NCBI RefSeq assembly: GCF_032191835.1
Contig: NC_083232.1
Span: 52,824,001 to 52,888,000 of the forward strand
Source of the DNA: Heteronotia binoei
Taxonomy: Eukaryota
Direction: 5' to 3'
Length of the DNA stretch: 64,000 nt
A program made the position numbers and the translations under genes. How positions within the stretch are numbered: position 1 is the first letter of the stretch; every line of letters begins with the position of its first letter. Under the pieces are notes generated by a model, which did not search any database, was not told the origin of the DNA, and was given only the letters and a program-made list of their open reading frames with translations. This document shows positions 1 through 64,000 of this stretch, piece by piece.

Positions 1-157
1 AGCAACCTTGAACCAAGGCTGTGATGTTCACTATGCTATCTTTATTGCTAGGGAGATATGAACCTAAAATGTCTGTGAGTCTCAGTGTTGCAGAGCTTTG
101 TAGTCCAGAGGGAGAGGAATCTTTCAAGAATCCATTCAGTTTCACTTTTCTTTACAG

Positions 158-258
158 GAACTGTGTGCCATGTCATCATTCTAATTCATCTCAAATTACA
201 CTTGACCAGTGCAAAGCCTCATGCACTTACAGGGTCCATTATATAGAAAAATCTTCAG
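158..258 (+). CDS. ITGB8: Integrin beta-8, third-last coding exon (beta-tail domain)
   Basis: tttacag| acceptor and |gtaggt donor. Translates (W)NCVPCHHSNSSQITLDQCKASCTYRVHYIEKSS, resembling human WNCMQCLHPHNLSQAILDQCKTSC. Phase 1 end joins the next exon. Confidence 0.93.
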
Positions 259-1599
259 GTAGGTTAAAATAATCTATGAATCTGTTATTATGTTTTTATA
301 TGAAAGATTTCCTCATTCTCTCCTTTTGAGTTTGCATGAAGCGTAGTTTTTGACACAGGAACCTATTATTGGAGGATGCACCCTTCCTTTTTCAACATCT
401 GCAGAATTATGCTTTGCCAAAATGTAGGAATGTTGTGGTAATTGTGGGAGGGCGGGTGGTGACCCTGTCTTCCCACAGCTACACTTAGCACCTAAGCAGG
501 GAGAATAGGGACCCATGTTTTTCTCTTCTCCCCAAACTTTACTCTTTCCAGCATCAGGAGGTAAGGTCCACCATGTTTTCATCAGCTGGCTTCCCAGACC
601 CATTATTTGCATTGGGCCTGACCTCACCTTCACCTTCTTGCCATAAGGCCTCAACCCATGAGAAGCTGGGGCCTATTGCTTTCACCTTCCCAGCCTCACT
701 CTTAGTCACAACCCAGGAACTAGCCCTGCCTAGGCTGTAGGTAACAAGACCCCACCTCCCAAGGACTTTCCTGCCGTGCCTCAGACAAGAGGCTGAGTCC
801 TGGGCCCTGTCTGCTGCCATCCAGATGGGGTTTTAAAAGGCTAGCCTGGTACCTAATCCTGCCTCCTGTCACCAGGGTAAGACTTGGGCAAGTCCTAAAA
901 AGAGCTGCCTAACCTACCAGACCCTGGTGCCAGTGCTGGTGCCTTCTGGAGCAGGTTGATTTCAGTGTGAATCAAAGGAACACATGTTTTGTTTTTATAG
1001 ATGGTGTTTCTTGCTCTCACTATTATTTATATTTTCATGTTGGAATTAAAAGACAAATCTCTTTGTTTTCTCTAGGAAAAGTGAAACCTAAATAACAACA
1101 GGGAATGTAGTTGGCAAGCATTTCTAGTCTGGGCATTTCCATGCCCTTGAGAAATTTCATCAGCTGCTGTTGAAGCCTGCCGGAGTAATGCAGGGAGAAA
1201 TAGTTTTATAAGCCTGTTATTACTGTTTCATTTCTCCTTATATGGTTATTTCATACCCGAATGAATGTTTCAATATGTGCTTTTCCTTTTTAAAAACTTT
1301 AAGGGATTGCTTATTCCCATATGAAGTTACACACCTGAGGAAATTTGAAGGCCTTCTTAAAGGTACTTCTCCCATTAGAGGTGGAATAGTCATGTAGTGA
1401 CCTCTGTTCTGTCAAATTTCCTCTTGAGGCAACTCCCTTAGATCCATGCCACTGACTTTACATCATGGTGGTGCTGGTTCTGCTGCTTTTTATGATTTTA
1501 TTGTTATTATGTTTTTATGATTTCATTGCTGTTTTGCAGATAAAAAGGGCAAAAGGGGAGCAATAAAAATACGTAAATGGTGTCCAGTTCATATGATTG

Positions 1600-1810
1600 T
1601 CTGGGTATATATGAAATTGCCTTATATAGAATCAGTCCATCAAAATAATTATTGAATATTCAGACTTGCAGTGACTCTCCAGGGTCTCAGGCAGAGTTTC
1701 TCCACATCAACTACTACTTGATCCTGTTAGTTGGAGATGCTGGAGATTGAACCTGGGTCCTTCTGTATGTCAGTAAGATGCTCTATCACTGAGCTGTGGC
1801 CTCTCCCCTT
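1600..1810 (-). mobile_element. tRNA-headed SINE with CR1-like tail (Squam2-like); further copies at 22470-22630 and 62222-62365
   Basis: Reverse complement of ggccacagctcagtgatagagcatc...cccaggttcaatctccagcatctccaac (A and B boxes) followed by ctgagaccctggagag. Confidence 0.65.
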
Positions 1811-2742
1811 TTCTTTTTTTTCCCTACTAGCTTGGCAGTAGTTGCAGAATTCAGATAGAAAATATGCAAAAAAGGTTTGCTTTTGACATTGGCCTCATGA
1901 AAGGCCCTCAAGTTTACTGTGTCTGGATTCCGATCCACGGCCAGCCACCCTGGTGGCACCAACATTATGGAAGGTTTCAGAAGACTGGCCCATAGTCAGC
2001 CCCAGCCCCTGAGAATGTGCTCACAGACAATTCCATGTTGCTAATACAAATTTTTGAGTCTTCCACATGCATTGTCTTGCTATCAATTGATGCAGGGTCT
2101 TTAAAGCAGCTAACCTCACTCCCTTTCCAGACTGCCTCAGTCACTCCCTTCCCTGTGCTCTTGTTCCACCTTTTTCAGAGCTGGGGGATTTGCCACATCT
2201 CCTATAACAAGCCTCTCCCCAGCTGGTGCCCTTTTGGCCAGACTTGTACCACTGGCCTTGATCTCCCCAGAATGCAACTTGGTGGGCCTCCTGTTGGCAC
2301 TTTGCCTTCTCCTCCCACCCTAACTGAATGTTGGGTTCCTTCAGCATTCTGTGTTCATTAAAATGCCTGATTCTGGCTATTGTCCTCAGAACGTGGTTGT
2401 CTGACTGTGCGCTTACATTCACAAAAGCTCAGCCAAGTCATCTTTTGCCCATAGTTGTGGATTTGAGGAGATGACAAAACTAGTCTTTGATCCGGGTACT
2501 TCTTTTAGTTCTGGCTTTTCAATATAGCTACACTATATTGGTAGTGTTAAGGCTGCAAATCTTTCTCATGAATATACTTTCCATGACCTAACACACACAC
2601 ACATAATTACATTTATTCAACCTTTAACATGGCAGAATGCTTAGATAAAGGTAATTTGCAAAAGGCAGCTGAATTCCTACTGATGGCTTCACTTGTTAGA
2701 CCTTGATGGTAATGCAAGTTTTTGTTTTCTTTCTTATTGCAG

Positions 2743-2909
2743 AATGCATCTCGAATGATCCAAGCCACTGCAGAATCTTCTTCATAATCTTTATAGTTAC
2801 GTTTCTTTTTGGATTGCTTAATGTACTTATAATCCGGCAAATAGTTCTGCAGTGGAGCAATAATAAATTTAAGTCTTCAGTTGACTATAGAGTACCTGCA
2901 GCAAAAAAG
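2743..2909 (+). CDS. ITGB8: Integrin beta-8, penultimate exon (transmembrane helix and start of cytoplasmic tail)
   Basis: ttattgcag| and |gtaact. ECISNDPSHCRIFFIIFIVTFLFGLLNVLIIRQIVLQWSNNKFKSSVDYRVPAAKK closely matches the recalled human RIFFIIFIVTFLIGLLKVLIIRQVILQWNSNKIKSSSDYRVSASKK. Confidence 0.97.
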
Positions 2910-3014
2910 GTAACTAATGCCAGAGAATCATAATGCATGTATTTCTTCCCTTGAACATTTAAGACAATATTAATTGTGTGGGGATTTCTAACTGGTTATA
3001 TCTTCTTGTTCAAG

Positions 3015-3137
3015 GATAAGATGTTCTTGCCTGCTGTTTGTACAAAAACTATAACCTACAGACGTGATAAGCCTGAAGAAATAAACATTGGCACTACCAA
3101 GTTACAAGTAAATGAAACTTTCAAATGCGACTCCTGA
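3015..3137 (+). CDS. ITGB8: Integrin beta-8, last coding exon to stop
   Basis: Follows a 105-bp GT-AG intron. DKMFLPAVCTKTITYRRDKPEEINIGTTKLQVNETFKCDS* (123 bp) resembles human DKLILQSVCTRAVTYRREKPEEIKMDISKLNAHETFRCNF*. Confidence 0.97.
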   Translation, partial: DKMFLPAVCTKTITYRRDKPEEINIGTTKLQVNETFKCDS

Positions 3138-4479
3138 AGACAGACCACTTTCTTCAAAGCCTATTTTTGCAGGCCACAAAGTTTATTTGGGAGGCCCTTG
3201 TCTGATATGTTGGACTTGGTATGAGTACTGTAATGAAAAGGCCAGACCTAAAAGCCTTTGTTGCTCAACACAGCTAGGCTTGAACAGAGCTGCTCCATTT
3301 TGAAAGAGACATGAGCAATAACTGCTGATTAACAAAGTAGTCTAGTTAAGCTGAGATATATAGACTGGAGCCAATTCAGCCCCATTTGATGACCCAAGAG
3401 GGCCAGCCTAGTTTCATATTGAAGGGGGCTTAATATTTGTTCACAACACCACTCAGCATTGTAGCACTTTAATGCAATTTAACAACATTTTGGCATAAAA
3501 TGTTGAACTAAACTGGTGTGACAAAAGCACTGATTTCACTTTAGAGGTAGCTAACACAGACTTGATCTATGGCAGGGATTCTCATACTGTGTCAAGAAAA
3601 TACAACAGACACAACCAATGGCATTTTAACTGCCAGTGCTAACAGATTGGAGGACAAGAAAGCAGAACCAGATGAACCCAAAACTAAAAATTCTGCTAAA
3701 AGATTGGTTGTTCTACTGATTTCTATTCCACCTCCAGCACTGATGGTTAAATCTCAGTGTTCTATATTGCACTAAGAGGTCAGCTTTCATTCATCCTACT
3801 AACAAAAAGACACTAATGGCACAATCCTAAGCAGAATTACACCGTTCTAAGACCATTAACCTCAATGGATTTAAAAGAGTGTAACTCAAGACTGCACTGT
3901 AAGGCCACTGTCCTAAACATACTGTTTGGGAAGCAAGTCACATTAAACTCTGTGACATTTATTTTCAAATATGCATGGTTGGGATTGGGCTGCAGATTCT
4001 TAGAGGCCAGCAGTGGGAGATGGTTCTTCTCAGCAACTGTGCAGCCATCAGTAAGGAAATTCACTTTGCTTATCAAAAACCACTCTCTGAATGAACAAAT
4101 CATGTGATGAAAACTAACCAAGCTGTATTGCAGAGAGCCCTAGAAGCAACAAGAATATTTGTATACAGCACATTTGATAAGGTTGTTTTCCTCTGTAGTT
4201 GCTACTAATTGTGCTGATCTTGTTTGTTTTGAAGTCTTTTTAAAATTTAATAGCATATTTTCTTGCAAGAGACTGGAGTAAACAAAATTATTATTACTAC
4301 TGGGTTTTTAAAGCCAAAATTCTGTAGCAGTTAGAAATTATTTGTACAGAATTTAAGACTGCATTAAAACATTCCACTTCACTTGACTAGCAGATTTTTA
4401 TGAGTTTCAAAATATCATGTTAGTACAGAAAAGTCTGGTGGCAGTCATGTAGCTGATACGAAAGGATTACCACTTAGGG

Positions 4480-4720
4480 TCTAACTATGATACACTGGGA
4501 GTTCTTTGAATTAGATTCATGAAGGATAGGTTCATCAGTGACCACTAGCCATGACAACTGAAAAGAACCTCCTCATCAAGAGGTAAACTTTTAAATACTT
4601 GTGCTAGGAGGTGGCATCAGGGAAAGGCTTTAACCTTTCTGCCCTGTTGGTTGGCCAATGTGTGAAACAGGATTTTGGACTAGGTGAGCCACTGGTCTAA
4701 TCCAGCAGAACTGCTCTTAC
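4480..4720 (+). mobile_element. CR1 3' end (degenerate)
   Basis: ttagattcatgaaggataggttcatcagtg...ggactag..ccactggtctaatccagcag..ctgctctta terminus. Confidence 0.7.
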
Positions 4721-5155
4721 GTTACGAGTCATGAGTCCCAGTATTCTTTAAAGTCAGTTATCATGTGTGCAGTGGCCTGACAGAGATAGGGATGGGATCA
4801 CAAGGGGAGAGGGGGTTAAGTCTTTCCCTCCATGTTTTTCTCCTAATTTAAAATGGTTGAAGGGTGCCTTTATTTGGTCTTGTTTTCCCAATATAGCAGA
4901 TATGCCAGTAGGATGCAGGTGTAACCTCTCCCCTGTTTACATCATCCTCTTGATTGTAACCAGGCCTCCGTATTCCTGGTGGCTTTTGAAAGGACTGGGA
5001 GCTCCTGACAAAAACTCTCACTGTATTCTCTATAGGACTAACCACTTAAATCATACCCTTAAAAAACTTAAAAATCTCCACTGGCTCAGACTTCAAGCTA
5101 GTATCTCATTAAAAGTTTAAGAAACTGACCCAGTAGATTCAGATATGTGTGGAAC

Positions 5156-5271
5156 CAGGGCTTTTTTTGAGCAATTGCACAGGAACACAGTTCCGACTGG
5201 CTTGGTGTCAGGGGGCATGGTCTAATATGCAAATGAGCTTCTGCTGAGCTTTTTCTACAAAAAAAGCCCTG
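5156..5271. mobile_element. hAT MITE (CAGGGCTTTTT TIR family)
   Basis: TIRs cagggctttttt/aaaaaagccctg; 8-bp TSD tgtggaac/tgtggaat. Confidence 0.88.
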
Positions 5272-6810
5272 TGTGGAATCCTTACCCCTAATAACAGAGT
5301 GGTGTTGTAAATTCCATGCTCATCATATCTGCTGCACTGAAGGACCTTCTCTCAGCACTGATTCGAATTGGAAGAATTTCCATATGTGGAAACTTTGCAC
5401 ATTGTAATCTGTGGATCATTTGATCAAACCAAGTTATTAACTTGTTGATATAATGGAACCTGGAGTTCTCCTGGAAGGGCAGCTGATCTGCATATTACAG
5501 AGATCAGTTCCCCTGGAAGAAATGGCAGCTTTGGTGGCTGTGCACTATGGTATTGCATCCCCATTGAGCTTCTTCCCCAAGCATTGCCCACATCTCCAGG
5601 AACTGGAGTTGGCAACCCTAGGAACCCTGTGACTACAATGCTCAAACCACACTACATAGCACTTTGAGGATTAGAATGTATATTGCTCTCTGGAAACTCA
5701 TCCTAAATAATTCCTTTCTTTTTTCTTTTGCACACTCTTAGAAAAGGTACATAATAGTGTCAAAGTACTTAAATGTCACTATAAACATCTTGCAGCCTAT
5801 TATTTTTCCTAACAAATAATTGGATTTTCCTTCTCTTTATATGTTGTATGTTCTCTTTACTATGTTGTAATCTCTTTGATTCTTGCATATAACTACAGAA
5901 AACTACAGAAAAACAGATGCAATTTGAAATGTATATTTTGCAGTGGTATCTGATGTTTTTGCTTTTATCATATTTAATTTGTATTGTACTTTTTGTAAAA
6001 ATAAGTGTGGATAAGTCATCTGTTTTTATGGATTTATTTAATATGTAGAATCTTTCTAGGAAAAAACAGCAGTTCAGAATATAAATACACATTGTTCATT
6101 ATAATCTTTTAAACCATTTGAAACAAATCACTGCTTTAACTTCCCTGAAAGCTTACTACGTGTTTTATTTAAAGTATATTTTTGTAGTGTATATAACTAA
6201 CTTTAATTTCAGTTTATTTATTAATTTGTCACTTTAGTATATCAAGAGATAGTTTATTTTTTTATGAGAGCTGCAATAACCATGACTTAGCATTAAGTTA
6301 ATGCAAAATTATTGTACATTGTCTAAAAAAATTAAAAGAATCTCTGCCTCTGATTCCTTTTGTTAAGTTGTGTCTTTCTTCCATCTTTAGTGACATGCTT
6401 GTCATGTTCTCTCTACTGAAAGGCCTTTATTTTATTTTTATTTTTTAAAAAAAGAATATTTGAGTGTGATTGCTATAATCCTGTTTATCATAATTTATGT
6501 GCAAATCCTGGTGAAGTCATGTTTTGTTTTCTTTAATAATGTGGTCTTTTAAAAGTCTTGGGTTGGATCCAAAGGTTGTGTTTCAGCAATGGTGAAGCAT
6601 TCTTCCAGTAAAAAAGAATGGAGAAAGAATCCCTCATTAGTAGGTCAGAACCTTTGGATCAGACACCTGAAATTTATCTTCAAGTAATTGAAATTCAGGA
6701 TTTGGCAGGTGTAAGTTGAAGGAAATAGTTGTATTGAAATAATTATACTGAAACTTAATTTGCTGTTCAACCTCTATCTATATTTATGGACTGGTAACTT
6801 CCATTTCAAT

Positions 6811-6890
6811 GTATCTGAGAGCATGTGCGTGCACATGAAAGCTCATACCTTAAATAAAACTTTGTTGGACTTAAAGGTGCCAGAGGATAC
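6811..6890 (+). mobile_element. Penelope-like terminal-repeat remnant with degenerate minimal hammerhead motif (relatives at 14795-14975, 21381-21450, 28751-28875, 32805-32937, 35736-35822, 46266-46345)
   Basis: GTAT-CTGAgagc-ATGTG(cgtg)CACAT-GAAA-GCTC-ATAC layout followed by the ttaaaggtgccactggactc-type tail shared among copies. Confidence 0.7.
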
Positions 6891-6984
6891 AGCCGTTGCT
6901 GTCCTTGGCCAAATGTGCAGCAAAACCTCTCTGCCTTACAAACCCTGCAGAACTGCTTCACATCCTGCAGGGCCTGGATGTTAT

Positions 6985-7450
6985 TTGGCAGTAAGTTTCA
7001 CCAGGTTGAAGCCAGAGCAGAAAATGCTCTGGTTCTGGTCAAGGACAGCCAGATATCCCTTGGGCCAGGGATCACCAGTAGATTTTGGTCTACCAAGCGT
7101 AACACTCTTCTGAGGGTATACCAGGAGAGGCTGTCCCGAAGATACAAGGATCCCAGCCCATAAAGGGCCTTAAAGGTCAGCACTAGAACCTTGAACCGCA
7201 TCTGGTACTCCACTGGAAGCTGGTGCAGCTCAAATAGCACAGGCTGAATGCGCATTGTGTACCCAGACTTTGTAAGGAGCCACACCACTGCATTCTGCAC
7301 GTGTTGGAGTTTCTGGGTCAGCCTCCAGGTTAGACCACATAGAGCCTACATGGTTCACTCATACCAGTGTAATCTTAAGGGCACTCGTCCCAGAGTAAGC
7401 CCTGTTGAATAATGTGAGACTTGGACCTGCTGGGGATTGCTCCCATTGTC
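6985..7450 (-). mobile_element. L2 LINE ORF2 C-terminal fragment
   Basis: QNAVVWLLT...LHQLPVEYQMRFKVLVLTFKALYGLG..YLRDSL...TRTRAFS. Confidence 0.88.
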
Positions 7451-7544
7451 TAGCATTGGTCCATCAGTACTTATGTAGCAGTTTGGCAAGTATTTACTGA
7501 CAAGTTTGTCCTTGTGTAGTTGTCCATCTTAGTCACATCATACA

Positions 7545-7770
7545 GAGGAAGAAAACTGCAGATTGATACCCCGCCCTTCTCTCTGAATCAGAGACTCAGA
7601 GTGGTTTACAATCTCCTATATCTTCTCCCCCCACAACAGACACCCTGTGAGGTGGGTGGGGCGGAGAGGGCTCTCACAGCAGCTGTCCTTTCAAGGACAA
7701 CTCCTGCGACAGCTCTGGCTAACCCAGATAAGAGTCCACACACTTTACCACTACACCAAACTGGCTTTGA
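7545..7770 (-). mobile_element. Squam3 (gecko-type) SINE with internal deletion
   Basis: Same sequence as 35461/40751/58576 but lacking about 60 bp after the tRNA-related head. Confidence 0.85.
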
Positions 7771-8997
7771 GAGACAATTTCATAACACTTGCACTTGAGT
7801 CTTGAGAGAAACTTTATTTATATAGACCTTCCCACTTAAATGCCAGGATACAAAAACTAATTTCAGTTTTCATCATCCACAAGAATGAAAATAAATCCAT
7901 GGAACTTTCATCTGCTACATTAAGGTCTTACTGCAAATGAACAGTGGGATTACAGTAGGAACAGCTAAATCTCAATAAATCTTACCATTTTGCTTCTACT
8001 TTTTAAATTCTTTTCCATTTAGCGCTGTACACTGTTTGCTCAGCATAATCCCAAGAATAGTTTTGTTGGATTTACTTGAATTGCAAAAGTTTGGACAGCC
8101 AAAACAAAATCAAATTGCTTCCTGAAAACTGTTGGTATAAAAATATTATTTCTGTGATATAGAATTGCAGATTCTCATATGTCTTGTGCAATTGTGTGTA
8201 AATAGTGGGCACTGAGTTCTGGAATACTGCAAATAATGGAAATGAGGTGCATGATGAAATTGAATAATGTGCATTTTCAACTGCTTGACACACAGATTAA
8301 ATGGTACACAACCTGTGACAAGTGATGGCATTGAAGTTGTAAAAGGCTGTGGCAAACATGCAATGCCTTGGAGAGAGTGCTAGCTGAAAGACCACTTCCT
8401 ATGAAAATCTTGTTTTCTTTAGGTGTTTCTCACTGAGGCATTTAAGTGGGGCAGCCTGGTTTAACTTAAATCTAAAGAGATTTTAACCCAAGCTGGTTAT
8501 GGCCACAAGCCATGACTAATGTGGACTGAGTGAACCACAAAAAAGTTGTTTTGCCTTTTTGCTATGTAATCATCATGGATTGTATATAGCAGAAACTGAA
8601 GCTGGCCACATGTTCAGTGCAAGGTCATGGAAAAATGATCTTCCCAGGTCTTCCAGAACATTACATCTACTATTGCGGTATAAGCTTTTTGTTCCTATTG
8701 AATTATATTTAGACTCTTGGCTTCATTTTGTTTTTTAGAGTGCTCCTCAGTTACTTTCCTTACTTCTCTCCTTACTTCTGACCAGTTACGAAGAAGACCA
8801 CAAACAGTAGATTAAGTCATGCATGTGATCATGACCTGCATGGGAAGATAGGATATGTATGTATTTATTTCAAACATTTATATACCACTTTTCCACCCAG
8901 ATAGGGTTCTTAGGGTGGTAAACATCAAAACATTAAAACAATTCAACAGTACAACAGCATGTGTGTGTGTGTGTAATTAATTCAATAAACAAATACA

Positions 8998-9189
8998 CAG
9001 GGCTTTTTTGTAGAAAAAGCCCAGCAGGAACTCAACTGGCATATTAGGTCAACCCCGATGTCACCATTGTTTCACACAGGACTTTTTGTATAAAAAGCCC
9101 AGCAGGAACTCATCTGTACATTAGGCCACATCCCCTGACACCAAGCCAGCCAGAACGGCATTCCTGTGCATTCCTGCTAAAAAATCCTG
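8998..9189. mobile_element. hAT MITE (CAGGGCTTTTT family)
   Basis: Same internal sequence as the 28227 copy; right TIR degenerate. Confidence 0.8.
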
Positions 9190-9369
9190 AAAAACCCATA
9201 TACACACAACACAACCAATGAAACAAGTAGTCTGTACCTGTTGGTAGAAAATGAAGGATCTCCATGAGGAGAGAATTCCAAAACTTCAGCAACATGACCT
9301 AAGAAGGCATTTTCTCAGATTGCCACAGATCTAACCTCAGGTGGTGGGAACACAGGAAGCAGACCCTTG

Positions 9370-9780
9370 GAGTGTACAGGTAGAAGTGTACAGGTAGGTT
9401 CATATGGGAGTAGACAGTCCTTAAGGTATGCTGACCCCAAGCCTTATAGGGCTTCAAAGGTCAATGATAGCACTTTGAATTGGGCCTGGAAGCAAATTAG
9501 GATCCAATGTAGATAGGTTAAGCCTGGAGTGATATAATCCCTACAACCCACTCCAGTCAAAATTCTAGCTACAGCATTCTATGCCATCTAGCTTTCAGAC
9601 AGTCTTCAATGGCATTCTCATACAAAATACATTGCAGTAATCTAGTCTAGAGGTTACCAAGACATGCACCACAGTGGCACAATATTTCCCTCCCAGGAAA
9701 GGCCTGCGGCTGGCTCACCAGATGAAGTTGGCAAAAGGCACTCCTGACCTGCCACCTGTTTATCCAACAGGAAGTCCTGT
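9370..9780 (-). mobile_element. Old L2 fragment
   Basis: Degenerate similarity to the 6985 and 33600 L2 segments. Confidence 0.65.
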
Positions 9781-10959
9781 TCCAGAGGCAACCCCAACCT
9801 ATGCAGCTGCTTCCCCTACATCACCAGCGTGATGATGTCACCCAGAAGTGATGTCATCGTGACAGCACACACCAGCTGCTCTAGGCATTTACAGGAAAAC
9901 TCTATGGTTTTCCCAGATGCTCTAAGCTATTTGGGAGGGAAAATTCTATGGTACAATAGGTGCTATAGAGTTTCCCCCTCCCAAATGGCTAGAGCAGCTG
10001 GAAAAACCATTTCCCAGAAATGCCTAGAGCAGCTGCACATGGTACCGGGACGGAGGAGATTTGGCAACCCTAATCAGGCCCCTGGAGGGCTCCTAACAGG
10101 ACTACAAACAGCTCATTGACATCTGCTTCCTTCTCTCTCTTCCTACTGCATCACAGCTTGCTTTGCCAGGCTTGCTCAAAACAGGAGATACAGAGCAAAG
10201 ACTCTATTTTCTCCATTGGCTGACCAGCACATGAAACTACTTATGTACAAAAGCTTGCAATGCCCAGACATTTCATGTTTTCCCCTGGGTCTTAGGCTCA
10301 AAGCATTGACCATGAGATTTCTGTAATGAATGTCGATAAATCAAAAGTAGGTTTCCAACTTACAGACATGTACCTGAACAAAACCTGAAAATCATACTCA
10401 AGATTGCTGCAGCACATTGTCTCCAGATTTTGATGCAATAATTCAGAGCAAGAGGTGTCAGTTACCAGAAATATTGCAAGAGTGCTAATTGTTTAAGCAT
10501 ATTTTATATTAAATTTTTAATAAAAATCTTTAATTTTGTTTGTCTGTGTCCTTTATAAAGTTTATATCTTCACTACCTGGAATTACATTTTATGACACAC
10601 ATGACCCGGCCCAACAAGGTCTCATTTATGTCAGATCCAGGCCTCATAACAAATACGTTTGATACCTCTGCCTTAGGGAATGCAACCCCATCCAGAACAT
10701 AAGATATCTTAGTTCCTGGGTCCAACCTCCCCCTCCCCCCCCCCACACACACTGGTTGCACTTAATTTTGTCATTATTAAGTTTCAGTTTGCTAGCTCTC
10801 GTCTATTCCAAAAGTGCTCCCAGGCATGTGCTCAATGTTCCCACAGTCATCCTGGGATCTACTGGAAGTGAAAAACTGAGGTTTCCTGAATCTTCAGTGT
10901 ATGATTTAGAGATCTAGTATTATGGAAGAAGCTGGTCCACTGTCTCCACATCATGCATA

Positions 10960-12520
10960 ATTTTATAGATCTTTATCATGCCTTACCTTACTCACTTTTT
11001 TCCTAAATTAAACAGTCCTAAGCATTGTAACCAATCTTCACAGGGCAGCTGCTCTAACAGTGGCTATTTGTATTGCTATTTTTGGCACCTTTTCAAATTC
11101 TATAATATCCTTTTTCAGGGAAGGTGACCAGAACTGTTCACAATATTCCAAGCATGGCCTCACCATAGATTTGTATAAGGACTGTATGATAACAGCAGTT
11201 TTATTCTCTATTCCTGTTCTAATTACAGCCAGAATTGAATTTGCCTTTTTCACAGCAGCTGCACATGTGATCAACATGTTCATTGAGCAACCTACTACCC
11301 CTTTCTTGGTCAGTTGCTACCAATTCAGGTCAGATTATGCTTCTCTATATAATACTCCTTTGAGAGTTTTTATGTCCTCACAGGTTCATGTATGTAAAGT
11401 ATATTAGAATTTAGTAATTTTGGTCACTATAACCTTCAGGTTGTGTGTATTTTTCAGTCTGAGGTGACCTCTCTCAGGTTGCTTACACTCATTGAGAGTT
11501 ATGGCTCAATATGACATTTTGGGGGTGTTTATGTCCAAGTGATGGTGCAGATCTCCTAGGATTACAACTGATTCCCAGGTGACAGAGACCAGTTCACCTG
11601 AAGAAAATAGCTGCTTTGGAAGGTGAACTCCCTTCCCAAACTTCATCCTCCCCAGGCTCCATCCCCCAAATCTCCAGGTATTTCCCAACCCAGAGCTGGC
11701 ACCCCAACCCCTAAATCCAGGTCATTTAGGAACAAGCTGGAAAGCACTGCCACAGTACAGATCCTTGAGTTACCCTGCTGCTCATTCCTCCATTGTGAGA
11801 AATGACCATTTATTCCTACTCTGTTTCCCGTTCTTTAGTATATTTTCAATTTATAAAGTTGACTTATCTCATTATTCTGAAGTTTGCTCAAGAGTTGTTG
11901 GTGAGGGACTTTGTCAAAATCCTTTTGAAGTCCAAATAAACAATTTCACCTGCTTTATTCCTGTCCACATGTTTATTGACACCTTCACATGACTTACCAT
12001 TGCAGAAGACATGTTGGCTTTTATTCAGCAGGGCTTGTCCTCCTGTATGCTTGACAGTTTTATCATTAATAATGCCTTCTATCAATTTACCCAGAACAGA
12101 CATTAAACTATTTCCAATTTACCCCAATTTCTTGGAATTGTTACAGTTGCCACTCTCCAGTCCCCAGTATGGAGGCTGATCTTAGGCACATGTTACATGT
12201 CTTAGATCAGAAAATCAGCCACTTCACATTTGAGTTCTTCAAGAATTCTAGGTCCTGGTGATTTGTTAATTTGCAATTTGTCTTTAAGTCCTAGGATTTT
12301 ATCTGCCTTATATCTTCAGCTGTGAAGACAGATGAGACAGATTCCTTTGGCTTTTCAGCAATTACCTTCTCCTCCTTCAGTACTCCAGTGGTCCAATTGC
12401 TTCCTGAGCCAGTTTCCTGCTTCTGATATATTTAAAGAATTCTTTATTGTTGGTCTTGATGCTTTAAGTGATATGTCCCTCTGTAATTCTGGCCTTTATT
12501 TATGCAATGTGTTTATTCAA
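10960..12520 (-). mobile_element. CR1 ORF2 fragments, interrupted by a hAT MITE (about 11445-11712)
   Basis: AVKKANSILAVIRTGIENKT..LYKSMVRPCLEYC.QFWSP.LKKDI; GKLIEGII..Q..F..GKSC; VYLDF. Confidence 0.85.
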
Positions 12521-13689
12521 GTTGATTCTAAAACCTGAATTTCATGGAAAAGCCTCTTATCACCAGCCTTCCTTCTGCAACTACTGCTGTGGAAGCTATT
12601 AGCGTGACCTGCTACTATTTTTATGAAAAACTGTTCTTTGTGAGGATATAAGCTGTTAAACTATCTGATTTTACTGTAGGTCTATGTGGGAGTATTGAGT
12701 TCTGCTTGACACAATTCTTTTTACTGAAAACCCTCTGAGGAATTTCATCTTGGAATCTCTCCTCCTCCTCTCTTGAACTACTCAGTTTTTCATTCAAGTG
12801 CTGTTTATTCATCTGGATTATGTCTGTTGAAAATCTGCTTTATTGCTGCAGACTCTGGGATTCCAATCTTGGATCTATGCCTTTGTTTCCACATAGAACC
12901 TCTATCAGTGATTCTCTGGCTTTCCATAACTGCTTTGTCCTCTTCATAGTTCTCTGGAAATATTTATTTCTTCCTCTAAGATCAACTAACTGGTTGAGCA
13001 GCAGGACTGCAACTCATTATATGTGTGTTAAAATGGACAATGCGCACTGGTTTTGACAGATAACCCTGGATTAGTTTGAAATATACAGAAACTGTTTTGG
13101 CTAATGTCCACATCAACATCATCACACAGGAAACACCATGAAATATAAATATTAACAATGGTGTGGTTCAAGGACTCCTAAATCCATATTGTGTCAGGTG
13201 ATCTTCAGCTTTTGTAGGAAAGGTACAGTGTAATTCCATTGGGAATGTAAAGTGGCTTTCCATATTTTATTATTTTGCAGAAGAAAGTGATTGCATTCAA
13301 CATAAAATAGGCATGATAAATACAATTAAATTCCTCAGCATAGTATTATCAACTTTGTTACCCATGATGAGCCATCTACTATTTTCCTTTAATAAACCAT
13401 CAAATCAGATATTGTTAACCTGCTAGTATATTCACATAACTTGTTGTATGCAAGTTGAGACCAGGTACCATAATTTATCAGTCCCATCCATAGCCTCACC
13501 TTGTCTATACATGATTTTCTTGACACTATTTTCTTTAGTTTCCACAGTTGAGCTAGCATCAATCAAGCTGCCATTATAATATATAGTGAAATCACTCCAG
13601 ATTTCTTTGGGATAGTACCAACAGAAGAATAATGCAGGTAAAATTCAATCATATGTTCAAATGCTTTTGCTAATATTATGGCCACTATC

Positions 13690-13832
13690 TGTAAGGTTGG
13701 AAGGATGGAAGACTGAGTCAGCCTCGAGCCAGCTACATGAAAAACCAGCTACCACTGGGGATCGAACTCAGGTCATGAGCAGAGCTTAGGACTGCAGTAC
13801 TGCAGCTTTAACACTCTGGACCATGGGGCTCT
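13690..13832 (-). mobile_element. Sauria SINE, 5' (tRNA-related) half
   Basis: Reverse complement of agagccccatgg..aaagctgcagtactgcagtcctaagctctgctcatgacctgagttcgatccc. Confidence 0.85.
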
Positions 13833-14158
13833 GCCCTTAATCTCAAGGGAATAAATCTTTACAGAGCCACTATATTTTTTTAAACTAAGGAAATGGCCTC
13901 GATTTTACACTTAGTCTTGATTTTCTCAAGCAGAGCCAGCAACTGTAAACCAAAGAAGCTGGGCAATGCTTAACAATAAACATGACATAGAAAGAAAAGG
14001 CATACTTTCTCCTGTTCTTTCAACAACAAACAGAACCTTTCTTAAAACAACATGTTATGGTCTTCCAAGGAATGTGTGTTCTATGCCTTTCATTCCAGGT
14101 GATCAGTGGTGAGGCCCACCTGGCCTATGCAGCACCCAAAATAAATATTACATATTAC

Positions 14159-14324
14159 CAGGGCTTTTTTTTAATGGGGAAACACAATGGAACAGAGTTC
14201 CAGAACCTCTCCATGGAAATAATTTTTTTTTTAAATTAAAAGTTCACAAGGGGCACCCATTTGTTTCTCTTTCATTTTCCTCTTGAGAGTTCCGGCACCT
14301 CTTTTTCCAGAAAAAAAAGCCCTA
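14159..14324. mobile_element. hAT MITE (CAGGGCTTTTT family, second subtype)
   Basis: TSD catattac/catattat; reverse-complement relative of the 24105 copy. Confidence 0.85.
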
Positions 14325-15124
14325 CATATTATGTTAACATATTTGTAACCATGAAAGCAAAAGCTATGAAATCCAGAGAAAAAAATAGTTTTCAAAACAC
14401 TTCCAATCACATACATGCATATACAATGGACGGACGGACGGACAGACAGACAGATAGATAGTTTGTCAGACAAATCAGTGTAGGATGTTTTGCCTGGAAG
14501 TAGAAATATAGAAAATAGTAATATAGAATGTTGTTATAGAATAAAAAGGTGGGGATAAGCCATTTGACTAGAATTCAATTGGCATTAATACTCCATCATA
14601 CTAGAATAGCTATAAGTTAAATTTCCTCTTTTGTTCTGCCAAAGACAGGTAACCTGGGACTTTAAAACAAGGCATCATGAAAATTGAGTTGGTGTTACTG
14701 TTGCAGAGCAACTGTGCCATCCAGTGGCTGTATAGGTTAATTCATATGAACTGTTTGATCCACAGTGATGCCTTTCATGAAGAAAGATTCAGGTGTAAAG
14801 CTGTGTTGGTCTGAAACAACAGAACAAAGTTTGAATCCAGTGGCACATTTAAATCCAATAAAGTTTAATTCTGGGTATAAGCTTCTGTGCCATGCACACT
14901 TTATCAGAATATTTAATATTCAGAACTAAACTCTGTGGGTCTTAAAGGAGCCACTGAACTCAAACTTTGTTGTATTGATCCATAGTAATAATTTAGAAAT
15001 TTAGGAACAATTGAGAAAGAATGTGCTTGTCACAGCTGTAGGCTGCTCTTTTTTCAATGAGCTCAAAACAATATATTCTTATCCTTATAGGATAAATTTA
15101 AACTGGGTGATATTTACTTTCTCA

Positions 15125-15431
15125 GGAAAGGAAAGGAAAGGTCCCCTGTGCAAGCACCAATAGTTCCCAACTCGGGGGTGATGTTGCTTTCACAATTTCA
15201 CAGCAGACTTTTTACAGGGTGGTTTGCCATTGCCTTCCCCAGTCTTTTACACTCCCCCCCCCCCAGCAAGCTGGGTACTCATTTTACCGACCTTGGAAGG
15301 ATGGAAGGCTGAGTCAATCTTGGGCAGGCTACCTGAACCAGCTTTCGCTGGGATAGAACTCAGGTCGTGAGCAGAGAGTTCAGATCACAGTACTGCAGTA
15401 CTGCTGCTTTACCACTCTGCGCCATGGGGCC
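15125..15431 (-). mobile_element. Sauria SINE, full length
   Basis: tRNA-related head, ggggaaggcaatggcaaaccacc core and (cttt)n tail. Confidence 0.92.
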
Positions 15432-18400
15432 TTACTTTCTCAACCTACTGTTTTATGTCATTTTGGTTAGTCATAATTAAAAGGCATTATGTAGCTTTTG
15501 GTTTGGGATTTTGCTTTGGATGAACGTGGGCACCTGTACCAGTGAATTTCATGGATGGGCAGAATACTCCTGACTTTTTCCTACATATTTTACCACATAC
15601 TGCTCAGGCACCTATGAGGCCAGCTGAAAGAGACACTGATATTTCTAAAAATAAAAGTCTCTTAATACATAAGAATGTAAAAAGAGTTACTGGATCAGAC
15701 CACAACATGTACTTCAGCATCCTATTTCAAACAGCGTACAACCAGTTGTCCTGGGAGACCAACAAGCAAGTTACAGAGTCTACTCAATATTACCTGCTAG
15801 CACTTGAATTCAGAGGTTGCTGCCTCTGACTATGGCATTTCTAGGGTTCCCGATTTTCCACTGCCACTCCTGCAGCAGGCAGGAGAAAAAATAATGTTAA
15901 AAAATAGCCATTGACAATAGAGTCTGTCCACTCTAGGAACCACCAGAAACTCAGTGGTTTTACTGTTTACTGCCTAAACTCAGGTGTTTACTGTTTACCG
16001 CCTAAACGCAGTGGTTTTGTTGCTTACGGCCTATGTCTGTAAGATTGTTTACTGTGCTGCTCCTGCTTTGTAATGTCTGTTTTTATGATATTATTTTAAC
16101 TCTGTGGTTTTATTGTTGTAAGCCGCCCTGATCCCATTTGCGGGATAGGGCGGGATATAAATCTAAAAGTTAAATTAAATAGAGATTCCAGTGATTTCTA
16201 TACATGTATGACATTCCTTCCAGGTTTTCCTGGAAGTGATGTAGGGTTGTCAAGTTGACTTACCTGGCTAGCAAGGAGACCAGAAATGATATTGGTCATT
16301 TTTGGACCTACTTTTGGTTTCAGGCCTACTTGCAGTTGGGGGTGACACTCTGGCTTTCTATGATAAATTCAGCTTCAAACCATAGAGTTTTGCCCAAAAA
16401 CTAGAGTGTTACTCCTCCCAACCAGAAATAAGCCTGAAACTGAAAGTAAGCCCAAAAAGGTCAGTCAAAAAGGCAGGGGTAGGGTTGACAAGTCTTACCT
16501 GGCTTTGGGTGGGGATTGGAAGTGATGTTACTGTGCTGGGCACATCACACATATAATGCTCCAGCAATCGGGTAAAAACTCTATGGCACCGGAGAGTTTT
16601 TTACCTGATTGCTAGAGCATCTCATGCCCAGCATGATAACATCACTTCCAGGTGATGTCATCACACCAGGCCTGTTGCAATGCACTGGAGCTCTTTGGGG
16701 ACAGGGTTCCTCCACTAGCCCATTATGGGGTGGGAGGTTGGAGGTCCCAAAATCAGGGGAACCCCTGTTCTTGGGGGGAACTTGGGAAGCCTAGTTGGGG
16801 ATGAAAACAGGGGCTCCCCTGCTTCCACTGAAGGGGAACCCCTGAATAATTAATGAATACCCCTATAATAACAAATGAAAATATGTTTTTGCCTTCAAAA
16901 GCAAAAAGGGTGTCTGATGCAATGTGTTAGAAGCAGACAGCCTTCAATCGGTGTGGATTTACAGATGTGTATTGGATAATAGAGAGGCCTCTTGGAGAAG
17001 CTTCTTGCTGAAGCTGATAACGCAGGGGGACAGAGGAATGGAAAAATACTGGAAGGAAAGCAAGGGGGTGGGGGAATGTTGAATCAGATAATTTGTAAGG
17101 GCCTGCCTGCTAGGCTTGCTTTGTGCTTAAAAAGACAGTCTGAAGATCGGGGAGGGGGGTTCAGTATTTTTGGAGCACTGATGCTCAACTGAACCCTGCT
17201 AACGGTACCAGTAGTAAAATACTTCGTTTCATACCAGTAAGTGTGTGGCTCCGTTATTTTCCTGCTACACCACCAGGGTGCTGGCTGTCAAGCTCTGTAA
17301 CTTTATCATACTGAAATTATAGAATACTAACCAAATGGACTCTCCATACTAACCCACAGCCTTTTGTTATACTGTAGCTAGCATGCATATCAAAGGGGAG
17401 ATGTTTGAAGTGCTAACTTTGTTTAGGTTGTAAAAGGAGCAAAGGAATGTGACCGTTAATAGATACCACCGCTGGCCAGCATCTTCCTAGAGGCAAAGAG
17501 ATAAGCAGAAGCTCTCGTGTGAAAGTTTGCACCTTCACTCCCTGTTGTTTTGAGAATAGTGTCTTTGTTTAGATATTGCTTTGATGTAGATTCCATAAGA
17601 CTAAGAGACACCCATTCCCAGGTATTAATCTCAACTTTTGTTTCCAGCTATGAGTTTCCAATAAAGTATTACATTGTCTCAATGAATACAGCCTTGAGTC
17701 TCCATCGCCTGACACTGGCAACTCTAAAGTTATGTCACACCATCTCTAACCTCATTGCACCCTGGACTGCTGTAAGTTTCCAAGTCATGCCTGGCAATTC
17801 TAAGTTCCCTTTAACTACCATGGCTTGTTGCCTTTGTTGGATCTGTCTAATACCCTTTTTAAGTCATCTATGCTCTTGGCCACCACTGTGTCCACTTGTA
17901 GTGAAGTCTACAATTTATTCATTCACTGAATAAAGAAATATATTTTATTAGTCTCAACAAAAATCTCACAGAACCACATGCAGTCTTTGGTATCCTCAGC
18001 AGACTGAACTTTCAATATGAAAACCCAAAACATGGGGTGAGAAAATTAAGAGGCCATGGTGGATAAAAATCCCAAATCTGCATTTGTAGTGTTAAAATGG
18101 AATACAAGAAATGTCTGAGGTCAAACTTCATTGGACAGTTTTGGATTCCAAGTAGGTTTTCAAGTGGCATGAAAGATAGTCCAGGGCATCGCTGATACTA
18201 AAACAGAGCTTCAGATCCCATGTTTAGCAGAAAGCAAAAGAAAAGGTGGTCAACATTATATTAGCAGCACTATACTCATTAATGTGTTGAACTAGATTTT
18301 TTTAAATTAACTGTGTTATAGTCCACTTTTTCACTGTGACTCTAAACAGATTACAAAGTTAGGAAAACAATACAAGTCATACCTAAATAGTGCAGTAACT

Positions 18401-18605
18401 AGATAACATTTAAAAAACAACAACAACCCTGCAGTACAAAATTGAGCCATTTTTGAAGCCTCAGACCTTCAGAATGGAGCCTCACTGTGCAGACTTCTTT
18501 ATGCTTAAAGGTTTGAGGTAGCAATCGCTCTCTGCCATGTCTTCTGATAAAACTGTGTTTTCACTCCATATTTTCACTTTAAATTTTAACTTTTAGACAC
18601 TAATG

Positions 18606-19851
18606 TAGGGGTGTCAAATGTCTGGCTCATGGGCCAGAACCCAGCCTGCCCAGGCCCACCAGGCTCTTTTCTCCCCCTCCCCATCCTGTCCTTACCCTTT
18701 GTAACTGCAAGGCTGCTGAAATTCCCCATTCTTCCTGCCTCGTCTGACTGCAGCAGGAAAAAAAACTGCAAATAAAATATGGAGTGGATTTTCCATTAAG
18801 GTATCTATGCCCAGATAGATAGGGCCGAGAGACTTTAAAGGAAAATCCATCCCATGTTTTCCTTGCAACTTTGTCTATGTTGTTTCAGTGTTCCTATAGC
18901 TGGTTGAAGCTCATGCTTCCTGGAATTCCGTCCTTGCAAATAAAGGGTTGATGCTTTGAACCAGCTTGTTTCTGCTCAGTGGACCTGAGAACTGGTGCCT
19001 AGTGAGTAATATAATAATAATAATAATAGATTTTATTTATATCCCGCCCTCCCCGCCTAGGCGACTCAGGGCAGCTAACAACATTCCATACATTAACATA
19101 AATAGGTAAAACTTTAAATTTAACAATTAAAAAATTTAAACATATAAAAACCAGTTAATTGAGTTAAAATACATAATTTAAGTTACATTAAATGTATCTG
19201 GCAGCAATAAAACTGTTCTGGCGCTGGTTCTGCCAGTTTAGATAGTTCCATGGTAATATTATAGATGGCGGTTCTTTTATTCCTAGCAACTCAGCAGTCG
19301 ATATCAGTATAGGCTTGTCTGAAAAGGGTGGTCTTGCAGGCCCTGCGAAACTGGTCGAGGTTCCGCAGGGCCTGCACTTCCTCCGGAAGCTGGTTCCACA
19401 GTGCAGGAGCCGCGGCTGAAAAGGCCCGTGCTCTGGTGTTTTGGAGTAGTCTACCTTAGGAACCCATAGTCAAAGGCGGGTATTACACTGGAGAGCCATT
19501 ACCAATCTAAGTAGATGCGGGATGGGGGGAACGACTTGCAATGCCATTTTTCCCCAGGCTCAGAGTATTTTATATTTTTAGTTTCTGCTGTGATCCTTGT
19601 GCTTTTTCTTGATGTTTATTTTTAAAATTGCATTACCAAATCCTACTATTCCCCCACCTTTCCATTAAAAAAATTGCAAGAGTTTTAAGCATGTTTGTAT
19701 TTTAAGTTAAAATGTATCTTTAATTGTGCTTGTCTGTGTCCTTTATAAAGTTTATATCTCTGCTATCTCACATTACATTTTATGACCCAATCCCACAATG
19801 TCCCATTTGTGTCATAACCGTCCCTCCTAACAAATGAGTTTTACACCCCTG
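18606..19851. mobile_element. Non-autonomous hAT element (CAGGGGTGTCAAAC-type ends) with nested L2 and unexplained interior; right-end relative at 10480-10668
   Basis: Ends taggggtgtcaaa/ttttacacccctg; TSD cactaatg/ctctaatg. Confidence 0.75.
19010..19445 (-). mobile_element. L2 3' end with (aat)n tail, nested in a hAT element
   Basis: ttatatcccgccctccccgcc..gctcagggcagctaaca terminus, shared with 33250. Confidence 0.85.
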
Positions 19852-22800
19852 CTCTAATGTGATAAGAAACTGATAAGAAATAGTTTTTGGAAGCCCGTTC
19901 TTCCCCATTTTAAGCAGTTAAAAAACCCCTCTCACTTGGTTTATCTGGCTGTTTTAGTTGTAATCTTTGTTTGGCTGCCTCTCATATGTTTTCTCCAGAC
20001 AATGAAAGCAGATAATTTGTGACAGCTGCAAGACATCTTACAGGCTTTCTTTTTGGTATATCTTCTCAGAGTTTTTGAACATAAGCCCTAGCAGCCTACA
20101 ACTTTATAGTTATTGTTATTAGTTACCAACTATGGGAAAGGAAAAGAGTACAAGGACCCATTTAGATGTATGTTCTCCAACTAACGCTGCTAAGCAGCAT
20201 TGTATTGATGACTTTCTTGTAATGAAAGAAACAGTAACTTGATTCCGTGATTCTTCATCTCTCATTGGATGTAAAGTTGTGGAGCATGAGTCCATGTCTG
20301 TCCTGTAAGGTTATTCTTTGGATATGGAAGAAGTTTCCAGGGGAATAAACCCACTGATAATTGCCAGCCTCTCCCTAATTTGGATGGGAATGCTCTTGTC
20401 AGGATTTTTTATTAAAATTCAGAGGTGACCATTGCCTTCTTACTAGGGAAAGTGTTGTGACTGTTTATCAGCAGCTTAACAATATTTCAAGTGAACGTGA
20501 CAAGATCACCAGTAATTTCACAACCCTTCGAAAGAGCATTGCAATTTCTCTCCCCACTCTACAACTGGAACTGGGTGCATAAATAACCCAGGTGACAACT
20601 TTAACTCCTTGGCTAAATGGGCAAGTAATGGACAAATTGTTTTTTTCTGGGTTGAGAAAGAATGGATGGAGAAAGCCGTTAGAAGGATCAATGCATAGGT
20701 TGCAGAGTAATCAAATCACCTTGTTTGTTATCTCCACTCAGCTGAATAAAGGACAATGGGTTAACCAAATAATTATTCTTTACTCACTGAGTCAAATGCT
20801 ACAGGCGTATGTTGACTTTCTTGACCTTGTACAAACTACCACCTGTAAGACTCAGGTCTTTTGGTCTTCAGTTGCCCTACAGTTCCTTCAATGTTGTCCA
20901 AAATATGTAAATTTATTTCCTCGTTAGAATTTTTTTCCTAAGCGGGTTTTCCTTGAGGAACCAGCTCAGCAACTGATAACTCAGTAAGAGGAGGTCTTTT
21001 TTCAGAGCCTACAGGTACAATGTGCAGTCATCCCTCATCCACATCATACACTGTTGACAAGATAGTTGCTAATTCAGTGATTTCCTGGGCACAACAAACT
21101 CCCAAGCCAATTTAGTAAAACCACAAACAGTTAACTCTTTGGGGACCTGCTATCAGGAGGAACAGTAAAAGATCTCTTCAACTCGGGGAAATTTAAAGAT
21201 CTTTGCAGAATCTACGATCTTGTGCTGGATCTCTTAATCTCTTCCTTCTAAAGTTGGGAGCAGGTAGGACTCAAACATTACCATCCTCTACAGGCACTGA
21301 CAGCAGACGTTCTACAAATACTCTTGAAAACAGCAATAAAACAGACTCTTCATCAAGAACTTACTGATCTGAAGTAAGTGGGCAGCCGTGTTGGTCTGAA
21401 GCAATATTACAAAGTTTGAGTCTAGTGGCAGCTGCAAGATCAACAAGTATCTTTCCTCAACCAAATGTGTTGCCCCCAAAAGTAATGCCCCCTGCCCAAA
21501 GGGAGACATCAAATTGCAAGACTCCTATGCACACCTCTGAACTTCCTTTTGTCAGTTATGGAGTCTTTGTTACTTAATAACATAGAAGGTGATATGGCTC
21601 TTAATTCTCTGCTTAATCATCTACTTTTAGTCCTGTAAGTGATAACTGTCTGTCCCTTTTTACAGATGATTTGGTAGCTTGTCCAGACCTCCTGAGGCCA
21701 GAATCCTATATAATTTTGTAATTTTTTTTCCAGTAGGAGAATAGTAGTTAGCCTGTAATATATATACCTGCAATACATAAACAATTCAATATGTATAGTA
21801 ATAAGGGGATTCAAATACATCTTGAGTTGTATAGGAAATATTATTTAATGGTTTTAATAATATGTCATGAAAAGGTTTATTCATGGCCCCCAGCATGTAC
21901 AGATATTCACAGAAGCATATTTACTCTGTCCAAACCATCACCAGATTATCTACTCATACAAATAGACTGTAGATGTTACTAGTAATGCTTGTCTGCCTTT
22001 ATTGAGATGATTTCATCTGTAGAGTAGGGTGTGAAGTAAAGATCATGTCTTGCTGTATCATATCATATGAAGCAGCTTTTCTAGTTACTAGAAAAGTACG
22101 GTGGTCTACTTCATGGGTCATAAAATAAATAGCAATAGGTGTACATTTGCTTACCTGGAGCAATTTGCAAATATATTGAGACCTAGTGACCTCAAATGCC
22201 TATATTCAGGACTTTCAGAATCCAGTCAAGCAGCTAGTTTTCATTTGCCAGAAGTCCACTATGTCCAACAGGGGTTATGTTGGCAAGAGAGAGCCAGAAT
22301 GGCATAGTGGTCAGAGTAATGAATTCTAATCCAGAGAATGCCACATGAAGCCTGCTGGGTGACTCTTGGCAAGTCACAGTTGTATCAGAACTCTCTCAGC
22401 CCCACGTACTTCACAAGGTGCTGTTGTGGGCACAAACAGTACAAATGAACAGATGATGTTGCTTTCTACAGATACAACCCATTGGTTTATCAAGGTCAGT
22501 ATTGACTACTCTGTCTAGCAATAGCTCTCTCAGGTCTCAGGAAGAGGTATTTCATGAATCCTGTTACCTGACCCTTTTTAACTGAGGGTGCCAGAGACTG
22601 CATCTGGGACAATCTACATGCTCCTCCCAAAATTATGTATAGGATTGCCCTGGTAATATCCCAAATGAGGCTGCATGAGAGAGCTTTATTAAAACATTAC
22701 AGTAGGGATGAACTTATTTTCAGACCTTTTCCCAATAACCCCTATCATGAATTGGGGTATTTTTGTTTTATTTTGTTTTTTGGAGTGATTTTTTTTAATT

Positions 22801-24104
22801 GAGCCCCAGCCTAGTCTTTCCTAGTCTTGCACCACCAATTCAGCCAGCAGGAGACAAGGAAATTTTAAAACAGCTGCCTGAATATAATTTAAATGCCCTT
22901 GCCTGTGTCTTGAGGCAAAGAGATGAACAGCCACAACTTGAAATAGTTATGCTGTACAGTAACCATGGGTTATTACACTTATGAAAAATAACATGGCCAT
23001 GTGTTCAGCCTCCTGTGCTGCTCACCAGTTTTAAAGGGCCAAAAGATGGGATGGAACAGCCATTCATATGTTTGCCTTATTCATGATTTAAGTACATTTT
23101 TAATCCCACTCTTCGTCCAAGGAGTTTAGGGTGATGTACATATTCTCCACCCTCCATTTCATTCTTACAATAACTCTGTGTGGTAAGTTAGGTTAAGACA
23201 GAGAGTGACTTGTCCAAAGAAACACAGCAAAGCTTGATGGCAGAGAGGTGATATGATCCTGGATATGGTGTGTAATATTTTTACATGAAAAGCAGGATGT
23301 GTCCAGGGGGCACAGTGCTCCTTTGTCACTGTGCTCCTTTGCCTTAAGCATTTTGGTACCATTGCCTATTTACTCTATTCATTCAGTGTGAAGAGATCCT
23401 TTCGATACTCTTCACATTCCCTGTCTTGAATATTGGTCATTGGTAAATGTAGCCATCTTACTGCTCCCTCTGTTCCAGATCATTTATGTACGAATAGATT
23501 AACACAATTGGTTTTTTTTCCCTTAACAAGTTGCTATTTGAACTGAGAAAGAAAGAACACAATACATTTTCAAACATTTTGGTATTTGAAGAACAATTTA
23601 TAACATTGGTCACAATATCAACTGTTACTTTTAAGGGGGGGGGGGGAGTAAAAGCTTTGTTTTATTCACCTAAATCCACAACTAATAATTTTGGTCACAG
23701 AAACAGTGTTATTGAAATAAAATAAAAAACAGAGTCCATCATTTTTATTTCTCACAAAGTTTTCAGAAATATTTTGCAAATGTTGATCTCTTTACTTCCC
23801 TATCACTGTTTGACAGTATCAGTATGTTACCTTTAAAACAGAAAGCAAGTGGCAGGGGGGACTACAGCGGACAAACCATTCTACACAGTTTATGATGTTT
23901 ACATTCAGAATGTAATGTACACATCATTGTCTTTTTAAAGGCTGATATGATGAGGACATCATAGTAATTTTTCCTGAACCTTTGGTTTGTTTTATTTTTA
24001 TATTGCTTTATAGATGATACAAGGTGTAAACTAGTCAAAATGAGTCATATGTGACATTTCACCTAGTTGTTAATCCAAAGTTGTGCATAACATATATTCA
24101 TATC

Positions 24105-24272
24105 CAGGGCTTTTTTCCTGGAAAAAGAGGTGCTGGAACTCTCAAGAGGGAAATGAAGGCGAAACACACAGGTGCCTCTCATGAACTTTTAAACACTTTT
24201 CAGGAATTTTGTTTCTACAAAGAAGTTCTGTAACTCTGTTCCACCACTTTCCCCCAGAAAAAAAAAGCCCTG
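24105..24272. mobile_element. hAT MITE (CAGGGCTTTTT family, second subtype)
   Basis: Perfect 8-bp TSD ttcatatc. Confidence 0.9.
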
Positions 24273-24304
24273 TTCATATCTGTATTGGCACAAATAGCAA
24301 CTTG

Positions 24305-24510
24305 AATAGCCCAGTCTAACCCAAGCTCATCTAAGCTTAGAAGTTTAACAGGGTTGGCTGTGGTTAGTACATGATTGAGAGACCACCAAGGAAGACCAGG
24401 GTTGCTACAGAGAGGAAAGCAATGGCAAATCACTCCTGCTTGACTCTTGTCATGAGGCATCGCTATGATTGTTGTAACTTGATGGCACTTAAAATAATTA
24501 TTATTATTAC
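24305..24510 (+). mobile_element. 5S rRNA-derived SINE (5S-Sauria-like), degenerate
   Basis: Head aligns to 5S rRNA (gaagtttaacagggttgg..tggttagtac..gagaccacc..gaa vs gaagctaagcagggtcgggcctggttagtacttggatgggagaccgcc), followed by a BovB/Sauria-type 'gcaatggcaaa.cac' 3' part and (tta)n tail. Confidence 0.7.
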
Positions 24511-24620
24511 TGTCAAAAATAATACTGTCTGCTGTAGTGTGGGTGAGCTGCAATCCCATTCAAATACATGAACAGTAGGAAAACTGAATTGTAAAAGACT
24601 CTGTAGTGGTTAAATGTAAT

Positions 24621-25143
24621 TATGGTTTTTTGGGTAGAAAAAGCCCAGCAGGGATCTCATTTGCATATTAGGCCACACCCCCTGACATCACCATTATTTT
24701 GTGCAGGGCTTTTTGTAGAAAAAAAGAGCCCCGTGATGCAGAGTGTTAAAGCTGCAGTACTGCAGTCCTAAGCTCTGCTCACGACCTGAGTTCGATCCCC
24801 AGTGGAAGCTGGGTTTTCAGGTAGCCAGCTCGAGGTTGACTCAGTCTTCCACCCTTCTGAGGTCGGTAAACTGAGTACTCAGCTTGCTGGGGGGAAAGCA
24901 TAGATGACTGGGGAAGGCAATGGCAAACCACCCCGTAAAAAGTCTGCCGTGAAATCATTGTGAAAGCAATGTCACCCCAGAGTCAGAAACGACTGACGCT
25001 TGCACAGGGGACCCTTCCTTTCCTTTTGTAGAAAAAGCCTAGCAGGAACTCATTTGCAGATTAAGCCATACCCCCCCTCGCCCCTGACACCAAGCTAGCC
25101 GGAACTGCATTCCTGTGCGTTCCTGCTTCCCAAAAAAGCCCTG
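24621..25143. mobile_element. hAT MITE interrupted by a Sauria SINE
   Basis: TSD aatgtaat/aatgcaat; halves rejoin into the 28227-type element. Confidence 0.85.
24726..25022 (+). mobile_element. Sauria SINE, full length, nested in a hAT MITE
   Basis: Full consensus match, flanked by a duplicated ttttgtagaaaaa. Confidence 0.92.
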
Positions 25144-25149
25144 AATGCA

Positions 25150-25770
25150 ATAATGGGACAATAATCAGGTGGTGAATGAAAGTGGTGTAAAAACTGATGG
25201 AAGGAACACTAACAATTTGAGATACTGATGAAGGTGAAAGCAGAAAGTGCCAAAGCAAGATTACAGCTGAACAGCAAGAAGACAAAAATAATGACTACAG
25301 GGAATTACATTATTTTTAAATTTGATAATGAAGAAATGGGCATTGTTAAATATTCTCTGTTTGTTGACTCAATCATCAACCAAAAGGGAGACTCAATCCA
25401 AGAAATCAGAAGAAGACTGAGACTGGGAGGACAGCCATGAAGGAGCTAGAAGAGATCTTACGTGTAAGGATGTGTCACTGGCAACCATGATCAAGATAAT
25501 TCATACCATAGCATTCCCCATGACTATATATGGGTATGAAATGGAAAGAATGTTGATTCATTTGAAATGTGGTATTTATCTGTAGTGTATTGTTAGAGAA
25601 GAGTTTTATGGATACCGTGGACCTCCAAAAAGACAAATAAGTGGGTTCAAATCAAGCCTGACCTCCTTAGAAGCTAAAATGACTACACTGAGCCTATTGT
25701 ACTTTGATCACATTATGAGAAGAGAAGAGTCACCAGAAAAGACAATAAGGCTAGGAAAAACTGACGACTC
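25150..25770 (+). mobile_element. BovB-type RTE LINE fragment (degenerate)
   Basis: KVKAESAKARLQLNSKKTKIMTTG...SIINQKGD..QEIRRRLRLG, typical of BovB-family ORF. Confidence 0.85.
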
Positions 25771-25777
25771 AGTCAAG

Positions 25778-26210
25778 GAAATACCTGAAAGATAAGTTAA
25801 AAAACAAAAGCAGGGCCAAAAGCTAAAACAAAATATGAATTAATTGTACATAAAAATACATGTATTGATTCTAAAGACATGTCTTTGTAATAAATTAGGG
25901 TTGCCAGGTCTGTGATGGAAAATATCTGGAGACTTTGGAAGTGGATCTGGGAGAGGGTGGGGTTTGGGGAGGGGAGGGGCCTCAGCATGGTACAATGCCA
26001 TGGAGTCCACCCTTCAAAGCAGCTATTCGCTCCAGGGGAGTTGATCTTTGCCAACTGAAGATCAGTTGTAAAAGCAGGAGATCTCCATGCCCCATCTGGA
26101 GGCTGGCAACCCTATAAATAAATACATGTATTTTAATGTACAATTAGTTCATATTTTGTTTTAGCTTTTGGTTCTGCTTTTGCCTTCTAACTTACCTTTC
26201 AGGTTCTTGA
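25778..26210. repeat. AT-rich inverted repeat (about 90-bp arms) around a nested MITE
   Basis: acctgaaagataagttaaaaaacaaaagcagggccaaaagctaaaacaaaatatgaattaattgtacataaaaatacatgtatt is mirrored at about 26120-26210. Confidence 0.8.
25896..26114. mobile_element. hAT MITE (TAGGGTTGCC TIR family); related copies at about 5480-5620, 9800-10072, 11445-11712, 16240-16790, 50030-50160
   Basis: TIRs tagggttgcca/tggcaacccta; shared internal ccctccaaagc..ttttctccagg.gaactgatc. Confidence 0.88.
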
Positions 26211-27079
26211 TTCAATTTTGTTGGGTTAAGTTTTTCCCCTCTCCCTTTTTAAAAATCCAAACAAGAAAGTCAGTCTGCAAGACCTGAGCAAGGCTGTTAA
26301 TGATAAGATGTTTTGGAAGTCATTAATTCATAGGATTGTCAATACTTTAGAAGTGAGTTGGTGGCATATAACACGCACACACATTCCCAGAATAGTATTG
26401 GTGTTTCTGCCCCAGCACAAAAGCCTAAATTAGGCTAACACTGTTGTGCCAAGGTGAAGAACCTTGGCTTGGCTTTTAGGCAGCTAATCAATATTATACA
26501 GGAAGCAAAGTTACTGCCTGCTGTAGCAGGTTATTGTTATCATCTGTTATTGGTATCATCTGTCATTTTTCAGATCCTCGGATTTATGGAAATCATAAAT
26601 ATTTGAAAAAACTTCATATAAAGTAAGAGCACAACACTGAAGGAAAAATTAAATAAAGGAAATTTAAATGTAAGAATGCACTACAACTGCATTCTACAAA
26701 CTATTAAATTTAGAAACAGTTGAAAGACAAGTAAAGCAATCAAGAGAAACCTTGTAGTTAATGGAAATATAATTAATAGTATTTGTGCAATTAACAAGGA
26801 CTATATAAAAATTAGCTCAGAATGTGAGTTAACAGAGGTATTGACACGGATTACGTAATCGAAGTAAATTGTACAATTTTTTTAGAGAGAATCCTTTTCA
26901 CTGCCTGCAAACTAGTGAGATATCATACCCTAGAAAATATAAAATTGAATTAAAATAATGAAAATTAGAAGTGGTATTTCAGAAACCTGTGAAATGAACA
27001 TGCCCGCTCAAATTTAGTGCACATTAAGAAGTTATTTGTAGAGGAGTTTAAGGGGCTGGTGTAAACAACATCTCAAAAC

Positions 27080-27765
27080 CTCAAGGTATCTTGTGGAGTT
27101 CTACAGGTTGCAATCCTACCCTCCATGCTTTTCAGTTGTGGCATAAAGCCCACAGGACAAATCATTCATCGTTGGGGACTGGCTGTCATCAATATGACAA
27201 AAATATCCAGCTGTATATATCATCCAATATCCTAGAGATGCAATAGAGATCCTAAATCACTGCCTGGCAACTGTGCTAAATTGGCTAAATGTGAACAAAC
27301 TAAAACCTGAAAAGACAGGTAATGCTGATTGGGAAGCCAGAGGTTTTGAAGGGCATTGTTCTCCCTGCCTTCAAGTGGAGTTCAAGCTCACCCTTGCTGA
27401 CTCCATTAAGATCCTTTAGGACATACGAGATTCAGCATTACTGCTAGACAAACAAGCCAATGCAGCTACAAAAAGTTTTCTTCCAACTCAGTCTAGCCTG
27501 GAAGATAGCCCCTTATCATAGCTATCTTCCAGGCTAGATCCATGGCTTCTCATGACCCCTATCTGGCCACCAGGATCCTTGCCACAGTAACACTGTGACT
27601 AGACTATTACAATGAACTCTACTTTAGGCCTCTCCACAAAATCAACTCAGAGACTACAGTTAGTGAAGAACACTGTGGTTTGGCTGTTATCAGGAGCTAG
27701 ATGGAGCATGCATGCTGTTCCCATTCAGTTCATTGGTTACCCATTAGTTACCAGGCTCAGTTGGC
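27080..27765 (+). mobile_element. Old L2 RT-region fragment
   Basis: Degenerate GVPQGSILSPMLF, HQYADDTQLY and LDYCN-like motifs. Confidence 0.75.
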
Positions 27766-27769
27766 TAAT

Positions 27770-27965
27770 GGGATAGTGGTTAAAAGAGGTGTAGTGGTTA
27801 AAAACAGCAGACTGTAATCTGGAGGACTGGGTTTGATTCCCCACTCCTCCTCACAAAGCCTACAGGGTGATCTTGGGCCAGTCACAGCTATCTCAGAACT
27901 CTCTCAGTCCCACCTACCTCACAAGTTGCCTGTTGTGGGAACAGGAAGGGAAGGTGATTGTAAGC
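27770..27965 (+). mobile_element. Older Squam3/MIR-type CORE SINE (similar copies at 22290-22420, 23100-23260, 32175-32350)
   Basis: tRNA-like head (gtgtagtggtt...ggtttgattcccc) plus CORE (ctctcagtcccacctacctcacaag..tgttgtggg). Confidence 0.7.
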
Positions 27966-28226
27966 CATTTTCTGTCATGACCCCCATCCTGCAGAATGGC
28001 CTGCCTAATAAGGCCAAAAGGTCTTCTACTCTCTTGACTTTCTACAAACTGTAAAACTGAATTATTCCAAGGTGGCTTTTCTATAGAAACAGTAAGGCTA
28101 TACTGTAACAAAACAGTCCAAACAGATACTTGGGTACAGAGTCAGGGACTGTAGCCTATATTAAATCATACTATCTTTTTACTTATGTTTTGCTTTAGTT
28201 CTGTTTATATTTCTGGTTGGTAACAC

Positions 28227-28428
28227 CAGGGGTTTTTTTGTAGAAAAAGCCCAGCAAGAACTTATTTGCATATTAGGCCACACCCCCTGTTATCATCATT
28301 GTTTCACACAGGACTTTCTTGTAGAAAAAGCCCAGCAGGAACTCATTTGCATGATAGGCCACACCCCTGACACCAAGCCAGCCGGGACTGCGCTCCTGTG
28401 TGTTCCTGATTTTTTTAAAAAAGCCCTG
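28227..28428. mobile_element. hAT MITE (CAGGGCTTTTT family)
   Basis: Perfect 8-bp TSD ggtaacac. Confidence 0.92.
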
Positions 28429-29652
28429 GGTAACACAAAAGAAGAGGTAAAAGCCCAATTCCAAAATGGTACTGGATACCTAAAAGGTTGAGGTTACAAA
28501 CATATTTTAAAAAGATTTGATCTTACATTGCACTTAAATGGTTCATTAAAAACAAAACAGGCCTTTAGGCCATACAGATCACATACTCTGTGTAGTACAC
28601 ATTACATGCACTGCTCTTTGATTACCTGGTTAACATCTGAAGTTGCATCATCTTTTCATCCCCTTGTAGTCATCTAGGGCTCTTCTTAATTTACAGTTGG
28701 CAGCACACATATGAACACTGTAAGTAAAGGAACTGCTATATTCAGGTCAGGTGGATAGTCATGTTGGTCTCAAGCAACAGAACAGAGTTTGAGTCCAGTG
28801 GCACCATTAAGTCCAACAACGTTTAATTTTGGGTATACTTTTATATGTGCATGCACACTTTTTCAGATACACTGAAACAGATACATTGGCCTATTATGCA
28901 GAAGAGTTTTGCTTCACTTTCACCATACATTCACCCAGTTTAAACTGGGTGGTGGGAGAAGGCAGTGCAGAGATGCACCTGCAGGGAGCCATCAGCTCCC
29001 CACAGCCATAGTGATTCCAGCAGGGCTGCTGTAGCTGCAGAATAACTACACTGGAGAAAAAAGAATGGTGCTTACGGAAGGCACAGAATCCAAAATTAGA
29101 TTTAAGGGCTTAACTGCTCTGATTATCTATAGTAAGCTGTGTGAACATAATAGGCCATTTAAACATGTAAAGTGGAGGTTTGGGGAGGTGGTGCTCTGTT
29201 TTTTTCCCCCAAAAAATGAATGTTATAGGTGTGGGAAACTAAAAAAAAAACAGAGAAAAGTGGTGCCACATCATTACTTTTCCATTGCATGTGAACAGGT
29301 ATATCTGAGTCAACATAAGCACTATCTGAAGGTCTCTTTAAATGTAGGTAGCTGTATCATACATCATAAATGTAGGTAGCTGTATCATACAGGGGCAGTG
29401 GCCAGAAATACCACACGATAACTGTCCCCTGAAAAATATACATGAAAACTCCCCATCACTGAGGTGTTATAGTCCTCAGGAGGGGAGTATACCGCTGGAA
29501 TTTCATATGTATGGTGTGGGGTAGTATTTTAACATGTGCACACTCAGAACAAAATATCATACAATTTGGGGGGGGGGGGGTCTCCCAAAGTGTAAAATTT
29601 TGACATGGGGTGATACTTATATGAGGTTCTTGGAACCAAACACCAACAATGT

Positions 29653-31929
29653 CTCTCTCTCTCGGCTTGGCTTCGCGAACGAAGATTTAAGAAGGGTGCA
29701 ATAGTCCACGTTTGCTGCAGGCTCGCTGGTGGCTGACAAGACCAATGTGGGACAGGCAGGTCCGGCCACAGCGGCTGCAGGGAAAAGTCTGATTTAGGGT
29801 TGGTCCTGTAGCAGTGCGATTCTTCCTCAATCTCCTTTTGTCCTCAAGACCAGCTATGCGTGTGTTCTCAAAGGAAGAGACAGCCTGGTGGATGGTGTGC
29901 CTCCATGCTTTGCGATCTGAGGCTAGGTCAGACCACTGGTGATGGTTGATGTGACAGGTGCTAAGGGATTTCTTCAAGGAGTCCTTGTACCTCTTCTTTG
30001 GTGCCCCTCTATTTCGATGGCCGGTGGAGAGTTCGCCATACAGGGCAATCTTGGGAAGGCGGTGGTTTTCCATCCTAGAAATATGCCCTGCCCAGCGCAG
30101 CTGCGTCTTCAACAGCAGTGCCTCGATGCTGGTAACCTCTGCCCGCTTGAGGACTTCAGTGTTGGTCACAAAGTCACTCCAGTGGATGTTGAGGATGGTG
30201 CGAAGGCAGCGCTGATGAAAGCGCTCAAGGAGTCGCAGGTGATGACGGTATAAAACCCACGATTCGGAGCCATAGATGAGGGTTGTCATCACAACCGCTT
30301 TGTAAACATTGATCTTTGTGCCTTTTTTCAGATGCTTGTTGCTCCACACTCTTTTGTGCAGTCGGCCAAATGCACGGTTTGCCTTTGCCAGCCTGTTGTC
30401 AATCTCCTTGTCGATCTTGGCATCTGAGGAGATGATGCACCCCAGGTAGCTGAACTGCTGGACTGTCTTCAGAACTGATTCACCCACAGTGATGCAGGGG
30501 GGGTGATAATCTTCCTGGGGTGCAGGCTGGTGGAGAACTTCTGTCTTCTTCAGACTAACTTCTAGGCCGAATAGCTTGGCAGCCTCTGCAAAGCAGGACG
30601 TCATATGCTGCAGAGCTGATACCGAGTGGGAGACGAGTGCAGCATCATCAGCAAACAGTAGCTCTCGGATGAGTTTTTCCATTGTCTTGGAGTGTGCCTT
30701 TAGTCGCCTCAGGTTGAACAGGCTGCCATCGGTGCGATAGCGGATGTAGACACCATCGTCCTCATCTAGATCTACTGCGGCTCTTTGAAGCATCATGCTA
30801 AAGAAGATCGTAAAGAGAGTTGGCGCGAGAACGCAGCCTTGCTTTACACCTGTGCCTATTGGGAAGGGCTCCGAGAGGTCGTTGCAGTGTCTGACTTGGC
30901 CTCGCTGGTCTTCGTGTAGCTGGATGATCATGCTGAGGAACCTTGGGGGACATCCTAAACGTTCCAAGATTTGCCACAGGCCTTTCCTGCTAACGGTATC
31001 GAAAGCTTTGGTAAGGTCGACAAAAGTCACATACAGAGCCTTGTTCTGTTCCCTGCATTTCTCTTGGAGCTGCCTGAGAACAAATACCATGTCGGTGGTG
31101 CTCCTGTTAGCTCTGAAGCCGCACTGGCTCTCTGGGAGGAGTTCTTCTGCAATGGTGGGCACCAGTCTGTTCAGGAGTATTCTGGCAAGGATTTTGCCTG
31201 CGATGGAGAGCAGGGTTATCCCCCGGTAGTTGGAGCAGTCTGACTTTTCCCCTTTGTTCTTGTATAGGGTGATGATGATTGCATCGCGAAAGTCCTGTGG
31301 TAATTTGCCTTGTTCCCAGCAGGTGACAAGTACTTTGTGAAGTGAGCTATGTAGTACTGTGCCCCCATGCTTCCAGATCTCTGGTGGAATTCCATCAACT
31401 CCTGCTGCCTTGCCACTTTTCAGTTGCTTGATGGCTTTAACAGTCTCTTCTAGGGTGGGGATCTCATCCAACTCTGTTTTCACCGGTTGAAGTGGGGTGA
31501 GGTGGATTGCTGAATCTTGAACTACGCGGTTGGCACTGAAGAGAACCTGAAAATACTCTGACCACCGGTTCAGTATGGATGCCTTGTCTGTGAGGAGCAC
31601 TTGGCCGTCTGCACTATGCAAGGGACTCTGAGCCTGATATGATGGACCATATACTGCCTTCAGGGCTTCGTAGAACCCTCTTAAATCACCAGTGTCTGCA
31701 CACAGCTGGGTTCTCTCTGCAAGCTTGGTCCACCACTCGTTCTGAATGTCTCGAAGCTTGCGCTGGAGGTTGCTACATGCAGCGCGAAAGGTTGCTTTTT
31801 TCCCAGGACAGGAGGGCTGAGCAAGATGTGCTTGGTAGGCAGATCTCTTTTTTGCCAGTAATTCTTGGATCTCTTGATTGTTCTCATCAAACCAGTCCTT
31901 GTTCTTCCTTGTGGAGAAGTCCTCGGGTT
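29653..31929 (-). mobile_element. Young 5'-truncated RTE-clade LINE with open reverse-transcriptase frame
   Basis: 12-bp TSD CACCAACAATGT (29641-29652, 31930-31941) and (GA)n tail. RT motifs GVKQGCVLAP and LLFADDAAL, with a C-terminal CxxC..HxxxC. The frame is open from the 5' junction to the stop at 29687. Confidence 0.95.
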
Positions 31930-33239
31930 CACCAACAATGTACTAGTTGTATTAAAGACTGTCATTTATGCATCCTGAATCTACCTTTAGTTGGTCTTCC
32001 ATGGAGAGTACAGAAGAAAAACATTTCACTGGGTTGCATCAGTCCCCATTCACAGACATCATCTTCACTGTCCTGAAGAATCCCACATTTGGACTGGCAT
32101 CACATTGAAATTCCTTTATGTTCAGCAGGTTCAGTAAAAGGTACTGTTTGAACTGCTCTAGGATGGACCAGTGATACCAGTGTGTTCTATTGGTGAGAGT
32201 GTCAGACTAGTATCAAGAGACCCGGGTTTAAATGCCCACTCTGCCATGAAGTTTGCTGCTTGATCTGACAGGCCAGTCATATATATTCTGCCTCATTTAT
32301 GTCACAGGGTTATGATTTTAAATAAGAAGAGAGAACCCTGTACATTGTTGTGAACTCCCAGGAGGAAAAACAGGGTAAAATATATTTGACAGAGGCATGT
32401 TGTAATTAATGAGCCTGTTGAAGAGGTCTCAAGCGGGTAAGCCAAGGATAAATTATGGTATTTTATGGTAATAATCTTGATACTCAGAAGCCCTGGAAGA
32501 ACAGAGGATGAATAATATTTTTCATTTACAATTCTTTGTTGAGCTAACTCCCTCCAGCCCTCTGTAGATGCAATGCATTTCAACTCCTGTCCTTTTATGG
32601 CATGAGTTCATTGATCTAAGGAAGTTGCAGATCTTGTCCTGAAAAGTAAACTTCAGTGAACTCAGAGGAATAGCCAGATTTTATTTATCAGCTCAATCTT
32701 TCTTGAGTTAGATGTATTGTATATCCCTGGAGATAATTAAAATGTCCTGGCTTGTTTCTTCAAGTTCATATTAACACCACAACCTGAAATGGTTATATTC
32801 TAGGGGGTAGCTGTTTGTCTGAAGCAGAACAAAGTTTGAGTCCAGTGTGGCACCTTTAAGCTTACATACAAAATTTTATATCCAGAAGTAAGCTTTGTGT
32901 CTTAAAGGTTCCACTGGACTCAAACTGTGTTCTGAAATGATTACAGTGTACAATAATCATGAACCATTACATTAAGGAAAAAAGACATGGCAATTTGGTT
33001 ATTCAATGGAGCTTATTCCTAGAACAATGTTCTTAGGATTTCATTGTATTTGTCCTAGTGTAGCACACAGTGTTCCTCACAGGTCTGATTATTCACTTCA
33101 TTTATACTCCACCTTTCTCCCCCATGAGGACTCAAAGTGGCTAACATTGGTCACTTTATATATTTATTTATTTATTTCTTCGACTTGATGGATTGCCCTA
33201 TCCCAACCAAATCCGGGCTCTGAGCAATGTACAGCTTAG

Positions 33240-34090
33240 CTAATAAATAATAATAATAATAATAATAATAAGTTTTATTTGTATCCCGCCCTCCCCGCCC
33301 AGGCGGCTCAGGGCGGCTAACAACCTTTTATACATGTACAATAATAGATAAAAACTTTAAATTCAACAATAAAAGCATTTAAACATTATAAAAACCAGTT
33401 AATAATTAAAAATACATAATTTAAGTTAATTTAAATTGATTTAAGTTAATTTAGGTTAATACAAACATTTAAAACCAATTAAATCAATTTAAATAACAAT
33501 TATAAATCCTGATGCCATCCTATTAGCGTTTTTTCCAATTCAGATTTCTGGATGCAGCATCAAGGCAGGGGACTGGTGGGTGGGGAGGATTCTAGCTTGG
33601 CAACCATCCCTGTCATTAATCGAAAGCCTGGTGGAACATCTCTGCCTTACAGGCTCTCTGGAACTGTAAAAGATCTCCCGAGGTCCTAATATTCTCTGGA
33701 GACAGTTCCACCAAGTTGGGCCAGGACTGAAAAATTTCTAGCCCTTGTCAAGGACAGCTGGACCTCTTTAGGGCCAAGGATCACCAGTAAGTTTTGATCA
33801 GTAGAGCATAATGCTCTTCCAGGGACATAGCGGAGGAGCCAGCCCCATAGATATGTCAGTCCCAGACCTCTCAAGGCCTTAAAAGTCATAGCCAAAACCT
33901 TGAACCTGACTTAGTACTCAACCAGAAGCCAGTATAGCTGGTGCAGTACAGGTTGAACGTGTGCTATCCTAGGCGTTTCCGTCAGGACCTATGCCATCAC
34001 ATTCTGGACCTGTTGGAGTTTCTGGGTCAGACTCAGAGGTAGGCCAATGTAGAGCAAGTTACAATAGTCTCATCTGGAAGTGACCGTTAC
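33240..34090 (-). mobile_element. L2 LINE 3' portion with (aat)n tail
   Basis: TFKALRGLGLTYL...TRARNFS plus the L2 3' terminus. Confidence 0.88.
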
Positions 34091-35275
34091 ATGCCACTTC
34101 GGCAATATCCGTAACCTGGGCCTCCATGTGTAACCTCTCCTCCATTTTATCCTCCCAATAACCTTATTAGGCCGAGAGCATTTCATGGCCTTAAGTCATC
34201 CAACAAGTTTTTATGACCAAGTGGGGATTCCCATCCTTCTTCCAATAACCTCATGATGTATTAATACATCATTCACTCCCCCCTCCATTTCATTCTTACA
34301 GCAACAACTCTGTGAGATGGATTAGGCTGAAAGACCTAAAGCTCTTCTCCCACTTATCTCCCTGCATTCTGTTGCCTCAAGCTACCCACCTCAGCTCACT
34401 TCCAGGAACAGCACTGAGCTGGGAGAAACATGTTTTCAAATAATGGAGCAGGTAGTGTAAGCTGGAGGAGACTTTCCTTACTCCCCCCATGAGCTCCTTT
34501 TCTTGTAAAGGGAAAAGCCCTTCTGACCATGTTTTATCAACAGGTAGACAAATAAATGAATGCATGTTGCTGGCCTGTCATGTCTACCTTAGCCCTTATA
34601 TTCTATAAAGCAATTTTCAACAGTTCCCCCCCTCCAAGTACCTTATACATGATTTTTTCCCATAGTGTCAGTGTCACTGACACTTCTAAAATGATGCAAG
34701 TAGCTGTACTCTGACAAGGAAGAAATATTTTTAGTGGTTTTAAACAAACACCTTTCACCCATAACTGAGGCAACTCAAGGCATGTTTACTCAGAGGTCAT
34801 TTCCTTCCTGTTCAATGATACTTACTCACAGCTTGACTTTGTAGAGAAGGTTACAATGTCTTTAAGAAGACATTTTATGTGCTCTGTTGGATCCAACCAA
34901 CTATCTGTCTAGAAGAGCATCCTCTATCCCAGATGCTTTCTGGAAGTCCACAAGGAGGTCATCAAGCAGGAGCAGACTGGGAAGCGAACGTAGCCCAAGA
35001 TCAAGTTAAGCTGAGTTGTCCTTGTGATGCTACAAGCCAGCACTGCAGGGGCTATTCAACTCAGCAGGGCCAGCAGTGGTCATTAGCTCATCCACAGCTT
35101 CCTCTTTCAAGCTGTCTAGGAGGCAACAGGTAAGCTGCCAGTGTGATTATTGTTGCCAATGATCTGAGCCAAATGGACAGTGAGACTCTAGCAAAGTTGC
35201 TGGGGGGAGGGGGGGCTTGGCTGTGCTTACACCTGGTCATCAGTGGCTCTCTGACCACCCCACCCCTGGCATCAA

Positions 35276-35736
35276 GAGGAGGAGGAGATTGGATTTATAC
35301 ACTGCCCTTTGCTTGGAGTCTCAGAGTGGCTTTCAATTGTTTTGCTTTCCTCTCCCCACAACAGACACCCTGTGAGGTAGGTGGGGCTGAGAGAGCTCTG
35401 AGAGAACTGCTCTTGAGAGAAAAACTGACCCAAGTACACCCAGCAGTTGCACGTGGAACAAGAAGAAGACTGCAGATTTATACCCCTCCCTTCTCCCTGA
35501 ATCAGAGACTCAGAGCGGCTTACAATCTCCTATATCTTCTCCCCCCACAACAGACACCCTGTCAGATGGGTGGGGCTGAGAGGCTCTCATAGCAGCTGCC
35601 CTTTCAAGGACAACTCCTGCGAGAGCTATGGCTGACCCAAGGCCATTCCAGCAGGCAAGTAGAGGAGTGGGGAATCAAACCCGGTTCTCCCAGATAAGAG
35701 TCTACCTCTCTTAACTACTACACAAAACTGGCTCTC
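35276..35736 (-). mobile_element. Two tandem Squam3 SINE copies (one truncated, one full)
   Basis: Repeated ctcccccacaacagacaccctgt..ggtggggctgagag core; full copy at about 35461-35736. Confidence 0.88.
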
Positions 35737-37140
35737 TGAACTGAAGAAGTCTGCTTATGTGCAAAAACTTATATCTTAAATTATTTTAGTCTTAAAAGTG
35801 CCACTGGACTCAAACTTTACTCTTTGGTAGTGTTCTCTAAGCATTCAGGGTTACATTCAATATGGAGTTTCCATTAGCTGTTATGGTCTAATAGCCACTG
35901 ATTATGCCTATTTGTTTTCCCCATGAATTGCTTGGCATTCATGATTGCAACCTAGACCTAGATACCCTTCCTAAACTGTGATATTAGCTTCTATTATTGT
36001 GCCCTGAAGGGACTAAATCAATGTGCTTGGACTGCCATAGTTTGCATAAAATTGCAGTGTTAGGCTTCAGGAGCTGCTGCCACCTCATTTTTATAAAAGT
36101 TAACTAAACAGTCAACAACCAATTGATGGAATTAGATTCATCCAAACATATCTTTGCTATCTTTCAATTAATACCAGCGGTTGTAATTGAAACAGTATGA
36201 ATATACTTCAACAGATTGAAAGGGAAACTGTTTTTCAAAAGGTCTTGCCAGATTTTGATCTTCACCAACTTAGTATATGCCATTCTCAATTGCTTTGCCT
36301 TAATATAATGTTTTCATGTTTCATTTCCCACTATTATAAGGAAGAAAGTTTTGCCTAGTCCCCCTCCTTTTGCCCCCCAGTACTGTTTCTGAGGGTTATT
36401 AAACAGACATGTTTGCAGCTATGCTGATCCGAAATGAAAATCCAAAGCCGAACTATAATTGGTACTGTGTCTTTCATTAGGACCAACCAAAATGACACAA
36501 AGCAATGTGCAAGCTTTTGAGTTCCCCAGAACTCTTTGTTAGGAAGGATGTTACAAACTTTTTAAAAGTAGTGGTGGGAGAGAGAAAAAGATTTCTCAGG
36601 ATTGCATGCTGCATTGTGTCATTCAATCATGATTTTAAGGACCAACAAAGCATTGTTCTGGTTTCCAAGTCACTCTGTCATCCAGAACAGCAATTCAGGC
36701 TGCAATGGGAGGGGGAAAGCAGTACAGCAGCTCCTTTAGCATATTCCCACTGCTTCCTATGCTAAAGGAGCTGCTGGCTAAGATCCTACACCCAGCTTAA
36801 AGGAATGTCCCTCAATATATGTAGTTACCCACCCAAATGGGTATAAAGGGTCTCTAGACAAAACAACAAGGCATTTCTACAAACCTTGTGTTCACACTAT
36901 TTGTGGACATTTTGTTAGTCATATGTTAATAGTGATTGTGTATGATGTTATTTTCAACTATTTTTGCCTGTTAAGCTTTAGTAACCTCTTTACCTCCCCA
37001 ATAGTCTGCTACATACCTGACTCCAAACCATCTACCTAATGGAACAGTATATCCTCCATAATCTCATAGCTGAATCTAGAAACAAGAGAGTAGTGGTTCA
37101 TTTCATTGAAGATATAACAGACAAACTATATTGTCCTATG

Positions 37141-37258
37141 CAGGGCTTTTTTTGAGCAGGAATGCACAGAAACGCAGTTCAGGCTGGCTTGGTGTCAGGG
37201 GGTGTGGCCTAATATACAAAGAGTTCCTGTTGGGCTTTTCCTACAAAAAAAAACCCTG
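37141..37258. mobile_element. hAT MITE (short CAGGGCTTTTT family)
   Basis: TSD gtcctatg/gccctatg. Confidence 0.88.
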
Positions 37259-37364
37259 GCCCTATGTTACACACTTCAGAAAGTGGCAACATGTGAAAAT
37301 GGCAGACTACATTGCAATGGCGAATTTCTGGTCAGCTTCACAAAAGACATGTCATAACCGTATA

Positions 37365-38313
37365 TGTGAGATTTAACTTCTAGTGACTCTGGAAGGGGAG
37401 TGGATCCCTGAAGAAGCACAGTTCTCACCCAAAAATGGGAGCAGAGATTTCTTTAAAACTTTCAGGTGTAAACAGGCTTTTATTGAGTAGCCACTAGGCT
37501 AGATCCTAACACACACACAAGGACTCCAGCTCTACACAAGACAGCCCTTGCCCAGAAGTCAGACTAAATGACATAAGGTATGTCACATGCTGGCCATGGC
37601 AGATAGTCTGTGCCTCACACTTTGGTCAATGGGAAAGGGACTCTCCTATTCATAGTCGCTCCTGCAGACTTTTGCCTGGTGTCTTCTCTAGTGCCCTGAA
37701 GAATGGCAGTATGGAATTAACTGGAGGTGTTCAGCAGGAATGGAGGGTCCTACTTGATTGGCTGTGGTGGGAACTTTTTTGTCTGTTTTATAGTCTTTGT
37801 TGGGGGGATAGAAAGTCCTTGTGGGGGGGGCAGCCACTTGCTTGAGCATATGGGAGTGCTGTTCCAGCATCCAGTCACCTTGAGAAGGAGAGGTAGGATG
37901 ATGGAGGGGAATACAGCAGGAGTTCAGTTGAGTTCTGCCTCAGAGAGAGAGCAGTTGAGAGCTCAGGTCTGGCTCATGGAAAGAGTGAAGGGTAGCTCTG
38001 CATGGTAGTGTGGCAGAGCAGTGTGGCTCTACTGTGGACAGAGAACAGAGAGTAACAATTGTTATGCCTTTCTCTGACAATTAGCAGACCTTATGTCATT
38101 TAGTCTGACTCTTGTGTGAGGGCAGTCTGGTGTAGGGCTAGAATCCTTGTGTGTGTGTTAGCATTCAACCTAGTGGTTACTCAATAAAAGCCTGTTTACA
38201 CCTGACAGTATTAAGAAGGTTGAAATTACTCTCCATATTAATGTGCCTCAGTCAGGTTTCCCTTTTTTTCTACTTGGAGTCCCGTGCTGCTGATCTTTTC
38301 TGGGAAACCAACA
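37365..38313. mobile_element. LTR-like element containing a 118-bp inverted repeat
   Basis: TG...CA ends; arms 37462-37579 and 38088-38205, each with AATAAA pointing outward; no TSD found. Confidence 0.55.
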
Positions 38314-38427
38314 AGTAAATAAATTAATAATCTTTTGTTTGTGGTTAATATACAATTCCTGCCTCAGTGATCTACATATTCTACTTGTGCACCAGAAAAC
38401 TTACTTCATAGCAGCGACCCCAAAGCC

Positions 38428-38714
38428 CGGTGTGGCCAAACTTTCTTAGCATAAGAGCCAATTAGAATAAAGTCAGATGTTTGAGAGCCACAAGACGGGA
38501 AGGAAGGAAAATAGATGGCGGAGGGGGAAGTGAGAGTGAGGTGGAAAGAAAGCAACTTTAAATGCATTCTCCAAACTGTTGGTTTGGAGAACTGATTTAA
38601 AGAGAGAAATGCCTTCTCCAAGCTGATTGATGGGGCAATAGGGGCATCTAAGAGACACACAATATGTGTGAAAGAGCCACATGTGGCTCCCAAGCCTTAG
38701 TTTGGCCACTCCTG
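38428..38714. mobile_element. hAT (Charlie-like) MITE; right-end fragment also at 62515-62582
   Basis: Ends ccggtgtggccaaact/agtttggccactcctg; shared gagccacatgtggctccc. Confidence 0.75.
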
Positions 38715-38891
38715 CCGAAGCCTATAAACACACGACCATTAGAACGTGTAGTACCTGAGGGGAAAGTTTATAGTTTACAATAGACCTGGTTCCCTCAAAA
38801 TCATAAGAGGGTGTTGGGGTCCCCTCAATTGATAGAAACAGCTTGTCAAATTGTGGTTGTTTAGTTAAATAGGGCTGGTCTATGCTTGAGT

Positions 38892-39190
38892 AAGAGCCCT
38901 GTGGCGCAGAGTGGTAAAGCTGCAGTACTGCAGTCCTAAGCTCCACTCATGACCTCAGTTCAATCCCGGTGAAAGCTGGGTTCAGCTAGCGGGCTCAAGG
39001 TTGACTCAACCTTCCATCCTTCTGAGGTTGGTAAAATGAGTACCCAGCTTGCTGGCGGGAAAGTGTAGATGACTGGGGAAGGCAATGGCAAACCACCTCA
39101 TAAAAAGTCTGCCGTGAAAACATAGTGAAAGCAACGTCACCCCAGAGTCAGAAACAACTGGTGCTTGCACAGTGGACTACCTTTACCTTT
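38892..39190 (+). mobile_element. Sauria SINE, full length
   Basis: (accttt)n tail; TSD tatgcttga. Confidence 0.92.
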
Positions 39191-40750
39191 ATGCTTGATT
39201 AGGTTCTTATTAGGTAGCAAAATTGGTACAGGTTGCTGTTAAGTAGGAAAGGAACAATCAACAAATACTATGAGGCATTTAACGATAATGGGAGCTCACC
39301 TTGCCCTGCTGCTTATGGGCTGTTATGGCTAGAGAGTGAGGGGGGAGAGGCTGCTTTGGTGCTAGGGAACACCAACTGGTGCTTAGCTGCTGAACAGTAT
39401 GAGGAGAAGCAGGTGAAGAGTAGTACCTTTTGGCACAGGGTTCTATGCAGGCAATGAAAGACTAAACTGGGCAGCTTTGGCTGAGATGAGTTAAGCCAGG
39501 AAGAATTACTCATGTGCAGGCAGTTTGTACAGGCTGGCCTGCTGTGGGAGAGGGGCAGTAATAGCTTAATTATTAACAAGATCCTGCACAGATCCATCTT
39601 TAATAAAACCTAGTTGATTCATATCTGTGCCTCATATCTTCATTTTAGAACATGGGGCAATGACAACTATTCCCATTAACAACACTTTAACAAGATATTC
39701 CCCAAAGGCAAAAAGTGGGGCGGGGCATAGAACAGAGAAAGGTGTCTTCCAGGCAAAAGTGCTGGTCTGTTTTTTTCCTTGCCTTAAGTCACAAGTTGAT
39801 TGTTCAGCTCAGCACTGTAGGTTTTTATGTGGAATTTCCCTATGTGTGTCTTATTATCCTTTTCAGACGTGTTCATTTTCAAGCATTTTTGTTGTTGTTT
39901 TTGTTGGCACATAAAAACAGCAATGCAGTACACATGTGTGAATTAACTAAAATAAAAGTTTACTAAGATATTAGAGAAGGTTACATGGAGGAATAAAATA
40001 GCTGAATGAGTGACATTCTTCTATTTAATGTTAAGCACCAAGATGGAAACTTGCATCTGCTCTTAGAACAAAGAAAGGAAGAAGGAAACCCAAAAATGCC
40101 TACTGACAAAACTCAGGCAACATTTCCCAGTTACAAGCTTACTAATGATCAGGCTAAAGGTTAGTTCATTATGCATAGGATCTTCCCCTTCTAACGTGGG
40201 AACTTCTGCTCGATGCCCCATAGGTCCTACCTATCTGATGAACAATTAGCATAGACAAACACAGGTTAACACTTTCATGGCATCAAGGAGAGAACTTTTA
40301 AACATTCCAACAGTTTTACATATGTGCTGTTTTGCTGTTGTGAGGGTGTCCACCACTGAATATAGTCTGCTGCCATATGCACTTACTCACCCCCAAAACT
40401 CTTGTTTGCATGTCTGGCCTTTCATTGGTTTGCTGCTTTCCCACATTTGACTCTGTTTCATTGGTTCTGTGGCAAGTTCTCACTGGGACAATTCACTTAG
40501 CATGAGAGGGAGCAGCAAAACACAGCTGACTCTCTCAGCCCCCCATGTGCTTTTGCAAGTGTATCCCCTTCCACACCAGTATGCCCTGATGAGCAACATC
40601 GGGGGGGGGGGAGCAGTGCACTCCAAAGTAAATGATAAGGTAGGTGGAGCAATAGGACAGGAATTAATATAGGCAGGTAAACAAACGAAAGGAAGGCATT
40701 TCAGGAGAGGGGGGGAGATCAGGAGAAAACAGGTTTCATAAAGAGCACAG

Positions 40751-41010
40751 AGAGCCAGTTTGGTGTAGTGGTTAAGTGCTTGGACTCTTATCTGGGAGAA
40801 CTGGGTCTGGTTCCCCACTCTTCCACTTGCACCTGCTGGGATGGCCTTGGGTCAGCCATAGCTCTCGCAGAGGTTGTCCTTAAAAGGGCAGCTTCTGTGA
40901 GTGAGTGTTATGGGGGAGGAAGGTAAAGGAGATTGTGAGCTGCTCTGAGACTCTGAGATTTGGAGTGAAGGTCGGGATATAAATCCAACATCTTCTTCTT
41001 CATCTTCTTT
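40751..41010 (+). mobile_element. Squam3 (gecko-type) SINE, full length
   Basis: gagccagtttggtgtagtggttaag head, CORE-like body, L2-like 3' end and (tct)n tail. Confidence 0.9.
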
Positions 41011-41233
41011 GGGGGGAAAAAAGGAGAAAAGCCATGTCAGCAAGGGGTATGCAATGGAGCTGGAAAGAAGCATTTAAAAAAAAAGCAATGAAAGGAAACA
41101 AAGCAGAGCAATCTAGATTTTCTTATTATGAGGAAAGACTAAATAGTTTTTAGTTTAGAAAATGAATGGAGATGCTTAAGAGCAACAAGCTTTTTCTCCC
41201 TCTCCCAAAAGACAAGAACCCAGGGGCTTCCAC

Positions 41234-42004
41234 CAGACCTGTAGCCACGGGGAGCACAGCCCCTCCATTCAACCTCCCTTGTGGCCCCTCCATTGGGTGG
41301 GGCCCCACTTCCCTATGTAGGACCCCTCCATTGGAGGGCCTCTATGACCCGTGGGAAAGGGTGGGCAGCCAGAGGGAGCAGTAGAAGGGTGAGAGGCCGT
41401 ACAGGAGCCCCGGCAGGGCTTCCAACGGCCTCTTGGCAGGGAAGGGTGGCAGGGGGTCATGGGGGGTTGAGCGTCTCTCTCCAGGAGCCTTCATGCCCCA
41501 GAGGAACGGGTAGCATGAAGGGGTAGAGAGGGGAGGCGGCCACCGCCGCGGGTTACAAAGGGGTTACTATATGAGTGAGTAGGAGAGGGCAGGCGGGGGG
41601 AGAAGGCGCGGGTAGCCCGATGGGGCAGACCAGAGCAGGGTCCTCTCTGCAGCTAGCATTGTGGGGCGTTGCTGCTGCTGGTTGGCAGGCTGGAAAGGCC
41701 AGCTCAAGATGCTCTTGATGGCAAAGGAGCTGCTGAATTTAGAGCCGGAAGGTGGGGCGGACGATGAGGAGGGTTTCTGGCAGTAGTCAGGGGTTTCTGG
41801 TCGGTGCCGGAGCGCAGCGAGGCCAGGGCAGCAGCGGGAACCGGGGGTGGTTGGGCCTGGTTGGGCAGCATGCAGTGCTGGGGGGGCTCCAGAATCCTTG
41901 ACGGCCAGCAGCATGCCCCTTTTTCTCCCCCCCTTTGGCGCCCCCCTCACTCGAACTTTTATCGCTTGGGCCCCTCCATCCAAGATTTTCTGGCTACTGC
42001 CCTG
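41234..42004. mobile_element. Non-autonomous hAT element (Pack-hAT) carrying a FOXQ1 fragment, inserted in an old CR1
   Basis: 8-bp TSD gcttccac/acttccac (41226-41233, 42005-42012; 7/8). TIRs cagacctgtagccac and revcomp cagggcagtagccag (11/15). The flanking CR1 sequence rejoins across the insertion. Confidence 0.8.
41300..41925 (-). pseudogene. FOXQ1: Decayed fragment of FOXQ1 C-terminal (post-forkhead) coding region
   Basis: KFSSSFAIKSILSWPF at 41693-41740 (FOXQ1 eh1-like KFSSSFAIDSIL..PF). PFYCSLWLP at 41363-41389 (FOXQ1 LYCPLRLP), followed by GPH..PME. Contains stops and frameshifts; no forkhead domain. Confidence 0.8.
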
Positions 42005-42180
42005 ACTTCCACTGAAGTTGATTTAGGACAGATGAAAAGAAATCGTTACTCAACAAATGAAAAATTGTGGAATTCACTGCCAGTGGACATTGTGATAAGT
42101 ATAGATGGCTATAGAATTAGTGGATTAGACAGATTAATGCAAGATGGGCCTATCAATGATGAGTAAAGGGAACTTCCAAG

Positions 42181-42353
42181 CAGGACTGGATCTACATTTT
42201 GGGGGGTGGGATTAAAAATGATGCCCCCTTATGGGCCCACTCTATCTTATGGGTCCATAGAATAGAATGAACTCCCTACCCAATTTGGCACACACCCCCT
42301 CTGGTGGCACCCAGGTTAAGCACCCCCTCTGCTCCCCCCTAGATCTGGCCCTG
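42181..42353. mobile_element. hAT MITE
   Basis: Ends caggactggatcta/tagatctggccctg; degenerate TSD cttccaag/ctcccatg. Confidence 0.65.
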
Positions 42354-42689
42354 CTCCCATGCACAAATCTCTGAATACCCTGCTAGGAGGCTTTGAGAAC
42401 CTCTGGTTAACTGGTTGTGACTGTATGAAATGGTAAGCCTGAATGGACCACTGGCATGATTCAGCAGTGCTCTGTTCTTATTTAGAGGTATTAGGTTGTG
42501 GAGGCACATCTGCACTGGTTTTATAATGCTAAAACCCAATTCCCGCTTGTGAATCCCTCTGGTTGTATTCAAAAGTTCTTCTCTTTATAGTCTATCGTCC
42601 TGCCCCCTGACTTTTCCACCCTTTGGATCCAAGTAAGAAACCCCGGATTCTAGGAAAGTTAGAAGCTTTGACAGGCAGCTTTTAGTTAA

Positions 42690-43330
42690 TGGAGGGGGGC
42701 GGCTGGAGAAGGGCGGTATCAACTATTCTATGTACTCAAAACGATGAGTTTACTCAGGTGTCACTTGTGGACTTTTCCATATCTTTTTTTTTGTTGTTGT
42801 TGTTAATAAGAAACCTGGAAGCAGAGCAAACGTAATTTCAAACTCTAGCGAAGCCGCTGGGATGGGTCGGGTGTGTCATCATTTGTGTAGCGTCACGGTC
42901 TCCCCTGCCAGGCAAAAGTGTTGTTGCATCGCTTCAGGGAAGACATTCGAAGCCTCCGCTTGACCACGGAAGAATCACCGCAAGCTTTGGCTCCAGCCGT
43001 TTCAGCCCAGGTGAGGAGATGCGGGACGGGGCCAGGAAGGGAACTGTGACTCAGTAAGTACTACTAAAACAACCCGATTTAAAGTTATCCGCTTATCTGA
43101 AGAAGGCTATTTAGGCCCAGCAGGGGGGACGGGCAGCGTCTGTTTTGAAGCCTGCTTGTTAACACCGCACTTAGAAACATTTTTTGTCACTTACACACTT
43201 TTGTAACGTCGCTGAAAATCTGCTGAACTGCCCCTCCTCTTCATCATCTCTTCCCTGGAAACAGAATCGCCACCTCTTTGTGATCGTTCGCCCGATGTAT
43301 TCTTCTTCGGACACTGCTGGTGTACAAAGT
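42690..43330 (+). promoter_or_regulatory. CpG-enriched candidate ABCB5 promoter and non-coding first exon (donor CAG|GTGAGG after 43010)
   Basis: Non-repeat, CpG-retaining stretch with GC boxes (gggggcgg near 42695, gggcgg near 42711), a CGTCA half-CRE near 42888, AP-1 TGACTCA at 43047-43053 and a strong splice donor. Lies about 4 kb upstream of the acceptor of the first coding exon. Confidence 0.55.
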
Positions 43331-43842
43331 AAGATTACAGAATTTCCTCCAACTTTTTGGGAGCTTCCTTCTTTACCGCCTGCTTCTCCTTGTGTTTTTT
43401 TGGGAGGAGGGCATTATCTTCAAAGTTAATCTTTTAAGAAATTCTGATTTACAGGCTGAAGGGAGGTTTTCATCTGTATGTAGCCTATCTTGTCAATCTG
43501 AAGATTTTAAACGTTTTGAATATAGTGGGGATTTAAGTTTGTGTTTGAAACAAGGAAATGATAAAAACCCCTCAGATTTAGAACACAGAAAAAAGACAGA
43601 AGGAAAAGGTAAGGATGTTGAAGGACTTTTTCTACATTTTCTGATGCGAATATACTTTTGCTTGGGATGTTCATAACTCCATTGCTGCTTCTTTCAATGT
43701 TCATATGGTTTTGTGCAGGTAGCTGTCATTAAAAAACAATTGCAGCACTTTGCCTTACTGCTAAAGTGCCTCAAGTAATCAAGGGGAGGGGGAGAGAAGT
43801 ACAAATACCTTTTCTAAGGTAGTGTGATAAGGCAGTTGTAGC

Positions 43843-44050
43843 TCATTGGCTTTCCCCATTCCAACCAGTTTCTGAAATGTGCATTGTATCTATGTCATCA
43901 TTCAGCACCAAACATTCCAGTTCCCACATCTTAAGCCATAGGCTTCTAGTACTGATATATGGGCACCTGAGGTGATTAGTCAGTGGGCCACATGGCAGCT
44001 GAGGTATCTGGTCTGCCAGTCCCCAAGTTGAAGGCTTCTCCTGAATAAAC
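43843..44050 (-). mobile_element. CR1 endonuclease N-terminal fragment
   Basis: RSLWLKMWELECLVLNDDIDTMHISETGWNGESQ resembles CR1 APE (NARSL..K..ELE..V....DI.GITETWWN). Confidence 0.75.
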
Positions 44051-44739
44051 ATAAGGATAGCAGAAATCTGCAAGCAGAAGTAAAAGCTTCCAGTCCTAGA
44101 GATAAAGTAGCTTTTCTGGGACTGTTGTTGGTTCCTAGTTTGTGGTATAATTGCTGTGAAGTGCCATATAATAGCTTTATTTTCTATCTAAGATTTTGTT
44201 TTTCTGACTGTCAGTTCTAAGATTGTTGCCAAGGTTTTATTTTAGCTTGGTCTTAATTTTAATTTAAAGCTATACATTGATCTTTATAATAAGAGCTGCA
44301 ATTCTAATGATGGGATGAATATGAAATTATGTATATGAGCAAGTGTTCTTGTCTGCTTCCAGCATAAGGGAATAATGCAGCAGACCCAAATTGCTTTAGC
44401 TTTTGATCCCGAAGCTATGAGACACAAATGGAGTTCTTCACCAGCATTCATTGTAGTAGAGGATACAGTCTGTTCATGCAAAGGAATATGGATTTTGGCA
44501 ATGACATTGAAATGCATAAGGAAGCATTGGATGCAGCAACTCCAGGAATTCTAGACTGGATTTTGTGTATTACGAATGCAAAATCAGAAATTCTCTAAGA
44601 GAAGACCTGGACCGTAGACCAGTTGTAAACATAGTAAATTATCTCAGCCATGTAATATAATTATTTATGCCCTTTCAATAGAATTATTTGTGCCTTCAAT
44701 TATTTCTACTCTTTCAAATAGAATTATTTGTGCGTTTTC

Positions 44740-45700
44740 ACTTTCAGTGAAGGCCCAAATGACAAATGTTCCCTACCTCTCTCTTTGTGACTTGGCTACA
44801 GTGATCCACACAGTGGTCACCTCCAGGCTGAACTACTGTAACTTGCTGTATATAGGACTACCCAGAAACTGCAACTGGTCCAGAATACAGTGATGCATAT
44901 TCTTACAGGAACATACTGCTCAGAAGTTTCCTATTTGTGTGTTATTGTTGGTAACATTTACTCTGGTTTTTAGCTTGGAATTGAATTTTAAATGTCTGGA
45001 TTTTAAAATTTTTATCTCTGGTTCTCATCACAATTATGTGTCTTGTAAGCTGCCCTGAGCCTACCTCGCAGGAAGGGTGGGATACAAATAAAAGGAAATT
45101 AATTAATTTGAGGCCCCGTAGTCAACCAGTGCTTTACCAGTTGCACTGGCTTCCAGTTTGATTCTGGATCAAGTTCAAGGTTTTGGTTTTAACCTTCAAA
45201 GCCCTATGCAGTCTGGGATCAACATACCTTCAGCTTTGTCTCTCCTGGTATGTCCCTCAAAGAGCTTTATGGACCAACATCTTCTGGTGATTCCCAGCCT
45301 AAAGGATATCTGACTAGCCTCAACCAGTGCCAGGCCCTTCTCAGCTCTGGTGCTGGCCTGATAGAACACTCTCCCAAGTAAGATTTGGGCCCTGCAGGAC
45401 CTAATGGAGTTCCTTAGGGCCTGTAAAATAGGAATGTTCTGGCAGGCCTATAGTTGAGGTGACGGAAGTCCCATCTGGTTTGACCTCCCCCTGTCCAGTT
45501 CTGCTGTTGTTTTGTCTTGTTTGCCTTCCCATCCATCCATTTGCATCAATGCTAGCCAATAGCTATTGACATACATAGGCAGAGCCTCTGCTGAGAACAT
45601 AGGTATTAAATTGTGTTATTGACACCAATCAGATTGTTTTAACAGTGAATCTGTATTTAATGAGTTTAATGATTATTTATAACTATGTCTAATTGTTGTG
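44740..45700 (+). mobile_element. L2 fragments (rearranged or nested)
   Basis: VIHTVVTSRLNYCNLLYIGLP, LHWLPV and FKVLV..FKAL motifs, with an internal L2 3' terminus at about 45050-45100. Confidence 0.8.
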
Positions 45701-45930
45701 TTTATATTAGTGATAAAACAATTTAATATAAATTAATGATAAAATGATATGGCGATAATTAATTCCTGTCACCCCATTCAATAGGTGATTCTTTTTTTAA
45801 GTTACGGGGGTGGAGGGGAGGCAGGAATTGGAATATACAAAAAGAGTTACTGGTATATAAAAAAACAAGTGCATAAAAAGTACAGCACTAACTGGTTATA
45901 TGTCCTTATAGGTAGTAATATTTATTACAT

Positions 45931-46226
45931 GAAAAGTAGAGGTAGTCCCCTGTGCAAGCACCAGTAATTTCCAGCTCTGGGGTGACATCGCATCATGACA
46001 TTTTCATGGTAGACTTTTTATGGGGTGGTTTGCCATTGCCTTCCCCAGTCATCTACACTTTACCCCCAGCAAGCTGGGAACTCATTTTACTAACTTCAGA
46101 AGGATAAAAGGCTGAGTCAACCTTGAGCTGGCTACCTGAACCCAGCTTCCACTGGGATTGAACTCAGGTCGTGAGCCGAGCTCAGACTGCAGTACTGCAA
46201 CTTACCACTCTGCACCACGGTGCTCC
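45931..46226 (-). mobile_element. Sauria SINE, full length
   Basis: Perfect 12-bp TSD tatttattacat (45919-45930, 46227-46238). Confidence 0.93.
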
Positions 46227-46515
46227 TATTTATTACATCTAGAGCACCTCAAATAAGCTTTAGAGAGTAGCCATGTTGGTCTACAGTAGAACAATTAAAA
46301 TATGAGTCCAAAAACACCTTAAAGAACAACAAGATTGTCAGCGTACAAGCTACTTAAATTTAGCAACATCAATTGATTCAAGATGCAGTGGGCAGGATAC
46401 AAAGATCATATGGCCTCTATTTCATAACAACAGAAATTGTTGTTATGTTTAATGTCCTAAATGGCTTTGGGTTAAGATTTTTGAAGAATCCAGATAGCCA
46501 GTTAATTCTTTTGTT

Positions 46516-46685
46516 CAGGGGTGGAATTCTAGCAGGAGCTCCTTTGCATATTAGGCCACACACCCCTGATGTAGCCAATCCTCCAAGAGCTTACAAAAAA
46601 GAGCCTTGTAACCTCTTGGGGGATTGGCTACATTGGCGTGTGTAGCCTAATATGCAAAGGAGCTCCTGCTAGACTTCTACCCCTG
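46516..46685. mobile_element. Palindromic hAT MITE (170 bp hairpin)
   Basis: Arms of about 75 bp are near-perfect inverted repeats; perfect TSD cttttgtt. Confidence 0.92.
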
Positions 46686-47225
46686 CTTTTGTTTAATTTG
46701 ATTTAATTTTCTCTGGTGGTGAGGTAGGCGAAGGTGACAAGTGATGAAACTCTTTCACTGGAGACACCTCCCCTCTGGAGTACCTCCACCTTGAGGTTCA
46801 CCTGACACTTTCCTTATTTGCCTTTAGATACCTGGCCAGAGCATTTCTTTTTAACTGGGCTTTAAATTAAGTGCTCCATCTGCTTTAGCTCTGCTTACAT
46901 CCTGGCTTCTAGCTGAAGGACTGTCTTAACATTACTGGAATGTTTTAGTCAGTTTACTACTGTGTGCTTTTATGGCTTATTTTTATGCTGTGGTTATATG
47001 ATTTTATTGTACCATTTTATTGTGCGAGCTGCCTCAAGCAGGCTTCTGGAAAAGCAGCATATGCATTTTCTAAAGATAAAAAAAAGTTATGAAGGATGAT
47101 TTAAATAAAAATTAATATGTTTTTAAAATGGGCGTGCTACCTCAATAATATTCTCTTTGCTCTCTCTATGCAGATTTGTGGTGAATGCAGTTTTCTGAAC
47201 TGGAACTATAACACAGAACAGAACA

Positions 47226-47274
47226 ATGAATGGTCACTGGAAAACTCAAACCATAAAGGAAACATCCAAACCCG
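47226..47274 (+). CDS. ABCB5: ABCB5 probable first coding exon (exon 47174-47274; ATG at 47226)
   Basis: ctctatgcag| acceptor at 47173 and an in-frame stop upstream of the ATG. MNGHWKTQTIKETSKP+G|gtaaaa; phase 1 matches the next exon. Confidence 0.6.
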
Positions 47275-47482
47275 GTAAAACTGATATTTTTAGTTGTTTA
47301 CTAGTATATTGATAGCTCCACTACTTCCTGCTTATGATGTCTTCAAATGCAAAACAAAAAAAATGAACCTTTTAAATTTTAAACTGAGAGCATGAAACTT
47401 TATCCTGTAACAGTCTTAATTTGTAGTATGCATGAATGTTTTTAATAAAAAGGTGTTTTGGAGATCTTTTATGCATAGAATC

Positions 47483-47560
47483 ACCATAAGTCAGAAACAA
47501 CATGAGGGAACCATAAGTCAGAAGCAACATGAGGGAACCATAAGTCAGAAGCAACATGAG
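47483..47560. repeat. 27-bp tandem repeat x3
   Basis: accataagtcagaa(a/g)caacatgaggga repeated. Confidence 0.9.
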
Positions 47561-47725
47561 CAACACACACATTATTTGCTTTGTCAGGTCCCCTAGGTGA
47601 CTAAATTGTGCTAAAAACAATGCAAAGCCTAATGCTGATCCCTTGTACCAGAATTTCACAATTCTGTAAATTGCGACTTTGAAACCTGTATGAAGCTTTA
47701 TTGAAGTTAGTATGTTCTCATTATT

Positions 47726-47865
47726 TAAAAAAGGTAAAGGTAGTCCCCTGTGCAACTACCAATCATTTCCAACTCTGGGGTGACGGCGCATCACAACGTT
47801 TTCACGGCAGATTTTTTTACAGGGTGGTTTGCCATTGCCTTCCCCAGATTATTCCCCAGTAATAA
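47726..47865 (-). mobile_element. Sauria SINE, 5'-truncated
   Basis: 3' half only; TSD ttctcattatt (47715-47725, 47866-47876). Confidence 0.88.
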
Positions 47866-49268
47866 TTCTCATTATTACAGGCCACATTTATAAAACTATC
47901 TTACTTAAGTCACATTTAGATAGCAAACTGATCTGTTTTCATAATCTAGTTGTAAGTGAAATACTTGATTTGCATTTAGATAGCAAATTGATCTGTTGTC
48001 ATAATATAGTGGTAAAGTGAAATACAGGGCAGGCAGGTTCAATGGACTTGTTTTTCCAGAGGCAATTTTTGCATGTGGCAAGGGTTCTTCTTAATAGATT
48101 TGGGTAGTCAAAGAAGCTGAGGCAAGATACCTTGGCAACACAAATATATCTTACTTACAGGAAAGAAAACAAGCCACAGCATATGTAAGATCAGTTTCTT
48201 ACATCTCTTTTGGTTGCTGAGGTGGCTTTCTACAGCAACAACTGTTCCCAGCCACTCCAGGTCTCCAATCAAGCCCCCTTGCTACTGCCATCTCTTCCTC
48301 TTTAATCCTTTATAACCTGCCTAAGTGCAGCTTTCTTTGTGTGAACATCACCCAGCAATCATGCAGAGGTTAGTTCTAGTGCCTGCACCTGACACCCCCT
48401 TATTAGGAAGGCCGAAGTCTAGGAGGAAGTGACCCTGCAGCCACTTTGATGGAACCTGGCTGCCAGTATGCTCTAAGCCAAGAGCAAGTTACCTGAGAAT
48501 ACTGTACCCAACCCCACTTCAAGGGGGTTCTTCTGCTGATGACACTACCTGCTGTTCCTGCAGCAATTAATCAATAAGAGGCTGTCATGCAGAAAGTAGA
48601 TGTGAGATACTTTCAGTCGCTACATGGGAAAATGTAGAATCTACCCTGTATGCATTTTCCCATGTTAATGTCCAGATACACATCTTCCTGTGTGAGGATA
48701 TTATACAGCCACTATTGGAAAGTAGCAAAGCCTTATTTTATGCTGATGCAACAGCAGATGGGGTTAATTTAGTTTACCGAACTGTGTGACTACTTCTTGT
48801 CACAGAGCCTTTTGATTGCCTTGTTCTGTAACACAATTTGATATGCACCAATTATAATGTAGAATGATTTGCCTGCAGTTAAAATATGATAAACATTCTC
48901 AAATGACATCGGTAACGAATTACTTTTGCCTTTTATGTCTTCTTTATACTGTGTTCTCAGAATATTTTTGCTCGTTAAACACTGGATTGTATTGTTTGAA
49001 ATGTTTGCATTTGAACACCTTGATCCTAAAATGCCAACCTGTGTATAAATGAATAGAGAAGTAAATCTCAGTGTCATTGGTGGGGGGAGGTATTTTTTAA
49101 ATGGGGCTTCCTCTCAGTTTTGTATAGAATGCCATTCTCAGTGAAGCCAGTGCTACTTACTGGTATATTTAAGGTCCAGAACTTGAATCTGCAGAACAAG
49201 TAAACAGTACCTGAAGCTTATAGGTGCCTTGAATTGCAACCCTACTTATCCTGCTTTCTCATCAACAG

Positions 49269-49329
49269 AGCATCCAGACAATGCCTATGACAACCCTGCT
49301 TTCCAGTTGGATGAAATGGTTGCACAAAA
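49269..49329 (+). CDS. ABCB5: ABCB5 coding exon 2
   Basis: catcaacag| ... |gtaggt. EHPDNAYDNPAFQLDEMVAQ(K); phases 1/2 fit both neighbouring exons. Confidence 0.75.
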
Positions 49330-49413
49330 GTAGGTTTTCCATAAGCTGTTTGAGATATTTGTGCTTAAAATGACTTCCACTAATCTATTTTTTTCCTGCA
49401 TAAATCTCTTTAG

Positions 49414-49471
49414 AAAGAAAAATGCAGAGTCTAATAAAAAGAAGAAGAAGATGGTTGGATTTTTCCAGTTG
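49414..49471 (+). CDS. ABCB5: ABCB5 coding exon 3
   Basis: ctctttag| ... |gttagt. KKNAESNKKKKKMVGFFQL is the lysine-rich 'VGxFxL' exon typical of P-glycoproteins. Confidence 0.9.
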
Positions 49472-50225
49472 GTTAGTGTGTGATCTGTTTATTTTTTTTC
49501 CTCATCACTTTTATGGGCCAGTTCACATGTTTTCTCCAGCACACCTGTATGTAGTGAAATCAAAAGCATCTTTCCAACCTGCTTACATAACTGCACACAG
49601 GAAGGTAACCCATGGGAGGTTACATGCTTATTTGAATGTGGGATTTCCCTTAAACCTGCCTCTCTTTTTTTAGCATCCTTGGCTATTCAGAGATCCTGCA
49701 TTCAAACAATTCTGGGATCTTCTTGTTTGGTGGTTACTGTCTACCATAGTCTGAGAGCAGTGGGGAAAGATTGAGGAAGAAGTACATGAGCTCAGATCCC
49801 ACTCCTGATCCTTCAGGTTTCATTTCTTTATTTTTTAAAAAATTAAAATGTAATATGCAAATACCTCTCTCTTTTTTCATCATAATACCAATTCAACAAG
49901 TTCAGTGATAACTCTGGAATTTATATGGCTCTAACTGGGCCTCAGACTGAATGCCAGTCAAGTGAGCAGTCAACAACCTTGTCCCCACCCCAAGTGAGCA
50001 GAAGGCTGGAGAGAACGGTACAGTTACCAATTTTGGGCTAGGAAATTCCTGGAGATTTGGGGGTGAAGTTTTTTTGGGGGGAGGTAGGTCAGCAGGGATA
50101 TGATGCCATAGAGTCTGTCCTCCAAAGCTATCATTTTCTCCAGGTGAACATGATAAAGAAGAGGAGTTGGTTTTTTATATCCTGCTGAACTTCACCTTTG
50201 TTACCTTGTCTTCAGAATCAGTTTT

Positions 50226-50360
50226 NNNNNNNNNNNNNNNNNNNNNNNNNNNNNNNNNNNNNNNNNNNNNNNNNNNNNNNNNNNNNNNNNNNNNNNNNNN
50301 NNNNNNNNNNNNNNNNNNNNNNNNNNNNNNNNNNNNNNNNNNNNNNNNNNNNNNNNNNNN
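50226..50360. other. Assembly gap (135 N) in an ABCB5 intron
   Basis: Run of n. Exon phases on both sides join without needing a missing exon. Confidence 0.99.
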
Positions 50361-50781
50361 ATTTACCAGGGCAGAATCTTCCCTGTGGCTTTAACACCAA
50401 GCTTTCTCAAGTTTCTGTCAGTGTAGCTGTTATGCTTGTCACTTTTCATCCCTGTTGTCTGTCAGTTTACCATTCCCTCTCTGAATTCTCAGATGTCGAT
50501 TGCTTATAATAGCCTACAATTCAGTCTGTGTTTTGGCCATCCCACACACAGATTCACGCCCCTGCACAATTTAGCTTCATAACATACACATTTGTACTTC
50601 TGCTTATGTGAACCTCTGTGATCCTGATGATTATTTTATTTAATCTTTTGAAATACCACCTGTTACTCAAATTTTTCATTATTTGAATGTTTGGACTTTT
50701 CTCAGATGCTTAAATACATGACTATGGTTCTCTTCCACAATGTCTTCTGTATTTTACCAGTTTTTCTTTGTATTGATCTAG

Positions 50782-50929
50782 TTCAGTTTTGCAGACTCAC
50801 TAGATATTCTTTTAATGCTACTGGGCATCATCACAGCTGCAGCAGTTGGACTTGGGCAGCCTTCTGTTATCATTATTTTTGGACAGATCACAAACAGCTT
50901 TGTGGCAACTGGCCAAAATGTGTCTACAA
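50782..50929 (+). CDS. ABCB5: ABCB5 coding exon 4 (elbow helix, TM1)
   Basis: gatctag| ... |gtaagt. FSFADSLDILLMLLGIITAAAVGLGQPSVIIIFGQITNSFVATGQNVST. Confidence 0.95.
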
Positions 50930-51824
50930 GTAAGTCACTAAACTTACCAAAATAAGTTAAGAAAACTGGAAGATAACAGTTCAGATTTTTAGACAGAGGC
51001 TGAACAGCAAATTAGCATGTAACATGATTAAGATATTTTAAGATATGCAAGGATAAAACAAGAATAACCAGTTTATATGGTCAACAGTTGTTTGGATTTA
51101 TTTAAGAGGAAACAACAGTGAAGGAATATCTATGTCAAAATAGGAGATAAATGTGTAAAAGTATTTCTAATTGTGGGAAGTTTACTGAAACTTCGTTGCT
51201 CCTCCCCATTTGTCTCCTCTCAAGCATGGAGGTAACAAATAGAATTATTTTCTTTGTTGGGGTAGGGTGCAGTTCTATGACAGAGAGATGCATTTCAGTT
51301 TTCATTGCATTACTTTACAATCACCATACCAACATATAAAAGTTATCTGTGACTTGTGACAGTTTATATTGAAAAAAATGTTGTTAGGTTTTAAGTTGCT
51401 ACTGGACTTTTATTTTGCTACAAGATATTAACACTACAATAACTACTGTTGAATCTTTTTTCTTAAAGGAAAATATTAATTTGATTGAATAAAGGGCTGC
51501 TTTAGAGAAGGTTGCAAAACATGTGCAGAAGATTTCTCATTGGCAAATGATCAGCTGCTATGAAAGTTGTGTGTGATCTAGAAGTTCCAAACCCTACACA
51601 CTTAAACCTGTGGTTCTCTATTTTTTTCTCCCCAGAATTCTAAGTGGTGGCTTACATGCACTGATGTTTTTTTTATCTACATGGGGCCCAACTGTTGGCT
51701 GTTAGATATAGTGATGGTTTTTCTACAATTGCAGGACCATATAAAAATGCCATGTTGACATTGTGTTTGAAAACAGTTTGCAATACATTTTTCAACTATA
51801 CTCTTGCTACCATTTATTTTATAG

Positions 51825-51882
51825 ATGGGAATAATTCAGAGTGTCCAGCTGGTGCAACAAGTATAGAAGCCGACATGACCAC
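51825..51882 (+). CDS. ABCB5: ABCB5 coding exon 5 (extracellular loop 1)
   Basis: ttttatag| ... |gtaagt. (N)GNNSECPAGATSIEADMT(T); phases consistent. Confidence 0.92.
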
Positions 51883-52049
51883 GTAAGTTCCCATACAGTT
51901 ATTATTTTGAGAAGTTATAACTTTATCTTGCTATAAAGGCAAATTTTGTTTTTGTCTTTCAGTGTATGATTACAATCACACTCCTTTTTTCAGTATACTA
52001 ATGTGTTCAACAGAATGCTGCTTATTTTAGCTGTTAATGTCTTCATCAG

Positions 52050-52241
52050 GTTTGCTTACTACTATGTTGGACTTGGTTGTGGTGTGTTGCTCCTCAGCTC
52101 CATTCAGGTCTGGGCCTTTTTGACTAGTGCTGCAAGACAAACAGCAAGGATACGTGATAAATTCTTTTTTGCTGTTCTTCACCAAGAGATGGCCTGGTTT
52201 GATACCATCCGCATTGGAACACTGAATACCAGACTTACTGA
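52050..52241 (+). CDS. ABCB5: ABCB5 coding exon 6 (TM2, ICL1)
   Basis: 192-bp exon, as in ABCB1. FAYYYVGLGCGVLLLSSIQVWAFLTSAARQTARIRDKFFFAVLHQEMAWFDTIRIGTLNTRLT. Confidence 0.97.
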
Positions 52242-53083
52242 GTAAGAAATTTCTATTCTGCTGTTGGGGATGGGGTATGGAAGGAAGTAACTGTCTTCTG
52301 TCTGGAGGATACCTAGCCAGATTTTGTGGGTCTATCTGCCAAATCCAGCTAGAGACTTGGAACCACATAAAAGGTGATTGCCACTCCTGTATGTCTAAAT
52401 AGTTGGTGAGCTGCATGCATTGTATGTGCTCTTTTCCTTCCTGATCTGCTAGAGATATGCATGTGGATCACTTTTGAAGTGGTAAAAATTCTGCCAAAAG
52501 AAAACAGAAGGGCTGCATCAATTACAGAGATTTTAGAAAATAGGGTCACTGATGGACACACTGAATTCTTGAAGGTCTTATTTGTCTCATTAAGTTCAAC
52601 AGAAAGCAAACTTATGCATATGTTGCCAGAGTTCTCTTCTTTTATAAAGAAAACAGTTGTGGGCTATCTCTTGTTTATGAAATCTGCCATTGGGTCTCAT
52701 GTACTGGTTCTATGGGAATGCCATATTGTTTGGGAAATTGTGGATATAGGAAGGGTTTATGAACTATAGAAAGAGAAAATTTCTCCCGCAACATAGAAGA
52801 ATGCATGCATGGATTCTTCCTTTTATTAAAAAAAAAAAAGGAAAATATTCACGTGAGATGAGGGTACCCCTATGTATGCTTTAGACCTCCAGTATTCATA
52901 GGAAATAGCTAGGTTGAGGCACACATCTGTAATCTGCAATGGTAATTATTTGGGATTAGGCTGATTTGGTGAGGCATAGTTCCAATGTCACTCTAGGTTC
53001 AAATGCCTCAATTTGTCTTTTTTTTTAACAATAACCAAAGTCATGGTGTCACCCAAATGATCCATATGCATATGTAAGTCACC

Positions 53084-54741
53084 TAGGGTTGCCAAGTCCA
53101 ATTAAAGAAAAATCTGGGGACTTTGGGGGCGGAGCCAGGAAACATTGGGGTGGAGCCAGGAACAAGGATGTGACAAGTATAATTGAACTCCAAGGGAGTT
53201 CTGGCCATCACATTTAAAGGGACAGCACGCCTTTTTAAATGCCTTTCTTCCATAGGAAATAATTAAGAATAGGGGCACCATCTTTTGGGGCTCATAGAAT
53301 TGGACCTTCTGGTCCAATTGTTTTGAAACTTGGGGTGTATTTTGGGGAGAGGCACTAGATGCTATACTAAAAATCTGGTGCCTCTACCTCAAAAAATAGC
53401 CCCCCCCAGAGCCCCCAATACCCACGGATCAATTCCCTATTATTCCCTATGGGAATCGTTCTCCATAGGGAATAATAGAGTGCCTAGTAGACATTTCCCT
53501 CCCCTCCCCCCCGCTTTCTGACGACCCTGGGGATTGGCAACCCTAGGTCCACCAGCGGGGCCAGGATAACAGAGGCTGTGGAAGAGAGGGCCATCAGTAG
53601 CTGTGAGTTGACATGGGCAAATGGAACCTCTGTAGATAGAGAGAGAGTACCCGCTGGAACACCAAACACCACGAAACCTAAGAAAACACACAGAACATTG
53701 CAGCCTTATCGCATGGCCCTAGCTCAGTTTACTAAGTGGGACTTACTTGGGGAGGCGCTGGGTTGCCAGCTCCAGGTCGGGAAACCCCTGAAGCTTTGGA
53801 GGCAGAGCTTGTTAAGGACACAGACCAGGGGGGGGGGGATGCAAGCCATGCCCTCGAGGGCGCCCACCCTCCTCCAAAGCTGCCGTCTTTTCCCGGTGGG
53901 GGCGGGGCTCCCTGCAGCCAGGAGCTCCGTGGCCATTCCAGGAGCTCTCCAGGCCTCACTTGGAGAAAGGTAGCCCTCCCGAGCGGGCCCCTGGCTGCGG
54001 GGAGGGTGTCTCCCAGGCCCGGAAGGAAAGGAGGGAGGCCGAGGTGCTTTGCCTGCGGGCTCCCCAGAAAGGCAGGCACTTGCTGGAGGGCTGGCCGGGC
54101 TGCGGTCGGTGGCGCTGGGGCTGCCCGCCTCCTTCTCCTCGGGGCCGTGCGCAGGCAGGGCAGGGCAGAGAGGGCCATGGGGCAAGGGCAGCAGTGCAGG
54201 GCCCGCCTGGTGGGAGCCCCGCCGCCTTACCCTCCTTGACGCCGGGCAGCTTGGACTGGTTGATGCCGATTTCGGCCATGGCGGCGCCCGCAGCTCCTCA
54301 CCTGGCGTCGGGGCTCCTCCGGAGCAAGGAAGGCTGCAAGTGAGGCAGCCGCTGCCTGTGCCCCGTCGCCCTCCTCGTGAGCAAGACGCCGCTGCAGCCG
54401 CGCCAGCTTCCCTCCCTCCCTCCGGGGACAGCCGGCGCTCCACCACCAGGGCGCGGAAGAGCCCCCAGCCAGCCGGGCTGAGGTGGGAAGGAAGCTGCGT
54501 GGCCGCCACCCAAGAGAAAAGGACTCCAAGAGGGAGCGCTGAGCTCCAGCCCACCCCGCTGGCGCGGCGCGAGACCTTGGTCGGCAGCCAGAACCCAGCC
54601 AGAGGCCTGCTCGCCCTCGGCTTGGCTCGGGCAGGTGGGAAGGGCCGCCATTTCCCCCCCGCTTTCCAGATGTTTGGGGAGCGGGGGGAGGAGGCTCCAA
54701 ATCGGGGGTCCCCCGCCCAGGCGGGGGATTTGGGAACCCTA
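53084..54741. mobile_element. Composite non-autonomous hAT element (Pack-hAT) carrying a CCDC50 fragment
   Basis: Perfect 8-bp TSD AAGTCACC (53076-53083, 54742-54749). Outer TIRs tagggttgccaagtc and revcomp tagggttcccaaatc match 13/15. Contains a complete MITE (53084-53545), an older MITE (53759-53977) and GC-rich non-repeat cargo. Confidence 0.9.
54231..54279 (-). pseudogene. CCDC50: Captured first coding exon of CCDC50 (with 5' flank and intron 1)
   Basis: Minus strand gccgccATGG Kozak, then MAEIGINQSKLPGVKE+G|gtaagg (49 coding bp). Recalled human CCDC50 begins MAEVSIDQSKLPGVKE(V) with the same phase-1 intron. No downstream CCDC50 exons are seen. Confidence 0.85.
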
Positions 54742-55975
54742 AAGTCACCCACAGGAGGGTCATCCTTTAACATGTCAAGAGCCTATATACAGGTGCAGTC
54801 AGGGCAATTATTATTGGGACCTTCTGCCAGGTATACACCAGCATCCAATATTTAATCCAATGCCTTATATGAGTATGCAGGTTCTTAGAAATTAAGAAAA
54901 TGGATAGCAAAGGAAATTAGCAAACAGCATACAAAAACACACAGAGATTAAATAAAAGTTCTGTAAATCCTAGCTTTTACTAAATCCTAGCCTTAAAAAG
55001 TTACTAATATAAAGGAAGGATAAGGTGGTGGGATACAAAGGAAGAAAACGTATGAATCTATCCACTGAGTGGAATCCAAGAAGGTTTGTTGGAATAAATT
55101 GGTGAGAGCAGGGTAGGAAAGCAGAGCACAGTCTTTGGGGGTTGCCTGTCTTGGATAGCAGGGCCAAAGCAGAGTCATGCACACATTTCCACTTTGCACT
55201 CCCAAATGAGGGTTTGGAGCTAGTTGCAGGAATCTGGTATTAAGATGGGACCCAGCAGCTAGAACAAAATGCTGGGCATTCTCAGGGCTTCCTTTATATT
55301 ACTTTAGAATGATAGGAGATTAAGTCGATGTGAGTGAATATGTCCATTTCCAAGCAAATTTCCAGTTACTTTTCTTTCTCCCTTTGAAATAGAGGATTGG
55401 CTTCATTGCTCTGAGATCTCCCTTCTTCCTCTCAGATTAAAGAGATACATACTTTTCTAATATTCCAAAGCTTGGGTAAGGTCAAATAAATAAATAAATA
55501 AAAAGAATTTGTAGGCCTTCTGGAAGATCTATGGGGGGCCTCCCTTTGAAGCAGGGGCAGCCCAGCCTGAGTGAGTCATGGAAAGCGTATTCGGGCATGG
55601 GGAGGTGGAGGGAGGCAGGTGGGGGAAGGTGGGTGCAGGGAGGTGGTGGGTGCAGTGAGAGAGGGTGCCTCATGGCACTCCTAGGCCAAGTGGCACCCAA
55701 GGCGGCCACCTACTTGGCCTACTCCCATGCGCCAGCCCTGTGTGTTGTGTTTTCATGCCACTGTTCTCTTCTGACTTGCTGATAAGTCCCTGTGGCTGAT
55801 TCTCACTCTCTGTGTATAAAGAGAATGGATCTGTTGCTTCCATCTCAATTTTTGAATCCCAGGATGTCTCCAGAAGGAAAAGGAAAAAAGAAACTGGGTT
55901 GGTGGGTGAGGCGTTCCTCCAGTAATAATCAGATAATAGAATTTGTGCATGAAATATGACACATTTATTGTGCCT

Positions 55976-56275
55976 TAAAAGGAAAGGTCCCCTGTGCAGG
56001 CACCAGTCGTTTCCAACTCTGGGATGACGTTGCTTTCACAACGTTTTCACGGCAGACTTTTTACAGGGTGGTTTGCCATTGCCTTCCCCAGTCTTTTACA
56101 CTTTCCCCCCAGGAAGCTGGGTACCCATTTTACCGACCTCAGAAAGATGGAAGACTGAGTCAACCCTGGGCCGGCTACCTGAATCCAGCTTCCGCCGGAA
56201 TCGAACTCAGGTCGTGAGCAGAGAGTTCAGACCACAGTACTGCAGTACTGCTGCTTTACCACTCTGTGCCTTAGA
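55976..56275 (-). mobile_element. Sauria SINE, full length
   Basis: Close match to the other copies in the window. Confidence 0.92.
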
Positions 56276-56557
56276 GCTTCAGTAAATGTGATGAGATTCT
56301 CCAAAGAAAGATAATGTTCGTATAGTTATGTATTGTAAGAATAATTATTATGAAACCTGAAGAAAATGGGATGAAATACATTAGACTTGAGAGACTTATG
56401 AGACTAATTTTGTGTCCACATAAACCCCCCCCCCTACAATGGCACCTAGTTTTTTGGGTCACTGCGTGACAGAGTGTCGGACTGGATGGGCCACTAGCCT
56501 AATCCAACATAGCTTCTCTTATGTTCTTATCCATCATTTTTTCTCCTTTGATTGCAG

Positions 56558-56729
56558 TGATATTAATACGATTCAAGAAGGCATTGGAGACAAGATCAGT
56601 TTAATAGTCCAGTTTTCTTCGACTTTTGTGGCGGGGATTATCATAGGATTTGTGCATGGATGGAAGCTTACTCTTGTGATTTTAGCTGTTAGCCCTCTTA
56701 TTGCTGCATCTGGGGCTGTGTGGTCGTAT
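56558..56729 (+). CDS. ABCB5: ABCB5 coding exon 7 (TM3-TM4)
   Basis: 172-bp exon. DINTIQEGIGDKISLIVQFSSTFVAGIIIGFVHGWKLTLVILAVSPLIAASGAVWSY. Confidence 0.97.
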
Positions 56730-57105
56730 GTAAGTTGATGAAGCTACTAGTGATAATTCATTAAGTTACACCATTTAAATCCCATGTGCTGTGTTTTCTT
56801 TTAAGAGAAAGTAATATCATTTTTTAGCATATGCATTTTTAAAGAGAATGTTTAGCCAGTCATTTTACTAAAATCCATGTCATCACTTTTGGTATAGAAA
56901 GCTAATCAGGAGATGGTTACTTCTCTGCACAGAGAATTACATGTGCAGCCAAATTCATATGTGTGAAAATGGGGCTTATGCAGTGCTAGAATTAAGGCAT
57001 ATCACCAAAAGATGTTTCTGATTTCTTATCATACACAGTAACTTTATTCATATAAGGGGAATTAACAGTCTCTAAACTTTGGTGATTTTTCTTTACATTT
57101 TCTAG

Positions 57106-57230
57106 CTTCTGTCCCATCTAACTACTAAAGAGCTGACAGCTTATGCTAAAGCAGGTGCTGTTGCAGAAGAAATCTTGTCTGCCATCAGGACTGTTACTGC
57201 TTTTAATGGACAGAAGAAAGCTACTGCGAG
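57106..57230 (+). CDS. ABCB5: ABCB5 coding exon 8 (ICL2)
   Basis: 125-bp exon. [41 protein letters not shown](R). Confidence 0.97.
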
Positions 57231-57730
57231 GTAAAATCCTGTGGGTACATATGTATGCAGGCTATGTATAACAGCTGCATAAATGTAAGCAAGCAAACCT
57301 GTGTAGAAGTGTACATTTTATCCTATATTTCCAAAAACTGAATGAAGCATTCTCCAAGGAGAAATTATCATCCCTCCCAGCCAGCATATAAATGTAACCT
57401 TTCAGGGTAGACTTGCCTATCAAGTTTATGTAGTGGGGAAGGAGTGCACAATAGCCTTATAAAGTGTGTGCTTCTTCCCCATCAGTGGGAATCTCTGGCA
57501 TATGAAGAATAGGCTTATCTGTGGTGGTTGGTAGAAATATTTATAAAACTGTTTCAGTTGCCATGGATGTGCCCAGCACATGCCTTTGTTGTTGTATGTT
57601 AGATAAACATTTAAAAGATTCTTCCATGTTACCAGTCTGGAGGATCATATGTATTCACACAGCGCATCATATCCCTGTGAGCAAAGTTTACCATAACTCA
57701 TATTGTGCCTCTGTTCATCCATGTTGTTAG

Positions 57731-57900
57731 CAGTGCTCCCTCCAAGCTGAGTTAGTGTGAGATAGCTCACAGTTTTTTAGTACCCAACTCACACATGTTT
57801 GTTGTAGCTCAGGAAAAATGACATTAAGAGCAAACTATGCAGTAGCTCACAAATTTAATGCCAGTCGCTCACAAGACTCCACAGCTTAGAGGGAGTATTG
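57731..57900. mobile_element. hAT MITE
   Basis: TIRs cagtgctccctccaagctg/cagcttagagggagtattg; TSD gttgttag/gtggttag. Confidence 0.82.
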
Positions 57901-58159
57901 GTGGTTAGTAGTAACAAAGGCAGAAAGTAGTGTGGAGTGTACAGGTTGAGCATCTTGCAGCCTTCATCACAGGGAATGTTGTACTTTCCAGCACACTTGC
58001 TGCAAAAAAATGAATCTATATATTGAGCGGAGGGAACTAACATGTAATTCACACTGCTCAAAGATGTTGCATGATTGGGGAAGTGTTTATCAAACTGTAA
58101 TTGTGGAACCAAAAGTCAAAGCAAACATCTGAATTAGAACATTTTGGCTCTGTTTTTAG

Positions 58160-58337
58160 GTATGATGCAAACCTAGAAGAAGCTAAGATTGTTGGAATGA
58201 AAAAAGCCATCACCACCAATGCTTCTTTGGGTATCACCCAGTTTCTTATATATGCATGCTATGCACTTGCCTTTTGGTATGGAACTAAACTCGTACAGGA
58301 GGAGCCAAAGACATATGACATTGGGAAAGTGTTAATT
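58160..58337 (+). CDS. ABCB5: ABCB5 coding exon 9 (TM5)
   Basis: 178-bp exon, YDANLEEAKIVGMKKAITTNASLGITQFLIYACYALAFWYGTKLVQEEPKTYDIGKVLI. It is 2 aa longer than ABCB1 (YGTTLVLSGEYSIG), as in ABCB5 (YGTSLILNGEPGYTIG). With ITGB8 synteny this supports ABCB5. Confidence 0.95.
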
Positions 58338-58575
58338 GTAAGTTTAGTTGTTCTACTTAATGCAGACTTTAAAATATGGTCTTGGGACTCCAAACACAAG
58401 TAAAAGTTTCATTTGGATTGAAGGTTAGGGATCCAGCCTATATAAGCACTGCTCAGTTTTTTATGTACAACTGTTGGCTATTGAAATGGATATTCCTTAA
58501 AGAAAAGCATAGTTAAGTAAACCAGCAACTCCACACAGTTACAATGAAAAAGAGATGTGTGGAGGGAGTGGACAA

Positions 58576-58860
58576 GAAGAAGATAGAAGATGATATTGGA
58601 TTTATATCCCGCCCTCCACTCCGAAGAGTCTCAGAGCGGCTCACAGTCTCCTCTACCTTCCTCCCCCACAACAGACACCCTGTGAGGTGGGTGGGGCTGG
58701 AGAGGGCTCTCACAGCAGCTGCCCTTTCAAGGACAACCTCTGCCAGAGCTATGGCTGACCCAAGGCCATTCCAGCAGATGCAAGTGGAGGAGTGGGGAAT
58801 CAAACCCGGTTCTCCCAGATAAGAGTCCGCACACTTAACCACTACACCAAACTGGCTCTC
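58576..58860 (-). mobile_element. Squam3 (gecko-type) SINE, full length
   Basis: Close match to the 40751 copy in reverse complement. Confidence 0.9.
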
Positions 58861-58861
58861 T

Positions 58862-59245
58862 GACAGGGAAAAGCTTTTCTTCCTTTCCCCATAATACTAG
58901 AACCTGGGTCATCCACTGAAGCTGAATTGGAAAGTCAGGACAGACAAAAACAAGTACACAGCATAATATAGCTAATTTGTGGAACTCACTACCACAGGAT
59001 GTGGTCATGGCTGCCAACTTGGGAGACTTTAAAACAGGATTGGACAAATTCATTGAATCTATCAATGACTCCTAGTCTTAATGGATATCTACTTCCTCCA
59101 ATACCGGAGGCACTATGACTCTTTGTATCTGTTGTATCTAGGCAAGAGAATACTGTTGCAATTGTGAACTTGGGGCCCTCCGAACAAAAATTTTGGGTAT
59201 GGGGCTAGGTGGACCTTTGGTTTGATCCAGCATGGTGGTTTTGAT
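58862..59245 (+). mobile_element. CR1 3' fragment (others at 15662-15835 and 17790-17900, minus strand)
   Basis: ggacagacaaaaac..LWNSL..gatgtggtcatggct..ggattggacaaattcat..ggtttgatccagcatgg terminus. Confidence 0.75.
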
Positions 59246-60465
59246 GTTCTTAAATAAATAACCATACCATGTAGTGTTAGGTGGAAATTAATTGTATTGT
59301 AAATAAAACCCCAATGTATCCATGGCTACTGTGCTGTGGGCTGGTTCAAACAGGCATATGATATGATAATGAAGCAGTAGAGGCAGCTGAATGGTCATTG
59401 TGTGAACAGAATGCTGAGCTAGATGGACCGAGGCCTGTATGCATAGGGATGCCCGTGAGGTCCAGCCCCACCCCCTGCAAACAACCTGGCACCCTCCCCA
59501 AACAGCTGTGCCTCCCCCCCTTACCCCTCTCTGTGAAACACCTGCACAGCTTGCTAGGGAAGGGGAAGTATGTCTCAACTTATACTTGGCTTCTTTCAGT
59601 GTGATCGTAACATCTTTGGGCTTTGACTTGCCTCCAGAAGTTCGATAGAAGCCATCGCAGGAGGCAACCTGGGGTTTGCTTTTAAATGCAGAGTGGGAGG
59701 AAAGAGGTACAACAGCTGTTAAGAGTAAAGCTGCTTCAGGAGGTGCAAGACAAAGATCCTATCTTTGGTCTCCTTTCAGACTGCCTGCAAAGGTGGGGGG
59801 GGTGTACGAAAGGGAGGGAATGCGAATAGCCCATGGCACCGGGGTTAAGGGACTTCTTAAGGGCGTATTGTCCTGCTGCTGTTGCTAGCTAGCCAACAGA
59901 ACCAGATTGTGTCTGTAAAACCTCAAGGAGCTTTCCCAGTTTCTTCAGCAACACTTGCCAGACCGGGGTTAGGTTTTAATTCCAGAGTAGTGCATAATAT
60001 GCAGTCCAGGGATCTGGGGTTAGGTTTTGAATCCAGAGCAGTGCATAATGCTTCAGAGAGAATACAACACCCAAGCATAAATCCTAACTTTTCTTTATTA
60101 TTTCCAGACTGCCACAGGTGCTGCTTCTTCCCTCCCCACACATTTTAACCTGTCACCTCTTACCTAGCCATGTCTCTCCTTCTCCATATTTCCCTAACAA
60201 CAACAACCCTGTGATGTAGTCAACTCCACTGTACTAAACTGCCCCCTTGGAGACTCCCTAACAATTTCTTTTCTGCATACAGGGCTGAGAGGACCTTTGG
60301 TTTGATCCAGCATGGCTCTTCTTATGTTCGTAAATAAATAATCATACCATATACTGCTAGGTGGAAATCAATTGTATTGTAAATAATACCCCAGTGAATC
60401 CATGGCTACTTTGCTAAGGACTAATTTACACATGCATATGACATGGTAATGAAGCAGCAGAACCC
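59200..60465. repeat. Diverged direct duplication of about 185 bp (59200-59385 and 60281-60465)
   Basis: ggacctttggtttgatccagcatgg...aaataaataa.catacca...ggtggaaat.aattgtattgtaaata...atccatggctact...taatgaagcag occurs twice. Confidence 0.85.
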
Positions 60466-60904
60466 TGAAGTGGAAAAATGGGTTTCATCATTGCATGTAA
60501 ATATTCCTTCGCATAAAAAGTTCTCTGCAGATAGAAAACCAGTACAATACAATAGTTCTATCCCCTACTCTTCTCTAGTGTTGGTTTTCTTTTGCAGGGA
60601 GTTCTGTAAGCCAAGGCTATTCTGCCATCTCAGAAGATCTCAGTTGTCTTTCTATTACATAACTTCTTGGCATATGCGGACCAGGCCTAATTCTCTCTGG
60701 TTTCTCTCTTTTAAGGTTTCCAAAGAAAAGAGAATGTATAACTGGATTGAAAGGAGATACAAACTTGCTGAAAAAAATTGAATAACAATGCTGTATAGTT
60801 TGTTCTACTTGTCTTTTTTTTTTTTTAGGGGACATTTTTGGACTTATAATAACTGAATTGCTGCATTAACTGATGGAAAATCATATATAATTTTTTCCCT
60901 GTAG

Positions 60905-61018
60905 GTATTCTTTTCTGTGCTGATTGGAGTATTTTCAATTGGACAAGCATCCCCGAATCTGGAAAGTCTGGCAAATGCTCGTGGAGCAGCCTATGAGGTC
61001 TATAAAATTATCAATAAG
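60905..61018 (+). CDS. ABCB5: ABCB5 coding exon 10 (TM6)
   Basis: 114-bp exon. [38 protein letters not shown]. Confidence 0.97.
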
Positions 61019-61884
61019 GTATTTATTGGCCAAGATACATCAGATGGTTTTGACACATTGCAAGAACAATGTGCATACTAAAAGAAATAGAGCAAAGTCT
61101 TGATAATGGTGATTACTTTGAGCATCTAGATGCACGTTCATTAACTCATAAGGAGTTATGTTCTTTCCCTGAATGTGGATAAACATTTGTTACCTGCCAA
61201 ACTCAACAAGATCTCTAAGAGGGAATCAGAGGTTTCTCCGGTAAGACCATCTGTAATCTGGCTGCCAAGCATGCATAAGCATGTGTGTTCCCTGTTTTGC
61301 TAGCAGTATGATTTTTATCTCTTACCTCCTTTAACAACCTTGCAGTGTTCACAGCCTTAGTTGCTTAAAGGAACATTGTTGTTCTTTTCAGGATAACTTA
61401 AACATGACCTAGGTGAAAGTGATTCAGGAAGATGTGCAAAAGGCAGAGCTAAGTGGGTCACATGGGGATTGTACTCTCCTCCATGAAGGGGACCAGCCTC
61501 CACTCATCTTCTTGTATTCTTTTTTTTTTAACTCATTCTTTTAATGCAAGCTGTCATGACACGCATATGTCAAGAGCCAGTGCTGTGAACTGGTCCTACT
61601 AAATTCTGGGACATGCAAGTTTAAAGCCTTACTCAGTGGTGAAGTCTATGGGGTGATATTTGGCCAGTGTCTTTCATCCTTCACCTAACGCACAGGGTTG
61701 CTGTGAGAAGAGAGGAAAGCCATTCCCCACTGAGTTTCTTGGAGGAATGGTTGGATGAAAGTGGGTTGACAGATGGATAATGAAAAGTCTAGTCTGGGAC
61801 AAATCAGTACATTAGTTGCCATACACCCACTCGCCCACTCTGGATACAACCCAGATTGTAACTTACTTGCAAATGTCTTTCCAG

Positions 61885-61995
61885 CCCCGGGCCATAGATA
61901 GCAGCTCCAAAGAAGGATTCAAACCAGACACACTAAGAGGAAAGATTGAATTCAAGAATGTCCATTTTAGCTACCCTTCCAGGCCAGATACTCAA
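61885..61995 (+). CDS. ABCB5: ABCB5 coding exon 11 (start of NBD1); gene continues beyond window
   Basis: 111-bp exon. PRAIDSSSKEGFKPDTLRGKIEFKNVHFSYPSRPDTQ|gtaagt. Confidence 0.97.
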
Positions 61996-62589
61996 GTAAG
62001 TTTTTTCTTTCTTTCATCTTTCTGGAGGGGCAGTTGTTTGTGTGCAGGGAGTGTAATGGTCCTACTCTGTGTAACAAAAGGGAAAGTGCTGATAGTTTAA
62101 ATGACCAATTTGTTTCAAGATATATTCCTTTCAAATATTGTTGGTGATTACAAATAAATATTTGCATCTGGTTAAGAATATATAATGTTCTGAATGTCTT
62201 ATATGTTGAGTCAAAACTTTGGTCTATCAAGATCAGTATTGTTTACTCTGACTGGCAACTGCTCTCCAGGATCTGAGGTCTTTTACATTGCCTCCTGATT
62301 TAGTCTTTTAACTGGAAATGCCAGGGATTGCACCTGGGACCTTCTGGAGGCAAAACAGATGCTCCGCCACTGAACTACAGCACCCCTGATAAAATGTGGT
62401 GGTTACTTCTGTCCATTTTAGGGTGTCATTGATTACCCAAGCTGGCTTGGCTTGGAGAAGTGATTTAAAGAAACAAATGCTTTCTCCAAGCTGGCTGATA
62501 GGGCAGTGGGGGCTTCAAGAGCCACACAATATGTGTGAAAGAGCCACATGTGACTCCCGAGCCACAGTTTGGTCACCACTGTGTTTAAA

Positions 62590-64000
62590 ATAATTTATTA
62601 TATTGTAATAGCACATTATCATTTGTTATTAAAAATTAATACATATACATTACATTTTCTCCATCCCTCCCCTCTTTTGGTGACCCCCAGCAGTGCATTT
62701 TGTTAAAAAACTAATAAACTTTATCTATTAAATAATCTTACTTCATCAAAAAGAAAGAAGAAAGAAAAAACCATAGGTTATAATTGTAATCCATTTTCAT
62801 TGTAGTCCTTTAGTCATTAACAAAAAGGAAAAAAAATGAAAAAGATGTATTCTAATAATCACTTTTTTACTATAATCCATTTAAAGTTTCTTTAGAGATT
62901 AACCATTGTCAAAAATCGCCAAATACCCTTTAACGTTCCATTGTTTTTCAACATACTTTTGGAACTTTCCCCACTTATTTTTAAACTTCTCTAAATCTTG
63001 TTCTTTTAAGATTCTTGTAAGCTTGTCCATTTCACTCCAAAGCATAACTTTTAAAGTCCACTCCCACCTTTCTGGCATTTTGTCTTGTTTCCACATCTGC
63101 GCATATAATGTCTGTGCAGCTGAAAGCATATACCAAATTATCGTTCTATCTTGTTTTAAAAATGTTTCCATTTGTAATCCCAACAGAAAAATGTCTGGTG
63201 CCTTCTTAATATTATATCCCAAAATTTTTCGAAATCTCTTGCTGAATCATTTGCCAAAATTGTTTTGCCTTTCCACAAGTCCACCACATATGGTAGAAAG
63301 ATCCTTCTTGGTTTTTATATTTCCAACATCTATCCGACACCTGATTGTTCATTTTTGCCAATTTTTGAAGTGTCATGTACCACCTATATAACATCTTAAA
63401 GCAATTTTCCTTAATTTTATAACATGTAGATACTTTCATAGAGTTCTTTCATAATTGTTCCCATGACTCCATCTGTATTTCTTTATTTATATTTATCGCC
63501 CATTCTATCATTTGTGATTTAACTACTTCATTTTCCGTAGACCATTTCAATAATAGTTTATATATCTTTGAAATCAGCTTTTCATTTTCCCCAAACAGCA
63601 TTCTCTCCAGTTCTGTTTGTTCTTGTCTTATTCCATAGTTCTTAATGTTCTGTTCAAGCAAACTCTTTATTTGTTGCAATTTAAACCAATTATATTTATA
63701 CTGTACTTCCTCAGCCAATTTTAATTCCACCTTTCCTCCTTGAATTTTTAAAAGCTGTTTATATGATAACCACTATTCTTCTTTGATATCTGACTGCAGT
63801 TTTATTACTTCTGTTGGCACAATCCAAAGCGGTTTCCTCTCATCTCCATATCTTTTATATTTTGTCCAAGTATTTAACAGATTACTTCTTATATAATGAT
63901 GCGAGAAGAAGCCGTCCATCTTATTTTTCCCATAATACATAATACATGCCATCCAAAAACATTTCCATGACCTTCTAATGCTAGTAATTTTCTATTTAAT
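62590..64000 (-). mobile_element. L1-clade LINE, 3' part of ORF2 and 3' UTR (disrupted)
   Basis: Frameshifted ORFs with a lizard-L1 C-terminus (LYRWYMT..CWK..EGSFYHMWWTC..FW; LSAA..LYAQ.WK). Confidence 0.88.

What the first reader, a model, noticed from the sequence alone, without database searches (positions are those of the whole stretch)
41234..42004. Second hAT element carrying a FOXQ1 coding fragment just upstream of the ABCB5 promoter
Seen in sequence: a 771-bp insertion splits an old CR1, with an 8-bp TSD (gcttccac/acttccac) and degenerate TIRs. Its GC-rich interior translates on the minus strand to KFSSSFAIKSILSWPF and PFYCSLWLP...GPH..PME. Established knowledge: these match the FOXQ1 eh1-like motif (KFSSSFAIDSIL) and its conserved C-terminal YCPLRLP segment, and FOXQ1 lies in the FOXQ1-FOXF2-FOXC1 cluster, not here. 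The fragment lacks the forkhead domain and has stops and frameshifts, so it is older than the CCDC50 capture. It uses a different TIR family, so the capture was independent.
Basis: partly seen in the sequence, partly recalled or inferred. Interest (0 to 1): 0.85.

Follow-up and report, generated by a model that had tools for sequence, protein, structure and literature searches.

The report
Decayed FOXQ1 fragment inside hAT-like transposon
A 771-base mobile-element insertion in a gecko genome carries a dead half-kilobase copy of the back half of the FOXQ1 gene; it is a real but ordinary example of a transposon picking up host gene DNA, a thing already catalogued in animals.

Summary
The block 41234-42004 is an insertion into a CR1-like LINE tail. 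A second copy of that LINE in the window reads straight across the joined flanks and carries the 8-mer only once, so the 7/8 target-site duplication is real. The ends form a 14-nt inverted repeat (11/14, P about 1e-4).

The core, 41363-41878 on the minus strand, is FOXQ1 coding DNA (blastn E 1e-81 to 1e-97 against gekkonid FOXQ1). It covers codons 182-359 of 378, from just after the forkhead domain to the YCPLRLP segment. It is sister to Heteronotia binoei FOXQ1 (96/96 support), 79.7% identical, with 6 frameshifting indels, a stop codon and heavy CpG decay.

Homology stops 57-60 nt before the stop codon, and that peptide lies in a repeated motif of the left arm.

The two arms (129 and 126 bp) are unrelated to FOXQ1. 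The best reading is a Pack-type, hAT-like non-autonomous element, now inert. I could not test whether the cargo was acquired at this site or before transposition, how many copies exist, or where the ABCB promoter lies. The same scan holds dozens of unchecked notes of similar captures elsewhere in this genome. This is a new member of a known kind, of modest interest.

The parts
41140..41225 (+). Left part of the host CR1-like LINE 3' region that was split by the insertion
   Evidence: It aligns collinearly with the paralogous copy at 58861-59140 up to the insertion point. The CR1 class itself is from my recall of the ORF2 C-terminal WNSLP-type motif and was not tool-tested.
41226..41233 (.). 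Left copy of the 8-bp target-site duplication (gcttccac)
   Evidence: the paralogous CR1 copy has this 8-mer only once.
41234..41247 (+). Left terminal inverted repeat, CAGACCTGTAGCCA
   Evidence: 11/14 complementary to the right end, P about 1e-4 at fixed ends.
41234..41362 (.). Left arm (129 bp), not FOXQ1. It holds three copies of the subterminal motif GCCCCTCCATT, at 41259-41272, 41284-41297 and 41322-41335
   Evidence: It shows no similarity to the FOXQ1 CDS end or to 600 nt of 3'UTR in three geckos (z between -0.7 and -0.1). CCCCTCCAT occurs 7 times in the window, 4 of them in this element, against 0.5 expected. CpG o/e is 0.16, equal to background.
41363..41878 (-). FOXQ1 coding fragment, corresponding to Heteronotia codons 182-359 of 378. 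Sense is on the minus strand. It is decayed.
   Evidence: - phmmer best hits are Gekko japonicus and Sceloporus FOXQ1.
- blastn gives 73-75% identity and E 1e-81 to 1e-97 against four gekkonid FOXQ1 loci.
- It is 79.7% identical to Heteronotia over 493 nt, with 32 of 100 mismatches CpG>TpG/CpA, 6 frameshifting indels and a stop at codon 298.
- It is sister to Heteronotia in the tree, with 96/96 support.
- The upper breakpoint is only resolved to about 41855-41878.
41702..41725 (-). Relic of the FOXQ1 eh1 (Groucho-binding) motif, FAIKSILS
   Evidence: One search gives the coordinates. Vertebrate FoxQ1 eh1 is FAIDSILS/R according to PMC1939712.
41879..42004 (.). Right arm (126 bp), not FOXQ1, with one copy of the subterminal motif at 41970-41983
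   Evidence: It shows no significant similarity to the first 560 nt of the FOXQ1 CDS (z between -0.8 and 0.5). CpG o/e is 0.38.
41991..42004 (-). Right terminal inverted repeat; its reverse complement reads CAGGGCAGTAGCCA
42005..42012 (.). Right copy of the target-site duplication (acttccac)
42013..42180 (+). Right part of the split CR1-like LINE 3' region. It continues after a second small insertion at 42181-42356.

Best explanation
This is the relic of a Pack-type chimeric DNA transposon. Two short arms of a non-autonomous, hAT-like element (129 and 126 bp, 14-nt imperfect TIRs, repeated subterminal motif, 8-bp TSD) enclose about 516 bp copied as DNA from the single coding exon of FOXQ1.

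**Shown**
- The insertion and its TSD.
- The inverted ends.
- The FOXQ1 origin of the core and its breakpoints: just after the forkhead domain, and 57-60 nt before the stop codon.
- Its source in the Heteronotia lineage of gekkonids.
- Its decay.

**Inferred**
- The host piece entered the element by template switching while a double-strand gap in the element was being repaired. This is the abortive gap-repair or gap-filling route described for Ds-type elements and for animal Pack-TIRs.
- My split on where that happened: about 55% that it happened to an element already sitting at this site, and about 45% that it happened elsewhere and the chimera then transposed here.
- It has no function now. 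It lacks the DNA-binding domain, has no intact frame, has lost about 60% of its CpGs, and is decaying as methylated neutral DNA, probably over tens of millions of years.
For: - **Insertion.** It is precise to the base when compared with a paralogous CR1 copy.
- **TIR.** 11/14, P about 1e-4.
- **Superfamily traits.** An 8-bp TSD and short TIRs are the hAT hallmarks (PMC3942097).
- **Subterminal motif.** Four copies within the element.
- **Core is FOXQ1.**
- **Sharp homology ends with unrelated arms.**
- **Different histories of arms and core.** The arms are CpG-depleted like background (o/e 0.16 and 0.38 against 0.19), while the core is half-decayed from a CpG-island parent (0.92 to 0.49). This fits old TE arms plus imported island DNA.
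- **Source lineage.** The tree places the cargo with Heteronotia FOXQ1 at 96/96 support.
- **Precedent.** 370 Pack-TIRs were found in 100 animal genomes, 208 of them hAT, with exons over-represented among the cargo (PMC8277862).
Against: - No second copy of either arm was found in the 64-kb window or in about 50 kb of gecko FOXQ1 loci. That sample is far too small to settle the point.
- There is no transposase partner, and I had no TE library.
- The left end CAGAC misses the YARNG terminal motif at position 5.
- The TSD does not fit the nTnnnnAn or nnnTAnnn target preferences (these are from my recall).
- The TIR is only 14 nt and imperfect.
- No sequencing run was listed, so I could not test copy number, empty sites or expression.
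Confidence: 0.75

Rival explanations
1. It is a transposed member of an amplified family. The FOXQ1-bearing chimera formed once elsewhere and then multiplied, so this is one of several copies that share the same arm/cargo junctions but have different TSDs.
For: - The element has intact-looking ends with a TSD.
- Multicopy Pack-hAT families exist in frog and alligator (PMC8277862).
- Pairwise decay of the TSD plus TIR (4/22) is about what the non-CpG decay of the cargo predicts, so insertion and capture may be of similar age (very small numbers).
Against: - Only 1.4% of animal Pack-TIRs were multicopy in PMC8277862.
- No second copy of the cargo or arms turned up in the window.
- No similar called ORF was found in 5.8 billion proteins other than genuine FOXQ1. 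This is weak evidence, because such ORFs are rarely called.
Confidence: 0.15
2. It is not a transposon at all. The 771 bp is filler DNA or a patchwork of ectopic fragments (FOXQ1 plus two unknown GC-rich pieces) pasted into a chromosome break in the CR1 by end joining, and the apparent TSD and TIR are by-products.
For: - The arms have no identified family.
- The TIR is short and imperfect.
- Both arms are GC-rich like the cargo.
Against: - End-joining insertions do not make an 8-bp duplication of the target, and the duplication is shown by the paralogous CR1 copy.
- The CAG...CTG inverted ends have P about 1e-4.
- The motif repeated four times near the ends is typical of transposase-binding subterminal repeats.
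- The arms are CpG-depleted, unlike the cargo.
Confidence: 0.08
3. It is a processed retrocopy: a FOXQ1 mRNA fragment reverse-transcribed and inserted by LINE machinery.
For: FOXQ1 is intronless, so the absence of introns is uninformative. The insertion does have a TSD.
Against: - The copy lacks the 3' end of the message. It stops 57-60 nt before the stop codon and has no 3'UTR and no A-run.
- Retrocopies keep the 3' end and lose the 5' end.
- Unrelated arms with inverted termini sit at both ends.
Confidence: 0.01
4. The captured piece has been co-opted. It could act as a GC-rich regulatory element of the neighbouring ABCB gene, or as a source of RNA or peptide carrying the eh1 motif that acts on FOXQ1 or on Groucho/TLE.
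For: - It lies upstream of an ABCB1/4/5-type gene, next to a weakly CpG-enriched zone.
- A stop-free 151-codon stretch still spans the eh1 relic.
- Some animal Pack-TIRs are transcribed as chimeric UTRs (PMC8277862).
Against: - There are six frameshifting indels and a stop codon, and that stretch has no ATG start.
- A third of all substitutions are CpG deamination, as expected for methylated neutral DNA.
- The 20% divergence plus indels rules out RNA-level targeting of FOXQ1.
- Divergent transcription from a downstream promoter would give sense, not antisense, FOXQ1 RNA.
- There was no Rfam match.
- No expression data could be obtained.
Confidence: 0.03

Closest known systems
Animal Pack-TIRs, especially Pack-hAT (Tan et al. 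2021, Nat Commun 12:4280, PMC8277862)
   Same: Host, non-TE DNA is enclosed by the two ends of a TIR transposon with a TSD. hAT is the commonest carrier, exonic DNA is over-represented in the cargo, and the cargo runs to a few hundred bp.
   Different: - That catalogue was limited to young cases whose flanks match a consensus TE. Its main text does not mention lizards or geckos.
- This case is old (about 20% diverged), its carrier family is unidentified, and its cargo (516 bp) is about twice the 224-bp cargo size the paper reports.
- Copy number and route of origin were not tested here.
Plant Pack-MULEs (rice)
   Same: A non-autonomous TIR element carries a fragment of a host gene. A preference for GC-rich gene parts is reported for Pack-MULEs (recall; PMC5861414 listed but not read). 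Here the cargo comes from a CpG-island-like exon (parent GC 0.74, CpG o/e 0.92).
   Different: The superfamily differs: Mutator has long TIRs and 9-10 bp TSDs, whereas this element has a 14-nt TIR and an 8-bp TSD. There is no evidence here of amplification or expression.
Ds-type internally rearranged hAT elements with filler DNA (abortive gap repair; from recall)
   Same: Two short, roughly equal terminal arms are retained, and the internal part is replaced by foreign DNA.
   Different: The autonomous partner and the progenitor element are unknown here, so the junction microhomology that defines that mechanism could not be examined.
FOXQ1 gene
   Same: The core is homologous to codons 182-359, including the eh1 motif and the YCPLRLP segment. 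It is closest to Heteronotia binoei FOXQ1.
   Different: It has no forkhead domain, no N-terminus, no last 19 codons and no intact frame, and it is at a different locus. It is a gene fragment, not a paralogue.

Membership tests
hAT superfamily (non-autonomous element) | 8-bp target-site duplication | tested here: met
   gcttccac and acttccac match 7/8. The 8-mer is single in the paralogous CR1 copy. The feature is as stated in PMC3942097.
hAT superfamily (non-autonomous element) | Short terminal inverted repeats (10-25 bp) | tested here: met
   A 14-nt TIR with 11/14 matches and P about 1e-4. There is no extension beyond 14 nt.
hAT superfamily (non-autonomous element) | Terminal YARNG motif (from recall: Kempken and Windhofer) | tested here: inconclusive
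   The right end CAGGG fits. The left end CAGAC fails at position 5. One decayed base would explain this.
hAT superfamily (non-autonomous element) | An autonomous partner encoding a hAT transposase with the same termini | not testable with these tools
   The termini pattern occurs nowhere else in the window. I had no access to the rest of the genome or to a TE library.
hAT superfamily (non-autonomous element) | Other family members sharing the arms or termini with different TSDs | tested here: inconclusive
   None was found in the 64-kb window or in seven FOXQ1 loci totalling about 57 kb. The sample is far too small.
Pack-TIR (sensu PMC8277862) | Internal non-TE sequence with an identifiable parental copy elsewhere | tested here: met
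   The core is FOXQ1 CDS (E down to 7e-97). No forkhead-domain match exists anywhere in the window.
Pack-TIR (sensu PMC8277862) | Both flanks of the cargo match one TIR-TE consensus | not testable with these tools
   No repeat library was available. The support is indirect: the TIR, the TSD, the shared subterminal motif and the CpG-poor arms.
FOXQ1 (functional gene or paralogue) | Forkhead (winged-helix) DNA-binding domain, PF00250 | tested here: not met
   Homology begins at codon about 182, after the domain. The right arm shows no similarity to CDS nt 1-560.
FOXQ1 (functional gene or paralogue) | C-terminal eh1 motif FAIDSIL(S/R) | tested here: met
   FAIKSILS at 41702-41725, with one substitution.
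FOXQ1 (functional gene or paralogue) | Intact open reading frame | tested here: not met
   Six frameshifting indels and a TAA at Heteronotia codon 298.
Processed retrocopy | Retains the mRNA 3' end with a poly(A) tract | tested here: not met
   Homology stops 57-60 nt before the stop codon, with no 3'UTR similarity and no A-run.

The most novel reading that the evidence does not exclude
This element may be one visible case of an unusually frequent, lineage-wide import of GC-rich or CpG-island gene pieces by non-autonomous DNA transposons in a gekkonid genome, a vertebrate counterpart of rice Pack-MULEs.

Within this 64-kb, 41.6%-GC window, the only two GC-rich islands (41.2-42.0 kb and 53.6-54.8 kb) both lie inside TSD/TIR-bounded insertions of different TIR families. 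First-stage readers have flagged some 36 further 'Pack-hAT' candidates elsewhere in the same genome, none of them checked.
Probability: 0.3. Interest if true: 0.65.

Novelty: new member of a known kind. Interest (0 to 1): 0.35.

Why it matters
On its own this is a neutral fossil. It shows that a hAT-like element in a gekkonid lineage took up half of a transcription-factor coding exon as DNA, and it gives a dated, breakpoint-resolved example from squamates. The main text of the published animal Pack-TIR survey does not mention squamates.

Its wider value depends on whether such captures are truly common in this genome. If they are, geckos would offer a vertebrate system for studying why DNA transposons preferentially pick up GC-rich exon and CpG-island DNA. 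They would also allow a test of whether the cargo arrives by in-situ gap filling or by transposition.

The finding also has a practical side. Such fragments can mislead gene prediction and CpG-island or promoter calling near real genes, here an ABCB transporter gene.

Tried and rejected
- **Sequencing runs.** I searched twice for public runs holding this DNA (the element alone, then 10 kb with ABCB exons). None was listed. The read-laying test for empty sites, other copies and expression could therefore not be run.
- **Other arm copies.** I looked for other copies of the arms and of the neighbouring 176-bp element in the window and in the fetched gecko loci and found none. The sample is uninformative.
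- **Protein word search.** A search with the 151-residue stop-free piece found only Gekko japonicus FOXQ1-like.
- **Earlier scan notes by sequence.** The search was blank, which means nothing according to the operators.
- **Extent of FOXQ1 homology.** I tested whether it extends into the arms, either into the forkhead-coding DNA or into the last 20 codons and 3'UTR. It does not; scores equal those of shuffles.
- **Apparent MAFFT alignment.** An alignment of the right arm to forkhead-coding DNA is a forced alignment, rejected.
- **Retrocopy reading.** Rejected because the 3' end is missing.
- **Rfam scan of 40.5-43.6 kb.** Nothing was found.
- **Chance hit.** The phmmer hit P0002, a WD40 protein of 1406 aa, is a low-complexity chance match.

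Full report
**1. What is in the sequence**

The block 41234-42004 is GC-rich: 0.60-0.65 across its parts, against 0.416 for the whole window. It is flanked by gcttccac (41226-41233) and acttccac (42005-12).

I removed the block together with one copy of the 8-mer. The joined flanks then align collinearly with a second copy of the same LINE tail at 58861-59140. That copy reads ...gggtcatccactgaagct..., so it holds the 8-mer once. The block is therefore an insertion into a pre-existing repeat, and the 8-bp duplication was made by that insertion.

I call the host repeat CR1-like from its WNSLP-type ORF2 tail. That label comes from recall and was not tool-tested.

The first and last 14 nt are inverted repeats, CAGACCTGTAGCCA against CAGGGCAGTAGCCA, matching 11/14. 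With the ends fixed independently by the CR1 comparison, random 14-mer pairs reach 11/14 in only 1-2 per 10,000 trials.

The motif GCCCCTCCATT occurs three times within 100 nt of the left end and once 22 nt from the right end. Its 9-nt core occurs 7 times in the window, against 0.5 expected, and 4 of those are in this element.

**2. The cargo**

The minus strand contains KFSSSFAIKSILSWPF and PFYCSLWLP.

- A phmmer search of the 151-residue stop-free piece against 1.84 billion proteins gave two genuine hits: Gekko japonicus 'forkhead box protein Q1-like' (E 2.8e-15) and Sceloporus undulatus FOXQ1 (E 2.1e-9). The Sceloporus protein has a Pfam Forkhead domain at residues 94-179.
- A third hit is a low-complexity match to a WD40 protein.
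- The published vertebrate FoxQ1 eh1 motif is FAIDSILS/R (PMC1939712). The copy has FAIKSILS.

I fetched the FOXQ1 loci of seven squamates. blastn against the first five (the geckos) gave:

| Species | Identity | E-value |
|---|---|---|
| Heteronotia | 73-75% with gaps | 7e-97 |
| G. japonicus | 73-75% with gaps | 7e-91 |
| Paroedura | 73-75% with gaps | 4e-89 |
| G. kuhli | 73-75% with gaps | 6e-81 |
| Eublepharis | 66% | 1e-48 |

**3. Exact extent, and a correction**

In every species the homology stops sharply at window 41361-41363. That point corresponds to ...FYCPLRLP, 57-60 nt upstream of the FOXQ1 stop codon. At the other side it fades between 41855 and 41878, which is Heteronotia codon 182, the RRRKRL just after the forkhead domain.

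I ran local alignments of the remaining 126-127 nt at each end against the first 560 nt of the FOXQ1 CDS, and against the last 70 nt plus 600 nt of 3'UTR. They score no better than shuffles (z between -0.8 and +0.5).

The element is therefore two non-FOXQ1 arms of 129 and 126 bp around a 516-bp FOXQ1 core. It is not FOXQ1. A MAFFT alignment that seemed to pair the right arm with forkhead-coding DNA is a forced alignment.

**4. Source lineage and state of decay**

In a maximum-likelihood tree of the aligned region, the fragment is sister to Heteronotia binoei FOXQ1 with 96/96 support. Its branch length is 0.20, against 0.069 for the gene. Several shared derived bases are visible in the alignment. 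The copy was therefore made in the lineage leading to Heteronotia, after it separated from Gekko and Paroedura. The window's genome presumably belongs to that lineage.

Against Heteronotia the fragment shows:
- 79.7% identity over 493 aligned nt.
- 32 of 100 mismatches that are CpG>TpG/CpA in the copy.
- 10 indel events, 6 of them frameshifting.
- A TAA at codon 298.

CpG observed/expected values:

| Region | CpG o/e |
|---|---|
| Parent genes | about 0.9 (GC 0.72-0.80) |
| FOXQ1 core | 0.49 |
| Left arm | 0.16 |
| Right arm | 0.38 |
| Window background | 0.19 |

The arms look like long-methylated repeat DNA, and the core looks like imported CpG-island DNA half-way to equilibrium. A rough reading is an age of tens of millions of years. 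I have no calibrated rate, so this is inference.

**5. What it is**

The following features fit a non-autonomous hAT-type element:
- An 8-bp TSD and a short TIR beginning CAG. hAT elements have 8-bp TSDs and 10-25-bp TIRs (PMC3942097).
- Repeated subterminal motifs.
- Two short arms of near-equal length.

A host gene fragment between such arms is what Tan et al. (PMC8277862) call a Pack-TIR. They report 370 in 100 animal genomes, with hAT the commonest carrier (208) and exons over-represented in the cargo.

Membership in hAT is not proven here. The left end (CAGAC) misses YARNG by one base, no transposase partner is in the window, no repeat library was available, and no second family member was found in the small amount of sequence I could search.

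**6. How the cargo got there**

The mechanism is inferred: template switching during repair of a double-strand gap in the element. Tan et al. conclude that single-copy animal Pack-TIRs mostly arise this way in elements already in place, without transposition, and that only 1.4% are multicopy.

I cannot tell whether that happened at this site or before a transposition to it. I put it at roughly 55:45 in favour of in-situ. The TSD plus TIR decay (4 mismatches in 22 paired positions) is about what the cargo's non-CpG decay predicts. That is compatible with both routes and rests on very small numbers.

The other readings fare as follows:
- A retrocopy is excluded. The 3' end of the message is missing, there is no A-run, and there are inverted arms.
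- A transposon-free filler insertion is unlikely, given the TSD, the TIR and the motif repeats.
- Function is unlikely. There is no DNA-binding domain, the frame is broken, the substitutions follow a CpG-deamination pattern, and there is no Rfam match.
- Transcription running upstream from a downstream + strand promoter would produce sense, not antisense, FOXQ1 RNA.

**7. Context**

Downstream on the + strand are exons of an ABCB1/4/5-type full transporter:
- Pfam ABC_membrane hits at 51970-52242, 56424-56735 and 58101-58400.
- Best PDB relatives are ABCB1 and ABCB4, with E about 1e-19.
- The first recognisable exon (FSFADSLD...) is at 50782-50952.

ABCB5 itself could not be told apart from ABCB1/4. 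The promoter could not be located. Only a weak CpG enrichment at 42.5-43.5 kb (o/e 0.66-0.72 at GC 0.47) suggests one. 'Just upstream of the promoter' is thus unverified.

The other element in the window (53084-54741) has TAGGGTTGCCAA-type ends and a perfect AAGTCACC TSD. It is a different family and probably younger.

The only two GC-rich islands in the whole window are these two insertions.

**8. Earlier scan notes**

The same genome carries many unchecked first-reader notes of 'Pack-hAT' or 'Pack-TIR' captures on other pieces; 36 fitted my query. I used them only as a lead for the novel case. None was tested here apart from the ends of the 53-54 kb element.

**9. Verdict**

This is a new member of a known kind (animal Pack-TIR or Pack-hAT), old and inert. 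Interest is modest, 0.35. It would rise if a genome-wide census showed that such captures are unusually frequent in this lineage.

Noticed in passing
window 42181-42356: A 176-bp MITE-like insertion sits in the same CR1 tail. Its inverted ends are CAGGACTGGATCTA and ...TAGATCTGGCCCTG, and its flanking 8-mers cttccaag and ctcccatg match 6/8. Its ends loosely resemble those of the FOXQ1 element (CAGGGC..., GGGGAGCA at a similar offset). No other copy was found in the window or in the fetched loci.
   Followed up: partly
window 53084-54741: A second TSD/TIR-bounded GC-rich insertion. Its ends are TAGGGTTGCCAA and ...TTGGGAACCCTA, with a perfect 8-bp TSD AAGTCACC. A minus-strand ORF begins MAEIGINQSKLPGVKEG, which resembles the CCDC50 N-terminus by my recall only. 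CpG o/e is 0.49 over the whole element, rising to 0.65 in its GC-rich part.
   Followed up: partly
window, whole: The only stretches of 300 nt with GC of 0.56 or more in this 41.6%-GC window are 41.2-42.0 kb, 53.6-54.8 kb and a marginal one at 55.5-55.8 kb. The first two are both inside transposon-like insertions.
   Followed up: partly
window 40748-41009, also 58574-58862, 35460-35738, 7561-7766: A roughly 260-bp SINE-like repeat ending in a (ttc)n-type tail occurs at least four times in the window. It has copies of 70-86% identity in the FOXQ1 loci of Heteronotia, G. japonicus and Paroedura.
   Followed up: no
L001 10001-11087 (Gekko japonicus KQ753850.1): The annotated 222-aa 'forkhead box protein Q1-like' (XP_015274783.1) lacks a forkhead domain. 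The reason is that an assembly gap (L001 10172-10507) covers that part of the single exon and the model splices over it. This is an annotation artefact, not a truncated paralogue.
   Followed up: partly
window 50226-50360: A 135-base N run lies about 420 bp upstream of the first recognisable ABCB coding exon (50782-50952). Any short 5' exon there cannot be read. I left it untouched.
   Followed up: no
window 62900-63990, minus strand: Long stop-free stretches (about 70-115 aa each) that I read by eye as a LINE ORF2 C-terminal region. I ran no domain search on them.
   Followed up: no

What the first reader, a model, noticed from the sequence alone, without database searches (positions are those of the whole stretch)
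41234..54741. Candidate Pack-hAT gene-capture system in a gecko-like genome, biased to GC-rich gene 5' and CpG-island DNA
Two independent captures by two hAT MITE families occur within 13.5 kb. Both cargos are GC-rich CpG-island sequence, and both landed in or next to the 5' part of a gene. Established knowledge: plant Pack-MULEs preferentially acquire GC-rich gene fragments and insert near gene 5' ends, and Pack-TIR capture has been reported at lower frequency in animals. Inference: finding two in one 64-kb window suggests a genome-wide, possibly undescribed, vertebrate Pack-hAT population that redistributes promoters, CpG islands and exons.
Basis: inference. Interest (0 to 1): 0.8.

Follow-up and report, generated by a model that had tools for sequence, protein, structure and literature searches.

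The report
Composite hAT transposons carrying GC-rich DNA
Two small cut-and-paste transposons in a lizard-type genome each carry GC-rich DNA, and one placed a gene's promoter and first exon backwards into an intron of a drug-pump gene. This kind of capture is already known in animals, and I could not test here whether it is common in this genome.

Summary
Both elements are real insertions. Element 2 (53084-54741) has TAGGGTTGCCA-type ends and a perfect 8-bp target duplication (AAGTCACC), a quality absent from shuffled controls. Element 1 (41234-42004) has weak ends and a 7/8 duplication, which alone is chance level. A paralogous repeat copy at 58871-58994 runs straight through its site, so it is an insertion too.

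Element 2 is composite: a complete 462-bp MITE, 1.1 kb of foreign DNA, and a 102-bp mini-MITE. The foreign DNA holds an old MITE, a true CpG island, and a minus-strand first exon (Kozak ATG, 16 codons, GT donor). Only the outer ends share a duplication, so I read it as a macrotransposon-like move. The exon resembles CCDC50 exon 1, but only from memory.

Element 1 has the same build, but its interior is unidentified and is not a formal CpG island.

The host is an ABCB1/4/5/11-type gene. The N gap is intronic and irrelevant.

No parent copy or orthologous site could be fetched, so the genome-wide "Pack-hAT system" claim is untested. First readers noted at least 12 similar, unverified candidates on other pieces of this genome. 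Pack-hAT elements in animals and hAT capture in Anolis are already published.

The parts
41226..41233 (.). Element 1, left copy of the target-site duplication (GCTTCCAC)
   Evidence: It matches the right copy at 7 of 8 positions. The paralogous repeat at 58871-58994 has a single copy.
41234..42004 (.). Element 1: a 771-bp hAT-like non-autonomous element (GC 63%, CpG observed/expected 0.39)
   Evidence: The outer ends CAGACCTGTAGCCAC / CAGGGCAGTAGCCAG match at 11 of the first 15 positions. GCCCCTCCAT motifs occur three times near the left end and once near the right end.
41249..41823 (.). Element 1 interior of unknown origin: GC-rich and CpG-enriched, with no ORF, Pfam or Rfam match
   Evidence: No second copy exists in the window.
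41824..42004 (.). Candidate complete 181-bp MITE forming the right edge of element 1. Its inner left end is CAGGGCAGCAGC, matching the right end at 11 of 12 positions.
   Evidence: (pair I2). Its own left flank AGCGAGGC does not match ACTTCCAC.
42005..42012 (.). Element 1, right copy of the target-site duplication (ACTTCCAC)
58871..58994 (+). Paralogous "empty site": another copy of the old interspersed repeat into which element 1 inserted
   Evidence: (E = 1.7e-5 across the junction). The best alignment score comes when the element plus exactly 8 bp are removed.
53076..53083 (.). Element 2, left copy of the target-site duplication (AAGTCACC)
53084..54741 (.). Element 2: a 1658-bp composite hAT-like element
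53084..53545 (+). MITE A: a complete 462-bp element with a perfect 15-nt inverted repeat, of which 12 nt are the element's own ends and 3 nt are flank (CpG observed/expected 0.23)
   Evidence: (pair I8). Its right flank GGTCCACC matches AAGTCACC at only 4 of 8 positions.
53546..53757 (-). Cargo, spacer part. If the exon is real, this would be intron 1 of the donor gene.
   Evidence: No repeat match in the window.
53758..53978 (+). Cargo: an old, diverged but end-to-end copy of the common TAGGGTTGCCAG MITE family (called B here)
   Evidence: One search shows an end-to-end alignment with the 219-bp copy at 25896-26114.
53986..54639 (-). Cargo: a CpG island (GC 72%, observed/expected 0.60) with promoter/5'UTR-like DNA upstream of the exon
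54231..54279 (-). First-exon-like coding start. It has the Kozak context GCCGCCATGG, then 16 codons (MAEIGINQSKLPGVKE) plus 1 nt, then a GTAAGG donor at 54230. An in-frame TGA lies six codons upstream.
   Evidence: The resemblance to the CCDC50 N-terminus rests on memory and on the first-reader note s1-321089, not on a tool test.
54640..54741 (+). 102-bp mini-MITE, or right end, related to the right end of MITE A. It supplies the outer right inverted repeat.
   Evidence: Its left flank CAGGTGGG matches AAGTCACC at only 2 of 8 positions.
54742..54749 (.). Element 2, right copy of the target-site duplication (AAGTCACC)
42791..43190 (+). Native CpG-rich region (observed/expected 0.76) with a GT donor at 43011. 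I take it as the putative promoter and first non-coding exon of the host ABCB gene (inferred).
52050..52244 (+). Host ABCB exon just upstream of element 2, matching residues 110-173 of ABCB1. The intron holding element 2 runs from 52245 to about 56557.
   Evidence: (E = 2e-20)
50226..50360 (.). Assembly gap. It is intronic, lying between the exons 49414-49471 and 50782-50929. Its left edge lies inside a MITE-like repeat.

Best explanation
Both features are non-autonomous hAT-type transposon insertions of a composite kind. In each, a complete small MITE forms one edge. About 0.6-1.1 kb of GC-rich non-MITE DNA follows. A second, shorter or degenerate inverted-repeat end forms the other edge. The 8-bp target duplication surrounds the whole unit.

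The most likely mechanism is that a hAT transposase paired the outer end of a MITE with a second end some distance away at the donor locus. It then moved everything in between. This is macrotransposon or "end-bypass" transposition, the eukaryotic equivalent of a composite transposon.

In element 2, the co-mobilised DNA is a contiguous genomic piece of a host gene's 5' end: promoter/CpG island, first coding exon, and about 0.7 kb of intron 1 that includes an old MITE. It now sits antisense in an early intron of an ABCB1/4/5/11-type transporter gene. The exon is probably CCDC50 exon 1. In element 1 the co-mobilised DNA is unidentified.

**Shown:** the boundaries, the target duplications, the composite anatomy, the CpG-island status of element 2, and the exon-like signals.

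**Inferred:** the transposase-mediated composite move, the donor identity, and any promoter activity at the new site.

The window gives no valid estimate of how common such elements are in this genome.
For: **Element 2**
- The target duplication is 8/8 with 11/12 outer ends. Four pairs in the window reach this quality (8/8 with at least 11/12 ends), and none did in five shuffles.
- TAGGGTTGCCA-type ends occur 11 times in the window against 1.5 expected.
- MITE A is complete, with a perfect 15-nt inverted repeat.
- The inner junctions lack matching duplications: 4/8 for the right flank of MITE A and 2/8 for the left flank of the mini-MITE. The outer pair is 8/8.
- The right end is related to the right end of MITE A but is clearly a different copy.
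- The cargo contains a full old MITE of another subfamily, as random genomic DNA would.
- The cargo has a CpG island at 72% GC and observed/expected 0.60, while MITE A has 0.23 and the window background 0.16.
- The cargo has a Kozak ATG, an upstream in-frame stop, 16 codons and a GTAAGG donor.

**Element 1**
- A paralogous empty site exists.
- An inner left end matching at 11/12 defines a 181-bp MITE at the right edge.

**Precedents**
- Ac/Ds macrotransposons move the DNA lying between two element ends (PMC9910405 and PMC3260210).
- hobo_AC in Anolis incorporates genomic DNA (PMC3014272).
Against: - No donor or parent copy was found. None lies in the 64-kb window, and no genome, read or orthologous data could be reached.
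- The CCDC50 identity rests on memory only. Protein searches found nothing.
- Element 1's outer ends are at chance quality on their own, and its interior has no recognisable host feature.
- Most single-copy animal Pack-TIRs are reported to arise by transposition-independent gap filling (PMC8277862).
- No hAT transposase gene lies in the window.
Confidence: 0.6

Rival explanations
1. Transposition-independent gap filling. A plain MITE was already resident at each site with its target duplication. A later double-strand break inside it was repaired by copying GC-rich DNA from elsewhere through template switching. On this view the cargo was never mobilised by a transposase.
For: [quoted passage not shown] It also leaves the original target duplication intact. 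Both elements look single-copy within the window.
Against: - The two ends of element 2 are not two halves of one element. The left part is a complete MITE with its own perfect right end. The right part is a diverged, separately structured end.
- Reported gaps take out only about 5% of the element.
- 57% of reported cases have the parent within 15 kb, but no parent lies within 53 kb upstream or 9 kb downstream.
Confidence: 0.2
2. The GC-rich interiors are not unique captures. They are the normal internal sequence of multi-copy non-autonomous hAT families, which may have arisen from an old capture that then amplified. This applies especially to element 1.
For: - Element 1's interior has no gene-like feature.
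- It carries repeated subterminal motifs.
- Anolis non-autonomous hAT families of 0.6-3.4 kb with family-specific interiors are common (PMC3014272).
- Multicopy Pack-hAT families exist in frog and alligator.
Against: - No second copy of either interior lies in 64 kb, although related MITE ends are frequent there.
- The interior CpG content is two to three times that of the resident MITEs.
- Element 2's interior has a canonical first exon.
Confidence: 0.15
3. The genome holds a large, active Pack-hAT population that preferentially acquires CpG islands, promoters and first exons and reinserts them near gene 5' ends.
For: - Two cases lie within 13.5 kb (this report).
- First-reader notes on other pieces of the same genome list at least 12 further hAT-with-cargo candidates in about 253 windows. 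Several have CpG-island or first-exon cargo. All are unverified.
- Four of the five multicopy animal Pack-TIRs had GC-rich parents.
Against: - Only n = 2 is available here, and only one has identifiable host cargo.
- The other notes come from the same kind of untooled reader and are not independent.
- No genome-wide count, control or parent mapping was possible.
Confidence: 0.3
4. There was no mobilisation at all. A native CpG island or gene start happens to be bracketed by independently inserted MITEs, and the matching 8-mers are coincidence.
For: MITEs are dense in this window.
Against: - An exact 8/8 match at the exact outer ends has a chance of about 1.5e-5 per pair.
- No shuffle reached this quality.
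- No exon-2-like sequence for the orphan exon was found anywhere in the window (using motifs recalled from memory).
- Element 1 has a paralogous empty site.
Confidence: 0.03

Closest known systems
Pack-TIR / Pack-hAT elements of animals (Tan et al. 2021, PMC8277862)
   Same: A hAT-type non-autonomous element with inverted ends and a target duplication encloses 0.1-5 kb of non-transposon DNA that includes a gene's 5' part. A frog hAT-N8_XT case carrying a 5'UTR is a published example.
   Different: - Here the ends belong to two separate MITE copies, not to the two halves of one element.
- The parent copy is unknown, so that paper's defining criterion of a unique parent at 90% identity or more is untested.
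- The paper attributes most single-copy cases to gap filling, which fits this anatomy poorly.
Ac/Ds macrotransposons of maize (Huang and Dooner 2008, cited in PMC3260210 and PMC9910405)
   Same: Two nearby hAT element ends in the proper orientation act as one transposon. They carry the intervening host DNA and make a single 8-bp duplication at the new site.
   Different: Macrotransposons were shown genetically in maize with known Ac transposase. Here the event is inferred from one product. No transposase source and no donor locus are known. The elements are MITE-sized and the host is a squamate-like vertebrate.
hobo_AC and hobo-N families of Anolis carolinensis (Novick et al. 2010, PMC3014272)
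   Same: These are lizard hAT elements with 11-nt TAGG-type ends (TAGGCTTGMTC, matching TAGGGTTGCCA at 8 of 11 positions) and 8-bp duplications. They have incorporated large pieces of genomic DNA that contain older transposon fragments.
   Different: - Those are amplified families with tens to hundreds of copies, and no gene or promoter cargo was reported.
- Here the copy number is unknown, and the cargo includes a CpG island and a first exon.
- The terminal sequences differ, so family membership is not shown.
Pack-MULEs of plants
   Same: They show a bias toward GC-rich gene 5' fragments and insertion near gene 5' ends.
   Different: They belong to a different superfamily (Mutator, with 9-11 bp duplications and long inverted ends). 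The cargo sits between the ends of one element. They occur in thousands of copies. None of these points is shown here.

Membership tests
hAT superfamily, non-autonomous element | 8-bp target-site duplication | tested here: met
   Element 2 is 8/8 (AAGTCACC). Element 1 is 7/8, and a paralogous empty site shows one copy.
hAT superfamily, non-autonomous element | Short terminal inverted repeats beginning 5'-YARNG | tested here: met
   Element 2 has TAGGG at both ends. Element 1 has CAGGG at the right end and at the inner left end, but CAGAC at the outer left end, which is degenerate.
hAT superfamily, non-autonomous element | Ends shared with a multi-copy family or an autonomous partner that encodes a hAT transposase | tested here: inconclusive
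   TAGGGTTGCCA ends occur 11 times against 1.5 expected. Element 1's end type occurs only once exactly. No transposase ORF lies in the window; the only long ORF is a LINE reverse transcriptase.
Pack-TIR (criteria of PMC8277862) | Internal non-TE sequence of 100-5000 bp flanked by both termini of the same TIR element | tested here: inconclusive
   The size criterion is met (about 0.6 and 1.1 kb). However, the termini come from different copies or subfamilies, and each unit contains a whole MITE at one edge.
Pack-TIR (criteria of PMC8277862) | A unique parental copy elsewhere in the genome at 90% identity or more and 80-120% of the length, not itself flanked by TEs | not testable with these tools
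   There is no access to the rest of the genome. No copy lies in the window.
Pack-TIR (criteria of PMC8277862) | Cargo derived from a host gene | tested here: inconclusive
   Element 2 has Kozak ATG, 16 codons, a GT donor and an upstream stop inside a CpG island, but no database match. The CCDC50 match comes from memory only. Element 1 has no gene-like feature.
CpG island (Gardiner-Garden and Frommer: at least 200 bp, GC at least 50%, observed/expected at least 0.6) | All three thresholds met | tested here: met
   Element 2 meets them: 40 passing windows over 54084-54753, with GC 72% and observed/expected 0.60 over 53986-54640. Element 1 does not: observed/expected is 0.39-0.48 and 2 of 78 windows pass.
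Macrotransposon / composite transposon | Two separate element ends bracket non-TE DNA, with a target duplication around the outer ends only | tested here: met
   In element 2 the outer pair is 8/8 and the inner junctions are 4/8 and 2/8. Element 1 shows the same pattern more weakly: the inner left end's flank AGCGAGGC does not match the duplication, while the outer pair is 7/8.
Macrotransposon / composite transposon | The donor locus shows the same two ends flanking the same segment | not testable with these tools

The most novel reading that the evidence does not exclude
This squamate-like genome holds an unusually large population of composite hAT/MITE units, on the order of hundreds to more than a thousand. 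They arise when MITEs that sit in open chromatin next to promoters are mobilised together with neighbouring DNA through a second or surrogate end. This would systematically copy CpG islands, promoters and first exons into new genes. It would be a vertebrate counterpart of plant Pack-MULEs, far above the at most 38 per genome reported so far in animals.
Probability: 0.25. Interest if true: 0.7.

Novelty: new member of a known kind. Interest (0 to 1): 0.42.

Why it matters
If confirmed with its donor locus, element 2 would be a clean natural example in a vertebrate of two MITE ends acting as one transposon and relocating a complete promoter, CpG island and first exon. It now sits antisense inside another gene, where it could drive antisense or chimeric transcripts.

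The published animal Pack-TIR survey had no hAT annotation for its only lizard genome, so squamates are a real gap. A genome-wide count would show whether promoter shuffling by hAT elements is a notable force in these genomes. As a single locus it is an ordinary, if tidy, instance of a known phenomenon.

Tried and rejected
1. **Reads.** No expression, splicing, copy-number or parent evidence could be obtained from reads.
2. **Sequencing runs.** Run searches found only tiny DNA runs and RNA runs holding 3-14% of the words. No whole-genome run was found.
3. **Protein searches that all came back blank.**
   - the 349-aa ORF across the cargo
   - the 107-aa ORF starting at the exon ATG (the length filter excludes proteins over 187 aa)
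   - the 30-aa N-terminus against 1.8 billion representatives
   - Pfam on all cargo ORFs and on the 20-23 aa exon peptide
   - PDB
   - ESM Atlas
   - a full-text search for the peptide

   The CCDC50 assignment therefore remains a recollection. My memory of the human N-terminus is MAEVSIDQSKLPGVKE|V, which gives 13/16 identities and the same exon phase. The first-reader note s1-321089 says the same.
4. **Orthologous empty site.** The third homologue search used the upstream ABCB exon. It found a relative's Logan contig (L001, 85.7% identity over 51666-52503), but that contig stops 580 bp short of element 2.
5. **Rfam.** Nothing reached gathering score in either element. There were only sub-threshold hairpin matches.
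6. **Parent in cis.** No second copy of either interior lies in the window.
7. **Native-gene reading.** No exon-2-like motif for the orphan exon was found in any frame of the window (using motifs from memory).
8. **Chance.** Rejected for element 2 by shuffles. For element 1 it was rejected only because of the paralogous empty site.
9. **Nested insertion of MITE A into an older Pack element.** Rejected, because the target duplication abuts MITE A's own left end and no second left end follows MITE A.

Full report
**Boundaries and chance**

The region holds two sharp GC peaks of 63% and 72%, against about 40% background.

Element 2 spans 53084-54741.
- It begins with TAGGGTTGCCA and ends with the reverse complement of TAGGGTTCCCA.
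- The 8 bases on either side are both AAGTCACC.
- I scanned every pair of positions 60-5000 bp apart in the window for an 8-bp direct repeat enclosing a 12-nt inverted repeat. The real sequence gave four pairs with 8/8 plus at least 11/12, and five local-composition shuffles gave none. Going by the listing from the first scan, the other three are short MITEs or MITE hairpins.
- The TAGGGTTGCCA motif occurs 11 times against 1.5 expected. It is therefore the end of a resident repeat family.

Element 1 spans 41234-42004.
- Its ends, CAGACCTGTAGCCAC and CAGGGCAGTAGCCAG, match at only 9 of the first 12 positions. Its flanks, GCTTCCAC and ACTTCCAC, match 7/8.
- Pairs of that quality are as common in shuffles as in the real sequence: 55 against 85.
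- What establishes it is a second copy of the older interspersed repeat that surrounds it. The sequence at 58871-58994 aligns across the junction with the 771 bp absent and only one copy of the 8-mer. The alignment score peaks when the element plus exactly 8 bases are removed.
- Both are therefore genuine insertions with 8-bp target duplications. That length, together with YARNG-type ends, is the signature of hAT elements (established knowledge).

**Anatomy of element 2**

It is not one MITE with a filled middle. Its parts, from left to right, are:
- **53084-53545: a complete 462-bp MITE ("A").** It has a perfect 15-nt inverted repeat and low CpG (observed/expected 0.23).
- **53546-54639: 1.1 kb unrelated to A.** This holds a 212-bp spacer, then an old but end-to-end copy of the common 220-bp TAGGGTTGCCAG MITE at 53758-53978, then a 650-bp CpG island with GC 72% and observed/expected 0.60. 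Forty 200-bp windows in this region pass the Gardiner-Garden criteria.
- **54640-54741: a 102-bp unit.** Its outer end is the right terminus of the whole element. Its sequence is related to the right end of A, but it has a 48-nt insertion and many differences. A degenerate left end lies at 54640.

The 8 bases next to A's inner end (GGTCCACC) and next to the mini-unit's inner end (CAGGTGGG) match AAGTCACC at only 4/8 and 2/8. Only the outermost ends share a duplication. This is the signature expected if the whole 1658 bp inserted as one unit using the left end of one element and the right end of another.

**The cargo of element 2**

On the minus strand the island contains GCCGCCATGG. After it come 16 codons (MAEIGINQSKLPGVKE), one further base, and then GTAAGG. 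An in-frame TGA lies six codons upstream.

This is what a first coding exon with its 5'UTR and promoter looks like. The spacer and the old MITE would then be the start of intron 1.

From memory, the human CCDC50 protein begins MAEVSIDQSKLPGVKE, with the first intron after the first base of the next codon. That gives 13/16 identities and the same phase. A first-reader note on this same stretch (s1-321089) names CCDC50 as well.

No tool could test this. The homologue search only admits candidates of 0.55-1.75 times the query length, and the longest stop-free query of 107 aa excludes a protein of 300-480 aa. Searches of representatives, Pfam, PDB, the Atlas and paper texts were blank. No exon-2-like motif occurs anywhere in the window, so the exon is an orphan here.

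**Anatomy of element 1**

An inner sequence at 41824 (CAGGGCAGCAGC) matches the right terminus at 11/12, better than the outer left end does. It delimits a 181-bp MITE-like unit at the right edge. Its flank AGCGAGGC does not match the duplication.

Element 1 thus repeats the design of element 2 in mirror image:
- a degenerate outer end;
- about 590 bp of GC-rich DNA (GC 64%);
- a complete small MITE.

The interior's CpG observed/expected is 0.48, three times the background of 0.16 but below island thresholds. It has no ORF with a family match, no Rfam match and no second copy in the window. It does carry four direct copies of the motif GCCCCTCCAT. Whether it is host DNA is open.

**Host gene and the gap**

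Two exons identify a full-length ABCB1/4/5/11-type transporter on the + strand:
- the exon at 50782-50929 matches residues 45-85 of solved ABCB4 structures (E = 4e-9);
- the exon at 52050-52244 matches residues 110-173 of solved ABCB1 structures (E = 2e-20).

The next exon starts near 56558. Element 2 therefore lies antisense in a 4.3-kb early intron.

A CpG-rich segment at 42791-43190 (observed/expected 0.76), with a donor at 43011, is the likely promoter and first exon (inferred). Element 1 ends about 790 bp upstream of it.

The N run at 50226-50360 lies between the exon that ends ...MVGFFQL at 49471 and the exon that starts FSFADS... at 50782. These look like adjacent stretches of the protein, though only the second exon was aligned. 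It abuts a MITE-like repeat on its left and is kilobases from both elements. Continuity across it cannot be shown, and the argument does not need it.

**Mechanism**

The anatomy fits composite or macrotransposon transposition best. In this mechanism two hAT ends that belong to different nearby copies, or one true end and a surrogate end, are paired, and the DNA between them moves with them. This has been demonstrated for Ac/Ds in maize.

[quoted passage not shown] It fits less well here, for three reasons:
- the two ends are not complementary halves of one element;
- a whole MITE with its own inner end is present;
- no parent lies nearby, whereas 57% of reported cases have the parent within 15 kb.

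Gap filling is not excluded without the donor locus or an orthologous site.

A possible reason for a GC-rich, 5'-end bias (inference): hAT elements tend to insert in open chromatin near promoters, so the DNA next to a MITE is often a CpG island, and GC-rich ends find surrogate partners more easily in GC-rich DNA.

**Comparison with what is known**

- Pack-type capture by hAT elements in animals is published. Tan et al. reported 370 Pack-TIRs in 100 genomes, 208 of them hAT, including a frog hAT carrying a 5'UTR. Four of the five multicopy cases had GC-rich parents.
- In Anolis, hobo_AC and its 15 non-autonomous families incorporate genomic DNA that contains older repeats.
- The survey of Tan et al. 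had zero hAT annotations for its only lizard genome. Squamates have therefore not really been surveyed for gene-fragment capture.
- This locus is a new member of a known kind, with a composite architecture that the published pipeline says it would miss (the "end bypass" remark).

**The genome-wide claim**

One window cannot test it. Inside the window, the five CAGGGCTTTTT-type MITEs with duplications carry no cargo, and neither does the plain TAGGGTTGCCAG copy at 25896-26114.

First-reader notes on other pieces of this genome list at least 12 further hAT-with-cargo candidates in about 253 windows. Several are described as having CpG-island or first-exon cargo. These are unverified notes by the same kind of reader. 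They make a scan worthwhile but are not evidence.

**Limits**

No whole-genome run is indexed. The only related contig recovered stops 580 bp before element 2. As a result, donor identity, copy number, age, polymorphism and expression all remain open.

Noticed in passing
window:29690-31621 (- strand): A 644-aa ORF with a reverse-transcriptase domain (RVT_1, E = 6e-36). It is a fairly intact LINE, and it accounts for the CpG-rich windows at 29581-31070.
   Followed up: partly
window:5156-5271, 14159-14324, 24105-24272, 28227-28428, 37141-37258: Five short MITEs (116-202 bp) of one family with CAGGGCTTTTTTT ends and 7-8/8 matching 8-bp duplications. None carries extra DNA.
   Followed up: partly
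window:18606-19851: A 1246-bp candidate hAT element with ends TAGGGGTGTCAAATG / CAGGGGTGTAAAACT and flanks cactaatg / ctctaatg (7/8). Its interior is not GC-rich overall and appears to contain a nested SINE-like insertion and a short CpG-rich patch at 19221-19550.
   Followed up: no
window:46518-46690: A nearly perfect palindromic MITE (CAGGGGTGGAATTCTAGCAGGAGCTCC...) in an ABCB intron. Its inner hairpin arms produce a false 8/8 "duplication" in the scan.
   Followed up: no
window:62313-62384 (- strand): The only Rfam match above gathering score in the window is a tRNA-like sequence (38.3 bits). Given the many SINE copies around, it may be the head of a tRNA-derived SINE rather than a gene.
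   Followed up: no
window:47483-47560: A 27-bp tandem repeat with 2.9 copies and 98% matches, in the intron after the ABCB start-codon exon.
   Followed up: no
window:53331-53403: A hairpin inside MITE A gives sub-threshold microRNA-precursor matches (MIR3627 at 29.8 bits against a gathering score of 64). This is probably just MITE foldback structure.
   Followed up: no
L001:89-927 (Logan contig of run SRR13336341) vs window:51666-52503: A contig from another sample is 85.7% identical across an ABCB exon and its flanking introns. It comes from a related species and could serve for orthologous-site tests if longer contigs were available.
   Followed up: partly
window:53000-54850: Several metatranscriptomic RNA runs under three organism labels hold 6-11% of the 31-mers of this stretch. 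I could not determine which part is transcribed (a MITE, or the exon and 5'UTR).
   Followed up: no

Follow-up and report, generated by a model that had tools for sequence, protein, structure and literature searches.

Positions 53084-54741 of the window (the whole 64-kb stretch of DNA that was analysed) are occupied by a unit of 1,658 bp, which carries hAT-type TIRs at its tips and is abutted on both sides by a perfect 8-bp target site duplication (TSD), AAGTCACC (8/8; the left copy at 53076-53083 is identical to the right copy, AAGTCACC, at 54742-54749). The unit is surrounded by the exons of an ABC-transporter gene. Pfam analysis revealed that two stop-free frames of the plus strand (51970-52242 and 56424-56735) match ABC_membrane. 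The host exon upstream of the unit (52042-52239, plus strand) covers profile positions 40-105 and the next host exon, downstream of the unit (56556-56726, plus strand), covers positions 106-162, i.e. the exons flanking the unit are consecutive. More ABC-transporter exons were found at 58.1, 60.9 and 61.8 kb. Because the unit is placed between consecutive ABC_membrane exons, it lies in an intron of an ABCB-type gene, which may be ABCB5 or another ABCB paralogue. The location in a host intron, proposed in the initial annotation, was thus confirmed for a plus-strand ABC_membrane gene, to which the CCDC50 fragment carried by the unit is antisense.

Termini and target site of the unit

The left tip of the unit, TAGGGTTGCCAAGTCC, was compared with the reverse complement of the right tip, TAGGGTTCCCAAATCC, and the two agree at 13/15 and 14/16 positions. 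The matching TIRs (13/15) and the perfect 8-bp TSD at 53084-54741 that had been claimed initially were in this way reproduced from the sequence. Both ends of the unit start with TAGGGTTGCCAA, which fits the short hAT TIR pattern YARNG. The ends of Ac are CAGGG/TAGGG, and TAGGG-type TIRs together with an 8-bp duplication constitute the hAT pattern.

The TIR-start pattern occurs 19 times in the 64-kb window, compared with an expected 8.1 +/- 2.9. When all pairs of this TIR motif separated by no more than 4 kb in the window were enumerated, only one of the nine possible pairings (53084/54741) showed an 8/8 match of the flanks. The chance of observing such flanks is 1.5e-5 per pair, and about 1.4e-4 over all nine pairs. 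The base composition also jumps exactly at the TSDs: GC content is 0.37-0.40 and CpG o/e 0.05-0.12 outside the unit, while the GC content inside its right end is approximately 0.70. The perfect outer TSD points to one of two histories: both outer tips went in jointly, or one element alone had inserted at this site beforehand. The 64-kb window showed no autonomous hAT transposase. A separate unit with a different type of TIR is located at 41234-42004 and is bordered by a 7/8 TSD (GCTTCCAC / ACTTCCAC); its 151-aa frame gave a weak lead to Forkhead clusters, with a score (0.76) below the useful range.

Internal MITEs and the cargo with CCDC50 exon 1

The left part of the unit is a complete hAT-type MITE of 462 bp (53084-53545, plus strand; GC 0.47, CpG o/e 0.23), whose own TIRs match at 12/12 positions. 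Its left TIR (53084-53099) doubles as the left end of the whole unit, and its right TIR (53534-53545) is intact and has been kept inside the unit. The sequence flanking this MITE on the right, GGTCCACC, agrees with the outer TSD at only 4/8 positions. The complete left MITE with a right flank unlike the TSD had been noted before, and both observations were reproduced (12/12 for the TIRs and 4/8 for the flank). Because the outer TSD is perfect and the flank of the inner MITE does not match it, it is the outer ends that delimit one insertion.

The right end of the unit is formed by the right-end remnant of a second MITE (54645-54741, plus strand; CpG o/e 0.53), which supplies the right TIR (54726-54741). 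This second MITE is recognisable over only about 100 bp (a 97-bp right end), which align to the right end of the MITE at 16480-16793 with a score of 58, as compared with 23.7 +/- 4.1 (maximum 40) for shuffled sequences. The remnant and the right subterminal region of the left MITE have in common an exact 14-mer, TCCCCCCCGCTTTC, as well as the terminal 17 nt. The 14-mer forms exact direct repeats at 53505-53518 and 54653-54666, and the right end of the remnant differs from that of the left MITE by an indel of about 48 nt. The unit thus contains two copies of right-end sequence (53505-53545 and 54653-54741), which indicates that two separate element ends are involved.

A further, older MITE of about 219 bp (53758-53977, plus strand) is located in the presumed intron fragment. 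It is GC-enriched (0.65) and aligns over its full length to the canonical 219-bp MITE at 25896-26114; this alignment substantiates the earlier claim of a second, older and GC-rich inner MITE. Both the remnant and the older MITE are GC- and CpG-rich like the island described below, and unlike the local intron or the left MITE, which suggests that they may have arrived together with the cargo. Judging by their composition, these two elements seem to have resided for a long time in the 5' region of CCDC50. The segment between the left MITE and the remnant (53546-54644; 1,099 bp) has no second copy in the window, save for the weak match of the older MITE.

The minus strand of this segment contains a gccgccATG motif, followed by 16 codons encoding MAEIGINQSKLPGVKE, a single G, and then GTAAGG, with the donor GT at 54230-54229. 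The 49-nt coding part (54279-54231, minus strand; gccgccATGG context) thus comprises the codons of MAEIGINQSKLPGVKE and the initial base of a codon that is split by the phase-1 intron. A 70-aa N-terminus of human CCDC50 was used as a probe against a set of 5.8 billion proteins, and only the returned proteins were treated as evidence. The probe returned 18 fragments, all of them with Pfam PF15295 (CCDC50_N). The fragment from the tiger snake starts with MAEVGIDRSKLPGVKEV (13/16 identities with the peptide of the window) and that from the quail with MAEIGIDQSKLPGVKE (15/16). When the 18 CCDC50 fragments were compared with the window using tblastn, the sole match was exon 1 at 54279-54232 (E = 8e-5, snake fragment). 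At the nucleotide level, exon 1 shows 88% identity with the quail and 85% with the snake sequence over 65-66 nt.

The phase-1 intron after 49 coding bases is likewise conserved (AAGGAGG|gtaagg in the window, AAGGAAG|gtgagg in the snake and AAGGAAG|gtacgg in the quail). These comparisons support the identification of the minus-strand peptide as CCDC50 exon 1. This identity had been claimed in the initial annotation and gained support from the two PF15295-positive proteins (15/16 for the quail and 13/16 for the tiger snake), and the phase-1 intron after 49 coding bp was borne out at the native snake and quail loci.

Several other searches were negative. The 22-aa exon-1 peptide, which is too short for the PF15295 model, retrieved no Pfam family at E <= 10, and a 30-aa exon-1 query, again too short, gave no matches at E <= 0.001 among 1.84 billion representatives. 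The stop-free frames of the cargo (113 aa and 352 aa) had no match in the set of 5.8 billion proteins, the exact product of a 107-aa ORF was not on record, and a degenerate exon-1 pattern yielded 0 matches in metagenome contigs.

In the native snake locus, exon 2 of CCDC50 lies 11.3 kb downstream of exon 1. No exon 2 (VCRDFAV...) was found with the 18 fragments on either strand of the 64-kb window (tblastn), and a check for the remaining CCDC50 exons downstream on the minus strand, proposed initially, revealed none within 53-54 kb, so that a nested full gene is excluded over 54 kb. A retrocopy was ruled out, as intron sequence is kept and exon 1 is not followed by exon 2. The earlier claim of a capture at the DNA level, rather than by retrocopying, is upheld by the same two observations, i.e. 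the retention of intron sequence and the absence of exon 2 from the window.

Exon 1 lies within a CpG island of 761 bp (53976-54736; GC 0.72, CpG o/e 0.60), which was recognised according to Gardiner-Garden and Frommer (length of at least 200 bp, GC of at least 0.5 and CpG o/e of at least 0.6). Its core (54100-54600) has a GC content of 0.725 and a CpG o/e of 0.654, and a comparable CpG island is present in the native 5' region of snake CCDC50. The region upstream of the start codon (54280-54644, minus strand; GC 0.72, CpG o/e 0.69) is presumed to be the CCDC50 5'UTR and core promoter, and the region downstream of the coding part (53546-54230, minus strand; starting with GTAAGG at 54230) the first 685 bp of intron 1. 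The assignment of these 0.37 kb to the promoter/5'UTR and of these 0.69 kb to intron 1 is based only on their contiguity with exon 1. In a comparison of the non-coding cargo with the native snake and quail loci, only exon 1 and a few bases could be aligned. This alignment has no power, because the snake and the quail themselves share only about 105 bp in the region.

Possible routes to the unit

We consider it probable, though by no means certain, that end bypass or macrotransposition mobilised the CCDC50 5' region jointly with the MITE pieces on its two sides, the left end of one MITE and what remains of the right end of a second. The donor would be the 5' end of CCDC50, presumably with a young 462-bp MITE in intron 1 and with an older, related MITE, in the same orientation as the first, whose right end was situated just upstream of the CCDC50 promoter. 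The transposase would pair the left end of the first MITE with the right end of the second, bypassing the first MITE's own right end; such end bypass, or transduction, would correspond to macrotransposition in Ac/Ds terms. The 1.1 kb in between would be carried along, i.e. the CpG-island promoter, the 5'UTR, 49 coding bases, the splice donor and some 0.69 kb of intron 1, in which the old MITE resides. The resulting composite, non-autonomous hAT-type element would then land in the intron of the ABC-transporter gene, where one transposition event, probably in a single step, would give rise to the AAGTCACC duplication.

The composite reading is favoured by the position of the 8/8 TSD, which abuts the outer TIRs precisely, as happens for no other pairing in the window. 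Non-repeat DNA starts immediately after the complete inner right TIR, whose flank is unlike the TSD, and we regard this arrangement as the signature of a bypassed end. As in macrotransposons formed by end bypass, the element's own terminus is kept internally and host DNA runs on to a second inverted terminus. Another unit of the window (16242-17726) has TIRs of the same family and a 7/8 TSD (AAGTGATG / AAGTTATG); close to its left end lies a complete MITE of 314 bp, which is accompanied by about 0.9 kb of other sequence. Since this unit, too, has an internal complete MITE and the same TIR family, the architecture recurs.

What speaks against the composite reading is that the final structure could also be reached by ectopic repair, if the donor carries both MITE pieces. 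A lone MITE would have inserted and made the TSD, and a later break inside it would have been repaired on the template of a homologous MITE copy located in intron 1 of CCDC50. Synthesis would have continued across exon 1 and the promoter before the strand re-annealed to the right part of the local MITE at TCCCCCCCGCTTTC, so that no composite ever transposed. This route, which we regard as possible if rather unlikely, is consistent with the exact 14-nt direct repeat (53505-53518, 54653-54666) that brackets the extra 1,148 bp, as well as with the plausible MITE of about 510 bp that remains once the bracketed segment is removed, and gap repair is the main published route to single-copy Pack-TIRs in animals (PMC8277862). 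However, it requires two events, as well as a donor with MITE sequence on both sides or else a chance 14-nt match. The CpG content of the remnant (o/e 0.53) is island-like, unlike that of the local intron and the left MITE, and published donors are mostly near (<15 kb), whereas the 64-kb window contains no parental copy. The architecture of the unit leans towards the composite rather than gap filling. The initial annotation had offered composite mobilisation or gap filling as alternatives; to this we can add one insertion at the outer ends, with neither mechanism singled out and the composite leaned to.

An error of assembly, in which a plain MITE insertion was misjoined via MITE repeats to reads of the CCDC50 locus and back, appears very improbable. 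Repeats are indeed present at both junctions and an assembly gap (50226-50360) is located 2.7 kb away, but such a chimera would require two precise switches within no more than 100 bp of repeat homology, between right ends (those of the remnant and the left MITE) that are not interchangeable copies, since an indel of about 48 nt separates them; moreover, the unit and its immediate surroundings are free of N runs. Still harder to credit is a genuine local first exon and promoter (of native CCDC50, a paralogue or a nested gene) with MITE ends nearby by coincidence, although the ATG, the Kozak context, the splice donor and the CpG island are all intact. The probability of 8/8 flanks at the TIR tips by chance is only about 1e-4, and the 53 kb that follow on the minus strand contain no exon 2, as compared with the 11 kb of intron 1 in the snake. 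The neighbouring exons are those of an ABC transporter on the opposite strand, and the native CCDC50 loci of the snake and the quail have no ABC exons nearby (none in the 25-26 kb around them).

Two simpler arrangements were rejected. Nesting of the left MITE into an older Pack element was ruled out by its flanks (only 4/8) and by the identity of its left TIR with the left tip of the unit, and a simple filler insertion into one MITE by the double occurrence of the right-end sequence.

Significance and comparison with known systems

How cut-and-paste transposons capture host DNA has been studied in detail in plants, while records from vertebrates are sparse, and the sole broad survey of animals is by design blind to end-bypass and composite cases (PMC8277862). 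The unit is well supported but not unprecedented, as Pack-hAT capture in vertebrates has already been published (PMC8277862). Less well documented are two of its features, the inner TIR that was kept and the complete module of promoter, exon 1 and splice donor. The unit provides a clean example of a CpG island, presumed 5'UTR, start codon and splice donor moved at the DNA level into a foreign intron. Promoter modules of this kind are raw material for new transcripts, antisense regulation and exon shuffling, and the value of the unit as a single case is mostly illustrative.

A broader and more speculative idea, which we put forward as unlikely, is that this genome has, or had until recently, a hAT MITE system which repeatedly mobilises CpG-island promoters along with first exons, by pairing the ends of adjacent MITEs that build up at the 5' ends of genes. 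If this were true, modules of promoter, exon 1 and splice donor would be scattered into other genes, far above the approximately four Pack-TIRs per animal genome, and the CCDC50 copy would serve within the ABC-transporter gene as a promoter that is antisense or bidirectional. Should captures indeed be common in this genome, its content of Pack-type elements would far exceed that of any animal surveyed, and the species would offer a natural system in which to study their origin.

In the survey of Tan et al. (2021), 370 Pack-TIRs, including 208 of the hAT type, were identified in 100 animal genomes, i.e. roughly four per genome (PMC8277862). Multicopy Pack-TIRs were reported from a frog and an alligator, and Pack-hAT-N8_XT of Xenopus tropicalis carries a fragment of the CAPSL 5'UTR (PMC8277862). 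Most single-copy animal Pack-TIRs were attributed to transposition-independent gap filling, usually from donors within 15 kb (PMC8277862). The main text of this paper does not contain the words lizard, reptile, anole or Anolis (PMC8277862). The unit resembles Pack-hAT elements in that hAT-type TIRs and a TSD surround a fragment of a host gene, the cargo is the GC-rich 5' end of a gene, the capture occurred at the DNA level with intron sequence kept, and the whole is placed within a different gene, from which chimeric or antisense transcripts might arise. As in Pack-TIRs, a non-TE interior is placed between the left MITE and the 97-bp MITE right end. In contrast to Pack-hAT, the unit retains a complete inner TIR, and its cargo adjoins a whole MITE instead of replacing the interior of the TE.

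Parental copies of Pack-TIRs were required to be unique, with at least 90% identity, 80-120% of the length and no TEs within 100 bp, and those flanked by TEs were left out as a control against segmental duplication (PMC8277862). The parent of the unit would be predicted to fail the requirement for a TE-free flank, because the proposed donor would have MITEs at both breakpoints. The authors of the survey themselves state that end-bypass cases would be missed by their pipeline (PMC8277862).

Like the plant Pack-MULEs and Pack-TYPE elements, the unit is a non-autonomous TIR element with a gene fragment (PMC5861414, PMC8903248). The plant elements prefer GC-rich 5' ends and are often transcribed (PMC5861414, PMC8903248). 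They differ from the unit in belonging to Mutator or CACTA, with a TSD of 9 bp or 3 bp, and they are usually multicopy and do not retain an internal TIR.

End bypass by P elements is established in Drosophila, as cited in PMC8277862. As far as it is described there, it resembles the proposed origin of the unit in that the element does not use its own end but a sequence further downstream in its place, and takes the adjoining host DNA with it. According to the same description, the P-element events followed artificial activation of the transposase, while the surrogate end of the unit is a genuine MITE end and not a chance look-alike.

In maize, alternative transposition, in which two neighbouring elements contribute one end each, is established for the hAT elements Ac/Ds (PMC4270019, PMC9910405). 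The macrotransposons and composite insertions of maize Ac/Ds share with the unit the hAT superfamily and the 8-bp TSD (PMC4270019, PMC9910405, bioRxiv 10.1101/2020.08.10.245175), and in both systems regulatory DNA may end up next to other genes. In maize, the elements concerned are autonomous Ac or large fractured copies of Ac, and the events were caught genetically in the act, whereas the ends of the unit come from short vertebrate MITEs and the event is deduced from its end product alone.

A second unit with the same terminal inverted repeats

Besides the 1,658-bp, probably composite hAT-type element (53084-54741), which carries exon 1 of CCDC50, the window contains a second unit of the same TIR family (1,485 bp; 16242-17726). 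Its TIRs (TAGGGTTGTCAAG... and ...CTGGCAACTCTA) are bordered by a TSD matching at 7 of 8 positions (AAGTGATG / AAGTTATG), whose first 4 nt, AAGT, are also those of the TSD of the composite element. A complete MITE of 314 bp (16480-16793) lies close to the left end, and the remainder of the unit includes approximately 0.9 kb of AT-rich non-repeat DNA. The architecture of this unit is that of the composite element.

The same TIR family is represented by a canonical 219-bp MITE (25896-26114) in AT-rich surroundings, which served as the reference for aligning the old MITE located within the cargo of the composite element. It is flanked by TAATAAAT and TAAATAAA, low-complexity sequences that leave its TSD ambiguous. 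Two further right ends of the family (...TTGGCAACCCTA; 5561-5620 and 10013-10072) had no matching left end or TSD within 4 kb, and are probably truncated or diverged copies.

Repeat ends of MITE A and a unit with different termini

The inverted repeat of MITE A, the complete MITE forming the left end of the composite element, reaches 3 nt into both flanks (ACC preceding the terminal TAGGG, and GGT following the terminal CCCTA), and the repeat thus extended (53081-53095 / 53534-53548) is complementary at 15 of 15 positions. This extension probably reflects chance (1 in 64), because the outer right flank of the composite element departs from the pattern.

A GC-rich unit of 771 bp (41234-42004) carries TIRs of a type unlike those of the composite element (CAGACCTGTAGCCA / CAGGGCAGTAGCCA) and a TSD with a 7/8 match (GCTTCCAC / ACTTCCAC). 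Its 151-aa minus-strand frame retrieved just weak look-alikes, Forkhead clusters (score 0.76), a lead rather than evidence.

The host gene and the quail CCDC50 locus

Within an intron of the ABC-transporter gene, a full-length Rfam tRNA match (62313-62384, minus strand; 38.3 bits) could represent a tRNA gene or the head of a tRNA-derived SINE. A run of 135 N (50226-50360) in an upstream intron of this gene, 2.7 kb from the composite element, is an assembly gap or a masked stretch.

In the quail contig MCFN01000188.1, the annotation splits CCDC50 into two separate partial products (6001-19955 and 24466 onwards) of 114 aa and 111 aa, each with CCDC50_N, the first of which continues past exon 1 into intronic sequence. 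This arrangement is an annotation artefact of that record.
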